Of a stretch of DNA of 64,000 nucleotides, positions 1 through 64,000 are shown in pieces. This DNA is from an archaeon GW2011_AR15 (GTDB lineage Archaea; Nanobdellota; Nanobdellia; Woesearchaeales; GW2011-AR15). The position numbers and the translations under genes are program-made. A model generated the notes under the pieces. The model was given only the letters and a program-made list of their open reading frames with translations. It did not search any database and was not told the origin of the DNA. Location of the stretch: positions 896,001 through 960,000 of the forward strand of contig CP010425.1 of NCBI GenBank assembly GCA_000830295.1. Direction: 5' to 3'. Position 1 is the first letter of the stretch, and each line of letters opens with the position of its first letter.

Positions 1-83
1 CTCAAAGATAGCTGATAAAAAAAGGCTTGATTATCTCGGCTGAATCCAAAAAATATATATACCCCCCTATCTAAGGTTCTTCC

Positions 84-476
84 ATGGCAGAGCTTGTTAT
101 AATCCCGGCAATAGTCTTTGGGCTTGTAATAGGGCTTGTAGAGATGATTTTTGTCCATTCTGATGAGATTGGAATGGGCTGGTTCATGCACGGGCTTCAT
201 GCACTTCCCTTCACTATCCTGTTCACATTCGCAAGCATGAATGTATCATGGGTGCTGGGATTTTTCGGCGGGATAGGAGAGACATTCCTTATTGATTTGG
301 GAGTCAGGCTCGCAATAGCCATCATAGGCATGATAAAGATAGGAGCAGCCGCCGCCATTGCAGGAAGGGTCGGGGAGAGGTTCTACCACATACTGATAAT
401 AGGAGCACTTCTATTCGCCTCTTCATATGTCTGGATGTTCTTCGGCTCATTTATACCAATCCCTAACTGGATATAA
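84..476 (+). CDS. hypothetical integral membrane protein
   Basis: 130-aa ORF with about 4 hydrophobic segments; TATA-like AT tract about 25 bp upstream. Confidence 0.7.
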   Translation: MAELVIIPAIVFGLVIGLVEMIFVHSDEIGMGWFMHGLHALPFTILFTFASMNVSWVLGFFGGIGETFLIDLGVRLAIAIIGMIKIGAAAAIAGRVGERFYHILIIGALLFASSYVWMFFGSFIPIPNWI

Positions 477-524
477 TGCAGTTGGATTCTGTAGAAATTA
501 AAATCAGATTTCTAATAATTTTTA

Positions 525-596
525 GTGGGGGGAGACTCCCCTCACGCTCCCCTCTACACGCTTCCCTGGGTGGTGTGGAGGGTATCCCTCCACTAC
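525..596. repeat. GC-rich double hairpin (palindromic element)
   Basis: GTGGGGGGA-GAC-TCCCCTCAC (525-545) and GTGGAGGG-TAT-CCCTCCAC (575-593) within an AT-rich spacer. Confidence 0.5.
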
Positions 597-665
597 ATTA
601 AAATTTATTGTTTCTTCTCTTTGTCAATACAAAAATTTAAGAATAATCAGAGGTTTACACCTGCC

Positions 666-2573
666 ATGGACCCGGAACTCCAGGAACTCATAAAGGAAGT
701 TGTATCCTATGATAAGAATGCGGATGTTGAGCTTATAAAAAAGGCATATAATTTTTCAAAGGATGCGCATAAAGGCCAGAAAAGGCATTCGGGCATGGAT
801 TATTTCAACCATCCTCTTGGAGTTACAAAAATCCTTCTTGAGCTGAGGCCGGATATAGAAACAATATGCGCGGCACTCCTGCATGATGTTGTTGAGGAAA
901 CAGATCATACGCTGGAAGAACTGAAGAGGGAATTTGGGAAAGAGATTGCCATGCTTGTGGAAGGCGAGACAAAGACTGCCAAAGTCGAGTTTGAAAGCGC
1001 AGAGGACTATACTGCAGAGAACTGGAGGAAGATTCTCCTGGCGACAACAAAGGATGTCAGGGTTATACTGATAAAACTGGCTGACAGGCTGCATAATATG
1101 AGGACCTTAAAGCATGTGAGGCCTGACAAGCAGAAGAGAATATCGAAAGAGACAATGGAGATATATGCGCCCATAGCCCACAAACTGGGGCTCTACAGCC
1201 TGAAGGGAGAGCTGGAAGACCTTTCCCTGAGGTATCTTAAGCCCGATATCTACCAGTATATGAAGAGCAAGATAAATGAAAAGAGGACAAAAAGAGAGGA
1301 GAAGGCAAGGATGATAATGAAGCTTGTCACAGATGGCCTTAAAAATGCAGGGATTGAGGTAGCGGAGGTCTCAGGTAGGGCAAAGTATTTTTACAGCATA
1401 TACAAGAAGATGGTTATTGAGAAGAAAAGCTTTGATGAGATATACGACCTCATTGCAATAAGGATTATAGTGAATACCATCCCTGAATGCTACAGGGTCC
1501 TGGCGGAAATCCATCATCTCTGGAAGCCGATACCCGGGAGATTCAAGGATTATATAGCAGTTCCCAAGTCAAACGGCTACCAGTCGCTGCATACAGACGT
1601 TGCAACACCTTTTGATGTAGTGCTGGAAGTGCAGATAAGGACAGTTGAGATGGATTACAATGCCCGTTACGGGGTTGCAGCGCACTGGCGTTACAAAGGG
1701 ACTGAAAGGGACAGGAAATTTGATAAGAGGATATCTTGGCTGGAGCAGGTGCTGGACTGGAAGAGGAAAGCCCCGAATGAGTTTCTTGAAACACTTAAAG
1801 TTGACCTGTTTCAGGACGAGATACTTGTGTTCACGCCAAAGGGAGACCCGGTTATACTCCAGGAAGGCTCCACTCCTGTTGATTTTGCTTATGAGATCCA
1901 TACAAATGTGGGAAATGCCTGCACAAAAGCAAGCGTAAACAAGAAACTGGTCCCTCTTGACTATAAGCTGAAAAGCGGGGATGTAGTCCAGATAATTACT
2001 TCGCCTAAGGCAAAGCCTTCCAGGAGCTGGCTGTCTTTTGTTACTTCAAGCAAAGCCAAGCAGAAAATAAGATCCAGTTTGGGTATAGAGGTGGAGACAG
2101 ACCCAAAGCAGGTAAGAGACAAAAAAGAGCATATCAGCCTTGAGAAATACATTTCCTATAAGGGAAAGAAAGCCCAGCTCAAGCTCTCCAAATGCTGCAA
2201 CCCGAAATTTAAGGAGAATATTGTTGCTTTCCGGACCAAGGACGGCAGCATTACAGTCCACCAGAAAGGCTGCCCAAATATCCATACGCTTGATAAGTCC
2301 AAGGAGGTTGAGGTAGGATGGAACGTGCCGGCAGAGCATATAAAAACAATAGATATCTATGTAGAAGACAAGCTTGGCATGGTAGAGCAGATACTGAACA
2401 CGCTTACAAGATCCAGGATAAATGTGCTGTCAATAAACATGAAGCCTCACAAAAGGACAATACATATTTCCATGAATATAAAGGCAGAAAGCGATGATGA
2501 AGTGGAGAAGACAGTAAGGATTCTGCAGAAAATTAAAAACATTACATACGTGACTTCCGGGAGCAGCCAATAA
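666..2573 (+). CDS. rel: long RelA/SpoT homolog, (p)ppGpp synthetase/hydrolase (HD-SYNTH-TGS-ZFD-ACT)
   Basis: Motifs ALLHDVVE, IKLADRLHNMRTL, YAPIAHKLG, GRFKDYI, NGYQSLHT, EVQIRT, VFTPKG..TPVDFAY (TGS), KCCNP..HQKGC; start moved to ATG 666 (MDPELQ). Confidence 0.93.
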   Translation: MDPELQELIKEVVSYDKNADVELIKKAYNFSKDAHKGQKRHSGMDYFNHPLGVTKILLELRPDIETICAALLHDVVEETDHTLEELKREFGKEIAMLVEGETKTAKVEFESAEDYTAENWRKILLATTKDVRVILIKLADRLHNMRTLKHVRPDKQKRISKETMEIYAPIAHKLGLYSLKGELEDLSLRYLKPDIYQYMKSKINEKRTKREEKARMIMKLVTDGLKNAGIEVAEVSGRAKYFYSIYKKMVIEKKSFDEIYDLIAIRIIVNTIPECYRVLAEIHHLWKPIPGRFKDYIAVPKSNGYQSLHTDVATPFDVVLEVQIRTVEMDYNARYGVAAHWRYKGTERDRKFDKRISWLEQVLDWKRKAPNEFLETLKVDLFQDEILVFTPKGDPVILQEGSTPVDFAYEIHTNVGNACTKASVNKKLVPLDYKLKSGDVVQIITSPKAKPSRSWLSFVTSSKAKQKIRSSLGIEVETDPKQVRDKKEHISLEKYISYKGKKAQLKLSKCCNPKFKENIVAFRTKDGSITVHQKGCPNIHTLDKSKEVEVGWNVPAEHIKTIDIYVEDKLGMVEQILNTLTRSRINVLSINMKPHKRTIHISMNIKAESDDEVEKTVRILQKIKNITYVTSGSSQ

Positions 2574-2608
2574 AAACCATTATAAATCATAGTGTATTTA
2601 GCAATATC

Positions 2609-3286
2609 ATGAAAACCCTGATTCTTTCTCTCGGAGGTTCGCTTATAGCTCCTGATAAACCGGACTATTTTTTTCTGAGGGAATTCAAGAATTTTGTGAT
2701 ATCAAGACTGGACAAGTACAGGTTCGTTATTGTATGCGGCGGAGGGAAGACAGCATCCTATTACGTGCAGGCAGCCGGAAGGGTTTCCAGGATGAGCGAT
2801 GAAAGCCTTGACTGGATAGGTATCATGGCAACAAGGCTGAACGGAGAGCTTGTGAGGGCAATTTTTGGAGAGCTGGCATGTGAGAACGTGGTATATAATC
2901 CAAAAGAGAAGATAAAGACAGATAAGAAAATAATCGTGGCAGCTGGATATAAGCCCGGCTGGTCCACGGATTATGACAGTGTGCTGCTGGCAAAGCAGTT
3001 TAGGGCTGCAGAGATAATCAACATGACAAACATTGATTATGTCTATGACAAGGATCCAGGAAAAAATAAGGATGCAAAAAAGCTCCTGGATATAAGCTGG
3101 AGGGAATACAGGCGTATAGCAGGCAGCAAATGGTCCCCGCGCCTCAACCTTCCGTTTGACCCGATAGCAAGCAGGGAGGCACAGAAAAAGAAGCTTAAAG
3201 CAGTCATACTGAACGGAAAAGATTTGCAGAATTTGGACAATTACCTGCTTGAAAAGGACTTCAAAGGCACGATTATTCACGGATGA
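2609..3286 (+). CDS. pyrH: UMP kinase (archaeal type)
   Basis: SLGGS, VCGGG, DWIGIMATRLN, PGWSTDYD, VYDKDP, PFDP motifs. Confidence 0.9.
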   Translation: MKTLILSLGGSLIAPDKPDYFFLREFKNFVISRLDKYRFVIVCGGGKTASYYVQAAGRVSRMSDESLDWIGIMATRLNGELVRAIFGELACENVVYNPKEKIKTDKKIIVAAGYKPGWSTDYDSVLLAKQFRAAEIINMTNIDYVYDKDPGKNKDAKKLLDISWREYRRIAGSKWSPRLNLPFDPIASREAQKKKLKAVILNGKDLQNLDNYLLEKDFKGTIIHG

Positions 3287-3337
3287 AACAAAAAAAATAT
3301 AAACAAGTATACCTAAAATTTTACCAGGGAGAAAATA

Positions 3338-4759
3338 ATGGGTAAAAAATTACTGGTTTTGGCGATTCTGATAATACTTCTAAGCCTACCTGTCTATGCA
3401 AAGATATCTGTGACCAGCCAAGCAGAAAAGAGCAATATATACATGGATGAGCAGGCAGTGTTTAAAGTTACAGTGCGCAACCACGACCCTAATGCAAAAA
3501 CAATAAACGTATATACCACAGACCTGAGATGGTATGTTGATGTCGAGCCAGAGGTAACAACAATAAAAGCAAACTCTGATATCAATTTTGACCTCATGCT
3601 TGTTCCAAATGTATGGGCTCAGCCAGGCTCTCAGATAGTGAAAGTCAATGTTGAAGACCCAAATGGTGGATCAGGCGACAAGGTCGTGCTTGAACTCCCT
3701 GTATTTGTAAAATCTTATGATTCTGCGCAAAGAGAATACAGCCCGTCCATAGAGGTTATAGTTACCATACCTGAGGTAGTGGACCCAAGAGAAGGCCTTT
3801 CCCTTGATGTATACCTTAGAAACAGGAATAAAAGAGATAACCAGGACCTTCAGATTACTCTAAGCTCAGACCTCTTTTCAGACAACAAGACGCTTTCATT
3901 TGGGCCTCTTGAAGAAAGGACTGAAAAATTCCTGTTTGATATTGACAATGCTGCAGAGGCAGGAGAGCACCAGCTCCAGGTAAACCTCTTTTCCGGAGAC
4001 AGGATAATAAACAGGCAGTCTATAGAGTACAATATCCTTGGATATTCAACTTTTGTAGTGCAGGATGACATCACAGAAGCTCTTTTCAAGGAGACAACAG
4101 AATATACAGTTAAGAATGAGGGCAATATAAGAAAAACAGACAACTTCAGAGTCAGCATGGGTTTCCTGCAGAGATTATTTACTTCTTTCTCTGTAAGGCC
4201 CGACAGGTTTGACTTTGGAGGCAGCTATATTGAATGGGAACTTGACCTGGCTCCGATGGAAGAAGTGAATATAAGGGTAGTAAGGAATTTCAGGCCGACA
4301 ATTTATGCAATACTTATAGTAATAGTGACAGTAATGATGTATTTCATCTACAGGAGCCCTGTTATACTGAAAAAGGAATCAGTAATCACCGGCTCTTCAG
4401 AAGACGGCATATCAGAACTGAAGGTCCTTTTGCATCTCAGGAACAGGGGCCCGGATCTTATAGAAAACCTTACACTTACTGATCTTATTCCCTCTCTGGG
4501 CGATTATGTGGATGAAAAGAGGGTTGGCACGCTTTCGCCTTCAAAGGTTATAAAGCATCAGCAGAAAGGAACCCTGCTTAGATGGGAATTTGAAGCCCTT
4601 GACCCATTTGAGGAAAGGATAATAACTTACAGGATAAAGACAAAGATGACTGTTGTAGGAGGGTTTAATCTACCCCCGGGTAAGATAAGGTTTGTCACAA
4701 AGAAAGGAACAGAAAGGATAGTAAGGTCAAACAGGTTTCTTCTTGGTCTAGGTCTATAG
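3338..4759 (+). CDS. secreted/membrane-anchored beta-sandwich cell-surface protein
   Basis: N-terminal signal peptide, Ig-like beta-rich segments, one TM near aa 320, DUF11-like C-terminal region. Confidence 0.65.
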   Translation: MGKKLLVLAILIILLSLPVYAKISVTSQAEKSNIYMDEQAVFKVTVRNHDPNAKTINVYTTDLRWYVDVEPEVTTIKANSDINFDLMLVPNVWAQPGSQIVKVNVEDPNGGSGDKVVLELPVFVKSYDSAQREYSPSIEVIVTIPEVVDPREGLSLDVYLRNRNKRDNQDLQITLSSDLFSDNKTLSFGPLEERTEKFLFDIDNAAEAGEHQLQVNLFSGDRIINRQSIEYNILGYSTFVVQDDITEALFKETTEYTVKNEGNIRKTDNFRVSMGFLQRLFTSFSVRPDRFDFGGSYIEWELDLAPMEEVNIRVVRNFRPTIYAILIVIVTVMMYFIYRSPVILKKESVITGSSEDGISELKVLLHLRNRGPDLIENLTLTDLIPSLGDYVDEKRVGTLSPSKVIKHQQKGTLLRWEFEALDPFEERIITYRIKTKMTVVGGFNLPPGKIRFVTKKGTERIVRSNRFLLGLGL

Positions 4760-4819
4760 ATTTTGCATTGATGTCAGTGATATAAATATTTATATAGCCG
4801 GTTTTTCTTAACAATAACC

Positions 4820-6013
4820 ATGGTTACATTAAAATACCAGAATTTGGCTTTTTCAGAGAAAGAAGGCAGGATAAGAATACTATTCCTTAAGATATATTAC
4901 TTTTATCTGGACAGGAAAGAGCTTGAGAAGATAGGCAAACTCAGGGTAAACAGGCATTCCATCAGTTTCAGGACTGACAAAAGAGAGGAAAATGTCAGGC
5001 AGAAGTTTGAATTTATGCTGACACAGGGTTTTGAGCACCTTGTAAGCACAGTCAACGGAAAGCCTGCGCTTTATGTGCACAGGAATTCAGGCATCCCGCT
5101 TATAGGCAGCAATGATTTCGGCATCATTGACAGAGGGACGAATACAATAGAGATAAAGCCCCTCACCACCTGCAATATAGACTGCATATTCTGCTCAGTT
5201 GACCATCTCAAAAGACACTCGGATATTGTTGTTGAGACAGATTACCTTATTGAAGAGCTGAAAAAGGTCATAGAGAAGAAAGAAAACAGGGTCAATATCC
5301 ATATAGGGAGCCAGGGGGACCCGTCTTTATACGGAGAGCTTGTCAGGCTTGTAAGGGAGATAAGGAAGATAAGAAAAGTAAATGCAATCTCAATGGTTAC
5401 AAATGGCATTCTTATCAATAGGACAATGGCAGACAAGCTGATAAAAGCAGGAATGACCCATTTTCACATCTCCCTGCACAGCCTTGATCCGGAGCGGGCC
5501 TCTAGGCTGGCCAACGCACCCTATCCTGTCAAAAAAGTCATGGAAACATGCAGGTATATAGTAAAGCACGCGCATCTCCTTCTTGTGCCTGTCTGGATGG
5601 CAGGAATAAACGATAAGGATGTGGAGGATGTAATTCTTTTCGGAAAGGAGATTGGAGCTGATTTGGGAGTGCAGAATTACCTGGAATACAGTTTCGGGAA
5701 GAAGCCAGTGAACCCAATGCCTATGAAATTATTCTTTATGAAGATAAAAGAGCTGGAGAAAAAGCTTGAAGTCAATCTTACCACGCTTAATGAGGATTTG
5801 GGGTTCAAGGTGGATACTAAGCTGAAAAAGCCTTTCAGGAAGGGCGATACTATTAATGTGGAGATAAAGGCCAGGGGAAGGCTTCTTAACTCTTATATTG
5901 CAGTTGCAGGAGAAAGGATTGTAACAGTGATAAGCTCGGATAACCTCAAAGGGCATGTAAAGGCCAGAATTATAAGAGATAAGGACAATATTTTTTCTGC
6001 CGTTCCAGCATGA
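4820..6013 (+). CDS. radical SAM protein with C-terminal TRAM-like domain
   Basis: CNIDCIFC (CxxxCxxC), GDPSLY, TNG, and GIIDRGTNTIEIKP typical of the archaeal radical SAM-TRAM family. Confidence 0.85.
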   Translation: MVTLKYQNLAFSEKEGRIRILFLKIYYFYLDRKELEKIGKLRVNRHSISFRTDKREENVRQKFEFMLTQGFEHLVSTVNGKPALYVHRNSGIPLIGSNDFGIIDRGTNTIEIKPLTTCNIDCIFCSVDHLKRHSDIVVETDYLIEELKKVIEKKENRVNIHIGSQGDPSLYGELVRLVREIRKIRKVNAISMVTNGILINRTMADKLIKAGMTHFHISLHSLDPERASRLANAPYPVKKVMETCRYIVKHAHLLLVPVWMAGINDKDVEDVILFGKEIGADLGVQNYLEYSFGKKPVNPMPMKLFFMKIKELEKKLEVNLTTLNEDLGFKVDTKLKKPFRKGDTINVEIKARGRLLNSYIAVAGERIVTVISSDNLKGHVKARIIRDKDNIFSAVPA

Positions 6014-6067
6014 GTTGGTTAATCAGAATTTTCAGAAAAAAGAAAAGAAAAAATAAAATTATTTCTC

Positions 6068-8380
6068 TTAGACTGTGTTGACTCTTAGGTCAGCTAGGTT
6101 TGTTGAAACTACTTCAACTTCGTCGCCTGATAGGTCGTAGTTGTCATAGTCAGCCAAAACATAAGCTGCGCCTTTTGTGTCATCAGCACTGTATCCAGCT
6201 ACTAGCAGAGCGCTCTTTGAACCCCTGTCGTAGAATTTGATCATGCCTTTACCGGCTTCAAATCCTTCTGTGCAGACATCTGGGTCGCCCATCAGTTCAG
6301 CAGCTATTGTGTTAGCACATGGACCGCCAACAACTACCATGTTTTTGTCCATGCTCTCAGCTACTGAATCAAGTACAGCAAGACCTACGCTGAAAGGATT
6401 AACCTGTTCACCGGATCCTGTGCCTGATACGCTGGTTGTTGCGCTTAGTGGTGCAATGAAAACGTTTGCATATACGTCTTCCTCAGGGTATGTTACATAC
6501 AAGTATGAGTTCTTATCGTTGTCATACTCGAACACTAGACCCTTTGTACTTGCGTACATCTGTACATCGTTGTCGTTGTACTCTTTGTTCTCAGAGCTTG
6601 CAATCCAAGCACTTGATAAGTTAGTAGGTGCTGACACGTCGATTTCTGTATCGCTTGAGTCATATGTCAACTGTAGCCTAAACTCGTCATCGGCTGTTTG
6701 CTTGTCTGAATCTTCATCAGGTGAGGTTATGTTAATCGCTGTTGCGTTTATAATCCTCAACTCAGCACCAAGTTCTGTTTCAGCTACATAAGGTGTAGCG
6801 TTGAACCATAGCACATTATCTGCTTCGTTGAAAGCCAGTTGGATTGAACCAAGGCTTCCAAGCACAACAGACTCAAGTGCACCTGCGGTAGCAGTGAATG
6901 CTGCTGATGTAACTTCGTTTCCTGATGTCAGGTCATCGAATGTTGCCTTGTTGTCGTCATCGTCCCATTCTGAGAATTCAAGAATGTGGACTTCTCCGCC
7001 TTCAAGTACAAACCACAGCTTTACATCTGGATCAGCATCAGTATCAACACTGATTGTTCCGTTGAATGTAGCGTTCTGGTTTGCAACTGCCTGCCATAAT
7101 AGTGGTCCACTTGAACTGTCTCCAAGTGCGATTGCACTATCATAGTGCCATTCAAGTACAACTTCCTGTCCCTTCTTGTTGTTGAAGGTAAAGGCTGCTT
7201 CGTCAGCGCTTCTCTCTAGCTTAAACATTTCTGTTTTCTTTGTTGTTCCCTCAAACAGCACTTCCCAGTTTCCGAAAACAGGGTCAATCCATGCTTCGCC
7301 TGGTGCAAAATACTGCATGTAAGGATCAATGTCGTCTTTGTCAGTTGTGTAGACTATTGTTAAGCCTGTGAATGTTCCAGCTGTGTTGTTACCTGTAAGG
7401 GTAACGGCTGAACCATCAATATCTACACTATTCCTTTCAACTTTTCCGCCTGAATTAAGCACAAGCTTATCAGCACCCAAAGTCACTTCACATGTCTTCA
7501 GGTTTGTTGAATAGAATGATGAGATAATACCAACTGTCAGACCACTGACTGCTTCTGTGTCTCCTACATCTATTGTCTTGCTTACGCCGTCCACATTGAT
7601 GACACACTTGTCTTCTGCTTCGTTAACGCTTCCCAGTGTAACAGTGTGGTCGCCGAATCCGATTGGCTCATCCTGTACAAGGTTGTGTGTTGCTGAACCA
7701 GCAAGAAGTGTCATATCTGTGTATGCACCGCTTGTTCCATAGCTTATTGAGGAGATTGTGTACTCTCTTCCCTGTATTGTAAGGGCTTCTCCTTCAAGCT
7801 CTGCTGCAGCTTCATTCAGTGTTGACTCCATTGTCAGCGCATAGCTGTAAACCTGGTTTCCTTTAGGGAAGTACAGGTAATCACCAGCACCGTATTCAAC
7901 ATCATCCACCTTACCAGGTGAATCATATTTGAATGTTGCTGTACTTGCGCTTATTGTCAGTGTCTGCGTATATTTTTTGTCTTTTAATGTTTCATCTGCC
8001 AGTACGTCAGGCAGCTCTGCGTCATCAAAGACAGTCTGCAGTGTAGCAATCTCTTCGTCGTAGTTCATCTTGTTTCCGCTCTGTGAAACCTTGACACCTT
8101 CGCTGATGGTTACTTCACCAGTTGAGGATGTTGTTGTCTCTGTTGCGGATACTGCGGATGCCTGCAATGAAGCAGCTATATCTACAGCTCCTAGAACATC
8201 TGCTGTTGCTGCTGATTCGCCGACAACAATTACTGTGTCGCTTAGCACGCCATTCTGGACGAATGGTGCTGGATAATCAGCCAGGTCAGCTACCGCCAAT
8301 GCGCCCGTAAGCGTTGCTCCGAGCATCAGCGCGCCTGTTCCTAGGGCAGCTATTTTCTTTGCCCAATTTAGTTTTTCCAT
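6068..8380 (-). CDS. S-layer protein
   Basis: KKIAALGTGALMLGATL signal, DLADYPAPFV / VVGESAATADVLGAVDIAASL N-terminal domain, VVGGPCANT..LLVAGYSADDT C-terminal domain; acidic, Thr/Ser-rich; GGAGGTG SD. Confidence 0.88.
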   Translation of the reverse strand: MEKLNWAKKIAALGTGALMLGATLTGALAVADLADYPAPFVQNGVLSDTVIVVGESAATADVLGAVDIAASLQASAVSATETTTSSTGEVTISEGVKVSQSGNKMNYDEEIATLQTVFDDAELPDVLADETLKDKKYTQTLTISASTATFKYDSPGKVDDVEYGAGDYLYFPKGNQVYSYALTMESTLNEAAAELEGEALTIQGREYTISSISYGTSGAYTDMTLLAGSATHNLVQDEPIGFGDHTVTLGSVNEAEDKCVINVDGVSKTIDVGDTEAVSGLTVGIISSFYSTNLKTCEVTLGADKLVLNSGGKVERNSVDIDGSAVTLTGNNTAGTFTGLTIVYTTDKDDIDPYMQYFAPGEAWIDPVFGNWEVLFEGTTKKTEMFKLERSADEAAFTFNNKKGQEVVLEWHYDSAIALGDSSSGPLLWQAVANQNATFNGTISVDTDADPDVKLWFVLEGGEVHILEFSEWDDDDNKATFDDLTSGNEVTSAAFTATAGALESVVLGSLGSIQLAFNEADNVLWFNATPYVAETELGAELRIINATAINITSPDEDSDKQTADDEFRLQLTYDSSDTEIDVSAPTNLSSAWIASSENKEYNDNDVQMYASTKGLVFEYDNDKNSYLYVTYPEEDVYANVFIAPLSATTSVSGTGSGEQVNPFSVGLAVLDSVAESMDKNMVVVGGPCANTIAAELMGDPDVCTEGFEAGKGMIKFYDRGSKSALLVAGYSADDTKGAAYVLADYDNYDLSGDEVEVVSTNLADLRVNTV

Positions 8381-8717
8381 TTACTTAACACCTCCGTGTT
8401 AATAAGCATTAATCGTGTTCTCTCCTCTTCTCTGCACGTTAAACACTGTCGTCTCTATAAATATGCTCAATTGATGTTTGAATGTTGAGTTTTGTTTATA
8501 AAGTTTTCGCAATTATATGTTTCTTTCGGACCATTTCAAGCATTTCAGAGCCTGAATCCCCCGAAATCAGCCATCTTAGGTTGTGATAACTTTGTAGTGA
8601 CTAAATTTTAAAATCAGTCTTATTTCAAAAAGCTTTATAAACAGGCTTTAAAGACGGATATTCTGTGTTTTTAATACCGGCTATAACTATTTAAACCATT
8701 CCCTATTTAGGTGTGAT

Positions 8718-9377
8718 ATGAGGTTATCTTCTATTGAAAAAAAGATTCACCCTGCATTGTATAATATAATCTCTAAGGACTTTCCCGAACTCAGGCCGGC
8801 ACAGGCAAAAGCCATAGAAGCAGGGCTTTTAGAAAGGAAAAACCTGCTGGTATGCACGCCGACAGCGTCTGGAAAGACCCTTATAGCAGAGCTTGCCATG
8901 ATGCAGGCCATATACAATAATATAGGGAAAGCGGTCTACATAGTCCCCCTGAAGGCGCTGGCATCTGAAAAATATGAATATTTTAAGAACAAGTACAAAG
9001 ATATCAAAGTGGCGCTTTCTATAGGAGATACAGACTCCTCTGACACGTATCTGGAAAGATATGATATAATAATAACAGTATCTGAAAAGCTGGATTCCCT
9101 GATAAGGCATAAAGCACCCTGGCTCCGCTACGTCTCCACAATAATCATAGATGAAATCCATCTTATGAATGATTCCCACAGGGGCCCGACCCTTGAAGTC
9201 GTGATAACTATCCTGAGGAAAGTGCTTAAAAAAGCCCAGTTTATTGCCCTTTCTGCTACAATAGGAAACCCAAAGGAACTTGGGGAGTGGCTGGACGCAG
9301 AAGTTGTTATGGATGACTGGAGACCACTGGAGCTGCATAAGGGGATATATCACGAGGGTTCTGTCAGATTCTATTAA
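8718..9377 (+). CDS. Hel308/Ski2-like helicase, RecA1 domain only (truncated or stand-alone)
   Basis: LRPAQ Q-motif, PTASGKT, VPLKALA, DEIH, LSATIGN, DWRP, then stop at 219 aa; no RecA2 domain. Confidence 0.75.
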   Translation: MRLSSIEKKIHPALYNIISKDFPELRPAQAKAIEAGLLERKNLLVCTPTASGKTLIAELAMMQAIYNNIGKAVYIVPLKALASEKYEYFKNKYKDIKVALSIGDTDSSDTYLERYDIIITVSEKLDSLIRHKAPWLRYVSTIIIDEIHLMNDSHRGPTLEVVITILRKVLKKAQFIALSATIGNPKELGEWLDAEVVMDDWRPLELHKGIYHEGSVRFY

Positions 9378-9456
9378 TATAGTAGCTTTAAATATAAGGT
9401 ATTTTTACCCCAAAGTACATATAACCTTGTTTATATATGGAGAGAGGCGGAACAAA

Positions 9457-9996
9457 ATGAAGAAAAAACTTACTCTTGAAGAAAAATTAGGATTTATGAA
9501 AGAATTCTTTGGCGGCAAAGTTCCAGAGTATCTCTGGTATAATCTCGGATCAGCCAGCTCAGGCATATTTAATGACACAGCCATAGCCGGGATAGCAGAC
9601 CAGACCGGGATAAGAGGCCATATAAGCGATCTGATGAAAGTATATGATGTATATCCAAATGACCTCGGAGGAGGAGTTATACCTCTTGGCGTGCCGCAGT
9701 ACAGGCACAAAGAGCCAATGTGGATGCCTCTTGCAAAGCTAATAGGGAAAGAAGATAAGGCACTCCTTGTAAAAGATGCCAAAGAATTGGTTGCGGGGCT
9801 TCAGCTGCCAGACAGGGTTATTGAATTATATGCTGCAACCACAACAGACCATATTGAGTATCCTGCACCTAAAGCAAAGGAGGGGATAGTCCTGAAAGTG
9901 AATTTTGCAAAAATGAAAGCGTATGGCCCTATAAGGCTTGCAAAAGTAGCAGGAGAGTACGGCCTTAATTTCTATACAAGCAGGCACGGGTTTTAA
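9457..9996 (+). CDS. hypothetical protein, paralog of 10089-10586
   Basis: Start ATG 9457 after GAGG; shares blocks FFGGKVPEYLWYNLG, LGVPQYR, GKEDKAL, NFAKMKAYGP with the next ORF. Confidence 0.75.
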   Translation: MKKKLTLEEKLGFMKEFFGGKVPEYLWYNLGSASSGIFNDTAIAGIADQTGIRGHISDLMKVYDVYPNDLGGGVIPLGVPQYRHKEPMWMPLAKLIGKEDKALLVKDAKELVAGLQLPDRVIELYAATTTDHIEYPAPKAKEGIVLKVNFAKMKAYGPIRLAKVAGEYGLNFYTSRHGF

Positions 9997-10088
9997 TTTT
10001 ATTTATTACTTTTCCAGTAGTTAAAAATAAGTAGGTTTAAATTTAACTTATTTTTACCCGGTTCTATACTTACAGAAGGTGAATAAAA

Positions 10089-10586
10089 ATGACAGACATA
10101 AAGATGAGCCTTGAAGAAAGAGCAGCTTTTATAGACCAATTTTTTGACGGAAAAACCCCGGGCTATTTGTGGTACAATATCGGTCCTGTTGAAGAGGGGA
10201 AGTACGATATTACCCCGATACAGGAGCAGACAAAATGCGGAAAAAACTTTGGGGATGTAGAGATACACACAGTTTATCCTGATTTCAGCTTTGAGAATCC
10301 CGTAGAATTAGGTGTTCCAGAATATAGGGAAAAAAAGCCATGGTGGATGAATATTGCCAACCTTGTAGGAAAAGGAGATACCGCCCTAAGGGTAAGAGGG
10401 CCGGGGGAAGTCCCGCTCACACTTGATTTTATCGGAAGGCAGCCTGAACTATATGAAGTTAATGGCAGAATTAAAGAAAAGCACGCAGGTGCAAACTTTG
10501 CCCAGATGATTGCATGGGGTCCTGAAAGCAAAAAGGAGCTGGCAGAATCATTCGGATTTAAATATGACTTACACAATAGCAGGTGA
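10089..10586 (+). CDS. hypothetical protein, paralog of 9457-9996
   Basis: GGTGA SD; blocks FFDGKTPGYLWYNIG, LGVPEYR, GKGDTAL, NFAQMIAWGP. Confidence 0.75.
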   Translation: MTDIKMSLEERAAFIDQFFDGKTPGYLWYNIGPVEEGKYDITPIQEQTKCGKNFGDVEIHTVYPDFSFENPVELGVPEYREKKPWWMNIANLVGKGDTALRVRGPGEVPLTLDFIGRQPELYEVNGRIKEKHAGANFAQMIAWGPESKKELAESFGFKYDLHNSR

Positions 10587-10590
10587 AAAA

Positions 10591-11661
10591 ATGCAGAAAA
10601 AAGTCATGATTAATGGGGCTGCAGGAAGGATTGGAAGGGCAGTTACATACGAAATTATGAAGGCAAGAAAGCTTGGAGAGGGGATGCTTGAACCTGCAGT
10701 TCTTAATGATATAGTTGGAATTGACGGGATTGTAGCAAGCCTGTCAGGAAACGACAGCGTTCACGGCAAATTCGACTGGAACATTGCAAAGGTTGACGAC
10801 TTCACAATAGAAATAGACGGGCTAAGAGCACGGGTGTATTCAGGAGTGGACATTAAGACTATCCCTTTTGCGGATTTGGGTGTTGATATTGTAGAGGAGT
10901 GCACAGGCCGCTACGGGGATGATAAGAAAAACCCGGGGATTAGAAAAAGCGAAGATTTCCTTTATGCAGGTGCAAAAAAGGTTGTCCAGTCATATCTGGC
11001 AAAGAGATCCTCTGATGTTGTTCTTGTTATGGGTGCAAACCATGAGATTTATAATCCTGAAAAGCACCATATCATTTCAAACGGCTCATGCACAACAAAA
11101 GCAATTGCAGCACCTTTGCGTGTATTGCTAGATGAAGGGATTAATATTGCAGGACTCTATATGAGCACAGTCCATGCAGCAACAGTTTCCCAAAAGACTT
11201 TAAAAGTGCTTTCCGGCGTCTATACACACACGACAGGGGCTGCACAAGCAACCAGCATACTCTTCCCACAGTTAGAGGGCAGGATGGACGGAATGTCATA
11301 CAGGGTCCCGATTCTTGACGGAAGCATTGCCGAGGTGAACATGGTGGCATGGTATAAAGGCCAGCTTACAGCTGAATCCATAAATGAAGCCATGCTAAAA
11401 GCCGAGAGCAACCCGGCATATGCAGGCAGGATTAGCACACTTAAAAGCAATGATGAAGGCGAGATACAGGTTAAAGAGGACATAGTCGGAAGAACAGAGA
11501 ACGGACTTGTTATCCTGGACGAAACAAGGGCCATGCCAATAGAGGGAGCCAGCAGCGAGAAGGGCAATCTTTATTTCATAAAACTATTATCCGGCTACGA
11601 CAACGAGAGGGGCCCTCCGAAAGATCAGGTTAAGCTTACTGAGTATATTGCACAGTTTTAA
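10591..11661 (+). CDS. divergent type I (bacterial-like) glyceraldehyde-3-phosphate dehydrogenase family protein
   Basis: INGAAGRIGR, DSVHGKF, VDIVEECTG, SNGSCTT (catalytic Cys), TVHA, TTGAA, YRVP, YDNE; ATG 10591 with AGGTGA SD. Confidence 0.85.
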   Translation: MQKKVMINGAAGRIGRAVTYEIMKARKLGEGMLEPAVLNDIVGIDGIVASLSGNDSVHGKFDWNIAKVDDFTIEIDGLRARVYSGVDIKTIPFADLGVDIVEECTGRYGDDKKNPGIRKSEDFLYAGAKKVVQSYLAKRSSDVVLVMGANHEIYNPEKHHIISNGSCTTKAIAAPLRVLLDEGINIAGLYMSTVHAATVSQKTLKVLSGVYTHTTGAAQATSILFPQLEGRMDGMSYRVPILDGSIAEVNMVAWYKGQLTAESINEAMLKAESNPAYAGRISTLKSNDEGEIQVKEDIVGRTENGLVILDETRAMPIEGASSEKGNLYFIKLLSGYDNERGPPKDQVKLTEYIAQF

Positions 11662-11731
11662 TTTATTTATTACTTAACAGTAGTTAAAAAATAGAAAGAT
11701 TTATATAGTTACATCTTCTAATTTATTTCAG

Positions 11732-12187
11732 GTGATAAAGATGAACCTTACTTCAAGACTAAGAAAAGGCGCTGTTATTACAGGACTTGTAGCAATAATC
11801 GGCGGAACAGTGCTTGGAGCATGCGCTCCAATGCAGCCATACCAGTTTGAAGCTGGTGATAGGGTTCAGGTTATTAATGGCAATTTAGCATACGCCCCAT
11901 TTTCAGAAGGAAACAGATATGACCCGCCCGGAGAGGGCAAGACTATAGGGGAATACGCACAGGTCCCTGATGGTGCAACCTGCATGGTAACTGACAGGAT
12001 GCCATATGCAGGAGAAGGCAATGAATTTGAAAGATGGTATAAATTAGACTGCCGTGAAGAAGTTCCTGAAATCGATTTGGCTGGTCTTTGCTTTCATCCT
12101 ATTAAAGGATCTATTAAACCAAGCAATTGCGGCGAAGAGCCGGTTGGATATGCACCTGAAGATAATCTAAGACCAATACAAAAATAA
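11732..12187 (+). CDS. putative lipoprotein with SH3-like beta domain
   Basis: Basic N-region, hydrophobic core, LGAC lipobox; GDRVQV..WYKL..GYAPEDNL pattern. Confidence 0.6.
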   Translation: MIKMNLTSRLRKGAVITGLVAIIGGTVLGACAPMQPYQFEAGDRVQVINGNLAYAPFSEGNRYDPPGEGKTIGEYAQVPDGATCMVTDRMPYAGEGNEFERWYKLDCREEVPEIDLAGLCFHPIKGSIKPSNCGEEPVGYAPEDNLRPIQK

Positions 12188-12198
12188 AAGAGGCAAAA

Positions 12199-12525
12199 AT
12201 GACACTAAACGCAAAACTGAAAACTGGCATTTTGGCAGCAGGGCTTGCTGCAACTGTCTTGACAGCATGTAGCGGCCAGGGAGAGAGAATACTTGAAAGA
12301 GAAAGGCAGTCTGGCTTACAGGTTGAAGTCCTTGCTAACAACTATTGTAATGCCCCTCCCAGGCTTCCAGACCAAAACCTATGGTATTATGAAGTCATTG
12401 TGGAAAGAGAGGCAAACGAAAATAATCAGGAGAGATTCTCTGTGATTGCCCTTCAATATGATGGCCGTGATTATTCCTGTACAGGACCATGGCAGGATAT
12501 TGGATATTCACCACAAACACCTTAA
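12199..12525 (+). CDS. putative lipoprotein
   Basis: Signal peptide ending in LTAC lipobox; GAGG SD. Confidence 0.6.
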   Translation: MTLNAKLKTGILAAGLAATVLTACSGQGERILERERQSGLQVEVLANNYCNAPPRLPDQNLWYYEVIVEREANENNQERFSVIALQYDGRDYSCTGPWQDIGYSPQTP

Positions 12526-12597
12526 TTTTTCTTTATTTATTCAAAACAATTATATATTAGCGCGTCTTAAGATTCTAAAACAACGTGGGGTGGTAGA

Positions 12598-13050
12598 ATG
12601 TATCTGAATTTAATATCTTTACAGGCAGGCCCTGAGTGGTATGGGCCCTTGGGGATGGGATTCCTCGGCTTTATGCTAGGTTCAATGCTTCTGATGTTTG
12701 CGCTGCTTGTCGGGCTGTATGTGTATACAAGCTTTACTCTGATGAAAGTAGCTGAAAGGCTGAAGACGAAGCCAGCATGGCTGGCATGGGTGCCAATAGG
12801 AAATCTTTATCTGATGTCCAAAATGGCAAAAATGCAGTGGTGGCCTATACTGCTCCTGCTGGCATGGTGGATACCGGTTCTGGGACAGGTGGCATTCCTG
12901 GTGTTTGCAGTTTTCGCATTCATATGGATGTGGAAAATCCTTGAGGCAAGAAAAAGGCCCGGCTGGTGGTCGCTCTTTGCGCTCATACCTATGGTCGGAT
13001 TGATATGGTATCTTGTGATGTGGGGAATACTTGCCTGGTCCAAGAAATAA
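12598..13050 (+). CDS. DUF5684-like membrane protein
   Basis: WLAWVPIGNLY and GWWSLFALIP motifs; hydrophobic. Confidence 0.65.
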   Translation: MYLNLISLQAGPEWYGPLGMGFLGFMLGSMLLMFALLVGLYVYTSFTLMKVAERLKTKPAWLAWVPIGNLYLMSKMAKMQWWPILLLLAWWIPVLGQVAFLVFAVFAFIWMWKILEARKRPGWWSLFALIPMVGLIWYLVMWGILAWSKK

Positions 13051-13087
13051 GCAATTTTATTTTAACTTTATTTTTCTTTAATCTTTC

Positions 13088-14995
13088 TCAGAATTCAAAT
13101 CTTATGACGTCCCTGTAAAGCTTCTCATGGCAAATATGGAGCCTCTCTACAAGCTCATGGCTATTTGAGGCATGCCTTATCTGCCTCAGCATATCTATGA
13201 CCCTTCTTATCAGCCTTATAAGGTCGCCTTCCTCCAGGCTGCTCAGTTCCAGGAGATTCCTGAAATCCGTTCCAGCTGTAAAATCGCCTATTACCCTTAC
13301 CATCCTCTTCACATAGAGCTTATTCAGGTTTTTTGAGACATAGCTTCTTTTAGAAATGACTCTCATTATATGGGCATAAGTCTTATCTATACCTTTCAGC
13401 GAGAAATAGTCTTTTCTTCTCGGCTCGTATATTGCAGCAGCGACCAGTACGTTTATTTCTTCATCAGACAGCTCCTTGTAGATATTATCTGCAAACATTT
13501 CCGTCACGAGAAGCTCGTTTGAATATATCTTTGTGGCAAAAAGCCCCTTGTCAGAAAGGCCCTCTCCCTGGATGTAGCCCATACTTTTCAGTATCTTGAC
13601 TTTGTGGTTGTAAGAAGACATCACCCTTACCTGCCTGTTGCTCTGCTGCCTTCTTATGAAATAATCAAAGTTCATCTTCAGGATAATCTCCCTTTCCTCG
13701 GGAGTGTGGTTGTTTATGAGATTGAGGACAGTGTTGAAGCTGAGCTTGAACTGAGATTGGATAGGGATATCGTCTTTTGTAGAAATTTCTTTTATCTTCT
13801 GGAAATTCGTGTGCACCCTGTCAATCATCACAATTGCATAGCCAATCTTATCTATCCCCCTTCTTCCAGCCCTTCCGGCCAGCTGGAAATACTCCTTTGA
13901 ATTCACATACCTGAATGTAATGCCGTCATACTTTTCAACAGAGGCAAAGCATACTGTCTTCGCAGGCATGTTTATGCCGACAGCAAAAGTTTCTGTGGCA
14001 TAAAGCACTTTTATCAGGCCTTCTGAAAACAGCACTTCAACAAGCTCTTTTGCCTTCGGAAGCACGCCGGCATGATGGAAAGCAATCCCGTGCGACAGCG
14101 CCTGCTTCAGCTTCTGGATGCTTAAGAGAGACCTGTATTCGCTGGAGATGAGCGTGTTAGACATTTCTATTATGTACTTTCTATCTTTGTCGCTGAGGAA
14201 ATTTTTTTTCTTTGCGAGCTCTAATGCCTTATCCTCGCAGTCCTTTCTTGAAAAGCTGAAAAATATGCAGGGCAGCTTGTCTTCTATTTTCCTTATCAGG
14301 TCAATGTGTGATGACTTCTGGATTCCTCTTCCCTTGTTTTTTTTCGCCTGCTGCTTAAGAAATTCAGTCGTTGACCTGTCTTTCATTATATTTTCTATCT
14401 TGGTGACGCCAAGATGGGTATCGTATACAAAGTGTTCAAGCGGCACAGCCCTTTTGCTGTATTTCACCACATCAACCGTATGCTTTTTTATGCTTTCTAT
14501 CCAGTCTGCAAACTCCCGGGCATTTGGTATTGTTGCAGAAAGGCAGAGGAACCTGACATGCTCTGGCGAGAAGATTATTGATTCTTCCCATACTGTGCCC
14601 CTTTCTATATCATTTATGTAGTGGATCTCGTCAAAAATCACATAGGACACATGCTCGATTATAGGGTCCTTCGTAAGAAGCATGTTCCTGTATATTTCTG
14701 TTGTCATTATCAGCACAGGGGCCTCTGCATTGATTACGATGTCGCCGGTCATTATGCCAATATTGCTTTCCCCGTGGTCCCTCTTGAAATCCCTGTACTT
14801 CTGGTTGGAAAGGGCCTTTATAGGAGCAGTGTAGACAATCCTTCGCCTGCCCTGTATATACTTGTCAATTATATAATCTGCAATAAGCGTCTTTCCTGTT
14901 CCGGTTGCAGCAGACACAACAACTGAATGGCCTTTTTCTATTGATTCAATTGATTCAACCTGGAATGGGTCAAGAATAAAATTTTTGAATTTCAT
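13088..14995 (-). CDS. Ski2/HelY-like DEAD/DEAH RNA helicase with DSHCT-like C-terminus
   Basis: LDPFQ, TGTGKT, PIKALSNQKY, DEIHY..RGTVWEE, LSATIPN, FHHAG, ATETFAVGINMPA, QLAGRAGRRG, EGDLIR. Confidence 0.9.
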   Translation of the reverse strand: MKFKNFILDPFQVESIESIEKGHSVVVSAATGTGKTLIADYIIDKYIQGRRRIVYTAPIKALSNQKYRDFKRDHGESNIGIMTGDIVINAEAPVLIMTTEIYRNMLLTKDPIIEHVSYVIFDEIHYINDIERGTVWEESIIFSPEHVRFLCLSATIPNAREFADWIESIKKHTVDVVKYSKRAVPLEHFVYDTHLGVTKIENIMKDRSTTEFLKQQAKKNKGRGIQKSSHIDLIRKIEDKLPCIFFSFSRKDCEDKALELAKKKNFLSDKDRKYIIEMSNTLISSEYRSLLSIQKLKQALSHGIAFHHAGVLPKAKELVEVLFSEGLIKVLYATETFAVGINMPAKTVCFASVEKYDGITFRYVNSKEYFQLAGRAGRRGIDKIGYAIVMIDRVHTNFQKIKEISTKDDIPIQSQFKLSFNTVLNLINNHTPEEREIILKMNFDYFIRRQQSNRQVRVMSSYNHKVKILKSMGYIQGEGLSDKGLFATKIYSNELLVTEMFADNIYKELSDEEINVLVAAAIYEPRRKDYFSLKGIDKTYAHIMRVISKRSYVSKNLNKLYVKRMVRVIGDFTAGTDFRNLLELSSLEEGDLIRLIRRVIDMLRQIRHASNSHELVERLHICHEKLYRDVIRFEF

Positions 14996-15109
14996 ACAAT
15001 CTAGCCTTTTTTACTTCTTTAAAATAGTTTGCCTTTTTTCAGGCAGCCGGCAGCGAAGGAGATTGCATAAGTTTTAAATAAGCACTCCAATTATCCAGCA
15101 GAGGGGAAA

Positions 15110-16378
15110 ATGGAAATAATATCTGATTTGCATCTTCATTCAAAATACAGCAGGGCATGCTCCAAAGACCTTGATATCAGGAATATGGAGAAATATGCCA
15201 GGATAAAGGGGGTCAATCTTATGGGAACAGGGGATTTCCAGCACCCTGAATGGCAGAAGGAACTGAAAAAAGAGCTGGCAGAAGATGGCACGGGAATACT
15301 GAGGACAAAGACAGGTTTCCCTTTTATGCTGACAAGCGAGATTTCCCTTATCTATTCACAAGGCGGAAAGGGAAGAAAAGTCCATAATGTGATATGGTGC
15401 AAAAGCCTTGAAATCGCTTCGCAGGTTTCTCAGGCATTGCTTAAGCATGGCAGGATTGATTATGACGGAAGGCCGATATTCGGCATGACCTGCCCTGAAT
15501 TTGTTGACCTTATGAAGGGCGTTGACGAAGACATAGAGATAATTCCCGCGCACATCTGGACGCCGTGGTTCAGCCTGTTCGGAAGCAATTCAGGATTTGA
15601 TTCTGTTAGGGAGGCATTCGGTGACAGGATAGACAAGATACATGCAGTTGAGACAGGCCTGTCTTCAGACCCGGAAATGAACTGGAGGCTCTCGCAGCTT
15701 GACAGGTTCGCTGTTGTAAGCTTTTCAGACAGCCACAGCTTCTGGCCGTGGAGGCTTGGAAGGGAGGCAACAGTGTTTGAGCTTGAAGAGCTGACTTATG
15801 GTAACATAATAAAAGCGCTGAGGACAAAAAAAGGCCTGAAGGAAACAATTGAGGTTGACCCCGGATATGGAAAATACCATTATGACGGCCACAGGAACTG
15901 CAATGTTTCCCTGAGCCCGAGAGAATCGAACAGACTCAATAAACTCTGCCCCAAATGCGGAAGGCCTCTTACAATAGGGGTTGAGAACAGGGTCGAAGAG
16001 CTGGCAGACAGGCCTGTTGGGTATAAGCCTGAAACTCCAATCCCATTCAAAAAATATATTCCTCTTTCAGAACTTATTTCAGCAGCCGCAGGAAAAGCTG
16101 TGGCAACAAAAGCAGTCTGGGCTGAATATTACAAGCTGGTCGGAAAACTTGGAAGTGAGTATGATGTTCTCAGGGCAGTTCCTGAAAAGGAGCTTGAGAA
16201 ACACGCAGGAAAAAAACTGGCTGAAGTCATTATGAAAAACAGGAACCAGCAGATTAAAGTCACTCCCGGATATGACGGCGTTTATGGAGTGCCTATAATT
16301 GATGAGAGCCAGAAGATCGAGCAGCCCGAGGTTGACATAAGAGACAGGCAGAAAGGACTGCAGGATTATATGTCCTGA
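15110..16378 (+). CDS. PHP-domain endonuclease Q family protein with Zn finger
   Basis: DLHLHSKYS, GTGD, PAHIWTPWFS, ETGLSSD, SDSHS, GKYHYDGHRNC, CPKCG, GYDGVYG. Confidence 0.85.
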   Translation: MEIISDLHLHSKYSRACSKDLDIRNMEKYARIKGVNLMGTGDFQHPEWQKELKKELAEDGTGILRTKTGFPFMLTSEISLIYSQGGKGRKVHNVIWCKSLEIASQVSQALLKHGRIDYDGRPIFGMTCPEFVDLMKGVDEDIEIIPAHIWTPWFSLFGSNSGFDSVREAFGDRIDKIHAVETGLSSDPEMNWRLSQLDRFAVVSFSDSHSFWPWRLGREATVFELEELTYGNIIKALRTKKGLKETIEVDPGYGKYHYDGHRNCNVSLSPRESNRLNKLCPKCGRPLTIGVENRVEELADRPVGYKPETPIPFKKYIPLSELISAAAGKAVATKAVWAEYYKLVGKLGSEYDVLRAVPEKELEKHAGKKLAEVIMKNRNQQIKVTPGYDGVYGVPIIDESQKIEQPEVDIRDRQKGLQDYMS

Positions 16379-16381
16379 ATT

Positions 16382-17023
16382 CTAGTTTGTGCTCTCTTTT
16401 TCTTCAGAAAAGAAGCCATGCCTGAGCTTGTGGAACAGGCTCAGCACAAACTCAAGGAGGACTATCGCTATCAGATACTGGACTATTATATGCGTGAATA
16501 AGGGCAGGGACATGAACTTCTCGATTGTGGTTTCAATGGAAAAATAAGTTGTATCAACTATAAAAATACCAAGCAGCACAAAAGGCACGAGCTTGGCAAC
16601 CTCCTTTGACAGTTCCTCATTATAATATGCTGTTATCCTTGAAACCACAATGACTGTCATTGAAATAAGCAGCACAGTAGCTACTTCATGGCTTTTTGAA
16701 AGGAAAAGCAGGAAGCCGCCTAAAATAAGGAACCATAATGCCGTTATTAATGGGTATATCACAAGGGACTTCACTATAAATACCACAACCCCCCAGGCAC
16801 TGACAAAAAATGCAAAGAAATTATTTTTTGGTTTTTTGAGCTTTATGCTTATTATCTCTCTTTTTGCCAGGTGCCTGTAGAAATGCCATATGACAACAAC
16901 ATAGATAAACATCCCCAGGGAATAGAGAGCCAGGTTTGTCAGGTTGCTCCCAATATCTTTTGTTATAAGCTCAGGAAGAGCAGAAAAATAAGTTGAGTTT
17001 AGGAATGAAGTAAAGTCAACCAT
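16382..17023 (-). CDS. hypothetical membrane protein
   Basis: 213-aa ORF with about 5 TM segments. Confidence 0.7.
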   Translation of the reverse strand: MVDFTSFLNSTYFSALPELITKDIGSNLTNLALYSLGMFIYVVVIWHFYRHLAKREIISIKLKKPKNNFFAFFVSAWGVVVFIVKSLVIYPLITALWFLILGGFLLFLSKSHEVATVLLISMTVIVVSRITAYYNEELSKEVAKLVPFVLLGIFIVDTTYFSIETTIEKFMSLPLFTHIIVQYLIAIVLLEFVLSLFHKLRHGFFSEEKESTN

Positions 17024-17106
17024 GAAATAAAAATTGATACAATGGTATATAAATATTTCTCTTCAATTCCTTAACTTTAAATATAAAATTTAGTTCCCGC
17101 AAATTT

Positions 17107-18150
17107 ATGAGCGATGAAGAAAGTCTTGAGGAAAAGATTGCAGCGATTGGAAAAAGAACCAAGAGCATGCTCAGCGATTTTCATGTTCTTCTTAAATCAG
17201 GAGATTTTAAGGGCATATATGTCCCTGAATTCATACAGTTTGAGACTATGTGGCTGGAGCTTGGGTTCTATATTGACAGGTACAACATACTATATCATGA
17301 AAGGACAATAGCCAGTGATGATATCAAGGAAGGAAGCCTTGGCATATTCCTGCTGAACCAGAACAAATGGGGATACAGGAAGCTTTTGAAGCACAATTTC
17401 CGTAATCACCTGGCAAAAAGAAAACTGCTCCATAGCAGGGTTAAATTTACATCTCCGGATAAATACCTTGAGACAGTAGAAGATTACCTAAATAATACTG
17501 AATCTATGATACTCAAACTTTCCCAGGGGGATGTGCAGCATAATATAAAATACCTGTCTGAATCAATTGCAAAAAAAGGAGAGGCCAATTATCTCAGCGA
17601 GCTTGAGAAATTTCTCAATGGATTAAAGGAAGAATTCGCTCTTCTGGATAGAGACAATGAGTATGGTATGACAGATGAGAACAGGCGAAAGCTCGGCATG
17701 ATTGGATTTGACCTGAATTCCGAAGGGACGGCCTACAGCACAAAAGTGGAATACCGTCCTGTAGGCTCTCTAGAGATTCTTGCCAACAAGTCTACTTTTG
17801 ATGTCAGGTTCAGCAATTATAGCATGCATGATAGGATTGCAATAATAAATAATGACAATTATCCATGCCTTCCGGAGCGGCATGTCTCAGGCAGGATAGA
17901 CATTTCAGAATATCCCGGAAATTATGAGATTAACATCTATTCAGCATCAGGATACTCAGTCCTTAAACTTTTAAACTTTATAGGGCAGGACAATACCATA
18001 GATTTTCAGAGGCCCGGCAATATACAGGTATATGTAAACGGGATTAATAACAGGGTGTATACGCAGAGCATGATAAATATCAAGATGAACAAGCACCCGA
18101 GCAACCAGATATTAAATGAGACATTAAAGGAAAAAAAGCAGAGAAAATAA
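17107..18150 (+). CDS. hypothetical protein
   Basis: 347-aa ORF, no recognised motif; TATA-like TTTAAATA upstream. Confidence 0.65.
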   Translation: MSDEESLEEKIAAIGKRTKSMLSDFHVLLKSGDFKGIYVPEFIQFETMWLELGFYIDRYNILYHERTIASDDIKEGSLGIFLLNQNKWGYRKLLKHNFRNHLAKRKLLHSRVKFTSPDKYLETVEDYLNNTESMILKLSQGDVQHNIKYLSESIAKKGEANYLSELEKFLNGLKEEFALLDRDNEYGMTDENRRKLGMIGFDLNSEGTAYSTKVEYRPVGSLEILANKSTFDVRFSNYSMHDRIAIINNDNYPCLPERHVSGRIDISEYPGNYEINIYSASGYSVLKLLNFIGQDNTIDFQRPGNIQVYVNGINNRVYTQSMINIKMNKHPSNQILNETLKEKKQRK

Positions 18151-18153
18151 GAT

Positions 18154-19431
18154 TTATTTTTTCTTTCCGATTACTTTGACCGGCATGTATGGGTGCAGTG
18201 CCTTTGGTACATCAAAGCTGCCGTCCTTGTTCTGGTAATTCTCCATGATTGCAACGATTGCCCTTGATGTCGCGATTGCAGTTGAGTTAAGGGTATGGAC
18301 AAATTTCCTGTCATTACCTTCCTGATATTTTGTATTCAGCCTTCTTGCCTGGTAGTCTGTGCAGTTGCTGCATGAGACAGCCTCCCTGTATGTCTTTTGT
18401 GCGGGCATCCACACTTCAATATCATATTTCTTTGCTGCAATCCCGCCCATGTCGCCGGTACAGACGTTCACAACTCTATACGGCAGCTTTAATTTCTGGA
18501 ATATCTCCTCCGCGTTTTTCAGCAGCTCCTCGTGGAGCTTCCATGAATCCTTTTCGCTTGAGAAAACAAACTGCTCAACCTTGTGGAAATGGTGGACCCT
18601 GAAAATCCCCTTTGTATCTTTCCCGTGGCTTCCGGCCTCTTTCCTGAAGCATGGCGATACTCCTGCATATTTCAGGGGAAGGTCTTTCAGCTCGAGGGTT
18701 TCATTCATATGATAAGGGCCTATTGAATGCTCTGAGGTTGCTATAAAATAGAGGTCTTCTCCTTCAACCTTATACATTACTTCTTCAAAATCGCCCATGG
18801 AGACCATCGCAGAATATGGTGCTTTCCTCATCATATATGGCGGCTCCATAAGTATGAATCCTTTGCTGTAGAGATGGTCAAGCGCAAATTTAAGAAGTGC
18901 ATAATCAAGAAGGACAAGCTCGTTTTTCAGGTAATAAAACCTTGACCCTGCGATTTCAGAAGCCTTTGCAGTGTCTGCAAGGCCTTTTTCCTCAAGCAGG
19001 TCAACGTGGCTCTTCAGCGGGAAATCAAACTTTGGCTTCTCGCCCCATGTCTTTATTGTCTTGTTCTGGGAATCATCTGCTCCGACAGGAACTGACTCAT
19101 GCAGGATATTCGGGAGCAAAAACATTATCTGGTCTATCCTGCCTTTTAGCTCTTCTGTTTTTTCCTGCTGCTTCTTTATCTTATCAGGTATGTCTTTCAC
19201 AAGCTTTAACTTCTCAGCAGCATCTTTCCCCTGCTTCTTCAGGTCAGCGACTTCCTGGCTGAGTATATTCCTCCTGTGTCTCAGCTTCTGCTCTTCCTGC
19301 AGGGATTCCCTCCATTCCACATCAAGCTTCCTTACTTCCTCAAGCTTTTTCAGGAGGTCCGGCCTGTCCCTTTTTTCCAGGTCTTTTTTTATTATCTCAG
19401 GAGTTTCTCTTACAAGTCTGATATCAAGCAT
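18154..19431 (-). CDS. serS: seryl-tRNA synthetase
   Basis: MLDI start, coiled-coil arm, ATSEH, FRKEAG..GIFRVHHFHKVEQF, SCSNCTDYQARR, HTLNSTA. Confidence 0.96.
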   Translation of the reverse strand: MLDIRLVRETPEIIKKDLEKRDRPDLLKKLEEVRKLDVEWRESLQEEQKLRHRRNILSQEVADLKKQGKDAAEKLKLVKDIPDKIKKQQEKTEELKGRIDQIMFLLPNILHESVPVGADDSQNKTIKTWGEKPKFDFPLKSHVDLLEEKGLADTAKASEIAGSRFYYLKNELVLLDYALLKFALDHLYSKGFILMEPPYMMRKAPYSAMVSMGDFEEVMYKVEGEDLYFIATSEHSIGPYHMNETLELKDLPLKYAGVSPCFRKEAGSHGKDTKGIFRVHHFHKVEQFVFSSEKDSWKLHEELLKNAEEIFQKLKLPYRVVNVCTGDMGGIAAKKYDIEVWMPAQKTYREAVSCSNCTDYQARRLNTKYQEGNDRKFVHTLNSTAIATSRAIVAIMENYQNKDGSFDVPKALHPYMPVKVIGKKK

Positions 19432-19497
19432 TATTCTCTCACCATAGTGTGTTGTGAAACATACAGCATATTAAAATCTTTTTGAAAAAGGAGGGTC

Positions 19498-20844
19498 TTA
19501 CGCATCCGAAAGGTTAGTTGACCTCTTTATGAAATAAGCCAGAAGAGGGGGCACAATGAAGGAAGTGAGGAGGGCCATTGCTGAGATTACTGAGTATTCA
19601 GCTGCAGGGAGCACACCATTGGCAAGTCCGATTGAGGCTATTATAAGCGCAACTTCTCCCCTTGGAGCCATGCCTATTCCGACAAGAAGAGACTCATTTG
19701 GGCTTAGCTTTGAAAGCAGCGCCATTCCGCCGCACGCAATCAGCTTTGTGAGGAGGGCCAGGGCAGTAAGTATCAGGATTGGTATAAAAAATGCCACAAC
19801 TGCCTTTACATCAACAAGAAGGCCAAGCGATATAAAGAATATGGGTGTAAAGACAAGCTCCAGGGCAAAAGTCTTTTCTTCAAGTATAGCAAGATTCTTG
19901 CTTTTGTTAAGAATGATGCCTGCGAGGAAAGCGCCGACTATTGCAGACAGGTTTATCACTTCTGCGACATAGGCAAGAAGAAGCATGAATGACAGGGACA
20001 GCAGGAGCCTTTTTGTCCCCATCTCTTTCCTGTCAATATATCCTATAAAATATTTTCCGGTTACGATTGCACCCAGTAGGAATATAGTGGAGATTACAGA
20101 CACCCTTATTAGTGAAGCAACAGCATTTCCCTGGATATCGACAATATTTGTAACCGCTGAAAGCAGGAGAAGGGCGAGGATGTCATCTATAACCGCTGCG
20201 CCTATTATGATTTCAGAAAATTTTTTCTGGAGCAGCTTCATTTCTTTCAGTATCCCCACAGTCACACCAACGCTGGTCGCAGTCAGCGCAGCTCCCACAA
20301 ACATGGAATATCCGAAGCTGCCTCCGCTAAGTACAGCATAGAAATAGCCTGCCACAAAAGGGAAGACAATTCCTGCAAGGGCAGTCAGCAAGTTTTCTTT
20401 TGAAAAGAGCTTTTCTATCTTGCTGTGCAGGCCAACCTTAAACAGCAGCACTATGGCTCCGAGCTGTGCAAACAGGTGGATAACCTCTTCATGATAGAAG
20501 AAGACTGGAGCCTCTGCTGAGATCTGGAAGGGCAGGTTCAGCGAGTGCAGGAAGTCCCAGGTTATATTGAGGAACCCGGGGCCTATAAGAATCCCAAAAA
20601 TCATCAGCACTACTACAGTCTGCTGCCTGAAATAGAACACCGCAACTTCAGCCAGCACTGCCAGGAGCAATAAGAATACAATCTCAAAGTAGATATGCTT
20701 CTCAGGATCCAGGTTTCCAAAAAAAGATGCCCTTATTGTTGCGAATATCAGAAGGAGGAAGAGAAACCCGATAACGAGAGCACCAATCTTATAAACATGC
20801 TCAGTAACATTCTTATTCTTCAACCTCTCCGTTATCCTTCTCAT
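19498..20844 (-). CDS. cation:proton antiporter (CPA2/NapA-like)
   Basis: ALTATSVGVT, GAAVIDD, GAFLAG, PIFF, GMAPRGEV; start moved to ATG 20844. Confidence 0.88.
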   Translation of the reverse strand: MRRITERLKNKNVTEHVYKIGALVIGFLFLLLIFATIRASFFGNLDPEKHIYFEIVFLLLLAVLAEVAVFYFRQQTVVVLMIFGILIGPGFLNITWDFLHSLNLPFQISAEAPVFFYHEEVIHLFAQLGAIVLLFKVGLHSKIEKLFSKENLLTALAGIVFPFVAGYFYAVLSGGSFGYSMFVGAALTATSVGVTVGILKEMKLLQKKFSEIIIGAAVIDDILALLLLSAVTNIVDIQGNAVASLIRVSVISTIFLLGAIVTGKYFIGYIDRKEMGTKRLLLSLSFMLLLAYVAEVINLSAIVGAFLAGIILNKSKNLAILEEKTFALELVFTPIFFISLGLLVDVKAVVAFFIPILILTALALLTKLIACGGMALLSKLSPNESLLVGIGMAPRGEVALIIASIGLANGVLPAAEYSVISAMALLTSFIVPPLLAYFIKRSTNLSDA

Positions 20845-20942
20845 CCAATCAGTGCAATATGAATTATTCTTATATATTTTTCCTCTTTTTTCACAAAATT
20901 TAAAAACAATCCAGATATGGGAAAAAGTAGAGAGGTGCCACA

Positions 20943-21563
20943 ATGGATTTTACGCTTATCTTGATAATTGGTTTAGGGATTGTTTTTGTTATACTTGCAT
21001 TGAAGATTGTAAAGATAGCACTGAAACTTATCGCAGTCTCCCTTATAGTGTTAGTACTCTCTACTGCGGTATTCGGCTATTTCTTCATAAAAGATGCACA
21101 GGACATAGCATCTGACTTTTCAGAAGGGAGGACACTTATACTTTTCACAGAAAGCGGAGACATAGTTGCCGGCCTTACAAAAGAGGATAACGAGACTATT
21201 GTGTTTGAAAGGAGGCAGCTTGATGAATTTGAGGCATATTACCGCAGAGGAGAATATACTGAGATTGCTGAGACTGACAAAAGAGTTTTTTTTATGGAAG
21301 CGGAGGAAGTAGATGAAGAGAACAAGACCGGAATTATCTTTAGCTTCCTGCAGAAGAGAATACCTGCGCTGAATATATCAGCCAGGGTGGCAGAAAAAGT
21401 TCCGGACAGAGCCACAGCCCAGATTATCATAAATATTATCGATAAGATGAGAAGCGACCCTCTTTATATATTCAAGGCCTACAAAGAAAAAAAGCTTTTT
21501 GTCTACCCTGAGACATTTGTCTTCAAGACACTAAGATATCTTACCCGAGGAAAAAAATCATGA
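20943..21563 (+). CDS. hypothetical membrane-anchored protein
   Basis: Two N-terminal TM segments; GAGGTG SD. Confidence 0.7.
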   Translation: MDFTLILIIGLGIVFVILALKIVKIALKLIAVSLIVLVLSTAVFGYFFIKDAQDIASDFSEGRTLILFTESGDIVAGLTKEDNETIVFERRQLDEFEAYYRRGEYTEIAETDKRVFFMEAEEVDEENKTGIIFSFLQKRIPALNISARVAEKVPDRATAQIIINIIDKMRSDPLYIFKAYKEKKLFVYPETFVFKTLRYLTRGKKS

Positions 21564-23956
21564 GGAAACCAGTCTTACTAATTATTTTTTTGTTCCTTAT
21601 CAGCATCTCTGCAGTTTCAGCCGAGGAACTGGCATTTGAAGGCTGGGTGTATAACAACAAATCGCTTAACCTGGACACGACATCATATAAGACGTTCATA
21701 TCAGCAAACAAGAATCTTCTGATTTTATCAAACAAGTCAATAAATCTTGCTCTCAATACCTGCTCTACAGAAGGCGTGACAAAATTCTGCTATAACCTCT
21801 CGGAATATGACTCAGATCTGGGGGAATACAAGGCATATGTATATGCCTACTACAGGCAGCCTGAGATAACCATAACCAGGACAGCAACAAACAACCAGAT
21901 GAACGTGGGGGAAAAGGCAACATTTACTGTAACTATAAAAAACACAGGAGACGTCGATGCAAAGGATGTTATTTTTTCAGAGGATTTTCCCAGCAATATC
22001 GTAATAACAAAAGTGAAAAATGCGGATGCTGCAGGGCGGGCAATCTACTGGAAGGGAAACCTTGCAGCAGGAAAAAGCATGACTTTCGAGTATGATGTAA
22101 CATCTACTGGAATTGTTAATACGTACCTGAAAGCAAGCGTTCTTTATTTCGACGGCTTTGAGGAAAAGGAGGTTTTTTCCACTGAAATAAACCTGAAATC
22201 AGAGCAGGTAATTACTGTGGAGCTTGTGACTGATAAGGAAGAGTATGGGCTTAATGAAGAGATGCTGCTCAACCTCAGCCTCGAAAACAGCGGCGATGAT
22301 GATGTCACGGTCAAATCACTCAGCATACTGGTGCCAACAACCATCCAGGTTACAGATAAAAGCACAATGGAGAAAAGTGAACTTGGACTTGTCTGGTCTG
22401 GAAAACTTGAAGAGAATAAGACTAAGACATTTGGCCTGGGGCTGAAGAGCAACAAAACCGGCCAGTCATTTGTGATTGTTAATCTTGTATATGAATACAA
22501 GGATCAGGAATACAGGATAGAGAATACAAACAAGGAATTTTCTTTGTCTAATGAGGGGGTAGCTCTTACGACATCACTTTCAGACACTGAGACAGTAAAT
22601 TCAGAGCAGGAGCTTTCTATATGGGTCAAGCTATGGAACAAGAACCTCTATTCAAAAATAAAGAATATCGCTTTTTCAGCAGAGACAGAGGTAGCGAGGC
22701 TTGGGACTACATATATTGATTCTGTTGGAGCAAATAATACAGTTCTGCTCCTGAACACAAAAATAAGTGTCCCCAAATCGGATGAAGAGGTTTCTTTCCC
22801 TGTTGCTTTTTATGTAAATTATTCAACCGAAGACGGCCAGGCATATTCAGGCGAGCTGAAGAAAACAATTGTTGTAAAGCCGTTTAAGCAGGTTGCAATA
22901 ACCCCGAGCGTGACGTCAGTTACACTTGAAGAAGGAGAGGCAAAAGCAATCAGCGTAGAGCTTTCAAACCCCTCAGATAAGGACATAGAATTAATCTCAA
23001 TTGAAGCATCTATACCTGATATATTTTCTGTCAAGGGATCTACAGCCGCATCAGCTAGCCTTAACAATGGTGAGAGCATTGAAATTATATCCTTTACAGT
23101 AACTCCTGGAACTGCAGAGAAGGAAGAGAAATATGAGATAGATCTGTTTGTGGATTATACGGTGGAGGGAAGCCAGTACAGCAATGCAGGAGCAATAGAG
23201 ATAACAGTTGTCCCAAAAAAGCCAGAAGTGAAAATTGAAAAATCCTTTGATAAAAGTGAGGTGTATCAGGGAGAGCAGTTTGGCTCAAGCTATATAATAA
23301 CTAATGAGGATGATATATCTATATACAACCTTACTCTTGTTACAACACAGGACTACCGGCTGGATACTTTGTCATTCTTTAGTTATTTTATACCGAAGCT
23401 TGACCCCGGGGAGAAAATAACTTTTGATGCAGACCAGCTGAGGGCAAAAGAGAAAGGCACTTTCAGCATAGCAGAATCCAGGCTTGAATATTATAACAAA
23501 TACAGCAAGAATTTCTCAGAAACTTCAAATTCCCCCGCGCTTACTATTAAGGAAGCCAGGATAACAGGGCCCGTCCTTATGGTAAAAATAACTGCTCCGG
23601 AAAAAATTAACGCAGGAGAATCTTTTGAAGCTGAAATAAAGCTGACGAGTCTAGGGACGGAGGGGGTTTATGCGACTATTGACAACAAAATAGTGGGCAT
23701 AGATGAGGAATATATCATAAAAAAAGAGATGAAGTATGATGAACCCGGCACTTATACGATTGAGAAGGTATTTTTCGACTATGATTATCTTGACGGCAAG
23801 GCAAGGGCATTCTCAAATACTGTGACAGTTAGTGTGATTGCGGATGAGCCGGCAGCAGAGACAGCAGTCTCGGAGCCTCCTGCAGAACCTGAGAAAAAAG
23901 GGATCATCCAGAGCGTTGTAGATTGGTTCAAAAGTCTTTTAGGGATTGAGAGCTGA
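21560..23956 (+). CDS. large secreted DUF11/BatD-like beta-repeat surface protein
   Basis: Signal peptide; repeated VGE..TVTIKNTG-type Ig-like modules. Confidence 0.7.
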   Translation: MRKPVLLIIFLFLISISAVSAEELAFEGWVYNNKSLNLDTTSYKTFISANKNLLILSNKSINLALNTCSTEGVTKFCYNLSEYDSDLGEYKAYVYAYYRQPEITITRTATNNQMNVGEKATFTVTIKNTGDVDAKDVIFSEDFPSNIVITKVKNADAAGRAIYWKGNLAAGKSMTFEYDVTSTGIVNTYLKASVLYFDGFEEKEVFSTEINLKSEQVITVELVTDKEEYGLNEEMLLNLSLENSGDDDVTVKSLSILVPTTIQVTDKSTMEKSELGLVWSGKLEENKTKTFGLGLKSNKTGQSFVIVNLVYEYKDQEYRIENTNKEFSLSNEGVALTTSLSDTETVNSEQELSIWVKLWNKNLYSKIKNIAFSAETEVARLGTTYIDSVGANNTVLLLNTKISVPKSDEEVSFPVAFYVNYSTEDGQAYSGELKKTIVVKPFKQVAITPSVTSVTLEEGEAKAISVELSNPSDKDIELISIEASIPDIFSVKGSTAASASLNNGESIEIISFTVTPGTAEKEEKYEIDLFVDYTVEGSQYSNAGAIEITVVPKKPEVKIEKSFDKSEVYQGEQFGSSYIITNEDDISIYNLTLVTTQDYRLDTLSFFSYFIPKLDPGEKITFDADQLRAKEKGTFSIAESRLEYYNKYSKNFSETSNSPALTIKEARITGPVLMVKITAPEKINAGESFEAEIKLTSLGTEGVYATIDNKIVGIDEEYIIKKEMKYDEPGTYTIEKVFFDYDYLDGKARAFSNTVTVSVIADEPAAETAVSEPPAEPEKKGIIQSVVDWFKSLLGIES

Positions 23957-24008
23957 AGCGCAGCATTGAACAGTAAATTATATAAATCTCGCACAACAAG
24001 ATTCTACT

Positions 24009-24470
24009 ATGGCCGAGATACCCGCACTGGTATGGATTGTTGTTGGAATCTTTGTATCCATATTTTCAGTTATAATTGTATTCAGGAGCGGTGAGCCATT
24101 CTTTATACTGATGATTTTTGCCGGCATCGGCATGCTTGTTTTCGGAGGCATCAAAATTTTCTTAAGGAACAGGAATCAGGAGAGCCTTGTCGATGAGATG
24201 AGAAAAAGACACTCATCAAGAGGGGACAGCGAAGCAGAGATTAACATGGATGACTACAGAAGACAGAGGTCTGGCCAGCACCACCAGCAGGCGCATCAGC
24301 AGACGCAGCAGGCGCAGAGGCAGCAGGCACCTTCTCCAACTCCCAAGTCTCCTCCTCCCCAGCAGCAGAGCAATAGCCCGCCCAAAGGCCAGCAAGGCTT
24401 CTGCTCACAGTGCGGGACACCGCTGCTAAAACAGCATAAATTCTGCCCTATATGCGGCGCAAGAGTATAA
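24009..24470 (+). CDS. membrane protein with Q/P-rich linker and C-terminal zinc ribbon
   Basis: Two TMs; FCSQCG..KFCPICG. Confidence 0.75.
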   Translation: MAEIPALVWIVVGIFVSIFSVIIVFRSGEPFFILMIFAGIGMLVFGGIKIFLRNRNQESLVDEMRKRHSSRGDSEAEINMDDYRRQRSGQHHQQAHQQTQQAQRQQAPSPTPKSPPPQQQSNSPPKGQQGFCSQCGTPLLKQHKFCPICGARV

Positions 24471-24573
24471 GAGGCCCGGCATATGGTTGATAAATATGGT
24501 TGATAATATAGTATCCACTTTGTATCATACTGAAGGCATATCTTTTTAAAACCCTCCGGATTTCAATTAGGGG

Positions 24574-27500
24574 ATGCTGGAGTTCATAAAAAAACCCAAT
24601 ACTGACAGGGAAATTTACAGTATTCTTCATCCTTTTCTGGCAAAATGGTTCAGGGATAAATTCGGGGCTTTCTCAGAGCCGCAGAGATACGGCATCATGC
24701 CTATCCATAACAAAGAAAACACCCTTATTTTTGCCCCTACAGGGACGGGAAAGACGCTTACTGCCTTTACTTCTATAATAAATGAGCTTTCTTTCCTGGC
24801 AGAAAAAAATGAGCTGGAAGACAGGGTCTACTGCGTCTATATCTCTCCGCTGAAAGCGCTTTCAAGAGATATCAGGGTAAACCTTACGGATCCGCTCTCA
24901 GAAATAAAGAAAATAGCAAAAGAGGATAAGAAAAAAATAAACATAAGGGTTGAGGCAAGGACAGGAGATACTAGCACGAGCGCAAAATCAAGGATGCTGA
25001 AGACACCTCCCCATATCCTTATTACAACTCCGGAAAGCTTTGCAATTGTCCTGACATCAAAGAAGTTCAGGGAGCACCTGGCAAAAGTAGATTGGGTGAT
25101 AGTTGATGAGATACATTCCATGGCATCAAGCAAGAGGGGAGTCCATCTCTCGCTTTCCCTTGAAAGATTGCGGAACCTGACAAATTTTACAAGGATAGGG
25201 CTTTCTGCAACAGTAGCCCCGCTAGAAGAGGTCGCCAAATTTCTCGCCGGAAAAGAGGGAGATAGTTTCAGGAAGTGCAAAATAGTCGATGCGCAGTTCA
25301 TAAAAAAGATGGACCTGAAAGTACTTAGCCCTGTTGAAGACATAATAAGGACAAGCCACCAGCAGACACACCAGAGGATGTATGAGATTATTGATGACCT
25401 TGTCCAGAGCCATAAGACTACATTAATATTTACAAACACAAGGTCTGCAACAGAGAGGGTTGTCCATTACCTAAAAGACAAATTCCCCGGGCATTATACA
25501 GAAAACCCCGGGGAAGAGGATTCAAGATCGCTTATAGGGGCGCACCATGGCTCGCTTTCAGCAAGCCACAGGATTAAGATAGAAAACCAGCTGAAAGAAG
25601 GGAAGCTGAAAGCCATTGTCTCTTCAACCTCGCTTGAGCTTGGGATAGATATAGGCTATGTTGACCTCGTTATCCTGCTGGGAAGCCCAAAGTCAGTTGC
25701 AAGGGCGCTCCAGAGAATAGGAAGGAGCGGGCACAAGCTGCACGATACAGCCAAGGGGAGAGTTATAGTGCTGGACAGGGATGACCTTGTGGAATGTGCA
25801 GTGCTCCTGAAATCAGCCATTGAAAAAAAGATAGACAAGATCAGCATCCCAAAAAACTGCCTTGATGTCCTCGCGCAGCAGATATTCGGGATTGCGATTG
25901 AGGATGTATACCACATAGACAAAATCTATGAGACTGTAAAGAGAAGCTACAATTATGAAACCCTGACAAGAAAGGACTTTGATTCTGTAATAGATTACCT
26001 GGCGGGCGAGCATGTTTCCCTTGAAGACAGGAACGTGTATGCAAAAATATGGGTTGACAAGGAAACAGGCAATGTTGGAAGGAGGGGGAAGCTTGCAAGG
26101 ATGATTTACATGACAAATATAGGGACTATACCGGACGAATCGTATATAACAGTAAAGCTCGGGGAAGAGATTGTAGGAAAGCTTGATGAGAATTTCCTTG
26201 AAAAGCTGAAGAGAGGGGATGTCTTTGTCCTTGGCGGAGAGACTTACGAGTTCCTGTATGCGAGAGGCATGTCTGCTGTTGTAAAGACAAGTGCAGGAAG
26301 GCCCCCCACAGTGCCGTCATGGGTTTCAGAGATGCTCCCCCTGAGCTTTGACCTTGCGCTTGAGATACAGAAATTCAGGAGACTCATGGAGGAGCAGCTT
26401 AAGGCAAACAAGAAAAAAAGCGAAATTCTGGATTTTGTTAATGGCTACCTCTATGTTGACAAATACGGGGCCAACTCAATATATGAGTATTTCAGGGAGC
26501 AGTTCCTCTATTCAGAGATACCGAATGACAAGAAAATTGTAGTCGAGCATTTCAAAGAGGAAAACAAGAAGTACATTGTCTTTCATATGCTTTACGGGAG
26601 AAGGGTAAATGATGTCATGAGCAGGGCGCTTGCTTATGCTATCTCAAGGAAGCAGAAGCAGGATGTTGAGATCTCAATCTCTGACAACGGATTCCTGCTG
26701 AGCTATCACGGCAGCCTGCAGGCGCTCCATGCACTTAGGATAATCAAAAGCTCGGATTTGAGGAAGATAATGGAGCTTGCCCTGGAAAAGACAGAAGTGC
26801 TAAAGAGGAGGTTCAGGCACACTGCCTCAAGAGGGCTGATGATACTCAGGAACTACATGGGAAGAAGAAAGACAGTGGGAAGGCAGCAGGTCAGCTCAAT
26901 GCTGCTTCTCAATGCTGTGAAGAGGATATCCAATGATTTCCCTATGCTTAGGGAAGCAAGGAGGGAAGTGCTTGAGGACCTGATGGATATAGATAATGCG
27001 CAATATGTGTTTGAGCAGATAGAAAAGGGGAAAATTAAGGTTGTGGAATCATACAAGGATTTTCCAAGCCCATTCTCCTTCCATCTTGTAATGCAGGGGT
27101 ATTCTGATATATTCAAGATTGAGGATAAGATTGAGTTCCTGAAGAGGATGCATGAAAAAGTTCTGAAAAAAATAGAGAACCCTGAGGAAAAGACAGAGCT
27201 TAACTACCATGAACTCTGGAGGAAGATGGAAGAGGGCAGGGAAAAGGAAAAAGAAGAAGAAAAGGAGGAGCTGAAGAGACTGGCGTGGAATGTTGAAAAA
27301 GCACCCATGTTTGCAAAAGAAGAGATAGTAAAGATGATAGAAGGAGAGGATGTTGAGCAGGGAGTAATTGACAATTTCAAAAAATACAAAGAAGAAATCG
27401 AACTCAATTTTCCGAACAGGCTCAGGAAATTTGTCTTTAAATACATAGAGGCTCATGATTACAACAGTGTGCTGCTGAAGCAGTTTGAGGATGCATACAG

Positions 27501-27681
27501 GAAAGTAAGATTCGATGCAGACATATATTTTGAGGGAAAGGCTGTTATAAACGGGAAAAGGGCATATGTCAGCAAGAAATTCAGGGACTGGCTGGATACA
27601 CTGCTTAAAGGTGCAGTGCCATATGCATGGAAGAATGAAATAATCAAGTTTTTCATGAAGGTAAGAAAAGAGATCGAGTAG
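24574..27681 (+). CDS. lhr: Lhr-family ATP-dependent helicase
   Basis: APTGTGKT, ISPLKAL, RTGDT, ITTPES, DEIH..KRG, HHGSL, SLELGIDIG, QRIGRSGH, DVLAQQ, GTIPD, PSPFS. Confidence 0.92.
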   Translation: MLEFIKKPNTDREIYSILHPFLAKWFRDKFGAFSEPQRYGIMPIHNKENTLIFAPTGTGKTLTAFTSIINELSFLAEKNELEDRVYCVYISPLKALSRDIRVNLTDPLSEIKKIAKEDKKKINIRVEARTGDTSTSAKSRMLKTPPHILITTPESFAIVLTSKKFREHLAKVDWVIVDEIHSMASSKRGVHLSLSLERLRNLTNFTRIGLSATVAPLEEVAKFLAGKEGDSFRKCKIVDAQFIKKMDLKVLSPVEDIIRTSHQQTHQRMYEIIDDLVQSHKTTLIFTNTRSATERVVHYLKDKFPGHYTENPGEEDSRSLIGAHHGSLSASHRIKIENQLKEGKLKAIVSSTSLELGIDIGYVDLVILLGSPKSVARALQRIGRSGHKLHDTAKGRVIVLDRDDLVECAVLLKSAIEKKIDKISIPKNCLDVLAQQIFGIAIEDVYHIDKIYETVKRSYNYETLTRKDFDSVIDYLAGEHVSLEDRNVYAKIWVDKETGNVGRRGKLARMIYMTNIGTIPDESYITVKLGEEIVGKLDENFLEKLKRGDVFVLGGETYEFLYARGMSAVVKTSAGRPPTVPSWVSEMLPLSFDLALEIQKFRRLMEEQLKANKKKSEILDFVNGYLYVDKYGANSIYEYFREQFLYSEIPNDKKIVVEHFKEENKKYIVFHMLYGRRVNDVMSRALAYAISRKQKQDVEISISDNGFLLSYHGSLQALHALRIIKSSDLRKIMELALEKTEVLKRRFRHTASRGLMILRNYMGRRKTVGRQQVSSMLLLNAVKRISNDFPMLREARREVLEDLMDIDNAQYVFEQIEKGKIKVVESYKDFPSPFSFHLVMQGYSDIFKIEDKIEFLKRMHEKVLKKIENPEEKTELNYHELWRKMEEGREKEKEEEKEELKRLAWNVEKAPMFAKEEIVKMIEGEDVEQGVIDNFKKYKEEIELNFPNRLRKFVFKYIEAHDYNSVLLKQFEDAYRKVRFDADIYFEGKAVINGKRAYVSKKFRDWLDTLLKGAVPYAWKNEIIKFFMKVRKEIE

Positions 27682-27741
27682 ACTTATGCTGGACAAGAAA
27701 TCTCGCAAATCTTTATAAAACACCCATGTTTCCCCTATATC

Positions 27742-28422
27742 ATGCATGTTGACACAGCTGACTACAATGGAAATCCGAACATAGGGCTTTTCTGCTATGC
27801 CAATAACAAGTACTGCCTGGTCCCGTCAGATTTTCCGGACAAGCTTTCAGCAAAATTCGAGAAAATCCTGAAAGTGCCGGTTCATAAGATGAGGGCGGCA
27901 GGAACAGACCTGCTTGGCGTGTTTTTTTCAGGGAATGACGATGTTCTTCTGGTGCCCATGATAATGTTTGATTCAGAGCTTGCAGAGTTGCGCAGGCTGA
28001 AAATCAATTACAGGATTATCGAGTCGGAACTCACAGCACTCGGCAATAACCTCATTGTTACAGAAAAAGCCTGCATAGCAAACCCCGACTATACAGAAAG
28101 CATGCTGAAAAATATAGAAAAAGACCTTGGAGTAAAAGCTGTCAGCGGAAAAATATCTAAACTGAATACAGTTGGCTCCCTTGTCAAAATAGGCAGGGGA
28201 AGCTGCCTCGTAACACCGGAGATAGAGCCATTTGAAGAAAAATTCCTGAAGGACAAGCTTAAGATTGCCGTAAAAAAAGGGACAGTAAACTTCGGCTCTC
28301 CATATATAAGCTCAGGAGTAGTATGCAATTCCAACGGGTTCATAATAGGCGAGGCCTCAGGCGGACCTGAGATACAGAATGCTGATGAAGCTCTTGGATT
28401 TATAGATACAGGGGGTGAGTAA
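27742..28422 (+). CDS. eif6: translation initiation factor 6 (aIF6)
   Basis: GNPNIG, GNDD, TALGN, VGSL, GTVNFGS pentein repeats. Confidence 0.88.
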   Translation: MHVDTADYNGNPNIGLFCYANNKYCLVPSDFPDKLSAKFEKILKVPVHKMRAAGTDLLGVFFSGNDDVLLVPMIMFDSELAELRRLKINYRIIESELTALGNNLIVTEKACIANPDYTESMLKNIEKDLGVKAVSGKISKLNTVGSLVKIGRGSCLVTPEIEPFEEKFLKDKLKIAVKKGTVNFGSPYISSGVVCNSNGFIIGEASGGPEIQNADEALGFIDTGGE

Positions 28423-28425
28423 GAT

Positions 28426-29391
28426 ATGTCCGACATAAAGGTTTTTTCAGGAAGCGTGCACAGGGAGTTTGCAGAAGAGATATGCAGGCACCTTAAAATA
28501 TCCCTTTCAGAAGTAATACTGAAAAAATTCCATGACTCTGAAACGTATGTTAAATATCTGGAGAAAGTCAGGGGGGAGGATGTTTTCATAATCCAGCCGA
28601 CATCAAGGCCTGTCAATGAGAGCCTGATGGAGCTGCTTATAATGATAGATGCCCTGAAGAGGTCAAGCGTCAACAGGATAAACATTGTTGTGCCATACTA
28701 TGGATATGCAAGGCAGGACAGGAGGGCATCTGCCAGGGAGCCCATAACTGCAAAGCTTGTCGCAAACCTTCTTACAGCAGCCGGAGCAGACAGGATAGTG
28801 ACTGTTGACCTGCACAGCCCGCAGACAGTAGGATTCTTTGATATAGATGTTGACCATTTTGAGGCATATCCCCTATTCGCGGAATATTTCAGGAAAAAGA
28901 ATCTTAAGGATATTGTTGCAGTTGCCTCAGATTCCGGGTTTGCAAAAAAGACAAGGAAATTCGCCAAGCTTATGGAATGCCCGATGGCGATAATAGACAA
29001 GAGAAGGCAGGTGCACAACAAAGCAGAGATTGTGAATGTCATAGGGGAGGTAAAAGGGAAGATCTGCCTTCTTATTGATGATATGATTGATACAGGCGGG
29101 ACTGTTTCAAAAAGCGCTGATGCACTGATGGAAAAAGGAGCTAAAGAAGTCTATATTGCTGCAACACACGCAGTCTTCAGCGGGGACGCAGTAGAGAAGC
29201 TTGAAAAATGCGGGGCAAAGGAGATTATTGTAACAGATACGGTCCCTATTCCAAAAGAAAAGAGAATATCAAAACTGAAGATACTTTCAGTTGCAGAGCT
29301 CATGGCGCAGGTTATACAGAGGATACATGACCATAAGTCCCTAGGCGAATTATTCTCATGGGAGGAGAAAGTGGATGTCAGGCACAAGTAA
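28426..29391 (+). CDS. prs: ribose-phosphate pyrophosphokinase (class I-like)
   Basis: VRGEDVFIIQ, LMELLIMIDA, PYYGYARQDR, DLHSPQ, IDKRR, DDMIDTGGT. Confidence 0.94.
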   Translation: MSDIKVFSGSVHREFAEEICRHLKISLSEVILKKFHDSETYVKYLEKVRGEDVFIIQPTSRPVNESLMELLIMIDALKRSSVNRINIVVPYYGYARQDRRASAREPITAKLVANLLTAAGADRIVTVDLHSPQTVGFFDIDVDHFEAYPLFAEYFRKKNLKDIVAVASDSGFAKKTRKFAKLMECPMAIIDKRRQVHNKAEIVNVIGEVKGKICLLIDDMIDTGGTVSKSADALMEKGAKEVYIAATHAVFSGDAVEKLEKCGAKEIIVTDTVPIPKEKRISKLKILSVAELMAQVIQRIHDHKSLGELFSWEEKVDVRHK

Positions 29392-29767
29392 GGAAGAATT
29401 ATACACAGAGCTGAAAGCCCTTGACGAGGAAGTAAAGGCCCTCAATTCCCATCTTGAGAGGATAGATGAGCAGCTTTCTGAACTGGGCTCTTCAAAAAGA
29501 GTTGTCAATGAATTCTCAGAGCTGAAAAAGGGAGAAGAGCTGAGGGTCCTGCTGTCATCCGGCATATATGTAAAAGCAGAGCTGGCAGATACAAAAAACC
29601 TCATGGTGAATGTAGGGGCAAATGTATCCGTTGAAAAGACCCCAGAAGAAGTTGCCAAAATCCTCGATTCCCAGCTTGTCGAGCTTTCGGGCTACAGGGA
29701 AAGCCTTGTCGGGCAGATGCGCACAATAATAAAGAGAATTGAAGAGATACAGAAAGAGTTTGAATAA
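29375..29767 (+). CDS. pfdA: prefoldin alpha subunit
   Basis: Coiled coils flanking LSSGIYVKA..VNVGANVSVEK beta hairpins; located before ftsY. Confidence 0.88.
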   Translation: MSGTSKEELYTELKALDEEVKALNSHLERIDEQLSELGSSKRVVNEFSELKKGEELRVLLSSGIYVKAELADTKNLMVNVGANVSVEKTPEEVAKILDSQLVELSGYRESLVGQMRTIIKRIEEIQKEFE

Positions 29768-29842
29768 CGAAAATCCGCTACCAAGTATTCTCAAGCTAAA
29801 CCCCGGAATTTACGACTCTCGTTTAACAGCGGATTCTCGGGC
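29768..29842 (-). ncRNA. candidate small structured RNA
   Basis: 13-bp stem 29768-29780/29827-29839, fully paired only on the minus strand (two G-U pairs); inner UUAAAC/GUUUAG stem; minus-strand TTTATA at 29871-29866. Confidence 0.3.
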
Positions 29843-29902
29843 TAGAAAATTTCTGCAAAATTTTCTATAAATTTATAAGGAATGCATTTCTTCCTGAATT
29901 CT

Positions 29903-31222
29903 ATGTTTGGATTTTTGAAAGACAAGCTTAAGGAAGCCATTGGCAGGTTTACCAGGAAGGCTGAAGAAGAGGCAAAGGTAGTTGAGGAAACAGAGGAGAT
30001 TAAAGAGAAACCCGTAGAGAAGAAGCCTGCTGAAAAGAAAGAAAAGCCAAAGGAAAAGAAAGAAGAGAAAAAAGAAGAAAAGAAAAAAGAGATTAAGAAA
30101 GGTAAACCAGAGAAGGAAACAACAAAGAAAGAGAAAATTGAGGAAGAAGAAGCTATAGTTCTAAAAGAACCAATCGATGACTCCAAAGAAGAAAAAGCAG
30201 AGGAAGAAAAGAAAGAAGAAAAGAAGGAAAGCTTCTTTGGCAAACTGTTTAGAAAGAAAGAAGCTGAGGAAGTGCCGGCTGGGAAGCCAGGACAGGAACC
30301 AGAAAAGAAAGAAGAGCCCGAGGAAAAAGAGCCTGAGGAGAAAAAAGGATTTTTTGAAAAGATAGCTGAGAGGATTACAAAAGTCTCGCTTTCTGAGAAA
30401 AAATTTGATGAATTGTTCTGGGAGCTTGAGCTTATAATGCTGGAGAATAATGTTGCGGTCGAGGTCATTGAAAAAATCAAGCAGGACCTTAAGAAAGACC
30501 TTGTTGACAAGCTAATCCCAAGGAAAAATCTTCAGGAACAGATTATAGACTCACTGAGGAAATCCATTGAGAGCCTGTTTGATGTTGAAAAGATTGACCT
30601 GATTAAAGAGGCAAAAAAGAAAAAGCCGTATATCGTTGCAATAATAGGCATAAACGGCTCCGGAAAGACAACCACTCTTGCAAAAATTGTCCATCTCCTG
30701 AAGAAGAACAAATTGGAGCCAGTAGTTGCAGCCTGCGATACTTTCAGGGCGGCTGCCATACAGCAGCTTGAGGAGCACACGGCAAAGCTTGGGGTAAAGC
30801 TGATAAAGCAGGATTACGGCTCTGACCCTGCAGCAGTTGCCTATGATGCTATTGAGCATGCAAAGTCAAGAGGGAAGGACGTCGTGCTTATTGATACGGC
30901 AGGAAGGCTTCATTCCGACAAGAACCTGATGCAGGAGCTTGAGAAGATAATAAGGATTTCAAAGCCTGACCTGAAAATATTTGTCGGGGAGAGCATTGCA
31001 GGGAATGACGTTGTGGAGCAGGTGAATTATTTCAATGACAAGGTCGGAATAGATGCAATTATACTTTCAAAGGCAGATACTGATGAGAAGGGCGGAGCTG
31101 CTATTTCTGTTTCTTATGTCTCCGGAAAGCCCATAATGTTTCTTGGCACAGGCCAGGGGTATGATGATCTCGAAGAGTTTGACAAAAAGAAACTTATGAA
31201 GCAGATCGGGCTAATGCAGTAG
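29903..31222 (+). CDS. ftsY: signal recognition particle receptor FtsY
   Basis: MFGFLK start, E/K-rich N-region, GINGSGKTT, DTFRAAA, DTAGR, SKAD..KGG, GTGQ. Confidence 0.95.
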   Translation: MFGFLKDKLKEAIGRFTRKAEEEAKVVEETEEIKEKPVEKKPAEKKEKPKEKKEEKKEEKKKEIKKGKPEKETTKKEKIEEEEAIVLKEPIDDSKEEKAEEEKKEEKKESFFGKLFRKKEAEEVPAGKPGQEPEKKEEPEEKEPEEKKGFFEKIAERITKVSLSEKKFDELFWELELIMLENNVAVEVIEKIKQDLKKDLVDKLIPRKNLQEQIIDSLRKSIESLFDVEKIDLIKEAKKKKPYIVAIIGINGSGKTTTLAKIVHLLKKNKLEPVVAACDTFRAAAIQQLEEHTAKLGVKLIKQDYGSDPAAVAYDAIEHAKSRGKDVVLIDTAGRLHSDKNLMQELEKIIRISKPDLKIFVGESIAGNDVVEQVNYFNDKVGIDAIILSKADTDEKGGAAISVSYVSGKPIMFLGTGQGYDDLEEFDKKKLMKQIGLMQ

Positions 31223-31777
31223 CCATACAATTACATCGCTGAATATGAGGAACCAGATAAGATTGTTTGTTACATTTGCTATACCGTCAGCAGCTGCCAG
31301 CACAAAAGGCTTCATCACAAGGCTGATGAATATGCCTCCGATGTACTGGAGTATGCTTGTTATGAATCCTACTGTCTGAAGGCTTAACCCTGTCATGTAA
31401 AGCGAGATTAAATTTGCTATTACCGACACGCCAACAAAAGCATATGATTCCCATTTCATGCCCTGCCCGGCAAGGACTTTAGGGATTATATAGCCGAACA
31501 GGATAAAAGCGAGGGTGTATGTAATTCCATAATATCTTGTTACCACTATTTCAAAAAAGAAAAGAGGGCTTACATCAATCGGCAGATGGTACAGCTTTGA
31601 ATAGTAAATTATAACAGCATTTATCCCTACAAAAAGCACGTAGAAAGAAGCTTTTTTTGCAAACAGCAGAAGCACCAGAATAAAGGCCACGAGAAGAAAT
31701 AACCTGAACTTCTTTGATTGTATAATCCGTCCTATAGCTAGATTATCCTCTCTTTTGGCATTCCTTCTCCTTTTCAT
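31211..31777 (-). CDS. hypothetical multi-TM membrane protein
   Basis: About 6 TMs; ATGA overlap with the upstream CBS gene stop at 31774-31777. Confidence 0.65.
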   Translation of the reverse strand: MKRRRNAKREDNLAIGRIIQSKKFRLFLLVAFILVLLLFAKKASFYVLFVGINAVIIYYSKLYHLPIDVSPLFFFEIVVTRYYGITYTLAFILFGYIIPKVLAGQGMKWESYAFVGVSVIANLISLYMTGLSLQTVGFITSILQYIGGIFISLVMKPFVLAAADGIANVTNNLIWFLIFSDVIVWLLH

Positions 31778-32292
31778 CTGAACAGTAGGTAATTGAGCAA
31801 GAAGAACAGCGTTACTATGAGAAACAGGATGAAATAAAACCTTGAGTCCCACAGCAGCATCTTGTAGGCACTATAAATCTTGTTCATGCTGTTTATTATG
31901 TCTGTCTGGGATATGACCCCCACCATTTCGCCCTCAGAATTCACAACCACAAGCTTCCTCACTCTTTTTTCCCTCATCAGGTTTCCGGCGCTTAATATTG
32001 GTGAGCCCGGGGAGATAGTCACAGGATTTCTTGTCATGATAGCAGAAACTTTTGTTTTCTTTGGGTCCTTGCCGGGCAGCACAATTTTTTTTGTGAGATC
32101 CCTCTCTGTTACTATCCCGAGGATATGCTTACCCTCAGAAACAACAAGGGTGCTTATTGAATTCTCGCTCATGATTTTGGCTGCTTTGTGCACGCTGTTA
32201 TCCCTGTCAATTCCTATGACAGGCGATGACATGATGTCCATAACTACAACATTTCTTTTTATTTTTGACAGGTTTTTCAGCATGTTTTTCAT
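31774..32292 (-). CDS. CBS-pair protein with C-terminal TM
   Basis: DIMSSPV..GIVTERD and IMTRNPV..GVISQTD. Confidence 0.85.
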   Translation of the reverse strand: MKNMLKNLSKIKRNVVVMDIMSSPVIGIDRDNSVHKAAKIMSENSISTLVVSEGKHILGIVTERDLTKKIVLPGKDPKKTKVSAIMTRNPVTISPGSPILSAGNLMREKRVRKLVVVNSEGEMVGVISQTDIINSMNKIYSAYKMLLWDSRFYFILFLIVTLFFLLNYLLFR

Positions 32293-32367
32293 TAGCCATT
32301 GTAGGATGTTGTATTATAAAAATCTACCTAAAACTATTTAAACTTTGAAGCCAATATCTGGTCTGTC

Positions 32368-33606
32368 ATGCAAAAAAGAGGGACTTCTCAGATAGACTGG
32401 ATTATGAGCCTCGCTCTCTTCCTTCTTTATATAGGGTGGTTTTTTGTCTTCATAAGCCCGCAGATTTCCCTGGGTGCAAACAAGGACTCCCTGATGATAG
32501 TATTGAAAGATAATTTCCATGACCAGTTCAGCTGGGAGCTTGACAAATTCCCTGTCTTTATTGAGTCAGAAAAAAGCGGGCTTTATCCTATAGTATTTGA
32601 TTACAATCCTAATAATTCAGATATACGCTTTCTGGATGGTACAGAATTCGTAATCTGGGACAGCAAGCTCATATTCCAGGCGAACCTCACGCCAAACATG
32701 ACAACATACTGGGTGACAAAAGGAGGCGGCTACAGCCACAATTATGAGTCCACAGGATTTGACCGTGACGAGGACCAGGCCACAGTGGAGAATATGACTG
32801 TAAGATTTGAAAACATGCTCCTGGACTATGTAAATTACAGGAACCAGGAAAAGATAACAGATGTGCAGTACAGGGTAAACAATGAGGCTCTTTTTGCGGA
32901 CAATACAAGCTTTGAAGATTATGGCTTTGCCGCCTTTTACAGGTCAAACAGTGAGATAAACCACACGACGATTGTATTCTCAGGCGGGAAAGAGATATAC
33001 AATTTTGTAAACACTGGTGATGCCGAATATACGCTGGCGCTGGATATTGTCCTCGATGATTACCAGTCTTACTACACTGACAATACTTATTTCGGGAACT
33101 TCACGTATGCAGAAGGGAGTGAGATAATAAATTATACAGCGGACCACGTTACTGTATATGACGGGCATGACCTGCTGTCGATATTTTTTGACAACAATGT
33201 ATCCCTTAACTTCTCAGCCTATAACACGACACTTGATCTTGAGGTAAGAATGCCTCTCACGAACGGCTATGAATACAAATATGTATTCCACGAAGGAGAT
33301 TATGAGAATGTCTCAAGAAGGGAATTTGATTACAGGTATGGGGTCAGCGAAGTGATAACAGGGATAAACCTGGACAACATAACTACCGGTTATGCCTCTC
33401 TCAAGGCTGAGTGGCAGTTTCCCAAAGATTTCAATATCAGGGTATATGAGAACAGCTCGGCATTTATCTATGCTGCTGAGCCGACCTATGAGATAGGGAT
33501 AGAAAGCTCAAGCATAACAAATGTCTATGCGGAAACCGAGGATTCGTTTGCGCTCACAGCAAACGGAAGCCTGATACCGATAAGCGTGAACTACAGGATA
33601 TGGTAA
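32368..33606 (+). CDS. class III (pilin-like) signal peptide surface protein
   Basis: MQKRGTSQIDWIMSLALFLLYI N-terminus; many NxS/T sequons. Confidence 0.6.
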   Translation: MQKRGTSQIDWIMSLALFLLYIGWFFVFISPQISLGANKDSLMIVLKDNFHDQFSWELDKFPVFIESEKSGLYPIVFDYNPNNSDIRFLDGTEFVIWDSKLIFQANLTPNMTTYWVTKGGGYSHNYESTGFDRDEDQATVENMTVRFENMLLDYVNYRNQEKITDVQYRVNNEALFADNTSFEDYGFAAFYRSNSEINHTTIVFSGGKEIYNFVNTGDAEYTLALDIVLDDYQSYYTDNTYFGNFTYAEGSEIINYTADHVTVYDGHDLLSIFFDNNVSLNFSAYNTTLDLEVRMPLTNGYEYKYVFHEGDYENVSRREFDYRYGVSEVITGINLDNITTGYASLKAEWQFPKDFNIRVYENSSAFIYAAEPTYEIGIESSSITNVYAETEDSFALTANGSLIPISVNYRIW

Positions 33607-33989
33607 AAAAAGCATTCATGAAAACAATAGAGATGCTCATAGTTATTGTGCTGAGCGCAATATTCCTTATTATGCTTCTCTCAAAGCCCGCATCTCTAAA
33701 TCAGGCTGAAGTAAAGGACTACTTCATTAAACTTGAGGAAAACGAGGAGTTCCGGCAGTATATCCAGAACACCACAGGATGCTTTAATTCATCAGTGGAT
33801 AGTCCCGCGGCTACGCTTCTCATGAGATATATGACAACAAGCTATGATTATCTCCTCTGCTCTGGCACAGTCGCTACATCTGCACAGCTTCCCCCACAGA
33901 CCGTATATATCGATTCTCTTGTTTTTACTGGCAATTATACAGACACAAGATTCAAGAAACTCTCGTTATATTATTGGCTGAGGCAGTAA
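33600..33989 (+). CDS. pilin-like protein
   Basis: MVKKA/FMKTIE followed by a hydrophobic stretch (class III signal peptide). Confidence 0.6.
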   Translation: MVKKAFMKTIEMLIVIVLSAIFLIMLLSKPASLNQAEVKDYFIKLEENEEFRQYIQNTTGCFNSSVDSPAATLLMRYMTTSYDYLLCSGTVATSAQLPPQTVYIDSLVFTGNYTDTRFKKLSLYYWLRQ

Positions 33990-34030
33990 AAAAATAAGAT
34001 TTAAATATCAGGATATCATTGGACAGCAAT

Positions 34031-34195
34031 ATGGAAAAAATAAAATATGTCTGCACAAGCTGCAATTATGACTTCTCAAGGAAAGAGAATATACGGTTTA
34101 GCAAATGCCCGTACTGCGGCAAGGAAGGCACAGTTGAGGTAAAGAAGGACAATTATGCCTCAAGGCTGCTGAATGAAGTTTCTGACAGCGGATAA
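34031..34195 (+). CDS. small zinc-ribbon protein (54 aa, absent from the ORF track)
   Basis: MEKIKYVCTSCNYDFSRKENIRFSKCPYCGKEG...; TTTAAATA about 23 bp upstream. Confidence 0.75.
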   Translation: MEKIKYVCTSCNYDFSRKENIRFSKCPYCGKEGTVEVKKDNYASRLLNEVSDSG

Positions 34196-34307
34196 TAAAG
34201 TTGCGCGACCCCAGGGGCTATAAGTCTGGTTCTTATGATTATATTGGTAAGATAAAGTATTATATCATAAACACTTAAATATAGGTTTATCCAACTTTCT
34301 GGTTAAG

Positions 34308-35312
34308 ATGGCCAAAATAAAAGCAATAATACCGGTGGCAGGCATAGGCACCAGGCTGAGGCCGCACACGCATACGATTCCCAAGGCATTGCTCCATGTG
34401 GCAGGCAAGCCCATACTCGGCCATATACTTGACCAGGTAAAGGAGCTCGGGATAAAGGAAGTAATACTTATCCTTGGTTATCTTGGAGAGAAGATAGAGG
34501 CGTATGCAAAGAAAGAACACCCAGGGATAAAGTTCCACTTTGCATATCAGGAGAAAGCGCTTGGCCCGGGGCATGCAATATATCTGGCAAAACCCTTTGT
34601 GAAAGATGGGGATCCTCTTCTCATAATTTATGGCGACACTATTTTTGTAGGAGATATGAAGAAATGCCTCAAGACGAAAAAAGACGGGGCAATAGCAGTA
34701 AAGAGGGTCAGTGACCCGAGAAGATTCGGGGTGGTCAGGATGAAAGGCGACAGGGTTGTCGACGTAGTGGAGAAGCCCGATTATGTCAGGCCAATGGATG
34801 CAATGATCGGAATATACTTTATGAGAAACTCAAAGCTGCTGTTTGATGCACTGGATGAGATGGTAGAGACAAAAAGAATGACCAAGGGAGAATTCTATCT
34901 TACAGATGCTTTTAAGATCATGTTGGAGAAAAAAGCCAGCCTCACAACATTCAGGATGGAGGGATGGTTTGACTGCGGGAAGCCGGAAACGCTTCTTTCT
35001 ACGAACAGGTATCTTCTTGGAAAAAAAGGCAATGGGAAGACAAAAGTAGTTGCTGAAAACACTGTCATAATCCCCCCTGTATTCATAGGCAAGAAGGTTA
35101 TGTTAAAGAATTCCATAATAGGACCCTATGTTTCTATTGCCGACGGGGCAATCATAAAAACCTCAATAATAAGGGACAGCATCATAAACAGGAATGCCGT
35201 GATAGAAAATGCCCAGCTTCAGGAGTCCCTGATAGGGGAAAACGCAATTGTCCAGAACATAATAGAGAAGCTCAATGTCGGCGACAATTCAGAAATAAGC
35301 TTTAATTCCTAA
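34308..35312 (+). CDS. sugar-1-phosphate nucleotidyltransferase with left-handed beta-helix C-terminus
   Basis: KAIIPVAGIGTRLRPHT..PK, YGD, VEKP, WFDCGKP. Confidence 0.88.
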   Translation: MAKIKAIIPVAGIGTRLRPHTHTIPKALLHVAGKPILGHILDQVKELGIKEVILILGYLGEKIEAYAKKEHPGIKFHFAYQEKALGPGHAIYLAKPFVKDGDPLLIIYGDTIFVGDMKKCLKTKKDGAIAVKRVSDPRRFGVVRMKGDRVVDVVEKPDYVRPMDAMIGIYFMRNSKLLFDALDEMVETKRMTKGEFYLTDAFKIMLEKKASLTTFRMEGWFDCGKPETLLSTNRYLLGKKGNGKTKVVAENTVIIPPVFIGKKVMLKNSIIGPYVSIADGAIIKTSIIRDSIINRNAVIENAQLQESLIGENAIVQNIIEKLNVGDNSEISFNS

Positions 35313-36253
35313 TATTTCCCAGTTGCCTTCAAATGCTCTATAAATCTTTCTGCTTCTATAGCAGCCATGCATCCTGTTCCTGCTGATGTGACTGCCTGCC
35401 TGAAGACATGGTCCTGGCAGTCGCCGGCAGCATATACTCCCTCAACATTCGTATGGGCCCTCTTATCAGTTATTATGTACCCCATTTCATCAAGCTTGAT
35501 TTTTTTCTCAAATATTTTTGTGTTTGGGATATGGCCGATTGCAAGGAAAAAGCCGTCTGCCTTTATCTCTGCTTCCTGGCCTGTTTTCAGGTTCTTTACT
35601 TTTACTCCTGTGACAAATTTGCCGTCTCCCATAACTTCTTCCACACCAGTGTCCCACTTAATATTCACTTTATCCTTTAGCTTGAATATCCTGTCCTGCA
35701 TTATCTTGCTGGCCCTGAGTGCATCCCTCCTGTGGACCAAGGTAACCTTATCTGCAAACTTGTATAGTGCCATTGCTTCTTCCATTGCAGAATCTCCGCC
35801 GCCAACCAGAACAACCTCTTTCCCTTTATAGAGTGCAGCATCGCACACAGCACATGTTGACACTCCTTTTCCAAAATAAACATCCTCTCCCGGAATCCCC
35901 AAAAGCCTTGGAGAAGCGCCGGTGGATATTATCACTGTCCTTCCCCTGAATTTCCTGTCGTTTGAACCCAGCTCGAAATAATCTTTTTTCTTTTCAAAAG
36001 AATCAACATATACTCCTTCATACTCTGCCCCGAATTTCTGCGCCTGTTTTCGTGTATTCTCCACAAGCACAGGTCCCATTATCCCGTCAGGAAACCCCGG
36101 AAAATTCTCAACTGTGGTTGTCAGGCTCAGCTGGTCAGGGTCATGGCCTGAAAGAACCAGCGGGTTTAATTTTGCCCTTGCAGTATACAATGCTGCAGTA
36201 TGGGCTGATATTCCGCCGCCGATAATTATTACGTCCCTTATTTCTTCTGCCAT
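35309..36253 (-). CDS. trxB: thioredoxin reductase
   Basis: IIIGGG, VENFPGF, GVSTCAVCD, VGGGDSAMEEA, HRRD, AAGD. Confidence 0.94.
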   Translation of the reverse strand: MAEEIRDVIIIGGGISAHTAALYTARAKLNPLVLSGHDPDQLSLTTTVENFPGFPDGIMGPVLVENTRKQAQKFGAEYEGVYVDSFEKKKDYFELGSNDRKFRGRTVIISTGASPRLLGIPGEDVYFGKGVSTCAVCDAALYKGKEVVLVGGGDSAMEEAMALYKFADKVTLVHRRDALRASKIMQDRIFKLKDKVNIKWDTGVEEVMGDGKFVTGVKVKNLKTGQEAEIKADGFFLAIGHIPNTKIFEKKIKLDEMGYIITDKRAHTNVEGVYAAGDCQDHVFRQAVTSAGTGCMAAIEAERFIEHLKATGKY

Positions 36254-36290
36254 AACGACCGAAAATTAAAATCTGTTTAAATATGTTTGG

Positions 36291-36827
36291 TTAGAAAGGG
36301 ACAGCATCGCTGACCATTTTCAGCGCAGAGTAATTTTTTATTCCAGTATGCCTGCCGTAAAAAAATCCTTTCCCTCCAGACTGGCCCAGCACCATACTCT
36401 TAGGGATTTCGCCGGATTTAACAGCGCTTATAACCCCTCTTATGAGTTCAGGCATCCAGAAATCAGCAGGGTGGTCAGAATTCGGCTTTACTTTCCCTAT
36501 TACAGCAGCAAGGACTTCAGCGTCTCTTATGCTTTCCGCCCTTTCTATAATCTCTTCCACAGCATTGTATATCCATTTGTTCCCGTCGTATGTTGTATTC
36601 ATCCCAGGGGTATCGTATTCCGGGAGCCTTATGTCCTTGTTCAGGGAATATGGCTCCAGAAGTTTATCCAGGCTTTCTGTCTCAGCATCAGCTATCGGCA
36701 GCGCCGAATATGTTTCTTCTGTAGAGGATTTGATCATGCTTACCCTGTAGAATCTGTGGTCTACATAAAGGTAAATAGGAAAGTTATTTACAGCATACAG
36801 GTCTGCGACCTGCCATACCTGGGCCAT
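36291..36827 (-). CDS. hypothetical protein
   Basis: 178-aa ORF with a TATA-like tract upstream; no motif recognised. Confidence 0.55.
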   Translation of the reverse strand: MAQVWQVADLYAVNNFPIYLYVDHRFYRVSMIKSSTEETYSALPIADAETESLDKLLEPYSLNKDIRLPEYDTPGMNTTYDGNKWIYNAVEEIIERAESIRDAEVLAAVIGKVKPNSDHPADFWMPELIRGVISAVKSGEIPKSMVLGQSGGKGFFYGRHTGIKNYSALKMVSDAVPF

Positions 36828-36902
36828 ACTTTTCGAGAAGCAGGACTTATTTAAAAAATTTGAGGCTTATTGGCTATCTTAAACCAAAAATACAGTATGA
36901 TA

Positions 36903-37562
36903 CTAGTTTTTCTCTCCCCACTTTGAAATGCCGTGAAGGGCCTGCAGGGCTTTCATCTGGTCGTCTTCGTTGATTATGAAGATATGTTCGCTTCCGCATA
37001 TTACCCCGTCGATAATGCTTATATCGTTAAGCGCAAGCTCGCTTGTCAGCGCAGCGAAAACCCCGGGAGTTTCCTTTACATCCTCAGAGTAAATAATGCT
37101 TATCTCACCTATTTTCTTCTCAATCTCAACAATATCTTTTTTTGTGAAAAGCTCCTCTACTTTTTTGAGGTTGGCCTCATCTATCACTATTTTTACGAAC
37201 TGGCTCACTTCCAGTATCCTCAGAACTTCGCCTTTTGAGAAATCAATTTTATTATATAATTTTATCAGGGAATTCCTTACGTCCATTTCTTTCCTGAAGA
37301 GCACAGAAGCCATTCTTGTTCTTGAGGAGACTTTTGCTCCTGCAATAAGCTTGTACCTTTTCTTTATATACTCTTTTGGCTCTTCTTTTGTTTCGTATCT
37401 CCTTATCGCGCTTATCACAGCATCTATGGAAGATGAAAGCATAAGGTTCTTGTGGATGTACTTTGCCAGCGCCCTTGTATTGATTATTCCTCTTGTGAGG
37501 CCTCTTCTTATGGAAACGTCCTGCTCGATGAAATTTGTCACTTCATTCTGTATATTTGTCAT
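36903..37562 (-). CDS. ACT-domain protein (archaeal regulator-like)
   Basis: GIINTRALA..AIRR N-terminus and TPGVFAALTSELALNDISI ACT motif. Confidence 0.75.
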   Translation of the reverse strand: MTNIQNEVTNFIEQDVSIRRGLTRGIINTRALAKYIHKNLMLSSSIDAVISAIRRYETKEEPKEYIKKRYKLIAGAKVSSRTRMASVLFRKEMDVRNSLIKLYNKIDFSKGEVLRILEVSQFVKIVIDEANLKKVEELFTKKDIVEIEKKIGEISIIYSEDVKETPGVFAALTSELALNDISIIDGVICGSEHIFIINEDDQMKALQALHGISKWGEKN

Positions 37563-37647
37563 ATTTAATAAAAATGTGTCATGATTTAAATATTTATCTG
37601 ATTTGTGTCGTTGCTTTTAAAAAATCTTTTTCTGTTCCTGAAGTGTT

Positions 37648-38307
37648 ATGGATTACGGCTGTTATTATATCACAGAAAAAGGAGACATACCGAGAAATGC
37701 GGAGTGGCTTGTGTTTGACATGGATGGCACCCTCACGCCAGAGTCACTGGATTATCTTGCAGGATTTTTCGGCCTGGAAAAAGAAATAGCTGAAATAACA
37801 GAGCTTGGCATGCAGGGGAAAATTAGATTTGAGGATTCTGTAAGGCAGAGGCTCGGGATCATGAAAGGCATGCACAGGGAAAAAGTAATCATGGCGGGAT
37901 ATGAGATGCCTCTCCAGCAGGGAGCATTGGAACTTATAAGGGAATTAGGGTATGTGACAGCAATAATTACCGGCGGATTTTCAGATATTGCATACACCGT
38001 AGCAAGGAGACTGGGAGCCGATGTATACTGGGCCAATGAGCTTGTCTATGATAACAACAGGACAACTGAGAAATTCCTTATGAATGTCAACGGGAACAAG
38101 CATGATATTATGGATTATATTCTTATGGCTCATGCGCCTGCAAGAATGATCTATATAGGAGACGGCGCAAATGATGCCAAAGCCCTTGCAAAGGCAGATA
38201 TAAGCATTGCCACATACAATGCAAAACAGCCTGCAGTTGAAATCGCCAGATTCCGGCTCCCTACACCTGATTTATATCAGGCAGCAGAAATAATAAGACA
38301 AAATTAA
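37648..38307 (+). CDS. HAD phosphatase, SerB-like
   Basis: FDMDGTL, ITGGF, AN, IGDGAND motifs. Confidence 0.85.
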   Translation: MDYGCYYITEKGDIPRNAEWLVFDMDGTLTPESLDYLAGFFGLEKEIAEITELGMQGKIRFEDSVRQRLGIMKGMHREKVIMAGYEMPLQQGALELIRELGYVTAIITGGFSDIAYTVARRLGADVYWANELVYDNNRTTEKFLMNVNGNKHDIMDYILMAHAPARMIYIGDGANDAKALAKADISIATYNAKQPAVEIARFRLPTPDLYQAAEIIRQN

Positions 38308-38316
38308 AATAAAAAA

Positions 38317-38922
38317 TTAAGCCCCGTCAAACCTTCTTGCAACTTCTTCCCAGTTCACTACATTCCAGAATGCCCCGACATAATCCGGCCTCCTGTTCTG
38401 GTAGTTGAGGTAGTAGGCATGCTCCCAGACATCCAGTCCCAACAGTGGCGTTTTGGCTTCCATTAAAGGAGAATCCTGGTTTGCTGTGCTGTATACTTCT
38501 AATTTTCCTTTGCTGACAACAAGCCATGCCCATCCTGAGCCGAATCTTGTTTTTGCAGCATTTGAGAATTTTTCCTTGAAAGCATCAAAGCTTCCAAAGT
38601 CCCTCACAATAGCTTCGTTTAGTTTTCCAGATGGCTCGCCGCCGCCATCAGGGCCCATTATTGCCCAGAAAAGGTTGTGATTAACATATCCCCCGCCATT
38701 GTTCCTGACAACCATCTTTATGTCCTCTGGCAGGCTGTTAAGGTTTCCTACAATCTCCTCAGCAGACCCTGATATGTTTTTTCCCTGCAGGGCATCGTTG
38801 AAATTTTTTGTGTAGGCAGCATGATGCTTGCTGTGATGTATTTCCATGGTCCTTGCATCTATATGCGGCTCAAGCGCATTGTATGCATATGGTAATTTCG
38901 GTAGTTCAAAAATTTTTATCAC
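38317..38922 (-). CDS. sod: Fe/Mn superoxide dismutase
   Basis: [47 protein letters not shown]; start codon ambiguous (GTG 38922 or ATT 38913). Confidence 0.95.
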
Positions 38923-39041
38923 CTCCAGAAATTTTTGAATATTGAAAAGTGGTTTTCATTTTCATAAGCTCAAACATTTTATATCACCCATAAATGGAAA
39001 ATAAGGCTGCTCTTATAAAAGTTATGGAAAGAACTTGCGGC

Positions 39042-39632
39042 CTAGAACGGCTTGCACTTTTCACAAGGTTTGAACTTACCAGAAGCAGCATATCTTTTTG
39101 AGCCTATAACTTTCGTATCTTTCTCGTCTTTGAGCAGCTCGCATCCTTCAGCATGAATAATGTTATCTTTTGTTGAGATATATGATTTTATCTCAACTTT
39201 TTTCGGCTCTTCTTTTGGTTCTTCTGGCTTAGGGCTGTGCATTGGCAAAGGCTGTCCGCTGTCCTCAAATTCAAAACCGTCCTTAGGGGCATTTTTCGGG
39301 ATATATTCTCCTTCCTTCAATCTCATTCTGTGCGCAATAAAGACCAATAGGATGCCCAGCGATAACGCAGCTATGGCAAGATAGCCTGAATATGCAAGAT
39401 ACCTGTTCAGAAGAATCAGGTCAAGCACGTAAAAAGAGACTCCGGCAATTACCAGATAAACCAGCCATGCCCCGATCTTCCAGTAAGGCTCAAGAGCCAG
39501 GAATACGAAAAGCACAACATTGAGGAACAGCAGCCCAAGGCTAAGAGCTGCAGAATCAAAGCCAGATACAAGCAGCAGGGCTGCAAGAAGCTGCAGTACA
39601 AGCACAACAAGTATCTCCCCGGTCCTTTTCAT
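39042..39632 (-). CDS. membrane protein with C-terminal Ada-like His/Cys metal-binding motif
   Basis: 4 TMs, then IIHAEGC..KPCEKCKP. Confidence 0.6.
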   Translation of the reverse strand: MKRTGEILVVLVLQLLAALLLVSGFDSAALSLGLLFLNVVLFVFLALEPYWKIGAWLVYLVIAGVSFYVLDLILLNRYLAYSGYLAIAALSLGILLVFIAHRMRLKEGEYIPKNAPKDGFEFEDSGQPLPMHSPKPEEPKEEPKKVEIKSYISTKDNIIHAEGCELLKDEKDTKVIGSKRYAASGKFKPCEKCKPF

Positions 39633-39726
39633 GACCAGAGAGCAGAATAATAAGCTAAATTTAAAGATTGTGGATGGCAGCTGAAATTCAAAAACCTTAA
39701 TAACCCATTTTTTTTCTTCTATAGCA

Positions 39727-40749
39727 ATGATTCCGGATTCAGAGATTAAAGAGCTGAGGGAAGCGCTTGTAAATTCTACCCGGCCGCTGGTTTTCTTTGA
39801 TGATGACCCTGACGGCCTGTGCTCTTTCCTCCAGTTCTACAAGCTGAACCCTGAATGCCACGGAGTTGTCTTCAAGAAGGCAGGCTCGCTTGATGCGGAA
39901 TTCCTGAGGAAAGTCGGGGAATATCACCCCGATGCAATATTCATACTTGATATTGCGAATGTTGACCAGGAGTTTCTGGATAAGGTGAAAAACGCATACT
40001 GGCTTGATCACCATTCACCTTCTGAAAGGAAGAATGTGAAATATTACAATCCTATGATAAAAAGTAAGGGAAAGGACAACAAGCCCATAAGCTACTGGGC
40101 GTATAAGATTACAGGGGAGAGCTCATGGCTGGCAATGACAGGCTGCGTGGGAGACTGGTTCCTTCCTCCGGATATAAGGAAAAAATTTGATGAGGAATAT
40201 CCCGGGCTTATTGACAAGAAGATAAAAAAGCCGGAAGATGCCCTGTTCAAAAGCAAAATAGGAACACTCTCAAGGGCGCTTTCATTCATCCTGAAAGGCA
40301 AGACAAAAGAGGTAATGGATTGCGTTAAAGTGCTTACGCGAATCCAGCACCCAAATGATATACTGGAGCAGAGCACTTCCAGAGGTAAGTTTATCTGGAA
40401 AAAATACCTGAAGACCAACAGCATATACAATTTACTGATAAAATCAGTCAAAGTTACTAAGGATAAGATAATCCTGTTTAAATATTCCAGTGATAAAACC
40501 TCATTAACGTCTGAGATGAGCAATGAGCTTCTTTTCAGATATCCGAAAAAGTTTATAATAATTGCAAGGGAAAAGAACGGAGAGATGAAATGCTCACTCA
40601 GGTCATCAAAATACAAGGTCCGCATTATCCTTAAGAAAGCTCTTCAGGGAATTGACGGGTATGGCGGCGGGCACCTGCATGCATGCGGAGCTGCGGTAAA
40701 GGCAACTGATTTTGACAGGTTTCTGGAGAATATAAGGCAGCAATTATAA
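39727..40749 (+). CDS. DHH family phosphoesterase
   Basis: DDDPDG, LD, DHH, SLRS, GGGHLHACG. Confidence 0.88.
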   Translation: MIPDSEIKELREALVNSTRPLVFFDDDPDGLCSFLQFYKLNPECHGVVFKKAGSLDAEFLRKVGEYHPDAIFILDIANVDQEFLDKVKNAYWLDHHSPSERKNVKYYNPMIKSKGKDNKPISYWAYKITGESSWLAMTGCVGDWFLPPDIRKKFDEEYPGLIDKKIKKPEDALFKSKIGTLSRALSFILKGKTKEVMDCVKVLTRIQHPNDILEQSTSRGKFIWKKYLKTNSIYNLLIKSVKVTKDKIILFKYSSDKTSLTSEMSNELLFRYPKKFIIIAREKNGEMKCSLRSSKYKVRIILKKALQGIDGYGGGHLHACGAAVKATDFDRFLENIRQQL

Positions 40750-40784
40750 TAAATTTTATATATAGACCCGACCTACTTCTCCCC

Positions 40785-40826
40785 ATGTTTTCAGATAATA
40801 TCGTAGTTTCTATCATTATTATCTAG
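40785..40826 (+). CDS. putative Ile-rich leader peptide MFSDNIVVSIIII
   Basis: ATG 22 nt after TTTATATA (40755-40762); four consecutive Ile codons before TAG; directly upstream of ileS. Confidence 0.6.
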   Translation: MFSDNIVVSIIII

Positions 40827-40867
40827 TTGGGGCTCTGAAAGGGCTCTGGTAATTAATATGATAGAGA
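40807..40867 (+). promoter_or_regulatory. putative attenuator hairpin overlapping the Ile codons
   Basis: TTTCTATCAT (40807-16) pairs with ATGATAGAGA (40858-67); inner GGGGCTCT-GAA-AGGGCTCT (40829-47); G-U pairs favour plus-strand RNA. Confidence 0.5.
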
Positions 40868-40910
40868 GCAAATTATTTAAAACAGAACAAAAATACAGAT
40901 AAGCACGAAG

Positions 40911-43900
40911 ATGGAAAAATACGACCCTGTAACTGAAGAGAAGAAAATTCTTGAATTCTGGGAAAAAGAAAAGATAAGGGAAAAAGCTGTTTCAAAGAAC
41001 AAAGGGAAGAAACCCTTCTATTTTCTTGACGGCCCGCCATATACCTCCGGCAAGATCCATCTTGGAACTGCATGGAACAAGTCTATCAAAGACATGGTCA
41101 CCAGATACAAAAGGATGAGGGGATTTGATGTCTGGGACAGGGCAGGCTATGATATGCACGGCCTTCCTACAGAGGGTAAAGTGCAGGCCAAGCTCGATAT
41201 GAAGACAAAGGAAGAGATCCTCAAATATGGACTTGCAAAGTTCATAAAAGACTGCAGAGAATGGGCTGTTACCAACCTGAAGCAGATGAACAAGGACTTC
41301 AAAAGGCTTGGGGTCTGGCTTGATTTTGACAATGCTTACCAGACAATAGACAATGACTATATTGAGGGAACATGGTGGCTTGTAAAAAAAGCCCATGAAA
41401 AAAACAGGCTGTATGAAGGCCAGATGACAATGACCTGGTGCGGCAGCTGCCAGACAGCCCTTGCAAAGCATGAGCTTGAATACAAGAATGTTGTTGACAA
41501 ATCCCTTTATGTGAAATTCAAGGTAAAGGGCAGAAAAGACGAGTATCTGATTATATGGACAACAACGCCCTGGACAATCCCCTACAACCTGGGAGTCATG
41601 GTCAATCCTGACCTCGTTTATGTAAAAGCAAAAGTGGGCAACGAGACATGGGTCCTTGCAAAAGAGCTTGTGAAAATCATTGAGGAAAAAGCAGGAAAAA
41701 AGTACAGGATAGCTGAGGAATTCAAGGGAAAGGAGCTTGTGGGCACGGAATACATACATCCGATGGAAGATGTCCTGAAGCACCATTTTGATGCATTGAG
41801 GAAGAAAGCAAAAAAGCTTCATGTTGTTGTGCCAAGCACTGAGTATGTCATAACAGATTACGGAACAGGTCTGGTGCACATGGCTCCCGGATGCGGAGGC
41901 GAGGACTATGAAGTCGGCCACAGGGAAGGCCTCCCTCCTTTCAACCAGGTCAATGAAGAAGGATATTATGATAATACAATGGGTCCGTTCTCAGGGTTGC
42001 ATGTAAAGAAAAATAACCTTGTTTTTGTAGAAGACTTAGAGAAAAGAGGCGCAGTTGCAGCCATGGAGGATTATCCACATGATTACGCCCACTGCTGGCG
42101 CTGTAAAAACCCGATATTATACAGGACAACAAGCCAGTGGTTCTTCAGGGTTGAGGACCTTATCCCAAAGATGAGGAAGCTGAATAAGGAGAAGATGTAT
42201 TGGGTGCCTGACTGGGCAGGAAACAGGCAGTTTGACTCATGGCTGGAGAATTTAAGGGATAACGGAATTACAAGGCAGAGATTCTGGGGCTCTCCTCTTC
42301 CTGTCTGGAAATGCGATTCATGTAGCCACTATGTTGTTGCTGAATCCAGGAAAGAGCTGAAAAAACTAGGAGCATCCCATATCCCGGATGACCTTCACAA
42401 GCCCTGGATCGATGAAGTAACACTGCCCTGCGGGAAGTGCAGGGGAACAATGCACAGAAATCCCGATATAATGGATGTCTGGATAGATGCAGGAGTTGAT
42501 TCATGGGCATCACTTGGATATCCGCATGATGACAAGCTATTCAAGAAATTATTCCCTGCTGATTTCATAACAGAAGGGAAAGACCAGATAAGGGGGTGGT
42601 TCAACCTGCTGTTTGTGGCAAGCATGCTGGCGATGGAAGATATATCCTTTAAGGCGTGCTACATGACCGGCTTTGTCAATGATGCAATGGGCAGGAAGAT
42701 GTCAAAGAGCCTTGGCAATGTCATAAGCCCTGATGAGATTACAGAAAAATACGGCGCAGACACTTTCAGGTATTATTCAATAGGCGCAACTGCCCCAGGC
42801 CTGGACCTTAACTATAATTTTGAGGATGTTGAGCTCAAGAGAAGAAACCTGAGCATTTTGTGGAACCTGCACAATTTTGTAATTGACCTGGCAAAAACAA
42901 ATGGCCTCAATCCTGAAAAACTAAAAAGCACAGTTCTGAAAAGCGCAGGTGATGAAGAGCGATATATTTTGTCAAAACTGAATTCAGCAATCGCGCTTGT
43001 GACAGAGAAGCTTGACAACTACAATCTGAATGAAATTCCAATGATTACAGAAGAGCTTTACATGGAGCTGTCAAGGACATACATCCAGCTTGTGAGGGAA
43101 AAGGCAAACGCAGGAACTGATGAGGAGAAGGAAGTAGTGCTTTATACAGTTTACAGTGTGATGAAAAGCCTGCTCATACTGATGGCGCCCGTAACCCCTA
43201 TGATTACTGAAATGATGTACCTCAATATGAAAAAAGAATTTGGCCTGAAAAAAGAGTCCATCCACCTTTATGACTGGCCTGAAGCAGACAGGAAGCTTAT
43301 AGACAAAACCCTTGAAAAAGATATGGAGAATATAAAAGGAGTCATACAGGCAGTGCTGGGTGCAAGAGAGAGAGCGCAAGTGGGCACAAGATGGCCATTG
43401 CAGGAAGTCATAATCGAGACCTCAGATTCAGATGTAAAAAAGGCGGTTGAGGACCTCAAAGGGCTTATATTCTATCAGGCTAATGTAAAATCAGTGAAGC
43501 TTGTCAAGAAATTCGACAAAGCTGACATAACCATAAAGCCTAATTTCAAGACACTCGGCCCAGAATTCGGGAAAGATTCAAAGGAGATAATCAAATACCT
43601 TTCAGAGACGGACAATTCAGCCCTTGTGAGCCAGCTCAAAGACGGCAGGCTGAAAGCAGGAAAGCATGTTCTTGAAGAAAAGCACCTTGTGCTTGAGAAA
43701 ACACTTCCAAAAGGGTATTTTACAGGAGAATTTCCTTTAGGCAATGTCTTCCTGACAGCAGATGTTCCTGACGAGCTTGTTTCAGAGGGGTATTTCAGGG
43801 AAGTGCTGAGAAGGATACAGTCTTTCAGGAAAGATGCAGGCCTGAAGAAAACAGATGACATTGAGCTCTACCTAAAGCTGGACAAAGAGATTTACAGCAG

Positions 43901-44048
43901 GATATTGCCGTTCAAAAAAGAAATCAAAGAGAGGGTCGGAGCAAAATCCCTGGAAATTTCGACTGAGCCTGCAAAAAAGAAATATAAGCACAGCAGCAAG
44001 GACACAATAAAAGGCCTGAATGTCGAAGCAGGGTTTGATGTTGTTTAG
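40911..44048 (+). CDS. ileS: isoleucyl-tRNA synthetase (archaeal/eukaryotic type)
   Basis: DGPPYTSG..HLGT, GYDMHGLP, WTTTPWT, GTGLVHMAPG, RQRFWG, EGKDQIRGWF, KMSKS. Confidence 0.96.
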   Translation: MEKYDPVTEEKKILEFWEKEKIREKAVSKNKGKKPFYFLDGPPYTSGKIHLGTAWNKSIKDMVTRYKRMRGFDVWDRAGYDMHGLPTEGKVQAKLDMKTKEEILKYGLAKFIKDCREWAVTNLKQMNKDFKRLGVWLDFDNAYQTIDNDYIEGTWWLVKKAHEKNRLYEGQMTMTWCGSCQTALAKHELEYKNVVDKSLYVKFKVKGRKDEYLIIWTTTPWTIPYNLGVMVNPDLVYVKAKVGNETWVLAKELVKIIEEKAGKKYRIAEEFKGKELVGTEYIHPMEDVLKHHFDALRKKAKKLHVVVPSTEYVITDYGTGLVHMAPGCGGEDYEVGHREGLPPFNQVNEEGYYDNTMGPFSGLHVKKNNLVFVEDLEKRGAVAAMEDYPHDYAHCWRCKNPILYRTTSQWFFRVEDLIPKMRKLNKEKMYWVPDWAGNRQFDSWLENLRDNGITRQRFWGSPLPVWKCDSCSHYVVAESRKELKKLGASHIPDDLHKPWIDEVTLPCGKCRGTMHRNPDIMDVWIDAGVDSWASLGYPHDDKLFKKLFPADFITEGKDQIRGWFNLLFVASMLAMEDISFKACYMTGFVNDAMGRKMSKSLGNVISPDEITEKYGADTFRYYSIGATAPGLDLNYNFEDVELKRRNLSILWNLHNFVIDLAKTNGLNPEKLKSTVLKSAGDEERYILSKLNSAIALVTEKLDNYNLNEIPMITEELYMELSRTYIQLVREKANAGTDEEKEVVLYTVYSVMKSLLILMAPVTPMITEMMYLNMKKEFGLKKESIHLYDWPEADRKLIDKTLEKDMENIKGVIQAVLGARERAQVGTRWPLQEVIIETSDSDVKKAVEDLKGLIFYQANVKSVKLVKKFDKADITIKPNFKTLGPEFGKDSKEIIKYLSETDNSALVSQLKDGRLKAGKHVLEEKHLVLEKTLPKGYFTGEFPLGNVFLTADVPDELVSEGYFREVLRRIQSFRKDAGLKKTDDIELYLKLDKEIYSRILPFKKEIKERVGAKSLEISTEPAKKKYKHSSKDTIKGLNVEAGFDVV

Positions 44049-44113
44049 CATCTATTAATCTACTTTTTAGTACTAGCGCAATTTTATAAACCTGTAAAAC
44101 ATACTATCCTCAC

Positions 44114-45520
44114 ATGGGGACCGATAGTGACTTACTGAAAGGTATTGATGAGTATAAATTTGGCTTTAAAGATACCTCTAAGCCTGTCTTCAGGAGCAGG
44201 AAAGGCCTTGATGAGCTGGTTGTCAGGCAGATTTCAGAGCATAAGCATGAGCCTCAGTGGATGCTGGACTTCAGATTAAAGGCGCTGAAGCATTTCGAAA
44301 ACAGGCCAATGCCTGCCTGGGGAGCTGATTTATCGGGACTGAATCTCAATGAGATATATTTCTACACAAAGCCAGCTGGAAAAGAAGGAAAATCCTGGGA
44401 TGATGTTCCTGAAAACATAAAAAAGACATTTGAGAAGCTCGGGATACCAGAGGCAGAGCAGAAATTCCTGGCAGGAGTCGGAGCGCAGTATGAATCAGAG
44501 ATGGTCTACCACAACATAAAAGAGAGCCTTGCAAAGAAGGGCGTCATTTTCAAGAGCATTGAGCAGGGGCTCAGGGACCACCCAGATTTGTTCAGGGAAT
44601 ATTTCGGGAAGATCATTCCAATAGAGGACAACAAGTTTGCATCTCTCAACTCTGCTGTCTGGTCAGGAGGCTCATTTGTATATATCCCGAAAAACGTCAA
44701 GGTTGACCTGCCCCTTCAGGCATATTTCAGGATCAATGACCCGGACATGGGGCAGTTTGAGAGGACACTGATTATAGCAGACGAGGGCTCAGAAGCCCAG
44801 TATGTTGAGGGATGCACTGCACCCATATACACTACAGACTCATTCCACAGCGGAGTCATTGAAATAGTTGTGAAGCCGGGAGCAAGGTTCAGGTACACCA
44901 CAATCCAGAACTGGTCAAATAACATGTATAATCTTGTAACCCAGAGGGCATACGTTTACAGGGATGCAAAAATGGAATGGGTGGATGCGAATATAGGAAG
45001 CAAAGTTACGATGAAATACCCGTCATGCTACCTTCTTGAGGAAAAGGCTCACGGTGAGATACTTTCAATGGGATTTGCCTCAGGGCATCAGCATCAGGAT
45101 ACAGGAGGAAAGATGCTGCATTTTGCCCCGCATACAACAAGCAAGATAACTGCAAAGTCAATAAGCATGAAGGGAGGAAGGGCTTCATACAGGGGCCTGC
45201 TGGATATCAAGGAAAGCGCCTATGGCGCAAAATCAAATGTTGTCTGCGATGCCCTTTTGATGGATGAGGAATCCCGCTCGGATACATACCCCTATATGGA
45301 GATAAACGGGGATGATGCTACTGTCGGCCATGAGGCATCTGTTTCAAAAATAGGGGAGGAGCAGCTGTTTTATCTTACGAGCAAAGGTTTGTCTGCAGAT
45401 GAGGCAAGGTCAATGGTTGTCTCCGGATTCATAGAGCCGCTTGTAAAAGAGCTGCCAATGGAGTATGCAATAGAGATGAACAGGCTTATACAGCTGCAGA
45501 TGGAAGGTTCTGTGGGTTAG
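44114..45520 (+). CDS. sufB: Fe-S cluster assembly protein SufB
   Basis: [63 protein letters not shown]. Confidence 0.95.
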
Positions 45521-45521
45521 T

Positions 45522-46760
45522 TTAATCAGGTATTTTTAGAGGCAGGAAAATTATCAATGCTGCTAGTGCCATAACTGCAAGCGAACCCATTGCTATTCTG
45601 TGGGAAATTTCTGTTCCGAATACTGCCAGCGCGTGTACTGTAACTCCCCAGATCAGAGGCCCTATAATTGATGCAAACCTGCCTAACATCGCATACAGTC
45701 CAAAAAATTCAGTAAGCTGGTTGTGGGGCGAGAGCTTTGTAATAATTATCCTGTCGCCGCTCCAGATGCATCCCTCTATAAGTCCGGACAAAATTCCGAA
45801 TATTATAATTAATGTACGGGATTTCACCAAAGCCAGGCTAAATAAGCAAATTACAAGAAAAAACAGAACAGTTCTCTGAAACTTCTTAACTCCGAGCCTG
45901 TCAATAAGGTGCGCAGACAATAAACCCCCTATAATTGAAAATATTATCAGGAATGCAAAAAGATACTGGACCTCAGTATCTGAAAAGCCAAACACAGATG
46001 TAAAATAGATCGCCAGGAAAAAATATACTGTATGCATTGCATCGCTGTAAAAGAACCTGCTGATGTAATATCTAAGAGTGCCTGGGTATTTCTTTAAATT
46101 TCTGATTGTTTTCAGGACTCTGTTAACAGAATATTTAATGCTGACAGATGTTTTAATACTCCTGTTTTTCTCTTTTAAAAACACTAATGCAGGCAGTGCA
46201 AACATTAAAAATAGAAATGCAATCGGCAAAAAGGCCGCGCCTCTGCCGGATTTTGTAACTACAGGCAATAGGAGCAGGATAATCACTAAATATCCTACCT
46301 GTCCGAATGCAATGCCTATTCCGGATATCAGTCCTCGGTTTTTCTCGGTACTTACCTGAACAAGATATGAATCATATATCACCTGGCTTAGCTGCATTCC
46401 AAGGTATGCCAGCACATAGAATATAATAGAAAACAAAAGCCCGCCAAAGCCAAACAATGCAGTAAATATTACTGCCTGCAATGTGAAATAAACCAGGAAC
46501 CATTTCTTTTTATGGTGTTTATCCAGCAGCGCGCCAACAACAGGAGCAGTCAGGATAATTATTATTTGGGTAAAGACAACAACCCAGCTATAATGCAGTT
46601 CACTTAGGCCCATATCCTGAACAATCCAGAGAGGGAAATACAGCGTTCCGACCCCAAGCTGGAAGAATGAATTGGCAGCATCGTACAATATCCAGCTAAG
46701 CACAGCAGCCAAAGAGAGCTTTCCTTTGTCAGTCAGAGACTGGAATAGTTTATTTGCCAT
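45522..46760 (-). CDS. MFS transporter (UMF1/ATG22-like)
   Basis: WILYDAANS, APVVGALLD, EFFGLY..GRFASIIGP; about 12 TMs. Confidence 0.85.
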   Translation of the reverse strand: MANKLFQSLTDKGKLSLAAVLSWILYDAANSFFQLGVGTLYFPLWIVQDMGLSELHYSWVVVFTQIIIILTAPVVGALLDKHHKKKWFLVYFTLQAVIFTALFGFGGLLFSIIFYVLAYLGMQLSQVIYDSYLVQVSTEKNRGLISGIGIAFGQVGYLVIILLLLPVVTKSGRGAAFLPIAFLFLMFALPALVFLKEKNRSIKTSVSIKYSVNRVLKTIRNLKKYPGTLRYYISRFFYSDAMHTVYFFLAIYFTSVFGFSDTEVQYLFAFLIIFSIIGGLLSAHLIDRLGVKKFQRTVLFFLVICLFSLALVKSRTLIIIFGILSGLIEGCIWSGDRIIITKLSPHNQLTEFFGLYAMLGRFASIIGPLIWGVTVHALAVFGTEISHRIAMGSLAVMALAALIIFLPLKIPD

Positions 46761-46798
46761 CTGCCAGGATTTAATTATTTATTATAAATATGTTTTCA

Positions 46799-47449
46799 TC
46801 AGTAGTCAAATATCTTCTTCTGTGTTTTTTCTTTTTTCATGTTCTTCCATGAGACCCATTCTTTCCTGAAAAAAGTTACCTTATGGTTGTCCCAGTTTTT
46901 CTCAAGGAATTTCTGGGTTTTCTCATCAGACATGTATCCTGAGCCGAAGTCCCCGAACTTTTCCTTAAGGAACTCGATGTATTTGTCCCTGGTTACTTTT
47001 GCGAGGATTGAGGCAGCTCCCACAACAGGATAGTTGAAGTCTGCCTTGTGCTCTGTTACCAGCTCGACTTTTGTTTTTAGATTTTCCTTTATGTAGCCCT
47101 GGTATCTTTTCGGGTTTTTTTCAGGCAGGTCAATTATTGCCCTGTCCGGCTTTAAATGGTTGAGAATTTCTGCGGTTGTTGCAGCCTCCAGCCTGTTTAA
47201 GTTCGTGTTATCTGACTTGAGCGCGTCGTCAATTATATCCGGCGTCAAACTTATTATTTTGTAGTCTTTTGCAACAGCAAGAATTTTTTTGAAAAGCTTT
47301 TCCCTTGTTTCTGGCTCAAGAAGCTTGGAATCCTTTACACCCAGCTTTTTCAGCTTTTCCTCGTCTTTCTCATCAATGAGAACACCGGCCATCACCATCG
47401 GCCCGATTACAGGCCCGCGCCCGGCTTCGTCAATACCGCATATAATCAT
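46799..47449 (-). CDS. rnhB: ribonuclease HII
   Basis: GIDEAGRGPVIGP, GVKDSK, HKAD, AASILAKV, GSGY. Confidence 0.95.
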   Translation of the reverse strand: MIICGIDEAGRGPVIGPMVMAGVLIDEKDEEKLKKLGVKDSKLLEPETREKLFKKILAVAKDYKIISLTPDIIDDALKSDNTNLNRLEAATTAEILNHLKPDRAIIDLPEKNPKRYQGYIKENLKTKVELVTEHKADFNYPVVGAASILAKVTRDKYIEFLKEKFGDFGSGYMSDEKTQKFLEKNWDNHKVTFFRKEWVSWKNMKKEKTQKKIFDY

Positions 47450-47498
47450 AAATGAAAAAAAGAGTATTCAAATTATAAACTTTGCTTAACGATGGCCC

Positions 47499-48029
47499 TT
47501 AATTTATTACTGAAGGCAGATGCTCTCTTACTGCTTTTGCCAGCCCTTCATCTCCTGTCAGGGCAGTGATATGTTTTGGAATCTTTCCTTCTTTTGGCAG
47601 GCTTTCCATCATGTACTGAATCCCCCAAAGGCTTTTATCCAGCCCGTTTGGGGTATAACCAGAGGCATCGTATATCATGTTTATTACATAATCTAAAGAA
47701 GGTCTCAGGACAATGGAAGAATTTCCTTTATCCCTTTCAATTTCTATTATCACGATTTTTTCGCCAGATAAGCCATAGCCCAGGCCAATCATAGTCTCAT
47801 CGTCATTTTCCCTGAATTCTTTGTACAGACTCGGGTCGTTCAGCTCTATTGGGTTAATAATGACAGCAGTGTAAGGTTTTTTTTTATCTTTGTTCTGTGT
47901 CCATATCTTTAATTCATAGGCATGCTTGTGGACTACTAATCTTGTTTCTTCATCTGCAGGTGAGATCCCATCTATTTTTGTACTAGCATAATTTCGCCTG
48001 TGATCTATAAGTGGTTGTCTACAATCCAT
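47499..48029 (-). CDS. hypothetical protein
   Basis: 176-aa ORF with AAGGT SD; no motif recognised. Confidence 0.55.
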   Translation of the reverse strand: MDCRQPLIDHRRNYASTKIDGISPADEETRLVVHKHAYELKIWTQNKDKKKPYTAVIINPIELNDPSLYKEFRENDDETMIGLGYGLSGEKIVIIEIERDKGNSSIVLRPSLDYVINMIYDASGYTPNGLDKSLWGIQYMMESLPKEGKIPKHITALTGDEGLAKAVREHLPSVIN

Positions 48030-48172
48030 TTTTTTACCTTGTCCTTACTACCAACCAGTTAAGAGGCGGACGTAGTAATAAATAATTAATCCACCTAGTG
48101 TAGGTATACCTATTCTACTTATTTTAAAAAAATAAGACTGAAAAATTAGACAGCGCTGAATGAAAAAAAAGA

Positions 48173-48195
48173 TAGTGGGGAAAGGATCTAGAACC
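48173..48195 (-). repeat. degenerate direct repeat of the tRNA-iMet 3' end
   Basis: TAGTGGGGAAAGGATCTAGAACC versus tRNA TAGCGGGGAAAGGATTTGAACC (48268-48289). Confidence 0.65.
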
Positions 48196-48267
48196 AACTG
48201 AGAAATCAGTTGACACTTTGTGAGTTTCCTTTCAGTCAAGCTCACATAGAACTCTTTTATAAAAAAG

Positions 48268-48342
48268 TAGCGGGGAAAGGATTTGAACCTCCGACCTACG
48301 GGTTATGAGCCCGTCGGGCACTCCTGGCTGCCCTACCCCGCT
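48268..48342 (-). tRNA. tRNA-Met(CAT), initiator
   Basis: AGCGGGGTAGGGCAGCCAGGAGTGCCCGACGGGCTCATAACCCGTAGGTCGGAGGTTCAAATCCTTTCCCCGCTA; A1-U72, three G-C pairs in the anticodon stem, no encoded CCA. Confidence 0.95.
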
Positions 48343-48491
48343 GCATAGGGTTCCAGAAAATTATATCTTTTATAAATGTTGTTCCATTTCTGAGCTTTTT
48401 AATCTCTTATCCTGGAAATAGATTTATATATTAAACCAGGTTTCTGGACATTATTTTATCATTAAAAAGTAGTTACTAGAAGGCGATTGGT

Positions 48492-49733
48492 GTGCTGAAC
48501 CCCTATACTGTAAAAGAACTCTGTAATCTGCCAGCAAATAGGCTGTATGACTTAACTCTGGACCCTAAAGCCAAAATTGCAGCTAATACTCCAAGACCAA
48601 AGGCAGACAGGAATTTCAGCCCAGGCGCACAGGCATATAAATTTACAAACGAAAATCTTGACAGCATAGTAGACGGGCTTAAGAAAGCCGAGATAGATCT
48701 GTCAGGAAAAACAGTTTTCAGTATTGCATGCTCGGGCGACCCTCTTATCCTCTTTTCAGCTCTTGGAGCTGACTACAATATAGCTTTTGATTCTTCATAC
48801 AAAGCTGTGGCCTGGACAGAGTTTAAATGCGCAATGGTTAGAACCCTCACGCATCATGATGCCCTTGCTTCTCTTGGGCAGGTTAACCTATTGAGGAGTT
48901 CAAAGTATTATCTAAAACTCAATAAGCCTAATCTAGGCATAGATGCAAAATCGCAGGGGTTTAAAACCCAATCCGGGATGCCATACATGTCCATAGAAAA
49001 AAACAGTACAGTTGCTGACGCCATCATAAGGCAGATGTCAAAATGGGCCGGTAGCATATTTGAGGAGCTCTTCAGAAACTATACTTTTGACAATATACCG
49101 CAAGGTGCACCTCCCCATTCTTTAAGGCAGGATTATATCTCCTGCATAATCCCGGAAGATGGAACATCACAGTCCTCAGATTTCTTCAGGGGAGGAAGTC
49201 ATGGGTATACAGGTGCATTTCCGGAACTGAATGGCTATCTAAAAGATAGAAGGCTGTATGAATCTGCCAGCAGGAATTTAGAGATGGAAGAGACGGCATT
49301 TATTCCAGGAGATATTTTTAAGATGATAGAAATGCTTCTTGGAGTAAAGCAATATAGGATATTTTCAAAAGATTTTTTTAAGAGGGATAAAAGAAAAGCC
49401 ACGAGATTTCTTGAGCAGTCACTAGATGCAGAGCAGAAAGCAGATCTATTCTATCTTTCAAATGTCCCAGATCACCTGAAAGATTCCAAAGGCAACAAAA
49501 AGTACCATTCTAAAGTATTCGGTCCATTTGCTGATATGGTATGCGGGCTCCTAAATCCCGGAGGGGCACTCATAATAAACCATGAGTGGAACGCTGAAAA
49601 GGAATTTAGGGATAATCCAGACCCGGATTCCAGCTTAGGCGAGTATTTAAAACAAGAGCATGGGCTTGAGAAGACAATATGTAGAGACGGCTCGGGATAT
49701 GGTTGCGAAGTGATATATACAAAGAGAAGGTGA
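48492..49733 (+). CDS. DUF3419/BtaA-like SAM-dependent transferase-fold protein
   Basis: YKFTNEN, KTVFSIACSGDP, AFD, DLFYLSNVPD, LNPGG. Confidence 0.55.
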   Translation: MLNPYTVKELCNLPANRLYDLTLDPKAKIAANTPRPKADRNFSPGAQAYKFTNENLDSIVDGLKKAEIDLSGKTVFSIACSGDPLILFSALGADYNIAFDSSYKAVAWTEFKCAMVRTLTHHDALASLGQVNLLRSSKYYLKLNKPNLGIDAKSQGFKTQSGMPYMSIEKNSTVADAIIRQMSKWAGSIFEELFRNYTFDNIPQGAPPHSLRQDYISCIIPEDGTSQSSDFFRGGSHGYTGAFPELNGYLKDRRLYESASRNLEMEETAFIPGDIFKMIEMLLGVKQYRIFSKDFFKRDKRKATRFLEQSLDAEQKADLFYLSNVPDHLKDSKGNKKYHSKVFGPFADMVCGLLNPGGALIINHEWNAEKEFRDNPDPDSSLGEYLKQEHGLEKTICRDGSGYGCEVIYTKRR

Positions 49734-50818
49734 GAAAAATTTCAGAAGTCTATTTTATCTGTACAGGAAACACGTGCAGGAGCCCAATGGCTGAGGTCTA
49801 TGCTCAGCACACTTCAAAAGCATATGGCCTTGACAGGATCATTAATTTCCACTCAAGGGCACTAAAGCCCAGAGAGCTGCTCCTTGAAAAATTTTTCGGA
49901 GAGCTCGTCGCCTCTCCTATGAGCGAAACGGCATCTCCCGGGACTATAGAAGTAATATCCAAAAGACTGCCGGAGCAAAATGATGCTATAAGCTCCCATA
50001 GATCAATGGCACTGAAGAGGGAAGAAATTAAATCCGCTGATATAGTCTTAACTATGACAGCATCCCACAAAGATAATATACTGATTTATGCTCAGGATAT
50101 ACCGGATCTCGAAAAGAAGGTATTCACTCTAAAAGAGTATGCAAACTCAGTCAGCCATTACAGCGATTCAGCTGACATTGATGTTGTTGACCCCTATGGC
50201 GCAGGAGCAATACCAAACCTTACCAGTCTACTTTTAAGCAAGACAGACATAGAGATGCAAAAACTGGGAAGAAACTACCTGAAAAAAATAAAAGGTTATT
50301 TTGAAAGCAAGGCAAAAAAAATAAGAGAGAAAAAAGGCAATAGGGGTATTAGTTTCAGAACTAATGAATGGATAGCTAGGAGGGGATTCTCTTTCTGCGT
50401 ATACTCTGAAACCTTGGAAAATGTAACGCTTTCGCAAATCAGGAACCTTCGGTCTAGGCCGAGCCACTTTGTAAAGAGCCCTTTTGAGATATCCATAGAG
50501 ATTGACTCAGAAAGAAAAAAGGCGTATACTGAAACCTTTGATGAAATAAAAGAGGCAATTGACCATATATCCCCATCAGCCGCTCCTTATTCAAGCATAG
50601 GGTTGCCTTATATTATGAGGCCGAGAGCAAATGAAGATAGGCAGATTGTTAAAATGTGGTTAGCAGTAATAGAAAACCTGCTGCCTCAATATACTTCAGA
50701 TGCTGCAGAAGATAATGAAGTGAATAACATGCTGCTTAAGCTGACCAATTCTTCTTTAGACAATCTGCTGGGAAGGGGAAGGACGGAAATTCTGAAAAAG
50801 ATAAAGGGAGAAGAATGA
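49730..50818 (+). CDS. LMW-PTP family phosphatase (YwlE-like P-loop) with internal insertion
   Basis: FICTGNTCRSPMAE, HRS, ADIVLTMT..H, VFTLKEY, DVVDPYG; GTGA overlap with the upstream stop. Confidence 0.85.
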   Translation: MRKISEVYFICTGNTCRSPMAEVYAQHTSKAYGLDRIINFHSRALKPRELLLEKFFGELVASPMSETASPGTIEVISKRLPEQNDAISSHRSMALKREEIKSADIVLTMTASHKDNILIYAQDIPDLEKKVFTLKEYANSVSHYSDSADIDVVDPYGAGAIPNLTSLLLSKTDIEMQKLGRNYLKKIKGYFESKAKKIREKKGNRGISFRTNEWIARRGFSFCVYSETLENVTLSQIRNLRSRPSHFVKSPFEISIEIDSERKKAYTETFDEIKEAIDHISPSAAPYSSIGLPYIMRPRANEDRQIVKMWLAVIENLLPQYTSDAAEDNEVNNMLLKLTNSSLDNLLGRGRTEILKKIKGEE

Positions 50819-52377
50819 AAGATCTAGAAAAACTGCTTGAAAATGTACTTTTTGTCTGCACAGGAAACACATGCAGAAGCCCAATGGCCGAGGCTATATA
50901 CAGGCAACTTGCTGGGGAATTAAGACCAGATCTAGATACAGAAGTCAAATCAGCAGGCCTTAGTATAGATCCTTATTCACTTGACAGATTTTCAGATATA
51001 CCTTTTTTTGACGGTGAACATATGAGAGAAAGCATAAAGAGACTTGGTCTCGGTATTGGGATATCCGAAGATACGCTAAGCGTCCTTGAAGAATGGAGAG
51101 GGGGAATTTCAGAGGGATACATAAACAGGAAACCAAGGCAGCTTGTAAAAAAAGACCTTAAGGATGCAAGCCTCGTTCTCGTTATGGAAAGGGCACATTA
51201 TACCACCCTAATGAGAGATTTTGGCAAAAAAATAACGGACCTTGAAAAAAAACTTTACCTAATGACAGAATTTGCCAATCTTCCAGGAGAGGTCACAGAT
51301 CCTCTTCGCCTCCCTAAGCAATATATTGTCTGCAGAGAGACTATGATTGAGGCCGTAACCAATATACTTACTGGAAAGATAGCAAAACATAAAGAAATTA
51401 TTGAACACAGGAAGACAGCAAACCTAATAGAAGGGAGATATTCCCGCCAAAGGGAAATATCAGACAGAATGGATATAATGTGGGAGCTTGCAAAGACCCT
51501 GATAGCAGAATATGGCAGCCTAAACGAATCAGGAAAAGGCAGTGCTCTAAATATAATTGATACAATATATTCGTCCAGGCAAATTATACCTCCACTTCCA
51601 GATGAAGCAAATAACATCACATTAAAAAAATGGAGAAAAGATTATGAGAAAATTGAAAGGCATAATGAAGCAATGTGGGAGAGATTTATTTATTCGGCTT
51701 ATTTAAAAGGTGAAACAGGGCATCCAAAGTCAGGAAATAAAAGGATACTTGACATAGTCCAATCGGCACTAGAAAGGAGAAGCTACCGGGAGAACACAGA
51801 AGAGATATTCACAATATACGCGGGCTCAAAATACCTAAGAAAACACAGCAGGGAAATAAAACGCAGCGATTCTAGGAAAGAAGAGATATATGAAGTAACC
51901 AAAGCCTCAGATATGCTGTTTAGGGGCAACAACATAAGAGAAAAAACCGGGCATGATAATATCTCCCTGGATTATGCTTTTCAGTTCTTTGATTTAGTTC
52001 AAAGAAAGCTAAGGGAAGACTCCTTTAGTATTAGTCTTTACAAGATAGCAGGAAGCCTCAATCTAATGGGAATAAACCGTAGAAGTCTGGATAATGTATA
52101 CCATATCTTGGAAGAACAGGGAGAAGCGTCACTGGAAGGACTGATGAGGCTGGCAGAAAAAAAGCTGAAATCATTCAACCCCCCTACCGATGCGATATTG
52201 GCTCTTCTTCAGGAGGGTTATCAGCTGGACGTGAAAAATGAAAATGATATGGTCTCAATCCGTGATGCTTTGCGCAATAGAATGAACAGAGTCGGCATGT
52301 TAGATAAAATTAAGGATGCTTCAGAATATGCCTCCAGAGAATATTTTCTTGATCATAGGAAAACAAATCTAGGTTAA
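50815..52377 (+). CDS. LMW-PTP family phosphatase (YwlE-like P-loop) with long C-terminal extension
   Basis: VLFVCTGNTCRSPMAE, KSAG, ASLVLVMERAH, EVTDP; ATGA overlap with the upstream stop. Confidence 0.85.
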   Translation: MKDLEKLLENVLFVCTGNTCRSPMAEAIYRQLAGELRPDLDTEVKSAGLSIDPYSLDRFSDIPFFDGEHMRESIKRLGLGIGISEDTLSVLEEWRGGISEGYINRKPRQLVKKDLKDASLVLVMERAHYTTLMRDFGKKITDLEKKLYLMTEFANLPGEVTDPLRLPKQYIVCRETMIEAVTNILTGKIAKHKEIIEHRKTANLIEGRYSRQREISDRMDIMWELAKTLIAEYGSLNESGKGSALNIIDTIYSSRQIIPPLPDEANNITLKKWRKDYEKIERHNEAMWERFIYSAYLKGETGHPKSGNKRILDIVQSALERRSYRENTEEIFTIYAGSKYLRKHSREIKRSDSRKEEIYEVTKASDMLFRGNNIREKTGHDNISLDYAFQFFDLVQRKLREDSFSISLYKIAGSLNLMGINRRSLDNVYHILEEQGEASLEGLMRLAEKKLKSFNPPTDAILALLQEGYQLDVKNENDMVSIRDALRNRMNRVGMLDKIKDASEYASREYFLDHRKTNLG

Positions 52378-52378
52378 A

Positions 52379-53674
52379 ATGGCATTGACACCAAAACTTG
52401 AAGAGCTGCTCACTGACACCAGATTAATGAACGAGGAGCACGACTTTCTTGTTGAATACATACAACCAAGACTGCATCATTTCTTTTTGAAAGACCAGGA
52501 ACAAATCTTGACAAGATACCGGGCCATTGTAGAGAATAGGCAGAAATTCGAGAGATCATTCCCTGAAGGAGAATACAGCAGGTCAGTTATAGGTCTAGAA
52601 GGGATAGTGCAACTTCCGGAAAGTCCTTATGACATGCTGGGATTATTTTCTAGAGCCATAATAACAATGAATAATAAAACACTACATGAAATGTACAGGT
52701 ATTTTGACAAAAACTCTCTTGATACTATAAGAAGCAACATAAACGGCAGGCGCCTATATTCGAAAATAAGGGCATATCTTAATGGGGATTTGAATAAAGC
52801 CTCAGCAAGAGAACTCATAGCTATATTCAGAGATGGGCTAAACCCTAACAACCGCAAGCTGGAGAGAATCCTGGATTATATCAAGAAAGCCATAGAATCT
52901 GATAAATTTGAAAATGCGTCGTATATTGTAGCAAGAGTAAATACCCCCAGGATAGATTATACCCAGGACAAAGGCAAAACAGGAAGCTGTGCTTTTTTGG
53001 GCATTCTTGAGGGCGGCCATAATCCCCACTATCAGAGGGATCTTAACTCAAGGTACCATGCATCTTTACTCTATATGGCTGATCCTGAAATTGGGATACT
53101 GGCATTGCAGGTTCAGAGAAAAAACAGGCTGGAGCATCCTTCAGGACTGCTTATAATGGCGGATCTGATTGGGAAGAAAACAAAAAACAGCAAAAAAGAG
53201 AGATATCTTCTTGTTGATTCTGTAGAGGCCTACAGACATAGCTATGACACCAGATTTGCAGGAGACATGCCTCTAAGGGAGATGGATAAAAATACATGGA
53301 CCAAAACGCTGAAAGAAGGGCTTCTGAATCTGGCTGCCAGAACAGAGCACGATTATATTTTTTATAATCCAAGATTTTATAATCCGGGAGGAAAAGAATT
53401 TACAAAAAAATTTATAAGCTCTATAAAGGAAAATGGTTACCAAGTTGAGACAAGCACTGTCACTTTCTGGAAAAAACTTGGGGATTCGGCCATACCAAAG
53501 GGATTCAACTATGAGTTTGGATATTACCTTGATGCATTTATGCCATCAGGTAACCCGAGATATTTCAGTGCTGCGGACCCTGAGCACGCAACCCAAGGAA
53601 TTAAGAATATACAGGGAAGAAAGGCAAGAGGGTATGTTATAAGCAGGCCAAAAGGCGGATGGCTTTGTCCTTAA
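52379..53674 (+). CDS. hypothetical protein (possible GNAT-like C-terminal half)
   Basis: 431-aa ORF 1 nt after the previous stop; GKTGSCAFLG..YMADP..LLVDSVEA pattern. Confidence 0.65.
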   Translation: MALTPKLEELLTDTRLMNEEHDFLVEYIQPRLHHFFLKDQEQILTRYRAIVENRQKFERSFPEGEYSRSVIGLEGIVQLPESPYDMLGLFSRAIITMNNKTLHEMYRYFDKNSLDTIRSNINGRRLYSKIRAYLNGDLNKASARELIAIFRDGLNPNNRKLERILDYIKKAIESDKFENASYIVARVNTPRIDYTQDKGKTGSCAFLGILEGGHNPHYQRDLNSRYHASLLYMADPEIGILALQVQRKNRLEHPSGLLIMADLIGKKTKNSKKERYLLVDSVEAYRHSYDTRFAGDMPLREMDKNTWTKTLKEGLLNLAARTEHDYIFYNPRFYNPGGKEFTKKFISSIKENGYQVETSTVTFWKKLGDSAIPKGFNYEFGYYLDAFMPSGNPRYFSAADPEHATQGIKNIQGRKARGYVISRPKGGWLCP

Positions 53675-54252
53675 TGCAAGAAGAGATAATAATAAGAAAG
53701 GCAGAGTCAGGAGATTTAGACGGCATAATGAGGGTTGAGGAAGAGTCTTTCCTCCCTGGCGATAGGTATCCAAGGAGGTATATATCTGATGAGATTAAAA
53801 ACCAAGATAGCCAAAGACAGTATTTTGTTGCTGAATATAATAGAAGGATTGTAGGTTACTCGGCTGCCGGCATCCAGGAAAGCGGGACAGCGCTCATGGG
53901 CCCTGTTTCTGATGTTGAAAAAGAACTTGGGATCCATCTGGAAGCAACCAGAGTGGGTGTTCTTATAAGTTTGGGGGTAATAAAGGAAGAAAGAAGGAAA
54001 AATATAGGGGGTATGCTAACGCAGGCCAGGCTGAGATGGATTGAGAATAATCTGGAGGACGATAAAAAGTATGTGTTTGCCCATGCATGGCCGAATGGCG
54101 GATTCAACTACCTAGCAAAAAGCTTCGGTTTCAGGAGAGTAATGAACTGGGATAACAGAGAAGCCTATTCAGATGATAGCCATGCAATATTGTATTTCCT
54201 TGACCTAAACCTGCAAGGTAAAAACGATCTTCAGACTGTTATTATTTTATAG
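53659..54252 (+). CDS. GNAT N-acetyltransferase (RimI-like)
   Basis: IIRKAESGDLDGIMRVEEESF, YFVAEY..IVGY, SLGVIKEERRKNIGGML (motif A), FGF. Confidence 0.8.
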   Translation: MALSLMQEEIIIRKAESGDLDGIMRVEEESFLPGDRYPRRYISDEIKNQDSQRQYFVAEYNRRIVGYSAAGIQESGTALMGPVSDVEKELGIHLEATRVGVLISLGVIKEERRKNIGGMLTQARLRWIENNLEDDKKYVFAHAWPNGGFNYLAKSFGFRRVMNWDNREAYSDDSHAILYFLDLNLQGKNDLQTVIIL

Positions 54253-54309
54253 TAGTTAAGACTTAGAAAACTTTATATATTTCCGGCAGATACCGAGGAA
54301 AGAGGGGAT

Positions 54310-56784
54310 ATGGCTAAAAGTGTCAATGGATTAGAGGCGATACTTAAGAATACGGCCTCCTCTGATTTGAGAAGAGCCATATCCAAAAGTAAGTTCCCAG
54401 AAAGCACTTCCTTACTCTTTCTTGACGGAAAAAGCATCGGGACAAGCGCCGACCCTGGTAAAATTAAAGCAGGCACTTACAGGATTGAGTTATGGGATGA
54501 AGAACTGGATATAAAATACCCTTTTTCTATCCCTGATATTGGGCTGGATAGTAAAACTCCCGAGGAGCTTACCGAATATGGCATTAGTGCAAATGAAGCA
54601 GCACCCAGACTAGTCAGGCTTGGAGCCTCACTTTACTCTCTTCTTGAGAAAAAACCACTATTTCAAACTACTGCTGAACTGGAGGATAAATCCAGGAATT
54701 ACAAAGAAGAAATCATGAAGAAAGGAGGCACTTACGAGCCGTTTCATATTGCAAGAGAAATAACCCGCGACTATATACCCCAGGATCTTAATTTAAGAGA
54801 TATTCTTGAAGCAATAAGGGAACTATATAAGGGGAGGGATAGGATGGAGACTACAGTATCATATATTCCTTTCTCAATGGATAGCATAAGAGGGAAGGTG
54901 GCTGTTGCTTCTTTCACAGGTGAAAAAGACGGGCTTCATGGGATGATAAGATTTAATGGAGCTGAGCTAAAATTTGGAGATATCGGCCTTGCGAGATATA
55001 AAAAAAAGATAGGTCATTTGTTTGACACAGTCACTAAGCTGGAAAGAGATCTTATGCAGGCTGAAACCAGTTTAGATGACAAGGGATTTATTTATACAAT
55101 CTCCGCTGGAGCAGAAGGGAACTATATCTTTAGAATAAGCAAAAGACCATATACAGAGCCGGAGATTAGGTTAGAAAGACTCATGGGGGCATATAATTCC
55201 AAAAAAATAAGTATTTCTGATTTAATGGGTAAATTAACGCAGGATCTTCTAGTACATTATGAAGAATTTGAAACTAAAGGCATTAAAGGTGTGAAGACAG
55301 GTGCAACTCCGTCAGGAAGCGGCCTTGCAATAGGCACACTAATACTGGATTCTGCTGAAAAAATTAATGAACTGGCTAAGAATCAGGAGTTTATCCTTGT
55401 ATCAAGAAGGGATGATTCGGATATTGGCAAAGCACTTTATGATAAGAGATGCGTAGGCTATATCAACCCTACAGCAAGCAAATCCCACCATTACGTTATT
55501 CTGGCGGGGAATCTTAACATCCCGGTATTGCACAGTAGCCCATCATTAAAAATTGATAATGATGAGATGCAAGTCTCAGAAGGCGAAGAAGAATATTTTA
55601 ATGATTTTGATACTGTCAGCGTTGATTTTGGTAACTCCCTGATATATCCTAAAAAACTCAAGGTTATAAAAAAAGAAAATAAGGGTTTGGAGAAACTGTT
55701 TGAGATTATAAAGGAGAACCAAAGTATTTCCGTATATGTAAACGCAGATTCTCCGAAAAAGATAAGGGAAGCACTTGAGAATGGGGCCAGAGGGATTGGT
55801 CTCTGCAGAACTGAAAGAATGTTTTATCATCCGCCCTATATGCAGATGCTGCAGAGGATTATACTAAGTGCATATAACTGCAATAATGAGAAGCATAAGA
55901 TAGAAAAGCATAGCATGAAAAAAGACCTCTCTCTCTTAGGAAAATACCTCTCAGATGCCTTCCTGGAGATGTACTCTGCAGCAGATGGGCTTCCTGTTGT
56001 TATAAGACTCCTGGATCCACCGCTCCATGAATTTATAAAAAGAGATATCCAGGAGTATGGCTGGAATGAATTCTCGTATAACCTCGGGGTATGTGCCAAG
56101 TGCGACAAGCCGGATTTTAAAACTTTGGAGGAGGCTAATCCAGCACTAGGGCTCAGAGGGGTAAGGGTTGGTATAGAAAGGCCCGAGATATACAAAGCCC
56201 AGATTGGCGCTATAATGACTGCAGCCGCAAGAGCAAAAAAAGAAGGCAAAAAAGTTATTCCCCAGATTTTAATACCTTTTGTTAATTCCACTGAAGAGAT
56301 TAATATTATAAGGGGCTATATTGAAGAAATGAGGCAGACAGCGGAATCTAGCTACGGAATTCATATAGATTATAAGATAAGGGCAATGATTGAGACTCCA
56401 GCAGCATTATCTAGGATGCCTCAGATAGCTGAAGCAGTAGACGGGATAAGCTTTGGAACAAATGACCTTACCCAGGCATGGATGGGACTTGACAGGGAAA
56501 CAGCAGACAGCATAGGCAGCATATACTCTTCAAGGGGAATCAGCATAGGAGAGCCGTTTTCAAGACTCGATGAGGGGCTTATCCGGGAGATGGAGCTAAG
56601 AATAGATGAGACAAGAGAAAAAATTAAAAAATCAGGCAGGGAATTTACAATATCAGTCTGCGGTGAGCAGGCAGCGCATGAGATAGGAAGATTGCACAAT
56701 ATCGGCATAGATTATGTAAGTATTTCCCCGGGGAAATTAGATTTATCAATTATAGAAAGTGTAAAGTTGAGGTATCATGGCTAA
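54310..56784 (+). CDS. PPDK-derived PEP-utilising protein (intact PEP barrel and His swivel, degenerate ATP-grasp)
   Basis: VNADSP, GIGLCRTERMF, IRLLDPPLHEF, EANPALGLRGVR, MIETP, SFGTNDLTQ, VCGEQ, SKSHHYVILA. Confidence 0.85.
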   Translation: MAKSVNGLEAILKNTASSDLRRAISKSKFPESTSLLFLDGKSIGTSADPGKIKAGTYRIELWDEELDIKYPFSIPDIGLDSKTPEELTEYGISANEAAPRLVRLGASLYSLLEKKPLFQTTAELEDKSRNYKEEIMKKGGTYEPFHIAREITRDYIPQDLNLRDILEAIRELYKGRDRMETTVSYIPFSMDSIRGKVAVASFTGEKDGLHGMIRFNGAELKFGDIGLARYKKKIGHLFDTVTKLERDLMQAETSLDDKGFIYTISAGAEGNYIFRISKRPYTEPEIRLERLMGAYNSKKISISDLMGKLTQDLLVHYEEFETKGIKGVKTGATPSGSGLAIGTLILDSAEKINELAKNQEFILVSRRDDSDIGKALYDKRCVGYINPTASKSHHYVILAGNLNIPVLHSSPSLKIDNDEMQVSEGEEEYFNDFDTVSVDFGNSLIYPKKLKVIKKENKGLEKLFEIIKENQSISVYVNADSPKKIREALENGARGIGLCRTERMFYHPPYMQMLQRIILSAYNCNNEKHKIEKHSMKKDLSLLGKYLSDAFLEMYSAADGLPVVIRLLDPPLHEFIKRDIQEYGWNEFSYNLGVCAKCDKPDFKTLEEANPALGLRGVRVGIERPEIYKAQIGAIMTAAARAKKEGKKVIPQILIPFVNSTEEINIIRGYIEEMRQTAESSYGIHIDYKIRAMIETPAALSRMPQIAEAVDGISFGTNDLTQAWMGLDRETADSIGSIYSSRGISIGEPFSRLDEGLIREMELRIDETREKIKKSGREFTISVCGEQAAHEIGRLHNIGIDYVSISPGKLDLSIIESVKLRYHG

Positions 56785-58138
56785 AAAAAAACCAGGCAGG
56801 CTTTCTATAGAAGATAAGGTGGCGCTATTCAAAAATCTGAACAATTATAACGAGATTGCCCTGGATAGTATGGAGATGCCAATAGAGATTTTAGAGCGCG
56901 GATATCTTTTTTATTCTCCCGGGAGCATATCTGCTAGTGTTACCCGCAGCATACAGGGTATTGGGGGGATGATAGATACATATGAGAGAGTTTCGCGGAA
57001 AAAACTCGAGAAGGAAGAGAAAAGGCACATCAGCAAAGTCCAGAGCATAGCAGCAGAAATTGCTGCAGAGCTTGACCAAGCCGTGTTTTCTGAAAATCAG
57101 GAAAAAATCAACCAAGAATATAAAAGGTATATAACAGGAGTCAGGGATATCAGGGAGAAGTTTTCCGATTCCGGAGCAGAGTCTATAATTGAAACCAAAA
57201 CAATCCATGAGTTAATCCGTGTTCTCCATCAGCTTGGAATAAAAAATGCTTTTAAGCTGCCAAAAGCACCTACTTCAAAAAAGCGTTCCATGGGAGATTT
57301 TCACCATACCGCTGCAGCCCTTTATATCATAGACATAGGCGGGGCAATAAGAAAAGGCGCCCAAGATAAGTATTATAATCTTAGCATAGAAGATGTGGTA
57401 AATCCGCAGCTTGCAAAAATAGCCTCTATATATTCATCAATAGAGAAAAGGAATGAAGGAAGGGAAGACGGCAACCTTTTTGTTTCAGGAAAAGAACTTC
57501 TTGGTAGCATATCTCTTGGGGCTCATGCGTTTGAAATAGTAACCTCATTTGAATCCGGCCAGCAAATGATACTAATCAGATATAAAGACACTTCACCAGG
57601 CTCCTACAAATATGCAGGGCACAGAATAAAAGCATTCAGTCAGGCACTTTTAGATCTTGGATTCAAGAGCAGCACCGACCGGCAATTCCTGAAAGCGCAT
57701 TACTACGGGGAAAACCTTGAAAGCTCAATTGAAAAGTTCGGAAAACTCTGGACAATAGCTATGTCAACTAAGGACCTTGATGTAGATGAGTCACCAATAG
57801 GTAAGGCATATCACTTTGTAGTTCAGTCCTTTAAAGAAGGGATACTGAATGTTGAGGCTCTGGCAAAGTTTTATGTTAATGTAAGAAAAAAGATGAACAA
57901 CGCCAATAGTGATAAGAAGATGAATATTCTAATGGATGAGCTTAAAAAATCAGCATCTAAGTATAGTGTAACAGAAAATGAATTCGCATTTGCAATAAGA
58001 TATACTGCTATGCTGCTTGAGCGTGAAATAAAAAAAGAACTAGGAAAAAAAGCTTTGAATGAAAAAATGGCAGGAAGATTTGCAGCACTATATGCAGAAA
58101 TAGATAAACGAGGCCAGGATAACTATCTGAAGCCATAG
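56777..58138 (+). CDS. hypothetical protein resembling the C-terminal domain of deltaproteobacterial PEP-utilising (PpsA-like) proteins
   Basis: TIHELIRVLHQ, LYIIDIGG, IEDV, SLGAH, ALLDLGF, STKDLDV; overlaps the upstream gene by 8 nt. Confidence 0.6.
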   Translation: MAKKKPGRLSIEDKVALFKNLNNYNEIALDSMEMPIEILERGYLFYSPGSISASVTRSIQGIGGMIDTYERVSRKKLEKEEKRHISKVQSIAAEIAAELDQAVFSENQEKINQEYKRYITGVRDIREKFSDSGAESIIETKTIHELIRVLHQLGIKNAFKLPKAPTSKKRSMGDFHHTAAALYIIDIGGAIRKGAQDKYYNLSIEDVVNPQLAKIASIYSSIEKRNEGREDGNLFVSGKELLGSISLGAHAFEIVTSFESGQQMILIRYKDTSPGSYKYAGHRIKAFSQALLDLGFKSSTDRQFLKAHYYGENLESSIEKFGKLWTIAMSTKDLDVDESPIGKAYHFVVQSFKEGILNVEALAKFYVNVRKKMNNANSDKKMNILMDELKKSASKYSVTENEFAFAIRYTAMLLEREIKKELGKKALNEKMAGRFAALYAEIDKRGQDNYLKP

Positions 58139-58220
58139 CTTCTTTATGGTATAAATATCAATACTCTTCTCATGTTTTTCTACCGCCAAACTTATAAATA
58201 GCACGGGATTTCAGCTACAT

Positions 58221-58568
58221 ATGGGTAAAAAAGAAAGAGAAGAGCAGGCAGCCCAGGAAGCATTTCAGGAAGAGCTTAGAAGAATCAAGCTGCCAAGAGG
58301 AATCCAGGTAATAGGTGTGCTTGACCAAAGGGTCGGAGGCTCGCGTTCTTTAGTAAGGTGCATGGATGGAAAAACAAGAAACTGCAGGATTCCCGGAAGG
58401 TTGAAAAGAAGCCTATGGGTAAGGCCCGGAGATGTTGTGCTTGTTGAGCCATGGGAGCTTAACCAGGATGACAAGGGGGATATTATTTTCAAATACTCCA
58501 AGGCCCAGATAAACCTTCTTAAGAAAAGAGGGTTGCTCAAGGAAATGGATGAATTTAGCGGGTTCTAA
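58221..58568 (+). CDS. eif1a: translation initiation factor 1A (aIF1A)
   Basis: VRCMDGKTRNCRIPGRLKRSLWVRPGDVVLVEPW..KGDII. Confidence 0.93.
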   Translation: MGKKEREEQAAQEAFQEELRRIKLPRGIQVIGVLDQRVGGSRSLVRCMDGKTRNCRIPGRLKRSLWVRPGDVVLVEPWELNQDDKGDIIFKYSKAQINLLKKRGLLKEMDEFSGF

Positions 58569-58636
58569 TTATATTACTTATTAGTAGTAACAAAACAGAA
58601 AGCTTTATATATAGGCAGCTGCTCACATCTATAAAG

Positions 58637-59035
58637 GTGAGCCTAATGTTGGAAACAATTAGAAAACTTGACTCAAAGATAAGACACGCTTTTATACTTG
58701 CAAAAAGGGATATTTATGACCTGAGGGCAGCTGTAAAGATGCAGCAGGAAGTCATAAAGAAGCTAAGCGACAGCCAGAAAACACTGCTGGCCAGAATAGA
58801 GAAGCTGGAAAAAGCCAGGACAGTTGTTAAAACAATCAAAGTTGCGCAGCCAAAAGTTATTAGGACAAAGGTAATAAGGGCAAAAAAGACATATGTTGGA
58901 GCTAAGACAACACAGAAAGTCCACAGCATGGACTGTCCGTTCGGAAAGAACATAAAGCCAAAGAACAAGGTAATCTTTAGGACAAAGACAAAGGCTTTCA
59001 ATGAAGGTTTCAGCGCATGCGACTGCCTGCGTTAA
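58637..59035 (+). CDS. coiled-coil protein with C-terminal Ada-like metal-binding domain
   Basis: YVGAK..KVHSMDCP..NIKPKN..F..A..GFSACDC. Confidence 0.65.
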   Translation: MSLMLETIRKLDSKIRHAFILAKRDIYDLRAAVKMQQEVIKKLSDSQKTLLARIEKLEKARTVVKTIKVAQPKVIRTKVIRAKKTYVGAKTTQKVHSMDCPFGKNIKPKNKVIFRTKTKAFNEGFSACDCLR

Positions 59036-59036
59036 A

Positions 59037-59267
59037 TCAGTAGAACATAGGTTTTATTTTCATATCTTCTTTTTCTTCTTCATCCTCATCAGAGTCTAGA
59101 TTGTTATTGTCGTTATTATCATCTTTGGAGAATATGTCCATAGTGCCGGGCGCTATACTATCATAGCTGCCTGATGATCCTGGCTCAAGGAACTTCTGCA
59201 GGAACTCTATTGTCTTTTTTATATCATCAGCAGAATCTTTTTTTGTGTCTATCTTAATTACAACCAT
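59037..59267 (-). CDS. small acidic hypothetical protein
   Basis: 76 aa, IKIDTKKDS N-terminus, acidic tail; TATA-like tract upstream. Confidence 0.6.
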   Translation of the reverse strand: MVVIKIDTKKDSADDIKKTIEFLQKFLEPGSSGSYDSIAPGTMDIFSKDDNNDNNNLDSDEDEEEKEDMKIKPMFY

Positions 59268-59350
59268 GATTATTGTTGTTTGGTTTTGAGTATAAATAAC
59301 TTTTCATTCAAAACACAACCTTTATAAAAAATCCCCCCATCTCCAAATTA

Positions 59351-59641
59351 ATGGCTACAAAAGAACAGATCATTGAAGTCCTGAAAAAAGTCGATGACCC
59401 TGAGCTTAATATGGATGTATGGAGCCTCGGTCTCATATATGAGATAAATGTTGACAAGGCCAATGTCGGGATCCTGATGACATTCACGACTCCGATGTGC
59501 CCTTATGGTCCCATGCTTCTTGAGATGATTGAGGATGCTATAAAAGACAAGCACAAGGACATCAAGAAAGTAAAGATAGATGTTACATTTGACCCGCCTT
59601 GGGAGCCTTCTGAAGAGCTCAAAGCCATGTTTGGCGTCTAA
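59351..59641 (+). CDS. DUF59/SufT-like Fe-S cluster assembly factor
   Basis: DPELNMDVWSLGLIY, MTFTTPMCP, FDPPW. Confidence 0.9.
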   Translation: MATKEQIIEVLKKVDDPELNMDVWSLGLIYEINVDKANVGILMTFTTPMCPYGPMLLEMIEDAIKDKHKDIKKVKIDVTFDPPWEPSEELKAMFGV

Positions 59642-59752
59642 AAACTTCTCTTATTACCAAATTATTATATATTATTTATAAACGAAATATTTATATATTG
59701 GTATACATATTCATATACTGAGATATATTTAATAAAAAGGGGCAAAGACCAG

Positions 59753-59830
59753 ATGTTAAACAGAAAAATACCACCAACAGCACTTGTTGTCAAAGACTTG
59801 AACGGCAACATACTGGGGATAATAGAATAA
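59753..59830 (+). CDS. putative 25-aa small protein MLNRKIPPTALVVKDLNGNILGIIE
   Basis: AAGGGG SD and TTTATATA (59690) upstream; T-rich tract downstream. Confidence 0.35.
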   Translation: MLNRKIPPTALVVKDLNGNILGIIE

Positions 59831-59870
59831 ACCCATACTAGTTTTCTGAATTTTTTATTATAATTAATTA

Positions 59871-62800
59871 CTATATCTTCAGGCTGACTACCTTGCTTAT
59901 CCCATGCTCGTTCATGGATACTCCATAAAGGTTGTCTGCCTCAGAAATAACATTGTCATTATGGCTGATTATTACATACTGGGCTTTTGATACATACTGC
60001 CTCACGAGCTGCGCCAGCTTCTCTGAATTTCTCTTGTCAAGGGCTGCATCAACCTCGTCCAGCACATAGAACGGAGCAGGTTCGTGGTCCTGGACAGCGA
60101 ACAGGAAGGCAAGTGCAGTCATTGTCTTTTCCCCGCCTGAAAGGCTCCTTATGTCCAGGAATTTTTTTCCTGTCAGCTTTACTTTTATGTTCAGCCCGCC
60201 TTCAAACACCGTCTCAGGCTCCTCAAGCTCCATTGTTGCCTCCCCCTTTGTTGAAAGCAGCGAGAATTTATTCTGGAAGTTCTTGTTTATCTGGTCATAT
60301 GTTTCCATGAACAGGTCCTTTTTCTTTGTCTCAATCTCATTCATCATCAGAAGGACATCATGCCTTTCTTTTACAAGCTTGGCTTTCTTCTCCACTACCT
60401 CATTATATTCCTTCTCAACAGCATCGTATATCTCCAGGGCTTTCATATTGACGGCTCCCATATCCTTTACCATCTTCTCGAATTCCCATATCTCTTTCTT
60501 TATCTGTTCAAAGTCCTTGTCCTTGTATATCTGGACGCCTTCATATTCCTTGTATTCTTCCCTGACCCCTTCAAGCTCTGCTGTTATCTTTGCATTGTCA
60601 AGCGAGATAACATTCCTCTTCTGCTCCTCATCCCTCCTGTCACTCTCTTTCTTGTATATCTTATTCTCCAGCTTATTGACTTCATCATTGACCGCATCCC
60701 TTTTCTTGAACAATCCCTTGAACTTTGAATAAAACTCTTTTTGGGTGCTTTCTTTCTCTTTCAGCTCTTTTTCATTGTTCTTTATCAGAGCCTCAAGCTT
60801 CTTAATCTCATTTCTGAAATCCAGCTCCTCTTTTTCATGCTGCTTTAATATTCTTCTGGTGTTTCCTTCTTCAGGCTCAAGTATTGTTGATATCTGGACA
60901 TCTATATTCTTCATATCAGCCTTTACCTGCATGATTTCCTCTTTTAGCTCTCCTTTCTTCTGCTCAAAGGTGTTGAGCTCTGCTAAAAGTGCAGGGTTCT
61001 TCAGGGCATTTATCCTGTCTCTCAATGCCTGCTTGCCTGATTTCACATTTGCAAGTTCCATGTTCGCCTTTGTTATGCCTGTATTAAGCTCCCTAAGCTC
61101 CTTGTCCATCTCCGTAACTTTTGATTCAAGCTCTTTTTTCTGGTTCTTTGTAATATCAAGGTCAGAATCCTCAAGATGTAGGGATTTTTCCAGCTTTATT
61201 ATTTCAGCCTCAAGCTCAGCTTTCAGGTGCCTAAGCCTTGTTATCTCAGCTTCATTGTCATTTTTCCTGCTTTCAAGGTTTGAGACAACAGCCTCAAGGT
61301 CCAGCTCTTCTTTTTCAAACTCCTCTATTTTGGCAGCAATCTCCTTCTCCTGGAATGCCTGGCCGGCAGCCTTTTTTCTGTATCCGCCGTGCATTGCTCC
61401 GCTCATCTCTGTAAGATCGCCGTCAAGTGTAACCATCCTGACCCTACCCACGCCTATTTTTCTTGCAGTGTCTATATCAGAGACAACAACAGTATTCCCG
61501 AAAACATATGAAAATGCGCTTTTGTATTTTGCATCAAACTTAACAAGGTCAATCGCCCTGCCCTTCACTCCTGACTCATTCAGGATTTTTGTTATTTCAG
61601 GGTTTGGTTTTGCTGACTTTATCTTGTTGAGAGGGAGGAAGCTCGCGCTGCCGAACTTGTTTGTCTTGAGATATTTTATGCACTCGGCAGCAATCTTGTC
61701 AGATTCAACAACAATGCTTTTCACTCTCGATCCTGCTGCAACCTCAAGTGCCACAGCATACTCTGAGCTTACCTGGCCGAGGTCTGAAATTGTTCCGTAT
61801 ATCCCTTTCAGCTTTTTCTTCAGCTCAAGGATTTTCTGGATTGCAATGTCCCTTGCATTATCCTTCATTCCCGACTGCTTTGCGCTCAGCCTTGCCAGCT
61901 CTTCTTTGGCTTTAAGCAGCCGCGAGCGAGCATTTGCAAGCTGGGCAGTTATTGAAGAATCGTCATTCAGCCTTTTGTTAAGCTCGAGAGTGGAGCTTTT
62001 GAATTCCTGCCTCTTCTGCTTCAGCGTGTCAAGGTCCTTGCTGTGCTCTTTCTTTATCTCAAGGACTTTGGTTATTTTTTCTTCAAATGTGCTTATCTGG
62101 TACTCATGCCTGTCCTTTTCCCTGAGAAGGTTCTGCTGTTTCTCTCTTAATGCATGTATCTCTGCCAGCTTTTCCTCTGCTTTTTTGTCAAGCTCTTCCA
62201 GCTCTTTTTCAAGGTTCTCTGAATCTTTCAGCTCGTGCTTTGATTTGAACTTCGCTATCTTCTCCTCAATTTCAGCCATCTGCTTTTCTTTGGCTGACGC
62301 AGATTTTTCCAACTCCTGCTTTTCTTTTTTCAGCCTTTCTATCTTTTCGCTCAATTCAGCGAATCCCTGCTCAAGCCCTGCTTTTCTTTCAGATATCTTC
62401 AGGAGACTGTCTTCAATAGAGCTTATCCTTGTCCTGCTGGTTCCTATAGAAACTCTCAGCTCTTCTATCTGCTTCTGTATCTCAACCTGGTCCTTATCGC
62501 CTTTTTTCTCTATCTCTTTGTTTATCTCCTCAATCTCTTTCTTCCTGTCTTCAAGCTCTTTCTTCAGCCCTGCTATTTCCCCCTCTATATTCTTTATCTC
62601 GTCTTCCTTCTTTTTTATGTCCCTGTCCAGCTGGTCTTTCTTTTTCTCTCTTGAAGACAGTTTATCATATGTCACACTCGCCTTGTTTCTCTTTATCTTG
62701 TCATCAAGCTCCCTGAATTTCATGGCCTGGTTTCTTTCCTTTTTCAGCTCTCTCAGATAAACATCTCTCTCAGCAAGTATGATATCCGATTCTTTCAGTT

Positions 62801-63362
62801 TTTCCTCGACCTTGTTGAGCTCATTTATAGCTCTCTGCTTTTTCTCTTCATATATGGATATTCCTGCAATCTCCTCTATTATTCTTCTTCTCTCAAGAAG
62901 AGACATCTCCACGATCCTTACGATATCTCCCTGCAGAATAATATTATACCCGTCGGGGTTGATTCTTGAATTTGTAAGAAGCTCGGCCACCTGGTTTCTT
63001 GTGACAGTTTCGTTGTTTATCCTGTAGGTGCTGCTTCCGGAAGCCTTTACAGTTCTTGAAAGCTTTATTTCTTCCTGCTCAAGAGGAAACACTTTGTCTT
63101 TATTGTCAAAATATATGGTGACTTCAGCGCTCTTGGCAGGGTTTTTTTTCTTTCCGCCGTTATATATCAGGTTGGCTGACTTTTCAGCCCTTAATGATTT
63201 GACAGAAGTCTTTCCAAGGACAAAGCACAGCGCATCAAGGACGTTTGATTTTCCTGAACCGTTCGGGCCAAGGACACAGTTGAACCCATCTCCAAGTATT
63301 ATTTCTGTCTTGTTCGCAAAGCTCTTGAACCCCTGCATCACAATCTTGTTTATCTTAGTCAA
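59871..63362 (-). CDS. smc: chromosome segregation protein SMC
   Basis: GFKSF, GPNGSGKSN, ILQG, hinge FLPL..VTLDGD, GAVNMKA, LSGGEK, LDEVDAALD, ISH; probable TTG start at 63362. Confidence 0.95.
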   Translation of the reverse strand: MTKINKIVMQGFKSFANKTEIILGDGFNCVLGPNGSGKSNVLDALCFVLGKTSVKSLRAEKSANLIYNGGKKKNPAKSAEVTIYFDNKDKVFPLEQEEIKLSRTVKASGSSTYRINNETVTRNQVAELLTNSRINPDGYNIILQGDIVRIVEMSLLERRRIIEEIAGISIYEEKKQRAINELNKVEEKLKESDIILAERDVYLRELKKERNQAMKFRELDDKIKRNKASVTYDKLSSREKKKDQLDRDIKKKEDEIKNIEGEIAGLKKELEDRKKEIEEINKEIEKKGDKDQVEIQKQIEELRVSIGTSRTRISSIEDSLLKISERKAGLEQGFAELSEKIERLKKEKQELEKSASAKEKQMAEIEEKIAKFKSKHELKDSENLEKELEELDKKAEEKLAEIHALREKQQNLLREKDRHEYQISTFEEKITKVLEIKKEHSKDLDTLKQKRQEFKSSTLELNKRLNDDSSITAQLANARSRLLKAKEELARLSAKQSGMKDNARDIAIQKILELKKKLKGIYGTISDLGQVSSEYAVALEVAAGSRVKSIVVESDKIAAECIKYLKTNKFGSASFLPLNKIKSAKPNPEITKILNESGVKGRAIDLVKFDAKYKSAFSYVFGNTVVVSDIDTARKIGVGRVRMVTLDGDLTEMSGAMHGGYRKKAAGQAFQEKEIAAKIEEFEKEELDLEAVVSNLESRKNDNEAEITRLRHLKAELEAEIIKLEKSLHLEDSDLDITKNQKKELESKVTEMDKELRELNTGITKANMELANVKSGKQALRDRINALKNPALLAELNTFEQKKGELKEEIMQVKADMKNIDVQISTILEPEEGNTRRILKQHEKEELDFRNEIKKLEALIKNNEKELKEKESTQKEFYSKFKGLFKKRDAVNDEVNKLENKIYKKESDRRDEEQKRNVISLDNAKITAELEGVREEYKEYEGVQIYKDKDFEQIKKEIWEFEKMVKDMGAVNMKALEIYDAVEKEYNEVVEKKAKLVKERHDVLLMMNEIETKKKDLFMETYDQINKNFQNKFSLLSTKGEATMELEEPETVFEGGLNIKVKLTGKKFLDIRSLSGGEKTMTALAFLFAVQDHEPAPFYVLDEVDAALDKRNSEKLAQLVRQYVSKAQYVIISHNDNVISEADNLYGVSMNEHGISKVVSLKI

Positions 63363-63455
63363 TGTCTGCCCCTTCGAGATTATATACGACAATATACAGA
63401 TAACTGTCTGTTTTTATACTTATTGGTCTGATTTTTATATTTTACTCTGGCAGAA

Positions 63456-64000
63456 TTATGTAAGCTGAGCCTCAATCCTCAGCAGCTGATTGTACTTCGC
63501 AACTCTTTCTCCCCTGCATGGCGCCCCTGCTTTTATCTGGCCGCAGCCAAGGCCGACAGCAAGGTCCGCTATAAAGGTATCCTCAGTCTCCCCGCTCCTG
63601 TGGCTTACCATAACCTTCCAGTTGTTTCCAAAAGCGAGCTTGGCTGCCTGTATTGCTTCAGTCACTGTGCCGATCTGGTTGATTTTCAGGAGAAGGGCAT
63701 TGCAGGCATTTTTTTCCAGAGCCAGCTTTATCCTTTCGATATTTGTGACAAGTAGGTCATCTCCGATAACAGTGACTCCTGCTTTTTTCATGAAATAGCT
63801 CCAGGATTCAAAATCATCTTCTGCAAATGGGTCCTCTATAGAGAGTATGGGGTATTTGACAAGAAGCTTCATATAATAGGCCGCAAGCTCTTTTCCGTCA
63901 AGCTCTTTCTGTCCTGCCTTTGCTTTGCTTCCAAGCACATATTTTCCTCCCCTGTAAAACTCAGATGCAGCGCAGTCCAGCGCAATTTTTATTTTTCCCC
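63456..64000 (-). CDS. eno: enolase, C-terminal part (runs off the window edge)
   Basis: [55 protein letters not shown]. Confidence 0.95.

Follow-up and report, generated by a model that had tools for sequence, protein, structure and literature searches.

Does an archaeal gene for an aminoacyl-tRNA synthetase carry a regulator that reads the charging of its cognate tRNA through a translating ribosome? The question is raised by the region upstream of ileS in archaeon GW2011_AR15, within the 64,000-nucleotide stretch of DNA analysed here (the window). In bacteria, leader-peptide attenuation is a textbook outcome of the coupling between transcription and translation, and transcription attenuators with runs of cognate codons include the ilvGMEDA and ilvBN leaders, pheM before pheST, trpL and hisL. 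A full-text search of the literature returned no description of leader-peptide attenuation in archaea, and none for an archaeal aminoacyl-tRNA synthetase gene. A preliminary description of this locus had pointed to a TATA box, a leaderless ORF of 13 codons, a hairpin and then ileS, all of which we found in the sequence as claimed (Table 1).

Table 1. Features of the ileS leader region in the window (positions count from the first letter of the window).
Feature	Positions	Strand	Sequence or detail	Basis
TATA octamer of leader promoter P1	40755..40762	+	TTTATATA	read from sequence
Leaderless-type leader ORF, 13 codons + TAG	40785..40826	+	MFSDNIVVSIIII	sequence, relatives
Outer helix, 5′ arm	40807..40816	+	UUUCUAUCAU	folding, alignment of relatives
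Inner hairpin	40827..40849	+	10 pairs (5 G-U here), loop GAA	folding
Outer helix, 3′ arm	40858..40867	+	AUGAUAGAGA	folding, alignment of relatives
Second TATA-like A/T run, P2 candidate	40870..40882	+	AAATTATTTAAAA	sequence, relatives
ileS, isoleucine--tRNA ligase	40911..44048	+	1045 aa	TIGR00392 ileS match

An A/T-rich, BRE-like stretch lies just 5′ of the P1 octamer, directly after the stop codon of the upstream gene (40749), and 22 nt separate the end of the octamer from the leader ATG (40785). This is the modal TATA-to-ATG distance in the genome (82 genes), and spacings of 22–24 nt, found in 144 of 946 genes, represent its dominant leaderless geometry. The leader reads ATG TTT TCA GAT AAT ATC GTA GTT TCT ATC ATT ATT ATC TAG, with the Ser codon at 40809–40811 followed by the four Ile codons at 40812–40823. 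The ileS product matched TIGR00392 with 812 bits (cut-off 621). Archaeal models were the best of their clans for both the SSU and LSU rRNA of this genome, which consists of one contig of 1.158 Mb.

The sensory codons overlap an RNA helix. The whole hairpin (40807–40867) spans 61 nt, its two outer arms pairing with each other around a G-U-rich inner hairpin that begins 1 nt past the leader stop codon, and the outer 5′ arm is formed by the tail of codon 8 together with the Ser codon and the two Ile codons that open the run. Predicted folding energy was −22 kcal/mol (40800–40875; z = −3.18), and 1 of 200 shuffled sequences was as stable. The stem is followed by GC and then by the A/T run of the P2 candidate, bearing out the earlier remark that no U tract is present there, and no intrinsic terminator (stem plus U run) precedes ileS. 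Alignments and folds of the relatives gave a single nested, conserved hairpin, with neither mutually exclusive terminator and antiterminator helices nor a conserved alternative partner for either arm. Scanning 40000–41500 against Rfam release 15 (E up to 10) returned seven weak, unrelated matches, none overlapping 40750–40910, and no match to the T-box covariance model. The tRNA scan found no tRNA-like gene at the leader, its only hit being a tRNA-Met at 48267–48342. A scan of 32000–51999 for bacterial-type promoters and terminators was uninformative given the archaeal host.

We searched for the module in related genomes. A covariance model built on the single sequence (R1) was too specific, with four true matches, and was therefore iterated via R2 to R3. 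In 11 of the 20 family genomes, and in 10 of 151 genomes in an order-wide sample (own genome included), this final model gave exactly one match; every match in these two samples lay just upstream of ileS. An ORF scan added weaker copies in two family genomes (G010 and G018) and in G039, bringing the total to 22 instances. Within this archaeal order, 22 of the genomes examined thus carry the module directly 5′ of ileS. They span at least 10 families and include 13 of the 20 genomes in the own family; absence of the module from the other 7 of these 20 indicates that it is dispensable. The two genes that flank ileS here had homologues at none of the 21 other loci (flanks of roughly 0.2–1.5 kb), and by these comparisons the module travels with ileS irrespective of its neighbour genes. 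Short upstream ORFs with at least three Ile among their last six codons occurred at 12 of 30 ileS loci, and in 24 of 1211 upstream windows genome-wide. Judged from the comparative data, and mainly on conservation grounds, the module is far above chance. A phylum-wide sample added one R3 match (G176), which was rejected as a false positive because it falls inside an open frame of 666 codons with no ileS nearby. Scanning contigs for the two-arm pattern gave at least 119 stretches, 80 of which (L083–L162) were rescored with R3 and were mostly chance matches in bacteria; among the 80 rescored stretches listed, two exceeded 50 bits, and by score and coordinates these look like G003 and G020, which were already in the genome set.

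Conservation of the leader took the form expected of a coding sequence. An in-frame ATG lay 21–24 nt past the TATA octamer in all 22 instances, in comparison to 4 and 3 of 22 for the other two frames. The Ser codon was TCT in every leader, and Ile was kept at the four following positions in 19, 22, 20 and 15 of the 22, respectively, with synonymous changes among ATC, ATT and ATA. Stop codons also differed (TAG in 11, TAA in 7, TGA in 4), as did the N-terminal parts and the lengths (11–21 codons). Frame and leaderless ATG, present 22 times out of 22, thus provide by geometry the short ORF of a leader-peptide attenuator, for which translation is predicted. In the same genome, the leader ORF that precedes valS is spaced identically from its promoter and has Val-Val-Val near its end, and a Val-run leader occurred before valS at 11 of the 19 family loci examined. 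Tandem cognate codons therefore end the ORF before ileS (a Ser-Ile run) and mark the one before valS (a Val run).

The hairpin was examined in the same way. Across 19 sequences, 85.1% of cells were paired when read with their proper partners and 39–48% when partners were slid by 1–3 columns; the covariation score was 0.362 against 0.05–0.12 for slid partners, and none of 500 shuffles reached 0.362. All ten pairs of the inner hairpin changed on both sides, and in relatives this hairpin is G+C-rich with a sequence that differs between genomes. The outer helix was 93.5% paired and mostly conserved in sequence, with compensatory changes at two of its nine pairs, including matched changes in both arms in G010 and G006. 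By our reading of the structures, unconstrained folds of single sequences contained the outer helix in 17 of 20 cases. Conservation of the outer 3′ arm could also reflect the BRE of P2. MAFFT alignment followed by RNAalifold gave no consensus structure for either the ileS or the valS leaders, because these alignments are not structure-aware. Behind the valS leader come a conserved complementary helix and then a U run; this helix was 84.9% paired but had no covariation beyond sequence conservation, shuffles reaching the observed values. The preliminary description had asked for conservation of the Ile run and for covariation of the stem, and both were found: the run is kept in 22 of 22 leaders together with frame, leaderless start, Ser-Ile-run ending and stop, and the stem covaries in its inner and, in part, its outer pairs. 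Of its proposal, a cis-acting leader ORF with cognate codons, the Ile codons of which form a hairpin arm, holds up in the comparative analysis through frame, covariation, linkage to ileS and the valS counterpart.

On this basis, we favour, with some reserve, a reading in which the leader module would be a ribosome-sensed cis-regulator of ileS and the archaeal counterpart of bacterial leader-peptide attenuators. P1, a strong promoter, would start the transcript at or beside the ATG of the leader ORF, which would be translated as a leaderless message. When charged tRNA-Ile is plentiful, the ribosome would pass the Ser-Ile-Ile-Ile-Ile ending and exit at the stop codon, after which the Ser and Ile codons could pair with the 3′ arm and the long hairpin would close around the inner one, which is always formed. 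With little charged tRNA-Ile, the ribosome would linger at the Ile codons, so that the outer helix could not close and its 3′ arm would stay unpaired. The two states would differ in the share of P1 polymerases or transcripts that yield IleRS, with the open state favouring expression; that stalling prevents the hairpin and raises IleRS, the direction proposed earlier, would be the logical one for such an arrangement. The output we prefer is co-transcriptional. The closed hairpin would form with the polymerase on the A/T-rich stretch, or on an occupied P2 just downstream, and would provoke pausing, termination or processing, possibly together with aCPSF1/FttA, a homologue of which is encoded in the genome (866 bits, cut-off 580). 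In most genomes P2 would provide basal ileS expression. Comparison across genomes supports an ORF conserved in start geometry and codon pattern, a conserved RNA structure, linkage of both to ileS and, in three genomes without P2, dependence of this gene on the leader transcript; we infer from these that the ORF is translated, that ribosomes stall on it, in which direction expression shifts and how the output step works.

The output step is where the second promoter matters. The P2 run adjoins the hairpin and ends 28 nt before the ileS ATG, with no Shine-Dalgarno-like motif between the two in the own genome. Of the 22 instances, 19 have an equivalent run right next to the 3′ arm, at promoter-like distances from the start codon: 22–28 nt where ileS has no Shine-Dalgarno (28 nt here, 22 nt in G133, 23 nt in G096 and 25 nt in G129) and roughly 28–37 nt where it has one. 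Most relatives have a GGTG-type Shine-Dalgarno before ileS, which is lacking in the own genome and at least four others, and, by our reading, a similarly spaced TATA precedes ileS in relatives that lack the leader module. Such conservation of the A/T run and of its promoter-like spacing makes it probable that ileS is served by a promoter of its own in most genomes, GW2011_AR15 included, and the earlier caveat that TTTAAA might be an independent ileS promoter proved important. In three genomes (G018, G001 and G061) the second TATA-like run is missing, and a Shine-Dalgarno and ATG follow 20–26 nt past the 3′ arm; there, ileS must be co-transcribed with the leader. Because ileS of the own genome lacks a Shine-Dalgarno, transcripts reading through from P1 would present its start codon internally and unaided, and the step by which read-through would give more IleRS is weaker in this genome for that reason. 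Archaeal intrinsic termination depends on oligo-U, and the missing U tract counts against the preferred reading, as does the lack of a conserved antiterminator-type pairing; polarity in archaea acts through aCPSF1/FttA.

These observations leave room for an unlikely, though not negligible, alternative that keeps the sensor of our preferred reading and changes its output. Here ileS would be expressed from P2 only, and polymerases from P1 would occlude P2 as they cross it. A stall at the Ile codons would uncouple translation from transcription, aCPSF1/FttA would end the P1 polymerase before P2, and the freed P2 would raise IleRS; in Ile-replete cells, the closed hairpin would shield the untranslated RNA from the factor. 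The P2-like run abutting the hairpin in 19 of 22 genomes, the leaderless-like spacing where ileS has no Shine-Dalgarno (28, 22, 23 and 25 nt, matching the genome-wide peak at 22–24 nt), the possibly poor translation of long transcripts in the own genome and the presence of an FttA homologue are all consistent with such interference. However, in the three genomes without P2 the same logic would lower IleRS on starvation, and both occlusion and factor loading are hypothetical.

It is considerably less probable that the leader acts at translation, in the manner of the mycobacterial poly-Cys attenuators or of ermC, with the stalled ribosome opening a structure that would otherwise mask the ileS ribosome-binding site. 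A leaderless short ORF with a cognate tract fits the mycobacterial architecture (bioRxiv 10.1101/834739), and most relatives have the GGTG-type motif on which such control could act. However, the predicted accessibility of the ileS start (−16 to +4, mean unpaired probability over 20 genomes) was 0.59 with the leader free and 0.58 with the Ile codons blocked, and with the start region equally accessible in both predicted states, simple sequestration of the ribosome-binding site does not account for the output. Moreover, the 3′ arm lies 20–80 nt upstream of the start and is distinct from the Shine-Dalgarno motif, which is missing altogether from the own genome and the four or more others.

We also regard a sensor without a ribosome as highly improbable. 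The inverted repeat would then bind a protein or tRNA (T-box-like, or synthetase autoregulation) or act at P2 as a DNA operator, with the ORF being coincidental. Both outer arms are indeed conserved more tightly than Ile coding needs (TCT in 22 of 22), and the 3′ arm lies right against the P2-like TATA run, in the position of the BRE. Yet no Rfam family, T-box included, and no tRNA-like gene was detected at the leader in the scans described above; frame, start geometry and stop are kept 22 times out of 22 while upstream codons and the identity of the stop vary, none of which a non-coding element needs; inner loops and stems differ, leaving no conserved anticodon-like or operator motif; and the valS counterpart uses Val codons instead. 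Finally, although short ORFs and weak hairpins abound in AT-rich intergenic DNA, a chance combination, or a terminator of the upstream RecJ-like gene, is refuted by distribution (22 genomes, at least 10 families, always with ileS and, at the other 21 loci, with no homologue of the genes flanking it here), start geometry, covariation and the position of the hairpin downstream of a promoter and not directly after the upstream gene.

The ribosome-sensed regulator favoured here would resemble bacterial attenuators in its short ORF, whose tandem codons specify the amino acid handled by the downstream gene and lie within an RNA helix, and, in the valS counterpart, in a helix followed by a U run; as with pheM-pheST, the target is an aminoacyl-tRNA synthetase gene. 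It differs in its archaeal host, in a leaderless start from a TATA/BRE promoter in place of a Shine-Dalgarno site, in having a single conserved hairpin at ileS, without a terminator/antiterminator pair or a U tract, and in the second core promoter found next to this hairpin in most genomes. The T-box riboswitches that precede ileS in Gram-positive bacteria read tRNA directly and need no ribosome. The regulated gene is the same and the signal, charging of tRNA-Ile, would be too, whereas the present element has no Rfam T-box match, specifier loop or antiterminator bulge. In factor-dependent (Rho) attenuation of the tnaC type, as in aCPSF1/FttA polarity, the position of the ribosome on the leader could gate access of a termination factor to nascent RNA, and the factor gene is present here; in contrast to those systems, factor loading at the ileS leader is purely hypothetical and is invoked for the missing output step.

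As a conserved, covarying element with a coding signature, the leader offers a testable system for communication between the archaeal ribosome and RNA polymerase, and it bears on leaderless messages as sensors. It also bears on the control of tRNA charging in host-dependent archaea, which are thought to import amino acids. A hairpin without a U tract that abuts a second core promoter may, in addition, expose an archaeal-specific mechanism of termination or interference.

Other leaderless short ORFs with codon runs occur in the own genome. Those with a Pro run before an Lrp/AsnC-like gene and with an Asn run were set aside as having no cognate link. Two single-genome candidates are a Tyr-run leader before Phe hydroxylase and a Phe-run leader before a pterin-dehydratase operon; the Phe hydroxylase was found in 1 of 61 genomes and the 192-aa gene behind the Phe-run leader in 1 of 20, in both cases the own genome only. 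We tentatively suggest, as a possibility we hold in considerable doubt, that small-genome (DPANN-like) archaea may have a ‘ribulon’ of leaderless mini-ORFs with cognate runs serving ileS, valS and, here, also Phe hydroxylase and the pterin-dehydratase operon. Its output at ileS would have no bacterial precedent: a ribosome-gated hairpin would act on the polymerase crossing the abutting second core promoter, leading to promoter occlusion or its relief, or to aCPSF1/FttA termination, and not through a hairpin-plus-U terminator. The report on mycobacterial poly-Cys leaderless short ORFs (the ‘Cys ribulon’) describes a stalled ribosome that blocks a structure sequestering the downstream ribosome-binding site (bioRxiv 10.1101/834739). 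Compared with that account, the archaeal leaders belong to another domain of life and folding predicts no such sequestration at ileS (0.59 versus 0.58). They resemble it in having a leaderless sensory short ORF with a cognate tract as first cistron (here by geometry only) and in occupying several loci per genome, namely ileS, valS and the two single-genome candidates.

The isoleucyl-tRNA synthetase gene, ileS, of archaeon GW2011_AR15 (G000; an archaeal genome in a single 1.158 Mb contig of ~42% G+C) is preceded by a leader module comprising a promoter (P1), a short ORF carrying a run of Ile codons, and a hairpin. Genome sizes across the order are 0.6–2.7 Mb; together with the groundwater label of sequencing runs linked by sample or study, they suggest DPANN-like archaea. 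Sequence and folding placed the TATA box, leader ORF, Ile run, hairpin and ileS to the base where the preliminary description had located them. As it had also stated, no U run follows the stem in the window sequence, which has GC and an A/T run there instead. The hairpin has a predicted energy of −22 kcal/mol (z = −3.18), equalled by only one shuffled sequence in 200. The product of the gene upstream of P1 gave only weak C-terminal matches to RecJ models (E = 1e-12, far under cut-offs); by eye, it contains GGGH, a motif characteristic of DHHA1 domains.

Coordinates of the ileS leader and of other run-bearing leaders in G000. Locations without a prefix refer to the window; L numbers denote loci extracted from the genome, followed by the genomic position.
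Feature	Location	Strand	Remarks
RecJ-like DHH-family gene	39727-40749	+	Stop at 40749, 5 nt before leader TATA octamer
P1 TATA octamer TTTATATA	40755-40762	+	Window sequence
Leader ORF MFSDNIVVSIIII, stop TAG	40785-40826	+	ATG at 40785, 22 nt after TATA octamer
Outer helix, 5' arm	40807-40816	+	End of codon 8, Ser codon, first two Ile codons; folding
Inner hairpin	40827-40849	+	Begins one base past leader stop codon; folding
Outer helix, 3' arm	40858-40867	+	Pairs with 40807-40816; folding
A/T run AAATTATTTAAAA (candidate P2)	40870-40882	+	After stem and GC
ileS, 1045 aa	start 40911	+	TIGR00392, 812 bits
valS leader ORF MYSIWKTLSVVVAN	L032:309-353 (G000:C1:672608-672652)		23 nt after TATA octamer, 139 nt before valS
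valS	L032:448-2844		NF009687, 1034 bits
Phe hydroxylase leader ORF MHKPAAQSKYSYYYYC	L034:354-404 (G000:C1:241553-241603)		23 nt after TATA octamer
Phe 4-hydroxylase-like gene	start L034:485		Biopterin_H, E = 6e-41
Pterin-operon leader ORF MAYTESVSGFFFFN	L033:305-349 (G000:C1:165204-165248)		23 nt after TATA octamer
Three-gene pterin cluster	L081:372-950, 961-1425, 1481-1810		First two without family match; last, pterin-4a-carbinolamine dehydratase
Pro-run leaderless-type ORF MQTGLNPILPPPVM	L208:200-244 (G000:C1:1079699-1079743)		67 nt before Lrp/AsnC-like gene

The same arrangement was already visible before ileS in many of the loci gathered from 60 relatives. ORFs of 6–30 codons with at least three Ile among the last six occurred upstream of 12/30 ileS loci, compared to 24/1211 upstream windows of G000. 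A covariance model of the leader RNA, refined iteratively from R1 through R2 to R3, gave in its final form one match per genome in 11/20 genomes of the family and, in an order-wide sample scored with strict filters, matches in 10/151 genomes (G000 included), eight of them in other families. All of these lay directly upstream of ileS and each contained a leader ORF. The sole additional R3 match in the phylum-wide sample, likewise strictly filtered, fell within a long open frame and is a false positive. Counting weaker copies in G010, G018 and G039, an Ile-run leader was recovered upstream of ileS in 22 genomes, one instance in each. The module was not seen in 7/20 family genomes, six by model and eye and one (G017) by model alone. 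Homologues of either gene flanking ileS in the window were found at none of the 21 other loci (flanks of about 0.2–1.5 kb), which argues that the module belongs to ileS and not to neighbouring genes. In G162 and G020 (L057 and L020) the module is located 260–300 nt ahead of ileS, and in G162 a further 14-codon ORF begins 25 nt past the second TATA box.

The leader ORF looks to be translated. The frame of a conserved TCT extended back to an ATG 21–24 nt past the end of a TATA-like octamer in 22/22 instances; the other two frames held any ATG in just 4/22 and 3/22. Among 946 ATG-started genes of G000 (crude ORF calls), 144 had this spacing at 22 (82 genes), 23 (35) or 24 nt (27), and few of them carry a Shine–Dalgarno-like motif; we read this peak, the prevailing promoter-to-start distance, as the signature of leaderless messages, apparently the predominant kind in G000. 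The leader ORFs are 11–21 codons long with differing N-terminal parts, and their endings are constrained: Ser is encoded by TCT in all 22, and Ile follows at positions +1 (19/22), +2 (22/22), +3 (20/22) and +4 (15/22), with ATC, ATT and ATA all in use. The stop (TAG in 11, TAA in 7, TGA in 4) falls 0–2 codons past the Ile run and 2–8 codons past Ser (4 in 17/22). There would be no reason for a kept frame, a kept start and an interchangeable stop in a non-coding element.

Stem covariation, a check suggested at the outset, was assessed in a model-guided alignment of 19 sequences. As an alignment fitted to a model favours the structure, separate single-sequence folds served as an independent check. 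Paired cells amounted to 85.1%, compared to 39–48% with partners slid by 1–3 columns, and the covariation score was 0.362 versus 0.05–0.12; neither observed value was attained in 500 shuffles, and a set of nine sequences gave the same picture. Both sides change at 10/10 pairs of the inner hairpin, one pair being G-C in nine sequences and C-G in eight, and neither its sequence nor its loop is conserved. The outer helix (93.5% paired) is mostly conserved in sequence; two pairs covary, and in G010 and G006 changes in one arm are matched in the other. It was present in 17/20 single-sequence folds, as read from the printed structures. A middle helix of four pairs received no support (66.7% paired). 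These comparisons indicate that the structure of the leader RNA is real.

Downstream of the 3' arm, the preliminary description had cautioned that a TTTAAA could be an independent ileS promoter, and comparison made this probable: an A/T-only run of at least 7 nt starting no more than 17 nt from the 3' arm was found in 19/22 instances, at promoter-like spacing. No Shine–Dalgarno-like motif precedes ileS in G000, G133, G096 and G129, where the run ends 28, 22, 23 and 25 nt before the ATG, respectively, or in G155, where the run is longer and the distance taken from it is 17 nt. A GGTG-type motif is present in G006, G007, G005, G002, G012, G010, G004 and G003 (about 28–37 nt) and, at longer distances, in G016 and G009. 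Since a TATA box is similarly spaced from ileS in family members without the module (read by eye), the run (P2) most likely serves as the usual promoter of ileS, with the P1–leader–hairpin module set immediately upstream. The second run is lacking in G018, G001 (of the same genus as G000) and G061, three genomes from three genera, in which a Shine–Dalgarno motif and the ATG lie 20–26 nt past the 3' arm; judging by this layout, only the leader transcript can supply ileS there. In G000, the genes for 16S and 23S rRNA lie side by side on one strand (L202:1-2967 (-), G000:C1:1041834-1044800), and the 16S end, GGAUCACCUCCU, leads one to expect GGAGGUGAUC-type Shine–Dalgarno motifs. Part of this tail is similar to the AUCAU of the Ile codons, and part of the motif to the UGAU core of the 3' arm; the similarity may simply follow from the sequence of Ile codons.

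The proposal of a ribosome-dependent attenuator stood in part, its sensor being well supported by the predicted anatomy (an ORF whose Ile codons lie in a helix). A ribosome slowed on the Ser-Ile-Ile codons would cover the 5' arm and exclude the outer helix, giving two mutually exclusive states in either of which the inner hairpin could form. Once the 3' arm had emerged, polymerase would be on the A/T-rich P2 region, where closing of the hairpin could promote its pausing or release, or cleavage; with a ribosome stalled on the leader, the hairpin would stay open and more polymerases would reach ileS. The main rival keeps this sensor and inverts the output, with read-through from P1 occluding P2 and stalling-induced termination relieving the occlusion; it fails where P2 is lacking. 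Predicted folds did not support sequestration of the ileS start (unpaired probability 0.59 with free and 0.58 with blocked Ile codons), nor was a conserved alternative helix found in leader alignments or folds. A scan of the leader region gave no T-box or other relevant RNA family, and a hairpin-plus-U terminator at ileS is not supported by the sequence. We therefore favour a kinetic, co-transcriptional effect of the closing hairpin as the output. This is consistent with the three genomes lacking P2 and fits G000 less well, because ileS has no Shine–Dalgarno motif there and a long transcript would need an unaided internal start. G000 encodes an aCPSF1/FttA homologue.

In function the ileS leader would resemble bacterial leader-peptide attenuators, such as pheM before pheST, but two features that define the classical systems, a terminator/antiterminator pair and a U tract, are lacking. 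Mycobacterial poly-Cys sensory ORFs share its leaderless start (bioRxiv 10.1101/834739), but the ribosome-binding-site sequestration that defines them is not seen in predicted folds of the ileS leader. We therefore place it in neither family; it would represent a new variation on ribosome-mediated attenuation. In the openly searchable literature, no archaeal leader-peptide attenuator was found described, and an earlier report is possible; in the passages of PMC10450193 covered, 'attenuator' occurs in the reference list only.

Scanning the intergenic DNA of G000 for a TATA box followed after 18–27 nt by an ATG and short ORF gave 38 candidates; 17 had a spacing of 22–23 nt, five of which carried a homo-amino-acid run of at least three near the C-terminal end. 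The Pro-run ORF has no obvious cognate link to its downstream Lrp/AsnC-like gene, itself a weak ligand-binding domain match (E = 7e-05, under the Pfam cut-off). Phe 4-hydroxylase makes Tyr, so a Tyr-run leader before its gene would make regulatory sense, and pterin-4a-carbinolamine dehydratase is its cofactor-recycling partner. Both leaders are single-genome observations, the hydroxylase-like gene occurring in 1/61 genomes searched and the first gene of the pterin cluster in 1/20 family genomes, G000 in each case. Val-run leaders at the same spacing occurred at 11/19 examinable family valS loci, plus one broken copy (G009). They share a conserved 12-bp complementary helix followed by a U run, the helix being 84.9% paired through conservation only, without covariation. 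The first helix of the valS leaders encloses the Val codons and, on a by-eye reading only, shows apparent compensatory changes.

Follow-up and report, generated by a model that had tools for sequence, protein, structure and literature searches.

In the 64,000-nucleotide stretch of archaeal DNA analysed here (the window), one forward-strand ORF at 54310..56784 (ATG to TAA, stop codon included) encodes an 824-aa protein derived from pyruvate, phosphate dikinase (PPDK; EC 2.7.9.1), and it raises the question of which part of the dikinase cycle such a protein could still run. The ORF is uninterrupted, with 824 codons staying open at 40% G+C. We found that all three parts of the protein have a positive codon-usage log-likelihood in frame 1 (0.24-0.32 bits per codon; ORFs of this genome have a mean of 0.40 and an SD of 0.13) and a negative one in frames 2 and 3 (-0.68 to -1.92). 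The ORF is real, and coding-like in its own frame. Its product has the three-part length plan of the PPDKs of Clostridium symbiosum (1KBL), Trypanosoma brucei (2X0S) and maize (1VBG), with an N-terminal region, a central His domain and a PEP barrel, the last two being homologous to those of PPDK.

The best full-length matches of the protein are ordinary PPDKs at 29-35% identity. PPDKs in the PDB (e.g. 1KBL, 2X0S and 1VBG) align from residues 326-328 on, with phmmer E values of 4e-63 to 1e-54 over residues 326-817. Alignment to PPDKs, a check suggested in the preliminary description, therefore recovers the central His domain and the barrel, but nothing significant before residue about 326. Likewise, the PPDK equivalog model TIGR01828 scores 290.1 bits against a cut-off of 843.45, with residues 317-812 aligned to model positions 375-855 only. 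In Foldseek, a structural model that was itself made with a PPDK alignment finds full-length PPDKs at E 1e-46. The PTS Enzyme I (EI) models TIGR01417 and PRK11177 reach 107.1 and 93 bits (cut-offs 341.7 and 824) over the barrel region only, EI barrels match residues 599-743 in phmmer (E 1e-21 to 1e-13), and the PEP synthase models TIGR01418 and PRK06464 give 89.7 and 91.7 bits (cut-offs 739.75 and 598). The protein is not Enzyme I: it is far nearer PPDK in sequence and fold, and Pfam finds no EI N-terminal HPr-binding domain in it. HPr itself (PF00381) is not matched at E<=1 anywhere in the genome (1.16 Mb, 96.8% complete), in a search that found matches in 8 of 14 control genomes. Of the earlier suggestion that the protein converges on Enzyme I, only a chemical analogy is left: both would combine autophosphorylation of a swivel His from PEP with a homologous barrel and no nucleotide site. 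The genome also encodes, elsewhere, a canonical PEP synthase of 798 aa and an enolase; since these two make PEP, the PPDK-like gene is not needed for the housekeeping reaction.

The PEP/pyruvate-binding TIM barrel (residues 456-824; 55675..56781, forward strand) is by far the best-kept part of the protein. The Pfam family PEP-utilizers_C (PF02896) scores 195.9 bits over residues 456-809, with a cut-off of 22.8, and 49 of the 61 columns invariant among 51 PPDKs are kept despite an identity to PPDKs of 35.6%. The motifs CRTE, IRLLD, MIE, GTND and CGE, which had been reported as intact, were all located by a string search of the protein (at 499, 565, 693, 716 and 784), and the kept residues comprise R500/T501/E502 (CRTE), R566/D569 (IRLLD), E695 (MIE), N718/D719 (GTND), R729 and C784/E786 (CGE). 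We take these residues to have the PEP- and Mg-binding roles described in the literature on C. symbiosum PPDK, so that R500, R566 and C784 would bind the phosphoryl group of PEP and protonate the enolpyruvate. Such good preservation could also mean that the barrel is functional by itself as a PEP/pyruvate-binding, lyase-type or dimerisation module, with the His unused and the first 455 residues in an unrelated role. A weak similarity to the HpcH/HpaI aldolase family (21.2 bits, below the cut-off of 25) and Foldseek matches of the model to pyruvate kinase and citrate-lyase-like barrels are compatible with this. However, the chemistry that we assume for R500, R566 and C784 needs a phosphoryl acceptor, and the His is in register within a conservatively substituted loop, making this explanation improbable.

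The central (swivel) phospho-His domain (residues 328-455; 55291..55674, forward strand) is strongly diverged. Aligned to 51 PPDKs with hhalign, it is recovered over 116 columns with a probability of 87% (E 3.8e-6), and it keeps 3 of 15 PPDK invariants at an identity of 16.7%. Pfam does not match PF00391 to the protein at E<=0.01, and five residues conserved in PPDKs (G451, G452, S455, R462 and G465 in the numbering of P0040) are substituted. We observe that His394, the second His of KSHH, falls on the catalytic His in phmmer, MAFFT and hhalign (codons of His393 and His394 at 55486..55491, forward strand; string SHH at 392). In this register the position of the regulatory Thr is taken by Ser392, and that of the Ser by His393. 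The register proposed earlier, with KSHH on TSHA (K on T, S on S, H on H), is off by one and needs a gap further on. The claim that the swivel His is kept is borne out by the position of His394, but the domain around it retains just those 3 invariants. As this proportion is close to the background identity of 17%, the His could have been retained by chance, which weakens the case for selection on it. In a by-eye comparison of the loop ASKSHH with GG(M/R)TSH, four of the six positions are conservative in addition to the His, and the PEP synthase of this genome has GGRTCH at the same place. The regulatory Thr is indeed missing, as had been stated, with TSH found nowhere in the protein, although the aligners give Ser392 as the residue at its position. 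With Ser at the Thr site and no match in the genome to the DUF299 regulatory kinase/phosphatase family (PF03618) at E<=1, the protein does not qualify as a regulated (PDRP-controlled) PPDK.

The N-terminal region (residues 1-327; 54310..55290, forward strand) has no significant family similarity in sequence and model searches, and is possibly a degenerate ATP-grasp domain. No Pfam family, PF01326 included, matches it even at E<=10, and a six-frame search of the locus gives no PF01326 signal at E<=1. Comparison of residues 1-237 and 1-330 with 51 PPDKs by hhalign yields a probability of 0.2% (E 0.29-0.37), a PPDK N-domain HMM scores -2.4 bits (equalled or exceeded by 111 of 500 shuffles, with 214 of the 500 unscored), and semi-global pairwise alignment to PPDK gives z = 0.47. 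By these sequence statistics, the preliminary by-eye alignment of this region with the nucleotide domain of PPDK does not rise above chance level, and the sole weak hhalign match lies in a different register from it. The same description listed GGKG, SVRSG, GEDVV, DIEF and LQTR as missing, and here it was correct: a string search of the entire 824-aa protein found none of GGK, GKG, VRS, RSG, GED, DVV, IEF and QTR. PDB entry titles name the PPDK mutants K22A, R337A and T453A, and the motifs holding mutation-tested ATP- and Pi-site residues are all absent here.

Several leads below threshold point to an ATP-grasp ancestry. In Atlas language-model features, the clusters nearest to residues 1-327 are PPDK_N (0.89, 0.88 and 0.87, with the tool's bar at 0.9). 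The fold nearest to an ESM model of the same residues is ATP-grasp of the RimK type (TM 0.34/0.39, below 0.5). A single-sequence AlphaFold model of residues 1-330, with a mean pLDDT of 39 that is too poor for a fold search, predicts four helices (94-173) followed by strands, a long helix, strands and helices, the order of elements in the PPDK nucleotide domain. The model made with a PPDK alignment has an N-terminal pLDDT of 26-65 and a PPDK-like N-terminal shape, which we discounted as evidence because it is biased by that alignment. Additionally, similarity fades out over residues about 237-327, with BLASTP reaching residue 237 against P0015 and 284 against P0037, and TIGR01828 starting at 317. 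Taken together, the sub-threshold leads, the predicted order of helices and strands and the fading alignments suggest that the N-terminal region may descend from an ATP-grasp domain. We also considered a second PPDK from genome G011 as a bridge from this region to PPDK_N, and rejected it, as its BLASTP similarity begins at residue 382.

These leads would also fit a protein that is still a nucleotide-dependent dikinase, either with an N-terminal ATP-grasp domain that is too diverged to recognise but binds ATP or another phosphoryl donor through different residues, or with that domain supplied in trans by a stand-alone PPDK_N protein of this genome (539 aa, 136 bits). The N-terminal length is roughly right for this (327 residues vs about 389 in PPDK), and two-component kinases exist in the PPDK superfamily according to the accessible part of PMC12167813. 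However, the Atlas and TM values stay below their bars, the N-domain HMM score is at shuffle level, the ATP- and Pi-site motifs are gone, and the stand-alone PPDK_N gene is unlinked, about 740 kb away, with degenerate motifs of its own; a working dikinase is therefore quite unlikely. A separate matter, bearing on origin and not on function, is whether the first 327 residues are an unrelated sequence swapped in by recombination, making the protein a new domain fused to the His and PEP domains of PPDK, as in Enzyme I. No test gives significant PPDK_N sequence similarity, and the surrounding island is otherwise made up of orphans and orphan extensions, both in keeping with such a replacement. We nevertheless regard it as doubtful, since similarity fades gradually through residues 237, 284 and 317 with no sharp junction, the Atlas leads favour PPDK_N and ATP-grasp, and the predicted element order matches the PPDK nucleotide domain.

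The PEP half-site and an in-register His are kept, and the ATP/Pi motifs and PPDK_N are gone; the most economical explanation is that the nucleotide half was lost and autophosphorylation from PEP was kept. From the sequence, a PEP-dependent His phosphotransferase is the best reading of the 824-aa protein, and we give a probability of about 0.48 to its being a fast-evolved PPDK derivative that runs only the PEP partial reaction and has lost the ATP and Pi reactions. The protein probably moves phosphate from PEP to some other acceptor. In this scheme the third PPDK partial reaction would still run (PEP + E-His <-> pyruvate + E-His~P), and the ATP and Pi partial reactions would be gone, as motifs of the nucleotide and Pi sites are missing and no ATP-grasp signature can be detected. 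More tentatively, the swivel could deliver this phosphoryl group to a non-nucleotide acceptor, either a small molecule or a protein, that would be phosphorylated at the re-modelled N-terminal region of 327 residues. Alternatively, and equally tentatively, partner proteins could read the PEP/pyruvate ratio from the phospho-state. Three proteins encoded in the island described below are candidates for such partners: an orphan of 453 aa, coupled in translation to the PPDK-like gene, and two LMW-PTP fusions whose P-loop has the Thr at position 5 that is typical of phosphoarginine (N-P bond) phosphatases.

The divergence of the protein is extreme. Its terminal branch is about 9-13x the median in two trees (5.12 vs 0.55 and 6.29 vs 0.47). 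The protein is placed outside a clade of 21 canonical PPDKs (SH-aLRT 96, subject to a long-branch caveat), with P0037 as its tree neighbour (SH-aLRT 98 and 85), a pairing that may be long-branch attraction. The gene has so far been found in one genome only: its N-terminal 330 aa match nothing but themselves among 1.84e9 representative proteins, and the N-terminal part is matched in 0 of 40 related genomes. The exact 824-aa sequence is present on 19 contigs, and a shortened allele (P0121) on one, a 3,111-base metagenome contig with a 53-nt frameshifting deletion that leaves a 412-aa product. We discounted this allele as a sign of decay because core genes have similarly truncated cluster members; for SufB, a housekeeping gene of the same window, 5 of 8 cluster members are below full length.

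Such features could also describe a relic under relaxed selection, a former PPDK in an accessory island that lost dikinase activity and is drifting, its product inactive or of no use and the conserved barrel residues left over from earlier constraint. The long terminal branch is compatible with relaxed constraint, and the poorly kept swivel, the unrecognisable N-terminal third, the restriction of the gene to a single genome and to an orphan island missing from congeners, and the contig with the frameshift all fit this picture. However, by our own estimate the chance of 327 open codons is about 1e-9 at a random stop frequency of ~6% (40% G+C), and codon usage in frame 1 is coding-like in all three parts. 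Additionally, keeping 49 of 61 barrel invariants at 36% identity represents strong site-specific retention, and the intact sequence outnumbers the shortened one by 19 contigs to 1, the latter saying little given what is seen for SufB. We therefore consider a drifting relic unlikely.

The gene lies in a species-specific island of 9,849 nt (48343..58191), an insertion relative to congener G003 that sits between a tRNA-Met (CAT; 48267..48342, reverse strand), which forms its left edge, and aIF1A. Three congeners are without the island at the corresponding site. It holds seven same-strand genes (48492..58138). Two of them encode LMW-PTP-domain fusions with the P-loop CTGNTCRS, one of 371 aa with a DP motif (49703..50818, forward strand) and one of 520 aa with a 350-aa orphan C-terminal part (50815..52377, forward strand). 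A third encodes a GNAT acetyltransferase of 197 aa (53659..54252, forward strand). Downstream of the PPDK-like gene, an orphan ORF of 453 aa (56777..58138, forward strand) has a start that overlaps the PPDK-like stop by 8 nt (ATGGCTAA). This orphan has no relative but itself, no Pfam family at E<=10 and no usable Atlas lead. A by-eye resemblance to the DIEF/LQTR region of PPDK (HAFEIV...ILIRYKD) was rejected, with an hhalign probability of 0.2% against the PPDK alignment. The remaining content is orphans and orphan extensions, with orphan proteins of 431 and 413 aa among them. PADLOC assigns no family to the 9 island and flanking proteins, PHROGs on the island are limited to LMW-PTP-like and acetyltransferase families, and we recognised no integrase or other mobility gene within it and no att-type repeat pair flanking it, the repeats found being short and weak.

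The genome has four LMW-PTP-family genes, and CTGNTCRS, with Thr at P-loop position 5, occurs in the two island copies only, the two others having the P-loops CKGNMFRS and CNQNQNRS. A Thr here is the hallmark of YwlE and DARP, which are phosphoarginine phosphatases, according to the part of PMC7772506 available to us. The island might be a self-contained, non-PTS, PEP-driven N-phosphorylation module, in which His394 would be charged from PEP and the phosphoryl group passed to a protein acceptor (the 453-aa orphan, or a His, Arg or Cys on other island proteins). The LMW-PTP fusions would then serve as erasers or as carriers of Cys-phosphate, with a second modification added by the GNAT protein. 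We regard this larger proposal as a long shot. If it were true, it would represent an archaeal PEP-dependent protein kinase/phosphatase system on a dikinase scaffold, and the adjacent phosphoarginine-type LMW-PTP fusions do hint at N-phosphorylation in a small-genome archaeon.

The PEP-only derivative that we favour would have its counterpart in enzymes that retained the other half of the dikinase. VadK (Rv1127c) of Mycobacterium tuberculosis is described, in the available part of PMC13400623, as derived from a PPDK by loss of the PEP domain, with the ATP-grasp and His domains retained, and as acting as an autophosphorylating regulatory His kinase. On that description it is a mirror image of the 824-aa protein, which keeps the PEP domain and the His: the donor for VadK is ATP and here would be PEP. 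VadK is also described across several genera, whereas the present gene is found in one genome. In rifampin phosphotransferase (RPH), the accessible part of PMC4844700 describes a swivel His that delivers phosphate to a non-canonical acceptor on a dedicated domain; there the donor site is ATP-grasp and a PEP-utilizers_C barrel is lacking, whereas here the PEP barrel is the putative donor site. In the literature searched, no PPDK derivative is described in which just the His and PEP domains are retained beside a degenerate N-terminal domain, and PMC2405797 makes no mention of 'dikinase', 'PEP synthase' or 'PEP-utilizing'.

Other PPDK-type proteins in which the ATP-grasp domain is incomplete or undetectable share some signatures with the protein. 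RGVR, MIETPAA, CGEQ and DRE are common to it and P0037 (678 aa), which has only about 137 residues before the His domain, and IERPEIY[KR]AQ, MIETPAA and CGEQ are common to it and the second PPDK copy of G011 (846 aa). P0037, P0043 (864 aa) and the G011 copy are, however, just 31-35% identical to the 824-aa protein, and in each of them, unlike in it, Pfam recognises a canonical mobile domain (47-85 bits). A search for loci related to P0037 returned not the contig of P0037 itself but a relative of 33% identity. ATP-grasp remnants persist in P0043 (by eye) and in the G011 copy (PPDK_N, 47 bits), and the N-terminal region of the 824-aa protein is absent from all three.

Should autophosphorylation from PEP and transfer to a non-nucleotide acceptor prove real, the protein would exemplify in nature a PPDK pared down to the PEP half-reaction, the mirror of VadK and rifampin phosphotransferase, which retained the ATP half. 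It would also represent an independent route to Enzyme-I-like chemistry, would show that the two ends of the dikinase swivel machine can each be put to new use separately, and would offer a tractable case for how such enzymes gain new acceptors. Its restriction to a single genome weighs against this, and the gene may equally be a short-lived evolutionary experiment.

Signals for expression of the gene can be proposed from its upstream region. In three groundwater metatranscriptome runs, almost none of the sampled sequence words were present. A TATA-box-like ctttatatat (54271..54280, forward strand) lies about 30 nt 5′ of the ATG and may act as a promoter element, and the purine-rich gaggggat sits immediately 5′ of the ATG. 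A 41-nt element resembling the TATA-like upstream stretch is also found at 58572-58612 (repeat family D5).

The PPDK-like gene at 54310..56784 (+) is an unbroken ORF of 824 codons at 40% G+C, in a genome of one contig (1,157,790 bases, completeness rated 96.8%); the listed context of the DNA that contains it is groundwater metagenomes. Using Pfam, we found a single solid domain, PEP-utilizers_C (195.9 bits, residues 456-809). The top NCBIfam model is the PPDK equivalog, with 290 bits where the cut-off is 843, and it aligns to residues 317-812 only; the models for Enzyme I and PEP synthase reach 90-107 bits. The best matches among PDB sequences are also PPDKs (E 4e-63 to 2e-49), with alignments starting at residues 326-328, opposite chain residue 390 of C. 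symbiosum PPDK, the first of its central His domain, and Enzyme I barrels rank after them at ~1e-21. The protein is not Enzyme I, and on its nucleotide domain and full-length score it would not be classed as a PPDK.

We aligned the protein with 51 diverse PPDKs and counted retained positions in each of its three parts. The TIM barrel (residues 456-824) is 35.6% identical to the PPDKs and keeps 49 of the 61 PPDK-invariant columns, including R500/T501/E502, R566/D569, E695, N718/D719, R729, and C784/E786. The swivel domain (residues 328-455) is 16.7% identical and keeps 3 of 15 (G338, G342, and H394), and the N-terminal region (residues 1-327) is 18.8% identical in a forced alignment, with 9 of 27 kept. 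Over the same columns, PPDKs are 55-58% identical to one another. A motif scan of the whole protein bore out the motifs listed as kept and lost in the preliminary description: CRTE, IRLLD, MIE, GTND, CGE, and SHH are present, and GGK, GKG, VRS, RSG, GED, DVV, IEF, QTR, and TSH do not occur.

With 3 of 15 invariants retained, the swivel domain does not exceed its background identity, so these counts would be compatible with a His that survived by chance. Taken by itself, the domain shows significant similarity to the central domain of PPDK by hhalign (probability 87%, E 3.8e-6, 116 columns); in Pfam, PF00391 did not reach E≤0.01 on the protein. Three aligners agree in matching His394 to the catalytic His, with Ser392 at the position of the regulatory Thr and His393 at that of the Ser, one position away from the earlier pairing of KSHH with TSHA. 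The loop ASKSHH is conservative relative to GG(M/R)TSH, with small residues for Gly-Gly, Lys for Arg/Met, and Ser for Thr. The domain lacks G451, G452, S455, R462, and G465 (numbering of P0040, a PPDK-type comparison protein), and its divergence would be explained by a lost need to dock on a working nucleotide domain.

The N-terminal region had been aligned by eye to the PPDK nucleotide domain, and we found no support for this. Pfam returned no families at E≤10 for residues 1-327, hhalign with the query left out of the PPDK alignment gave a probability of 0.2%, with the best weak match in a register other than the one drawn, and semi-global pairwise alignment gave z = 0.47. The PPDK N-domain HMM scored -2.4 bits, a value equalled or exceeded by 111 of 500 shuffles (214 were unscored). 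Additionally, when 1.84 billion representatives were searched exhaustively with phmmer, the region matched only the protein itself, as a truncated record, none of 40 related genomes (5 of them congeners) had a match, and a six-frame PF01326 search of the genome revealed no hidden frameshifted ATP-grasp at the locus. By sequence statistics, residues 1-327 are unrelated to anything.

Three lines of observation are leads toward a degenerate ATP-grasp in this region. An ESM Atlas feature search retrieved PPDK_N clusters at 0.89, 0.88, and 0.87, under the 0.9 bar, and the fold nearest to the Atlas model is an ATP-grasp (RimK-type, TM 0.34/0.39). Alignments fade gradually: BLASTP extends to residue 237 with the comparison protein P0015 and to 284 with P0037, and TIGR01828 begins at 317. 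A single-sequence model predicts a run of four helices (94-173), after which come strands, a long helix, and then strands and helices again, an order of elements shared with the PPDK nucleotide domain. AlphaFold confidence is low here, with pLDDT of 26-65 when the PPDK alignment is supplied and 39 without it. We favor in-situ divergence over domain replacement by about two to one.

By sequence, the protein has an intact PEP/pyruvate site and a His in the carrier position, and it has none of the nucleotide-site motifs. Such an enzyme would retain PEP-dependent autophosphorylation and would have lost the ATP/Pi half-reactions; its phosphoryl group could pass to a non-nucleotide acceptor or serve as a PEP/pyruvate signal. 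Conversion of a PPDK into an Enzyme-I-like PEP:His phosphotransferase, as originally proposed, seems the best available interpretation, and the observation behind it is largely right apart from the N-terminal alignment and the His register. The published VadK case (PMC13400623) illustrates how a PPDK that retains a single half-reaction, there the ATP one, can turn into a regulatory His kinase; the protein described here would be the PEP-side counterpart. Conceptually it would mirror both VadK and RPH, and only one genome is known to carry it.

In frame 1 the three parts have codon-usage log-likelihoods of 0.24, 0.31, and 0.32 bits per codon, against a mean of 0.40 (SD 0.13) for the genome's long ORFs, and the other frames give -0.68 to -1.92. 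A TATA-like ctttatatat lies ~30 nt upstream of the ATG, which is directly preceded by a purine-rich gaggggat, and the next ORF starts within the gene, with an overlap of 8 nt that includes the stop. Two copies of a 41-nt element, 76% identical and with (a/g)ctttatatat at their ends, lie upstream of this gene (54240-54280) and of the ORF at 58637 (58572-58612); the element looks like a shared archaeal promoter (BRE/TATA). The exact protein was seen on 19 contigs, and no RNA run containing the gene is listed. A 412-aa form, shortened by a 53-nt frameshifting deletion (window 55520-55572), comes from one metagenome contig of 3,111 bases. It may reflect an assembly error; neighboring genes and core genes of the window also have truncated or indel variants of this kind, so this form says little.

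The PPDK-like gene is number six in a compact run of seven genes on one strand (48492..58138), preceded by a 413-aa orphan with a sub-threshold DUF3419 match, two LMW-PTP fusions of 371 aa and 520 aa, a 431-aa orphan, and a GNAT, and followed by a 453-aa orphan for which a homologue search found no relative except itself. Pfam places an aIF1A gene just downstream, which marks the genome as archaeal. The tRNA-Met to aIF1A spacing is 9,849 nt here (48343-58191) and 46 nt in the congener G003; in two other congeners, G004 and G005, RNase HII and aIF1A, together with the tRNA or part of it, lie within ~3 kb without the island genes, and in G002 they are split over different contigs. The congeners' spacing without these genes indicates that the cluster is a species-specific insertion beside the tRNA gene. 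Its composition is mildly atypical (G+C 40.4% vs 42.5%; tetranucleotide distance at the 90th percentile), and defence-family and PHROGs scans recognized no mobility genes or defence families in it. About 30 nt resembling the 3′ end of the tRNA-Met (48267-48342, minus strand) recur 95 nt away on the side opposite the island (48166-48196 and 48261-48296), and may be what an earlier integration at the tRNA left behind.

The adjacent fusions (49703-50818 and 50815-52377) each open with an LMW-PTP domain and continue into an orphan extension. Identity between the two domains is only 26%, and both have a DP motif and the P-loop CTGNTCRS, with Thr at position 5. This P-loop occurs in these two domains only; in the remaining two LMW-PTP-family genes of the genome the loop reads CKGNMFRS and CNQNQNRS, with Met or Gln at that position. 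Thr at position 5 determines phosphoarginine specificity in YwlE and DARP, as far as PMC7772506 describes them. Since this Thr is limited to the island's LMW-PTPs, we speculate that the island may deal in N-P-bonded phospho-proteins.

Elsewhere, the genome encodes an enolase and a canonical 798-aa PEP synthase with all motifs, and profile searches of the genome found neither HPr nor the PPDK regulatory protein. At the window's right end, the match to enolase (63456-64000; C1:959456-960277, minus strand) contains one TAA, and it may run past the end of the gene. We also observed a stand-alone 539-aa PPDK_N-only protein (locus L004 877-2496, minus strand; ~C1:206.6-208.3 kb) that scores 136 bits to PPDK_N with degenerate motifs, continues into a long acidic low-complexity stretch, and has no His domain or barrel.

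At E≤1e-10, PPDK-type matches are absent from all 5 congeners; among the 40 relatives, 15 have a match, 13 of these PPDK-type at 29-33% identity. In two trees, the protein has a terminal branch of 6.29 and 5.12 changes per column, where the medians are 0.47 and 0.55, and it lies outside a clade of 21 canonical PPDKs (SH-aLRT 96). It joins P0037 in both (SH-aLRT 98 and 85), a pairing flagged as long branches meeting, so the gene may be a vertical remnant or may have come by transfer. This nearest tree neighbor is a 678-aa metagenomic PPDK-type protein in which only ~137 residues precede the His domain; it has no ATP-grasp, and its barrel carries an insert of ~60 residues. A diverged second PPDK copy in the related genome G011 (same family; 846 aa, locus L037 2630-5170, minus strand, contig C10) scores only 47 bits to PPDK_N, lacks the strings GGKG, VRSG, GEDVV, IEF, and TSH, and has IERPEIY[KR]AQ, MIETPAA, and CGEQ in common with our protein. 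This copy and the comparison protein P0043 are partly degenerate PPDK paralogues that keep canonical mobile domains and ATP-grasp traces. The G011 copy overlaps a radical-SAM gene, with a GT2 glycosyltransferase nearby.
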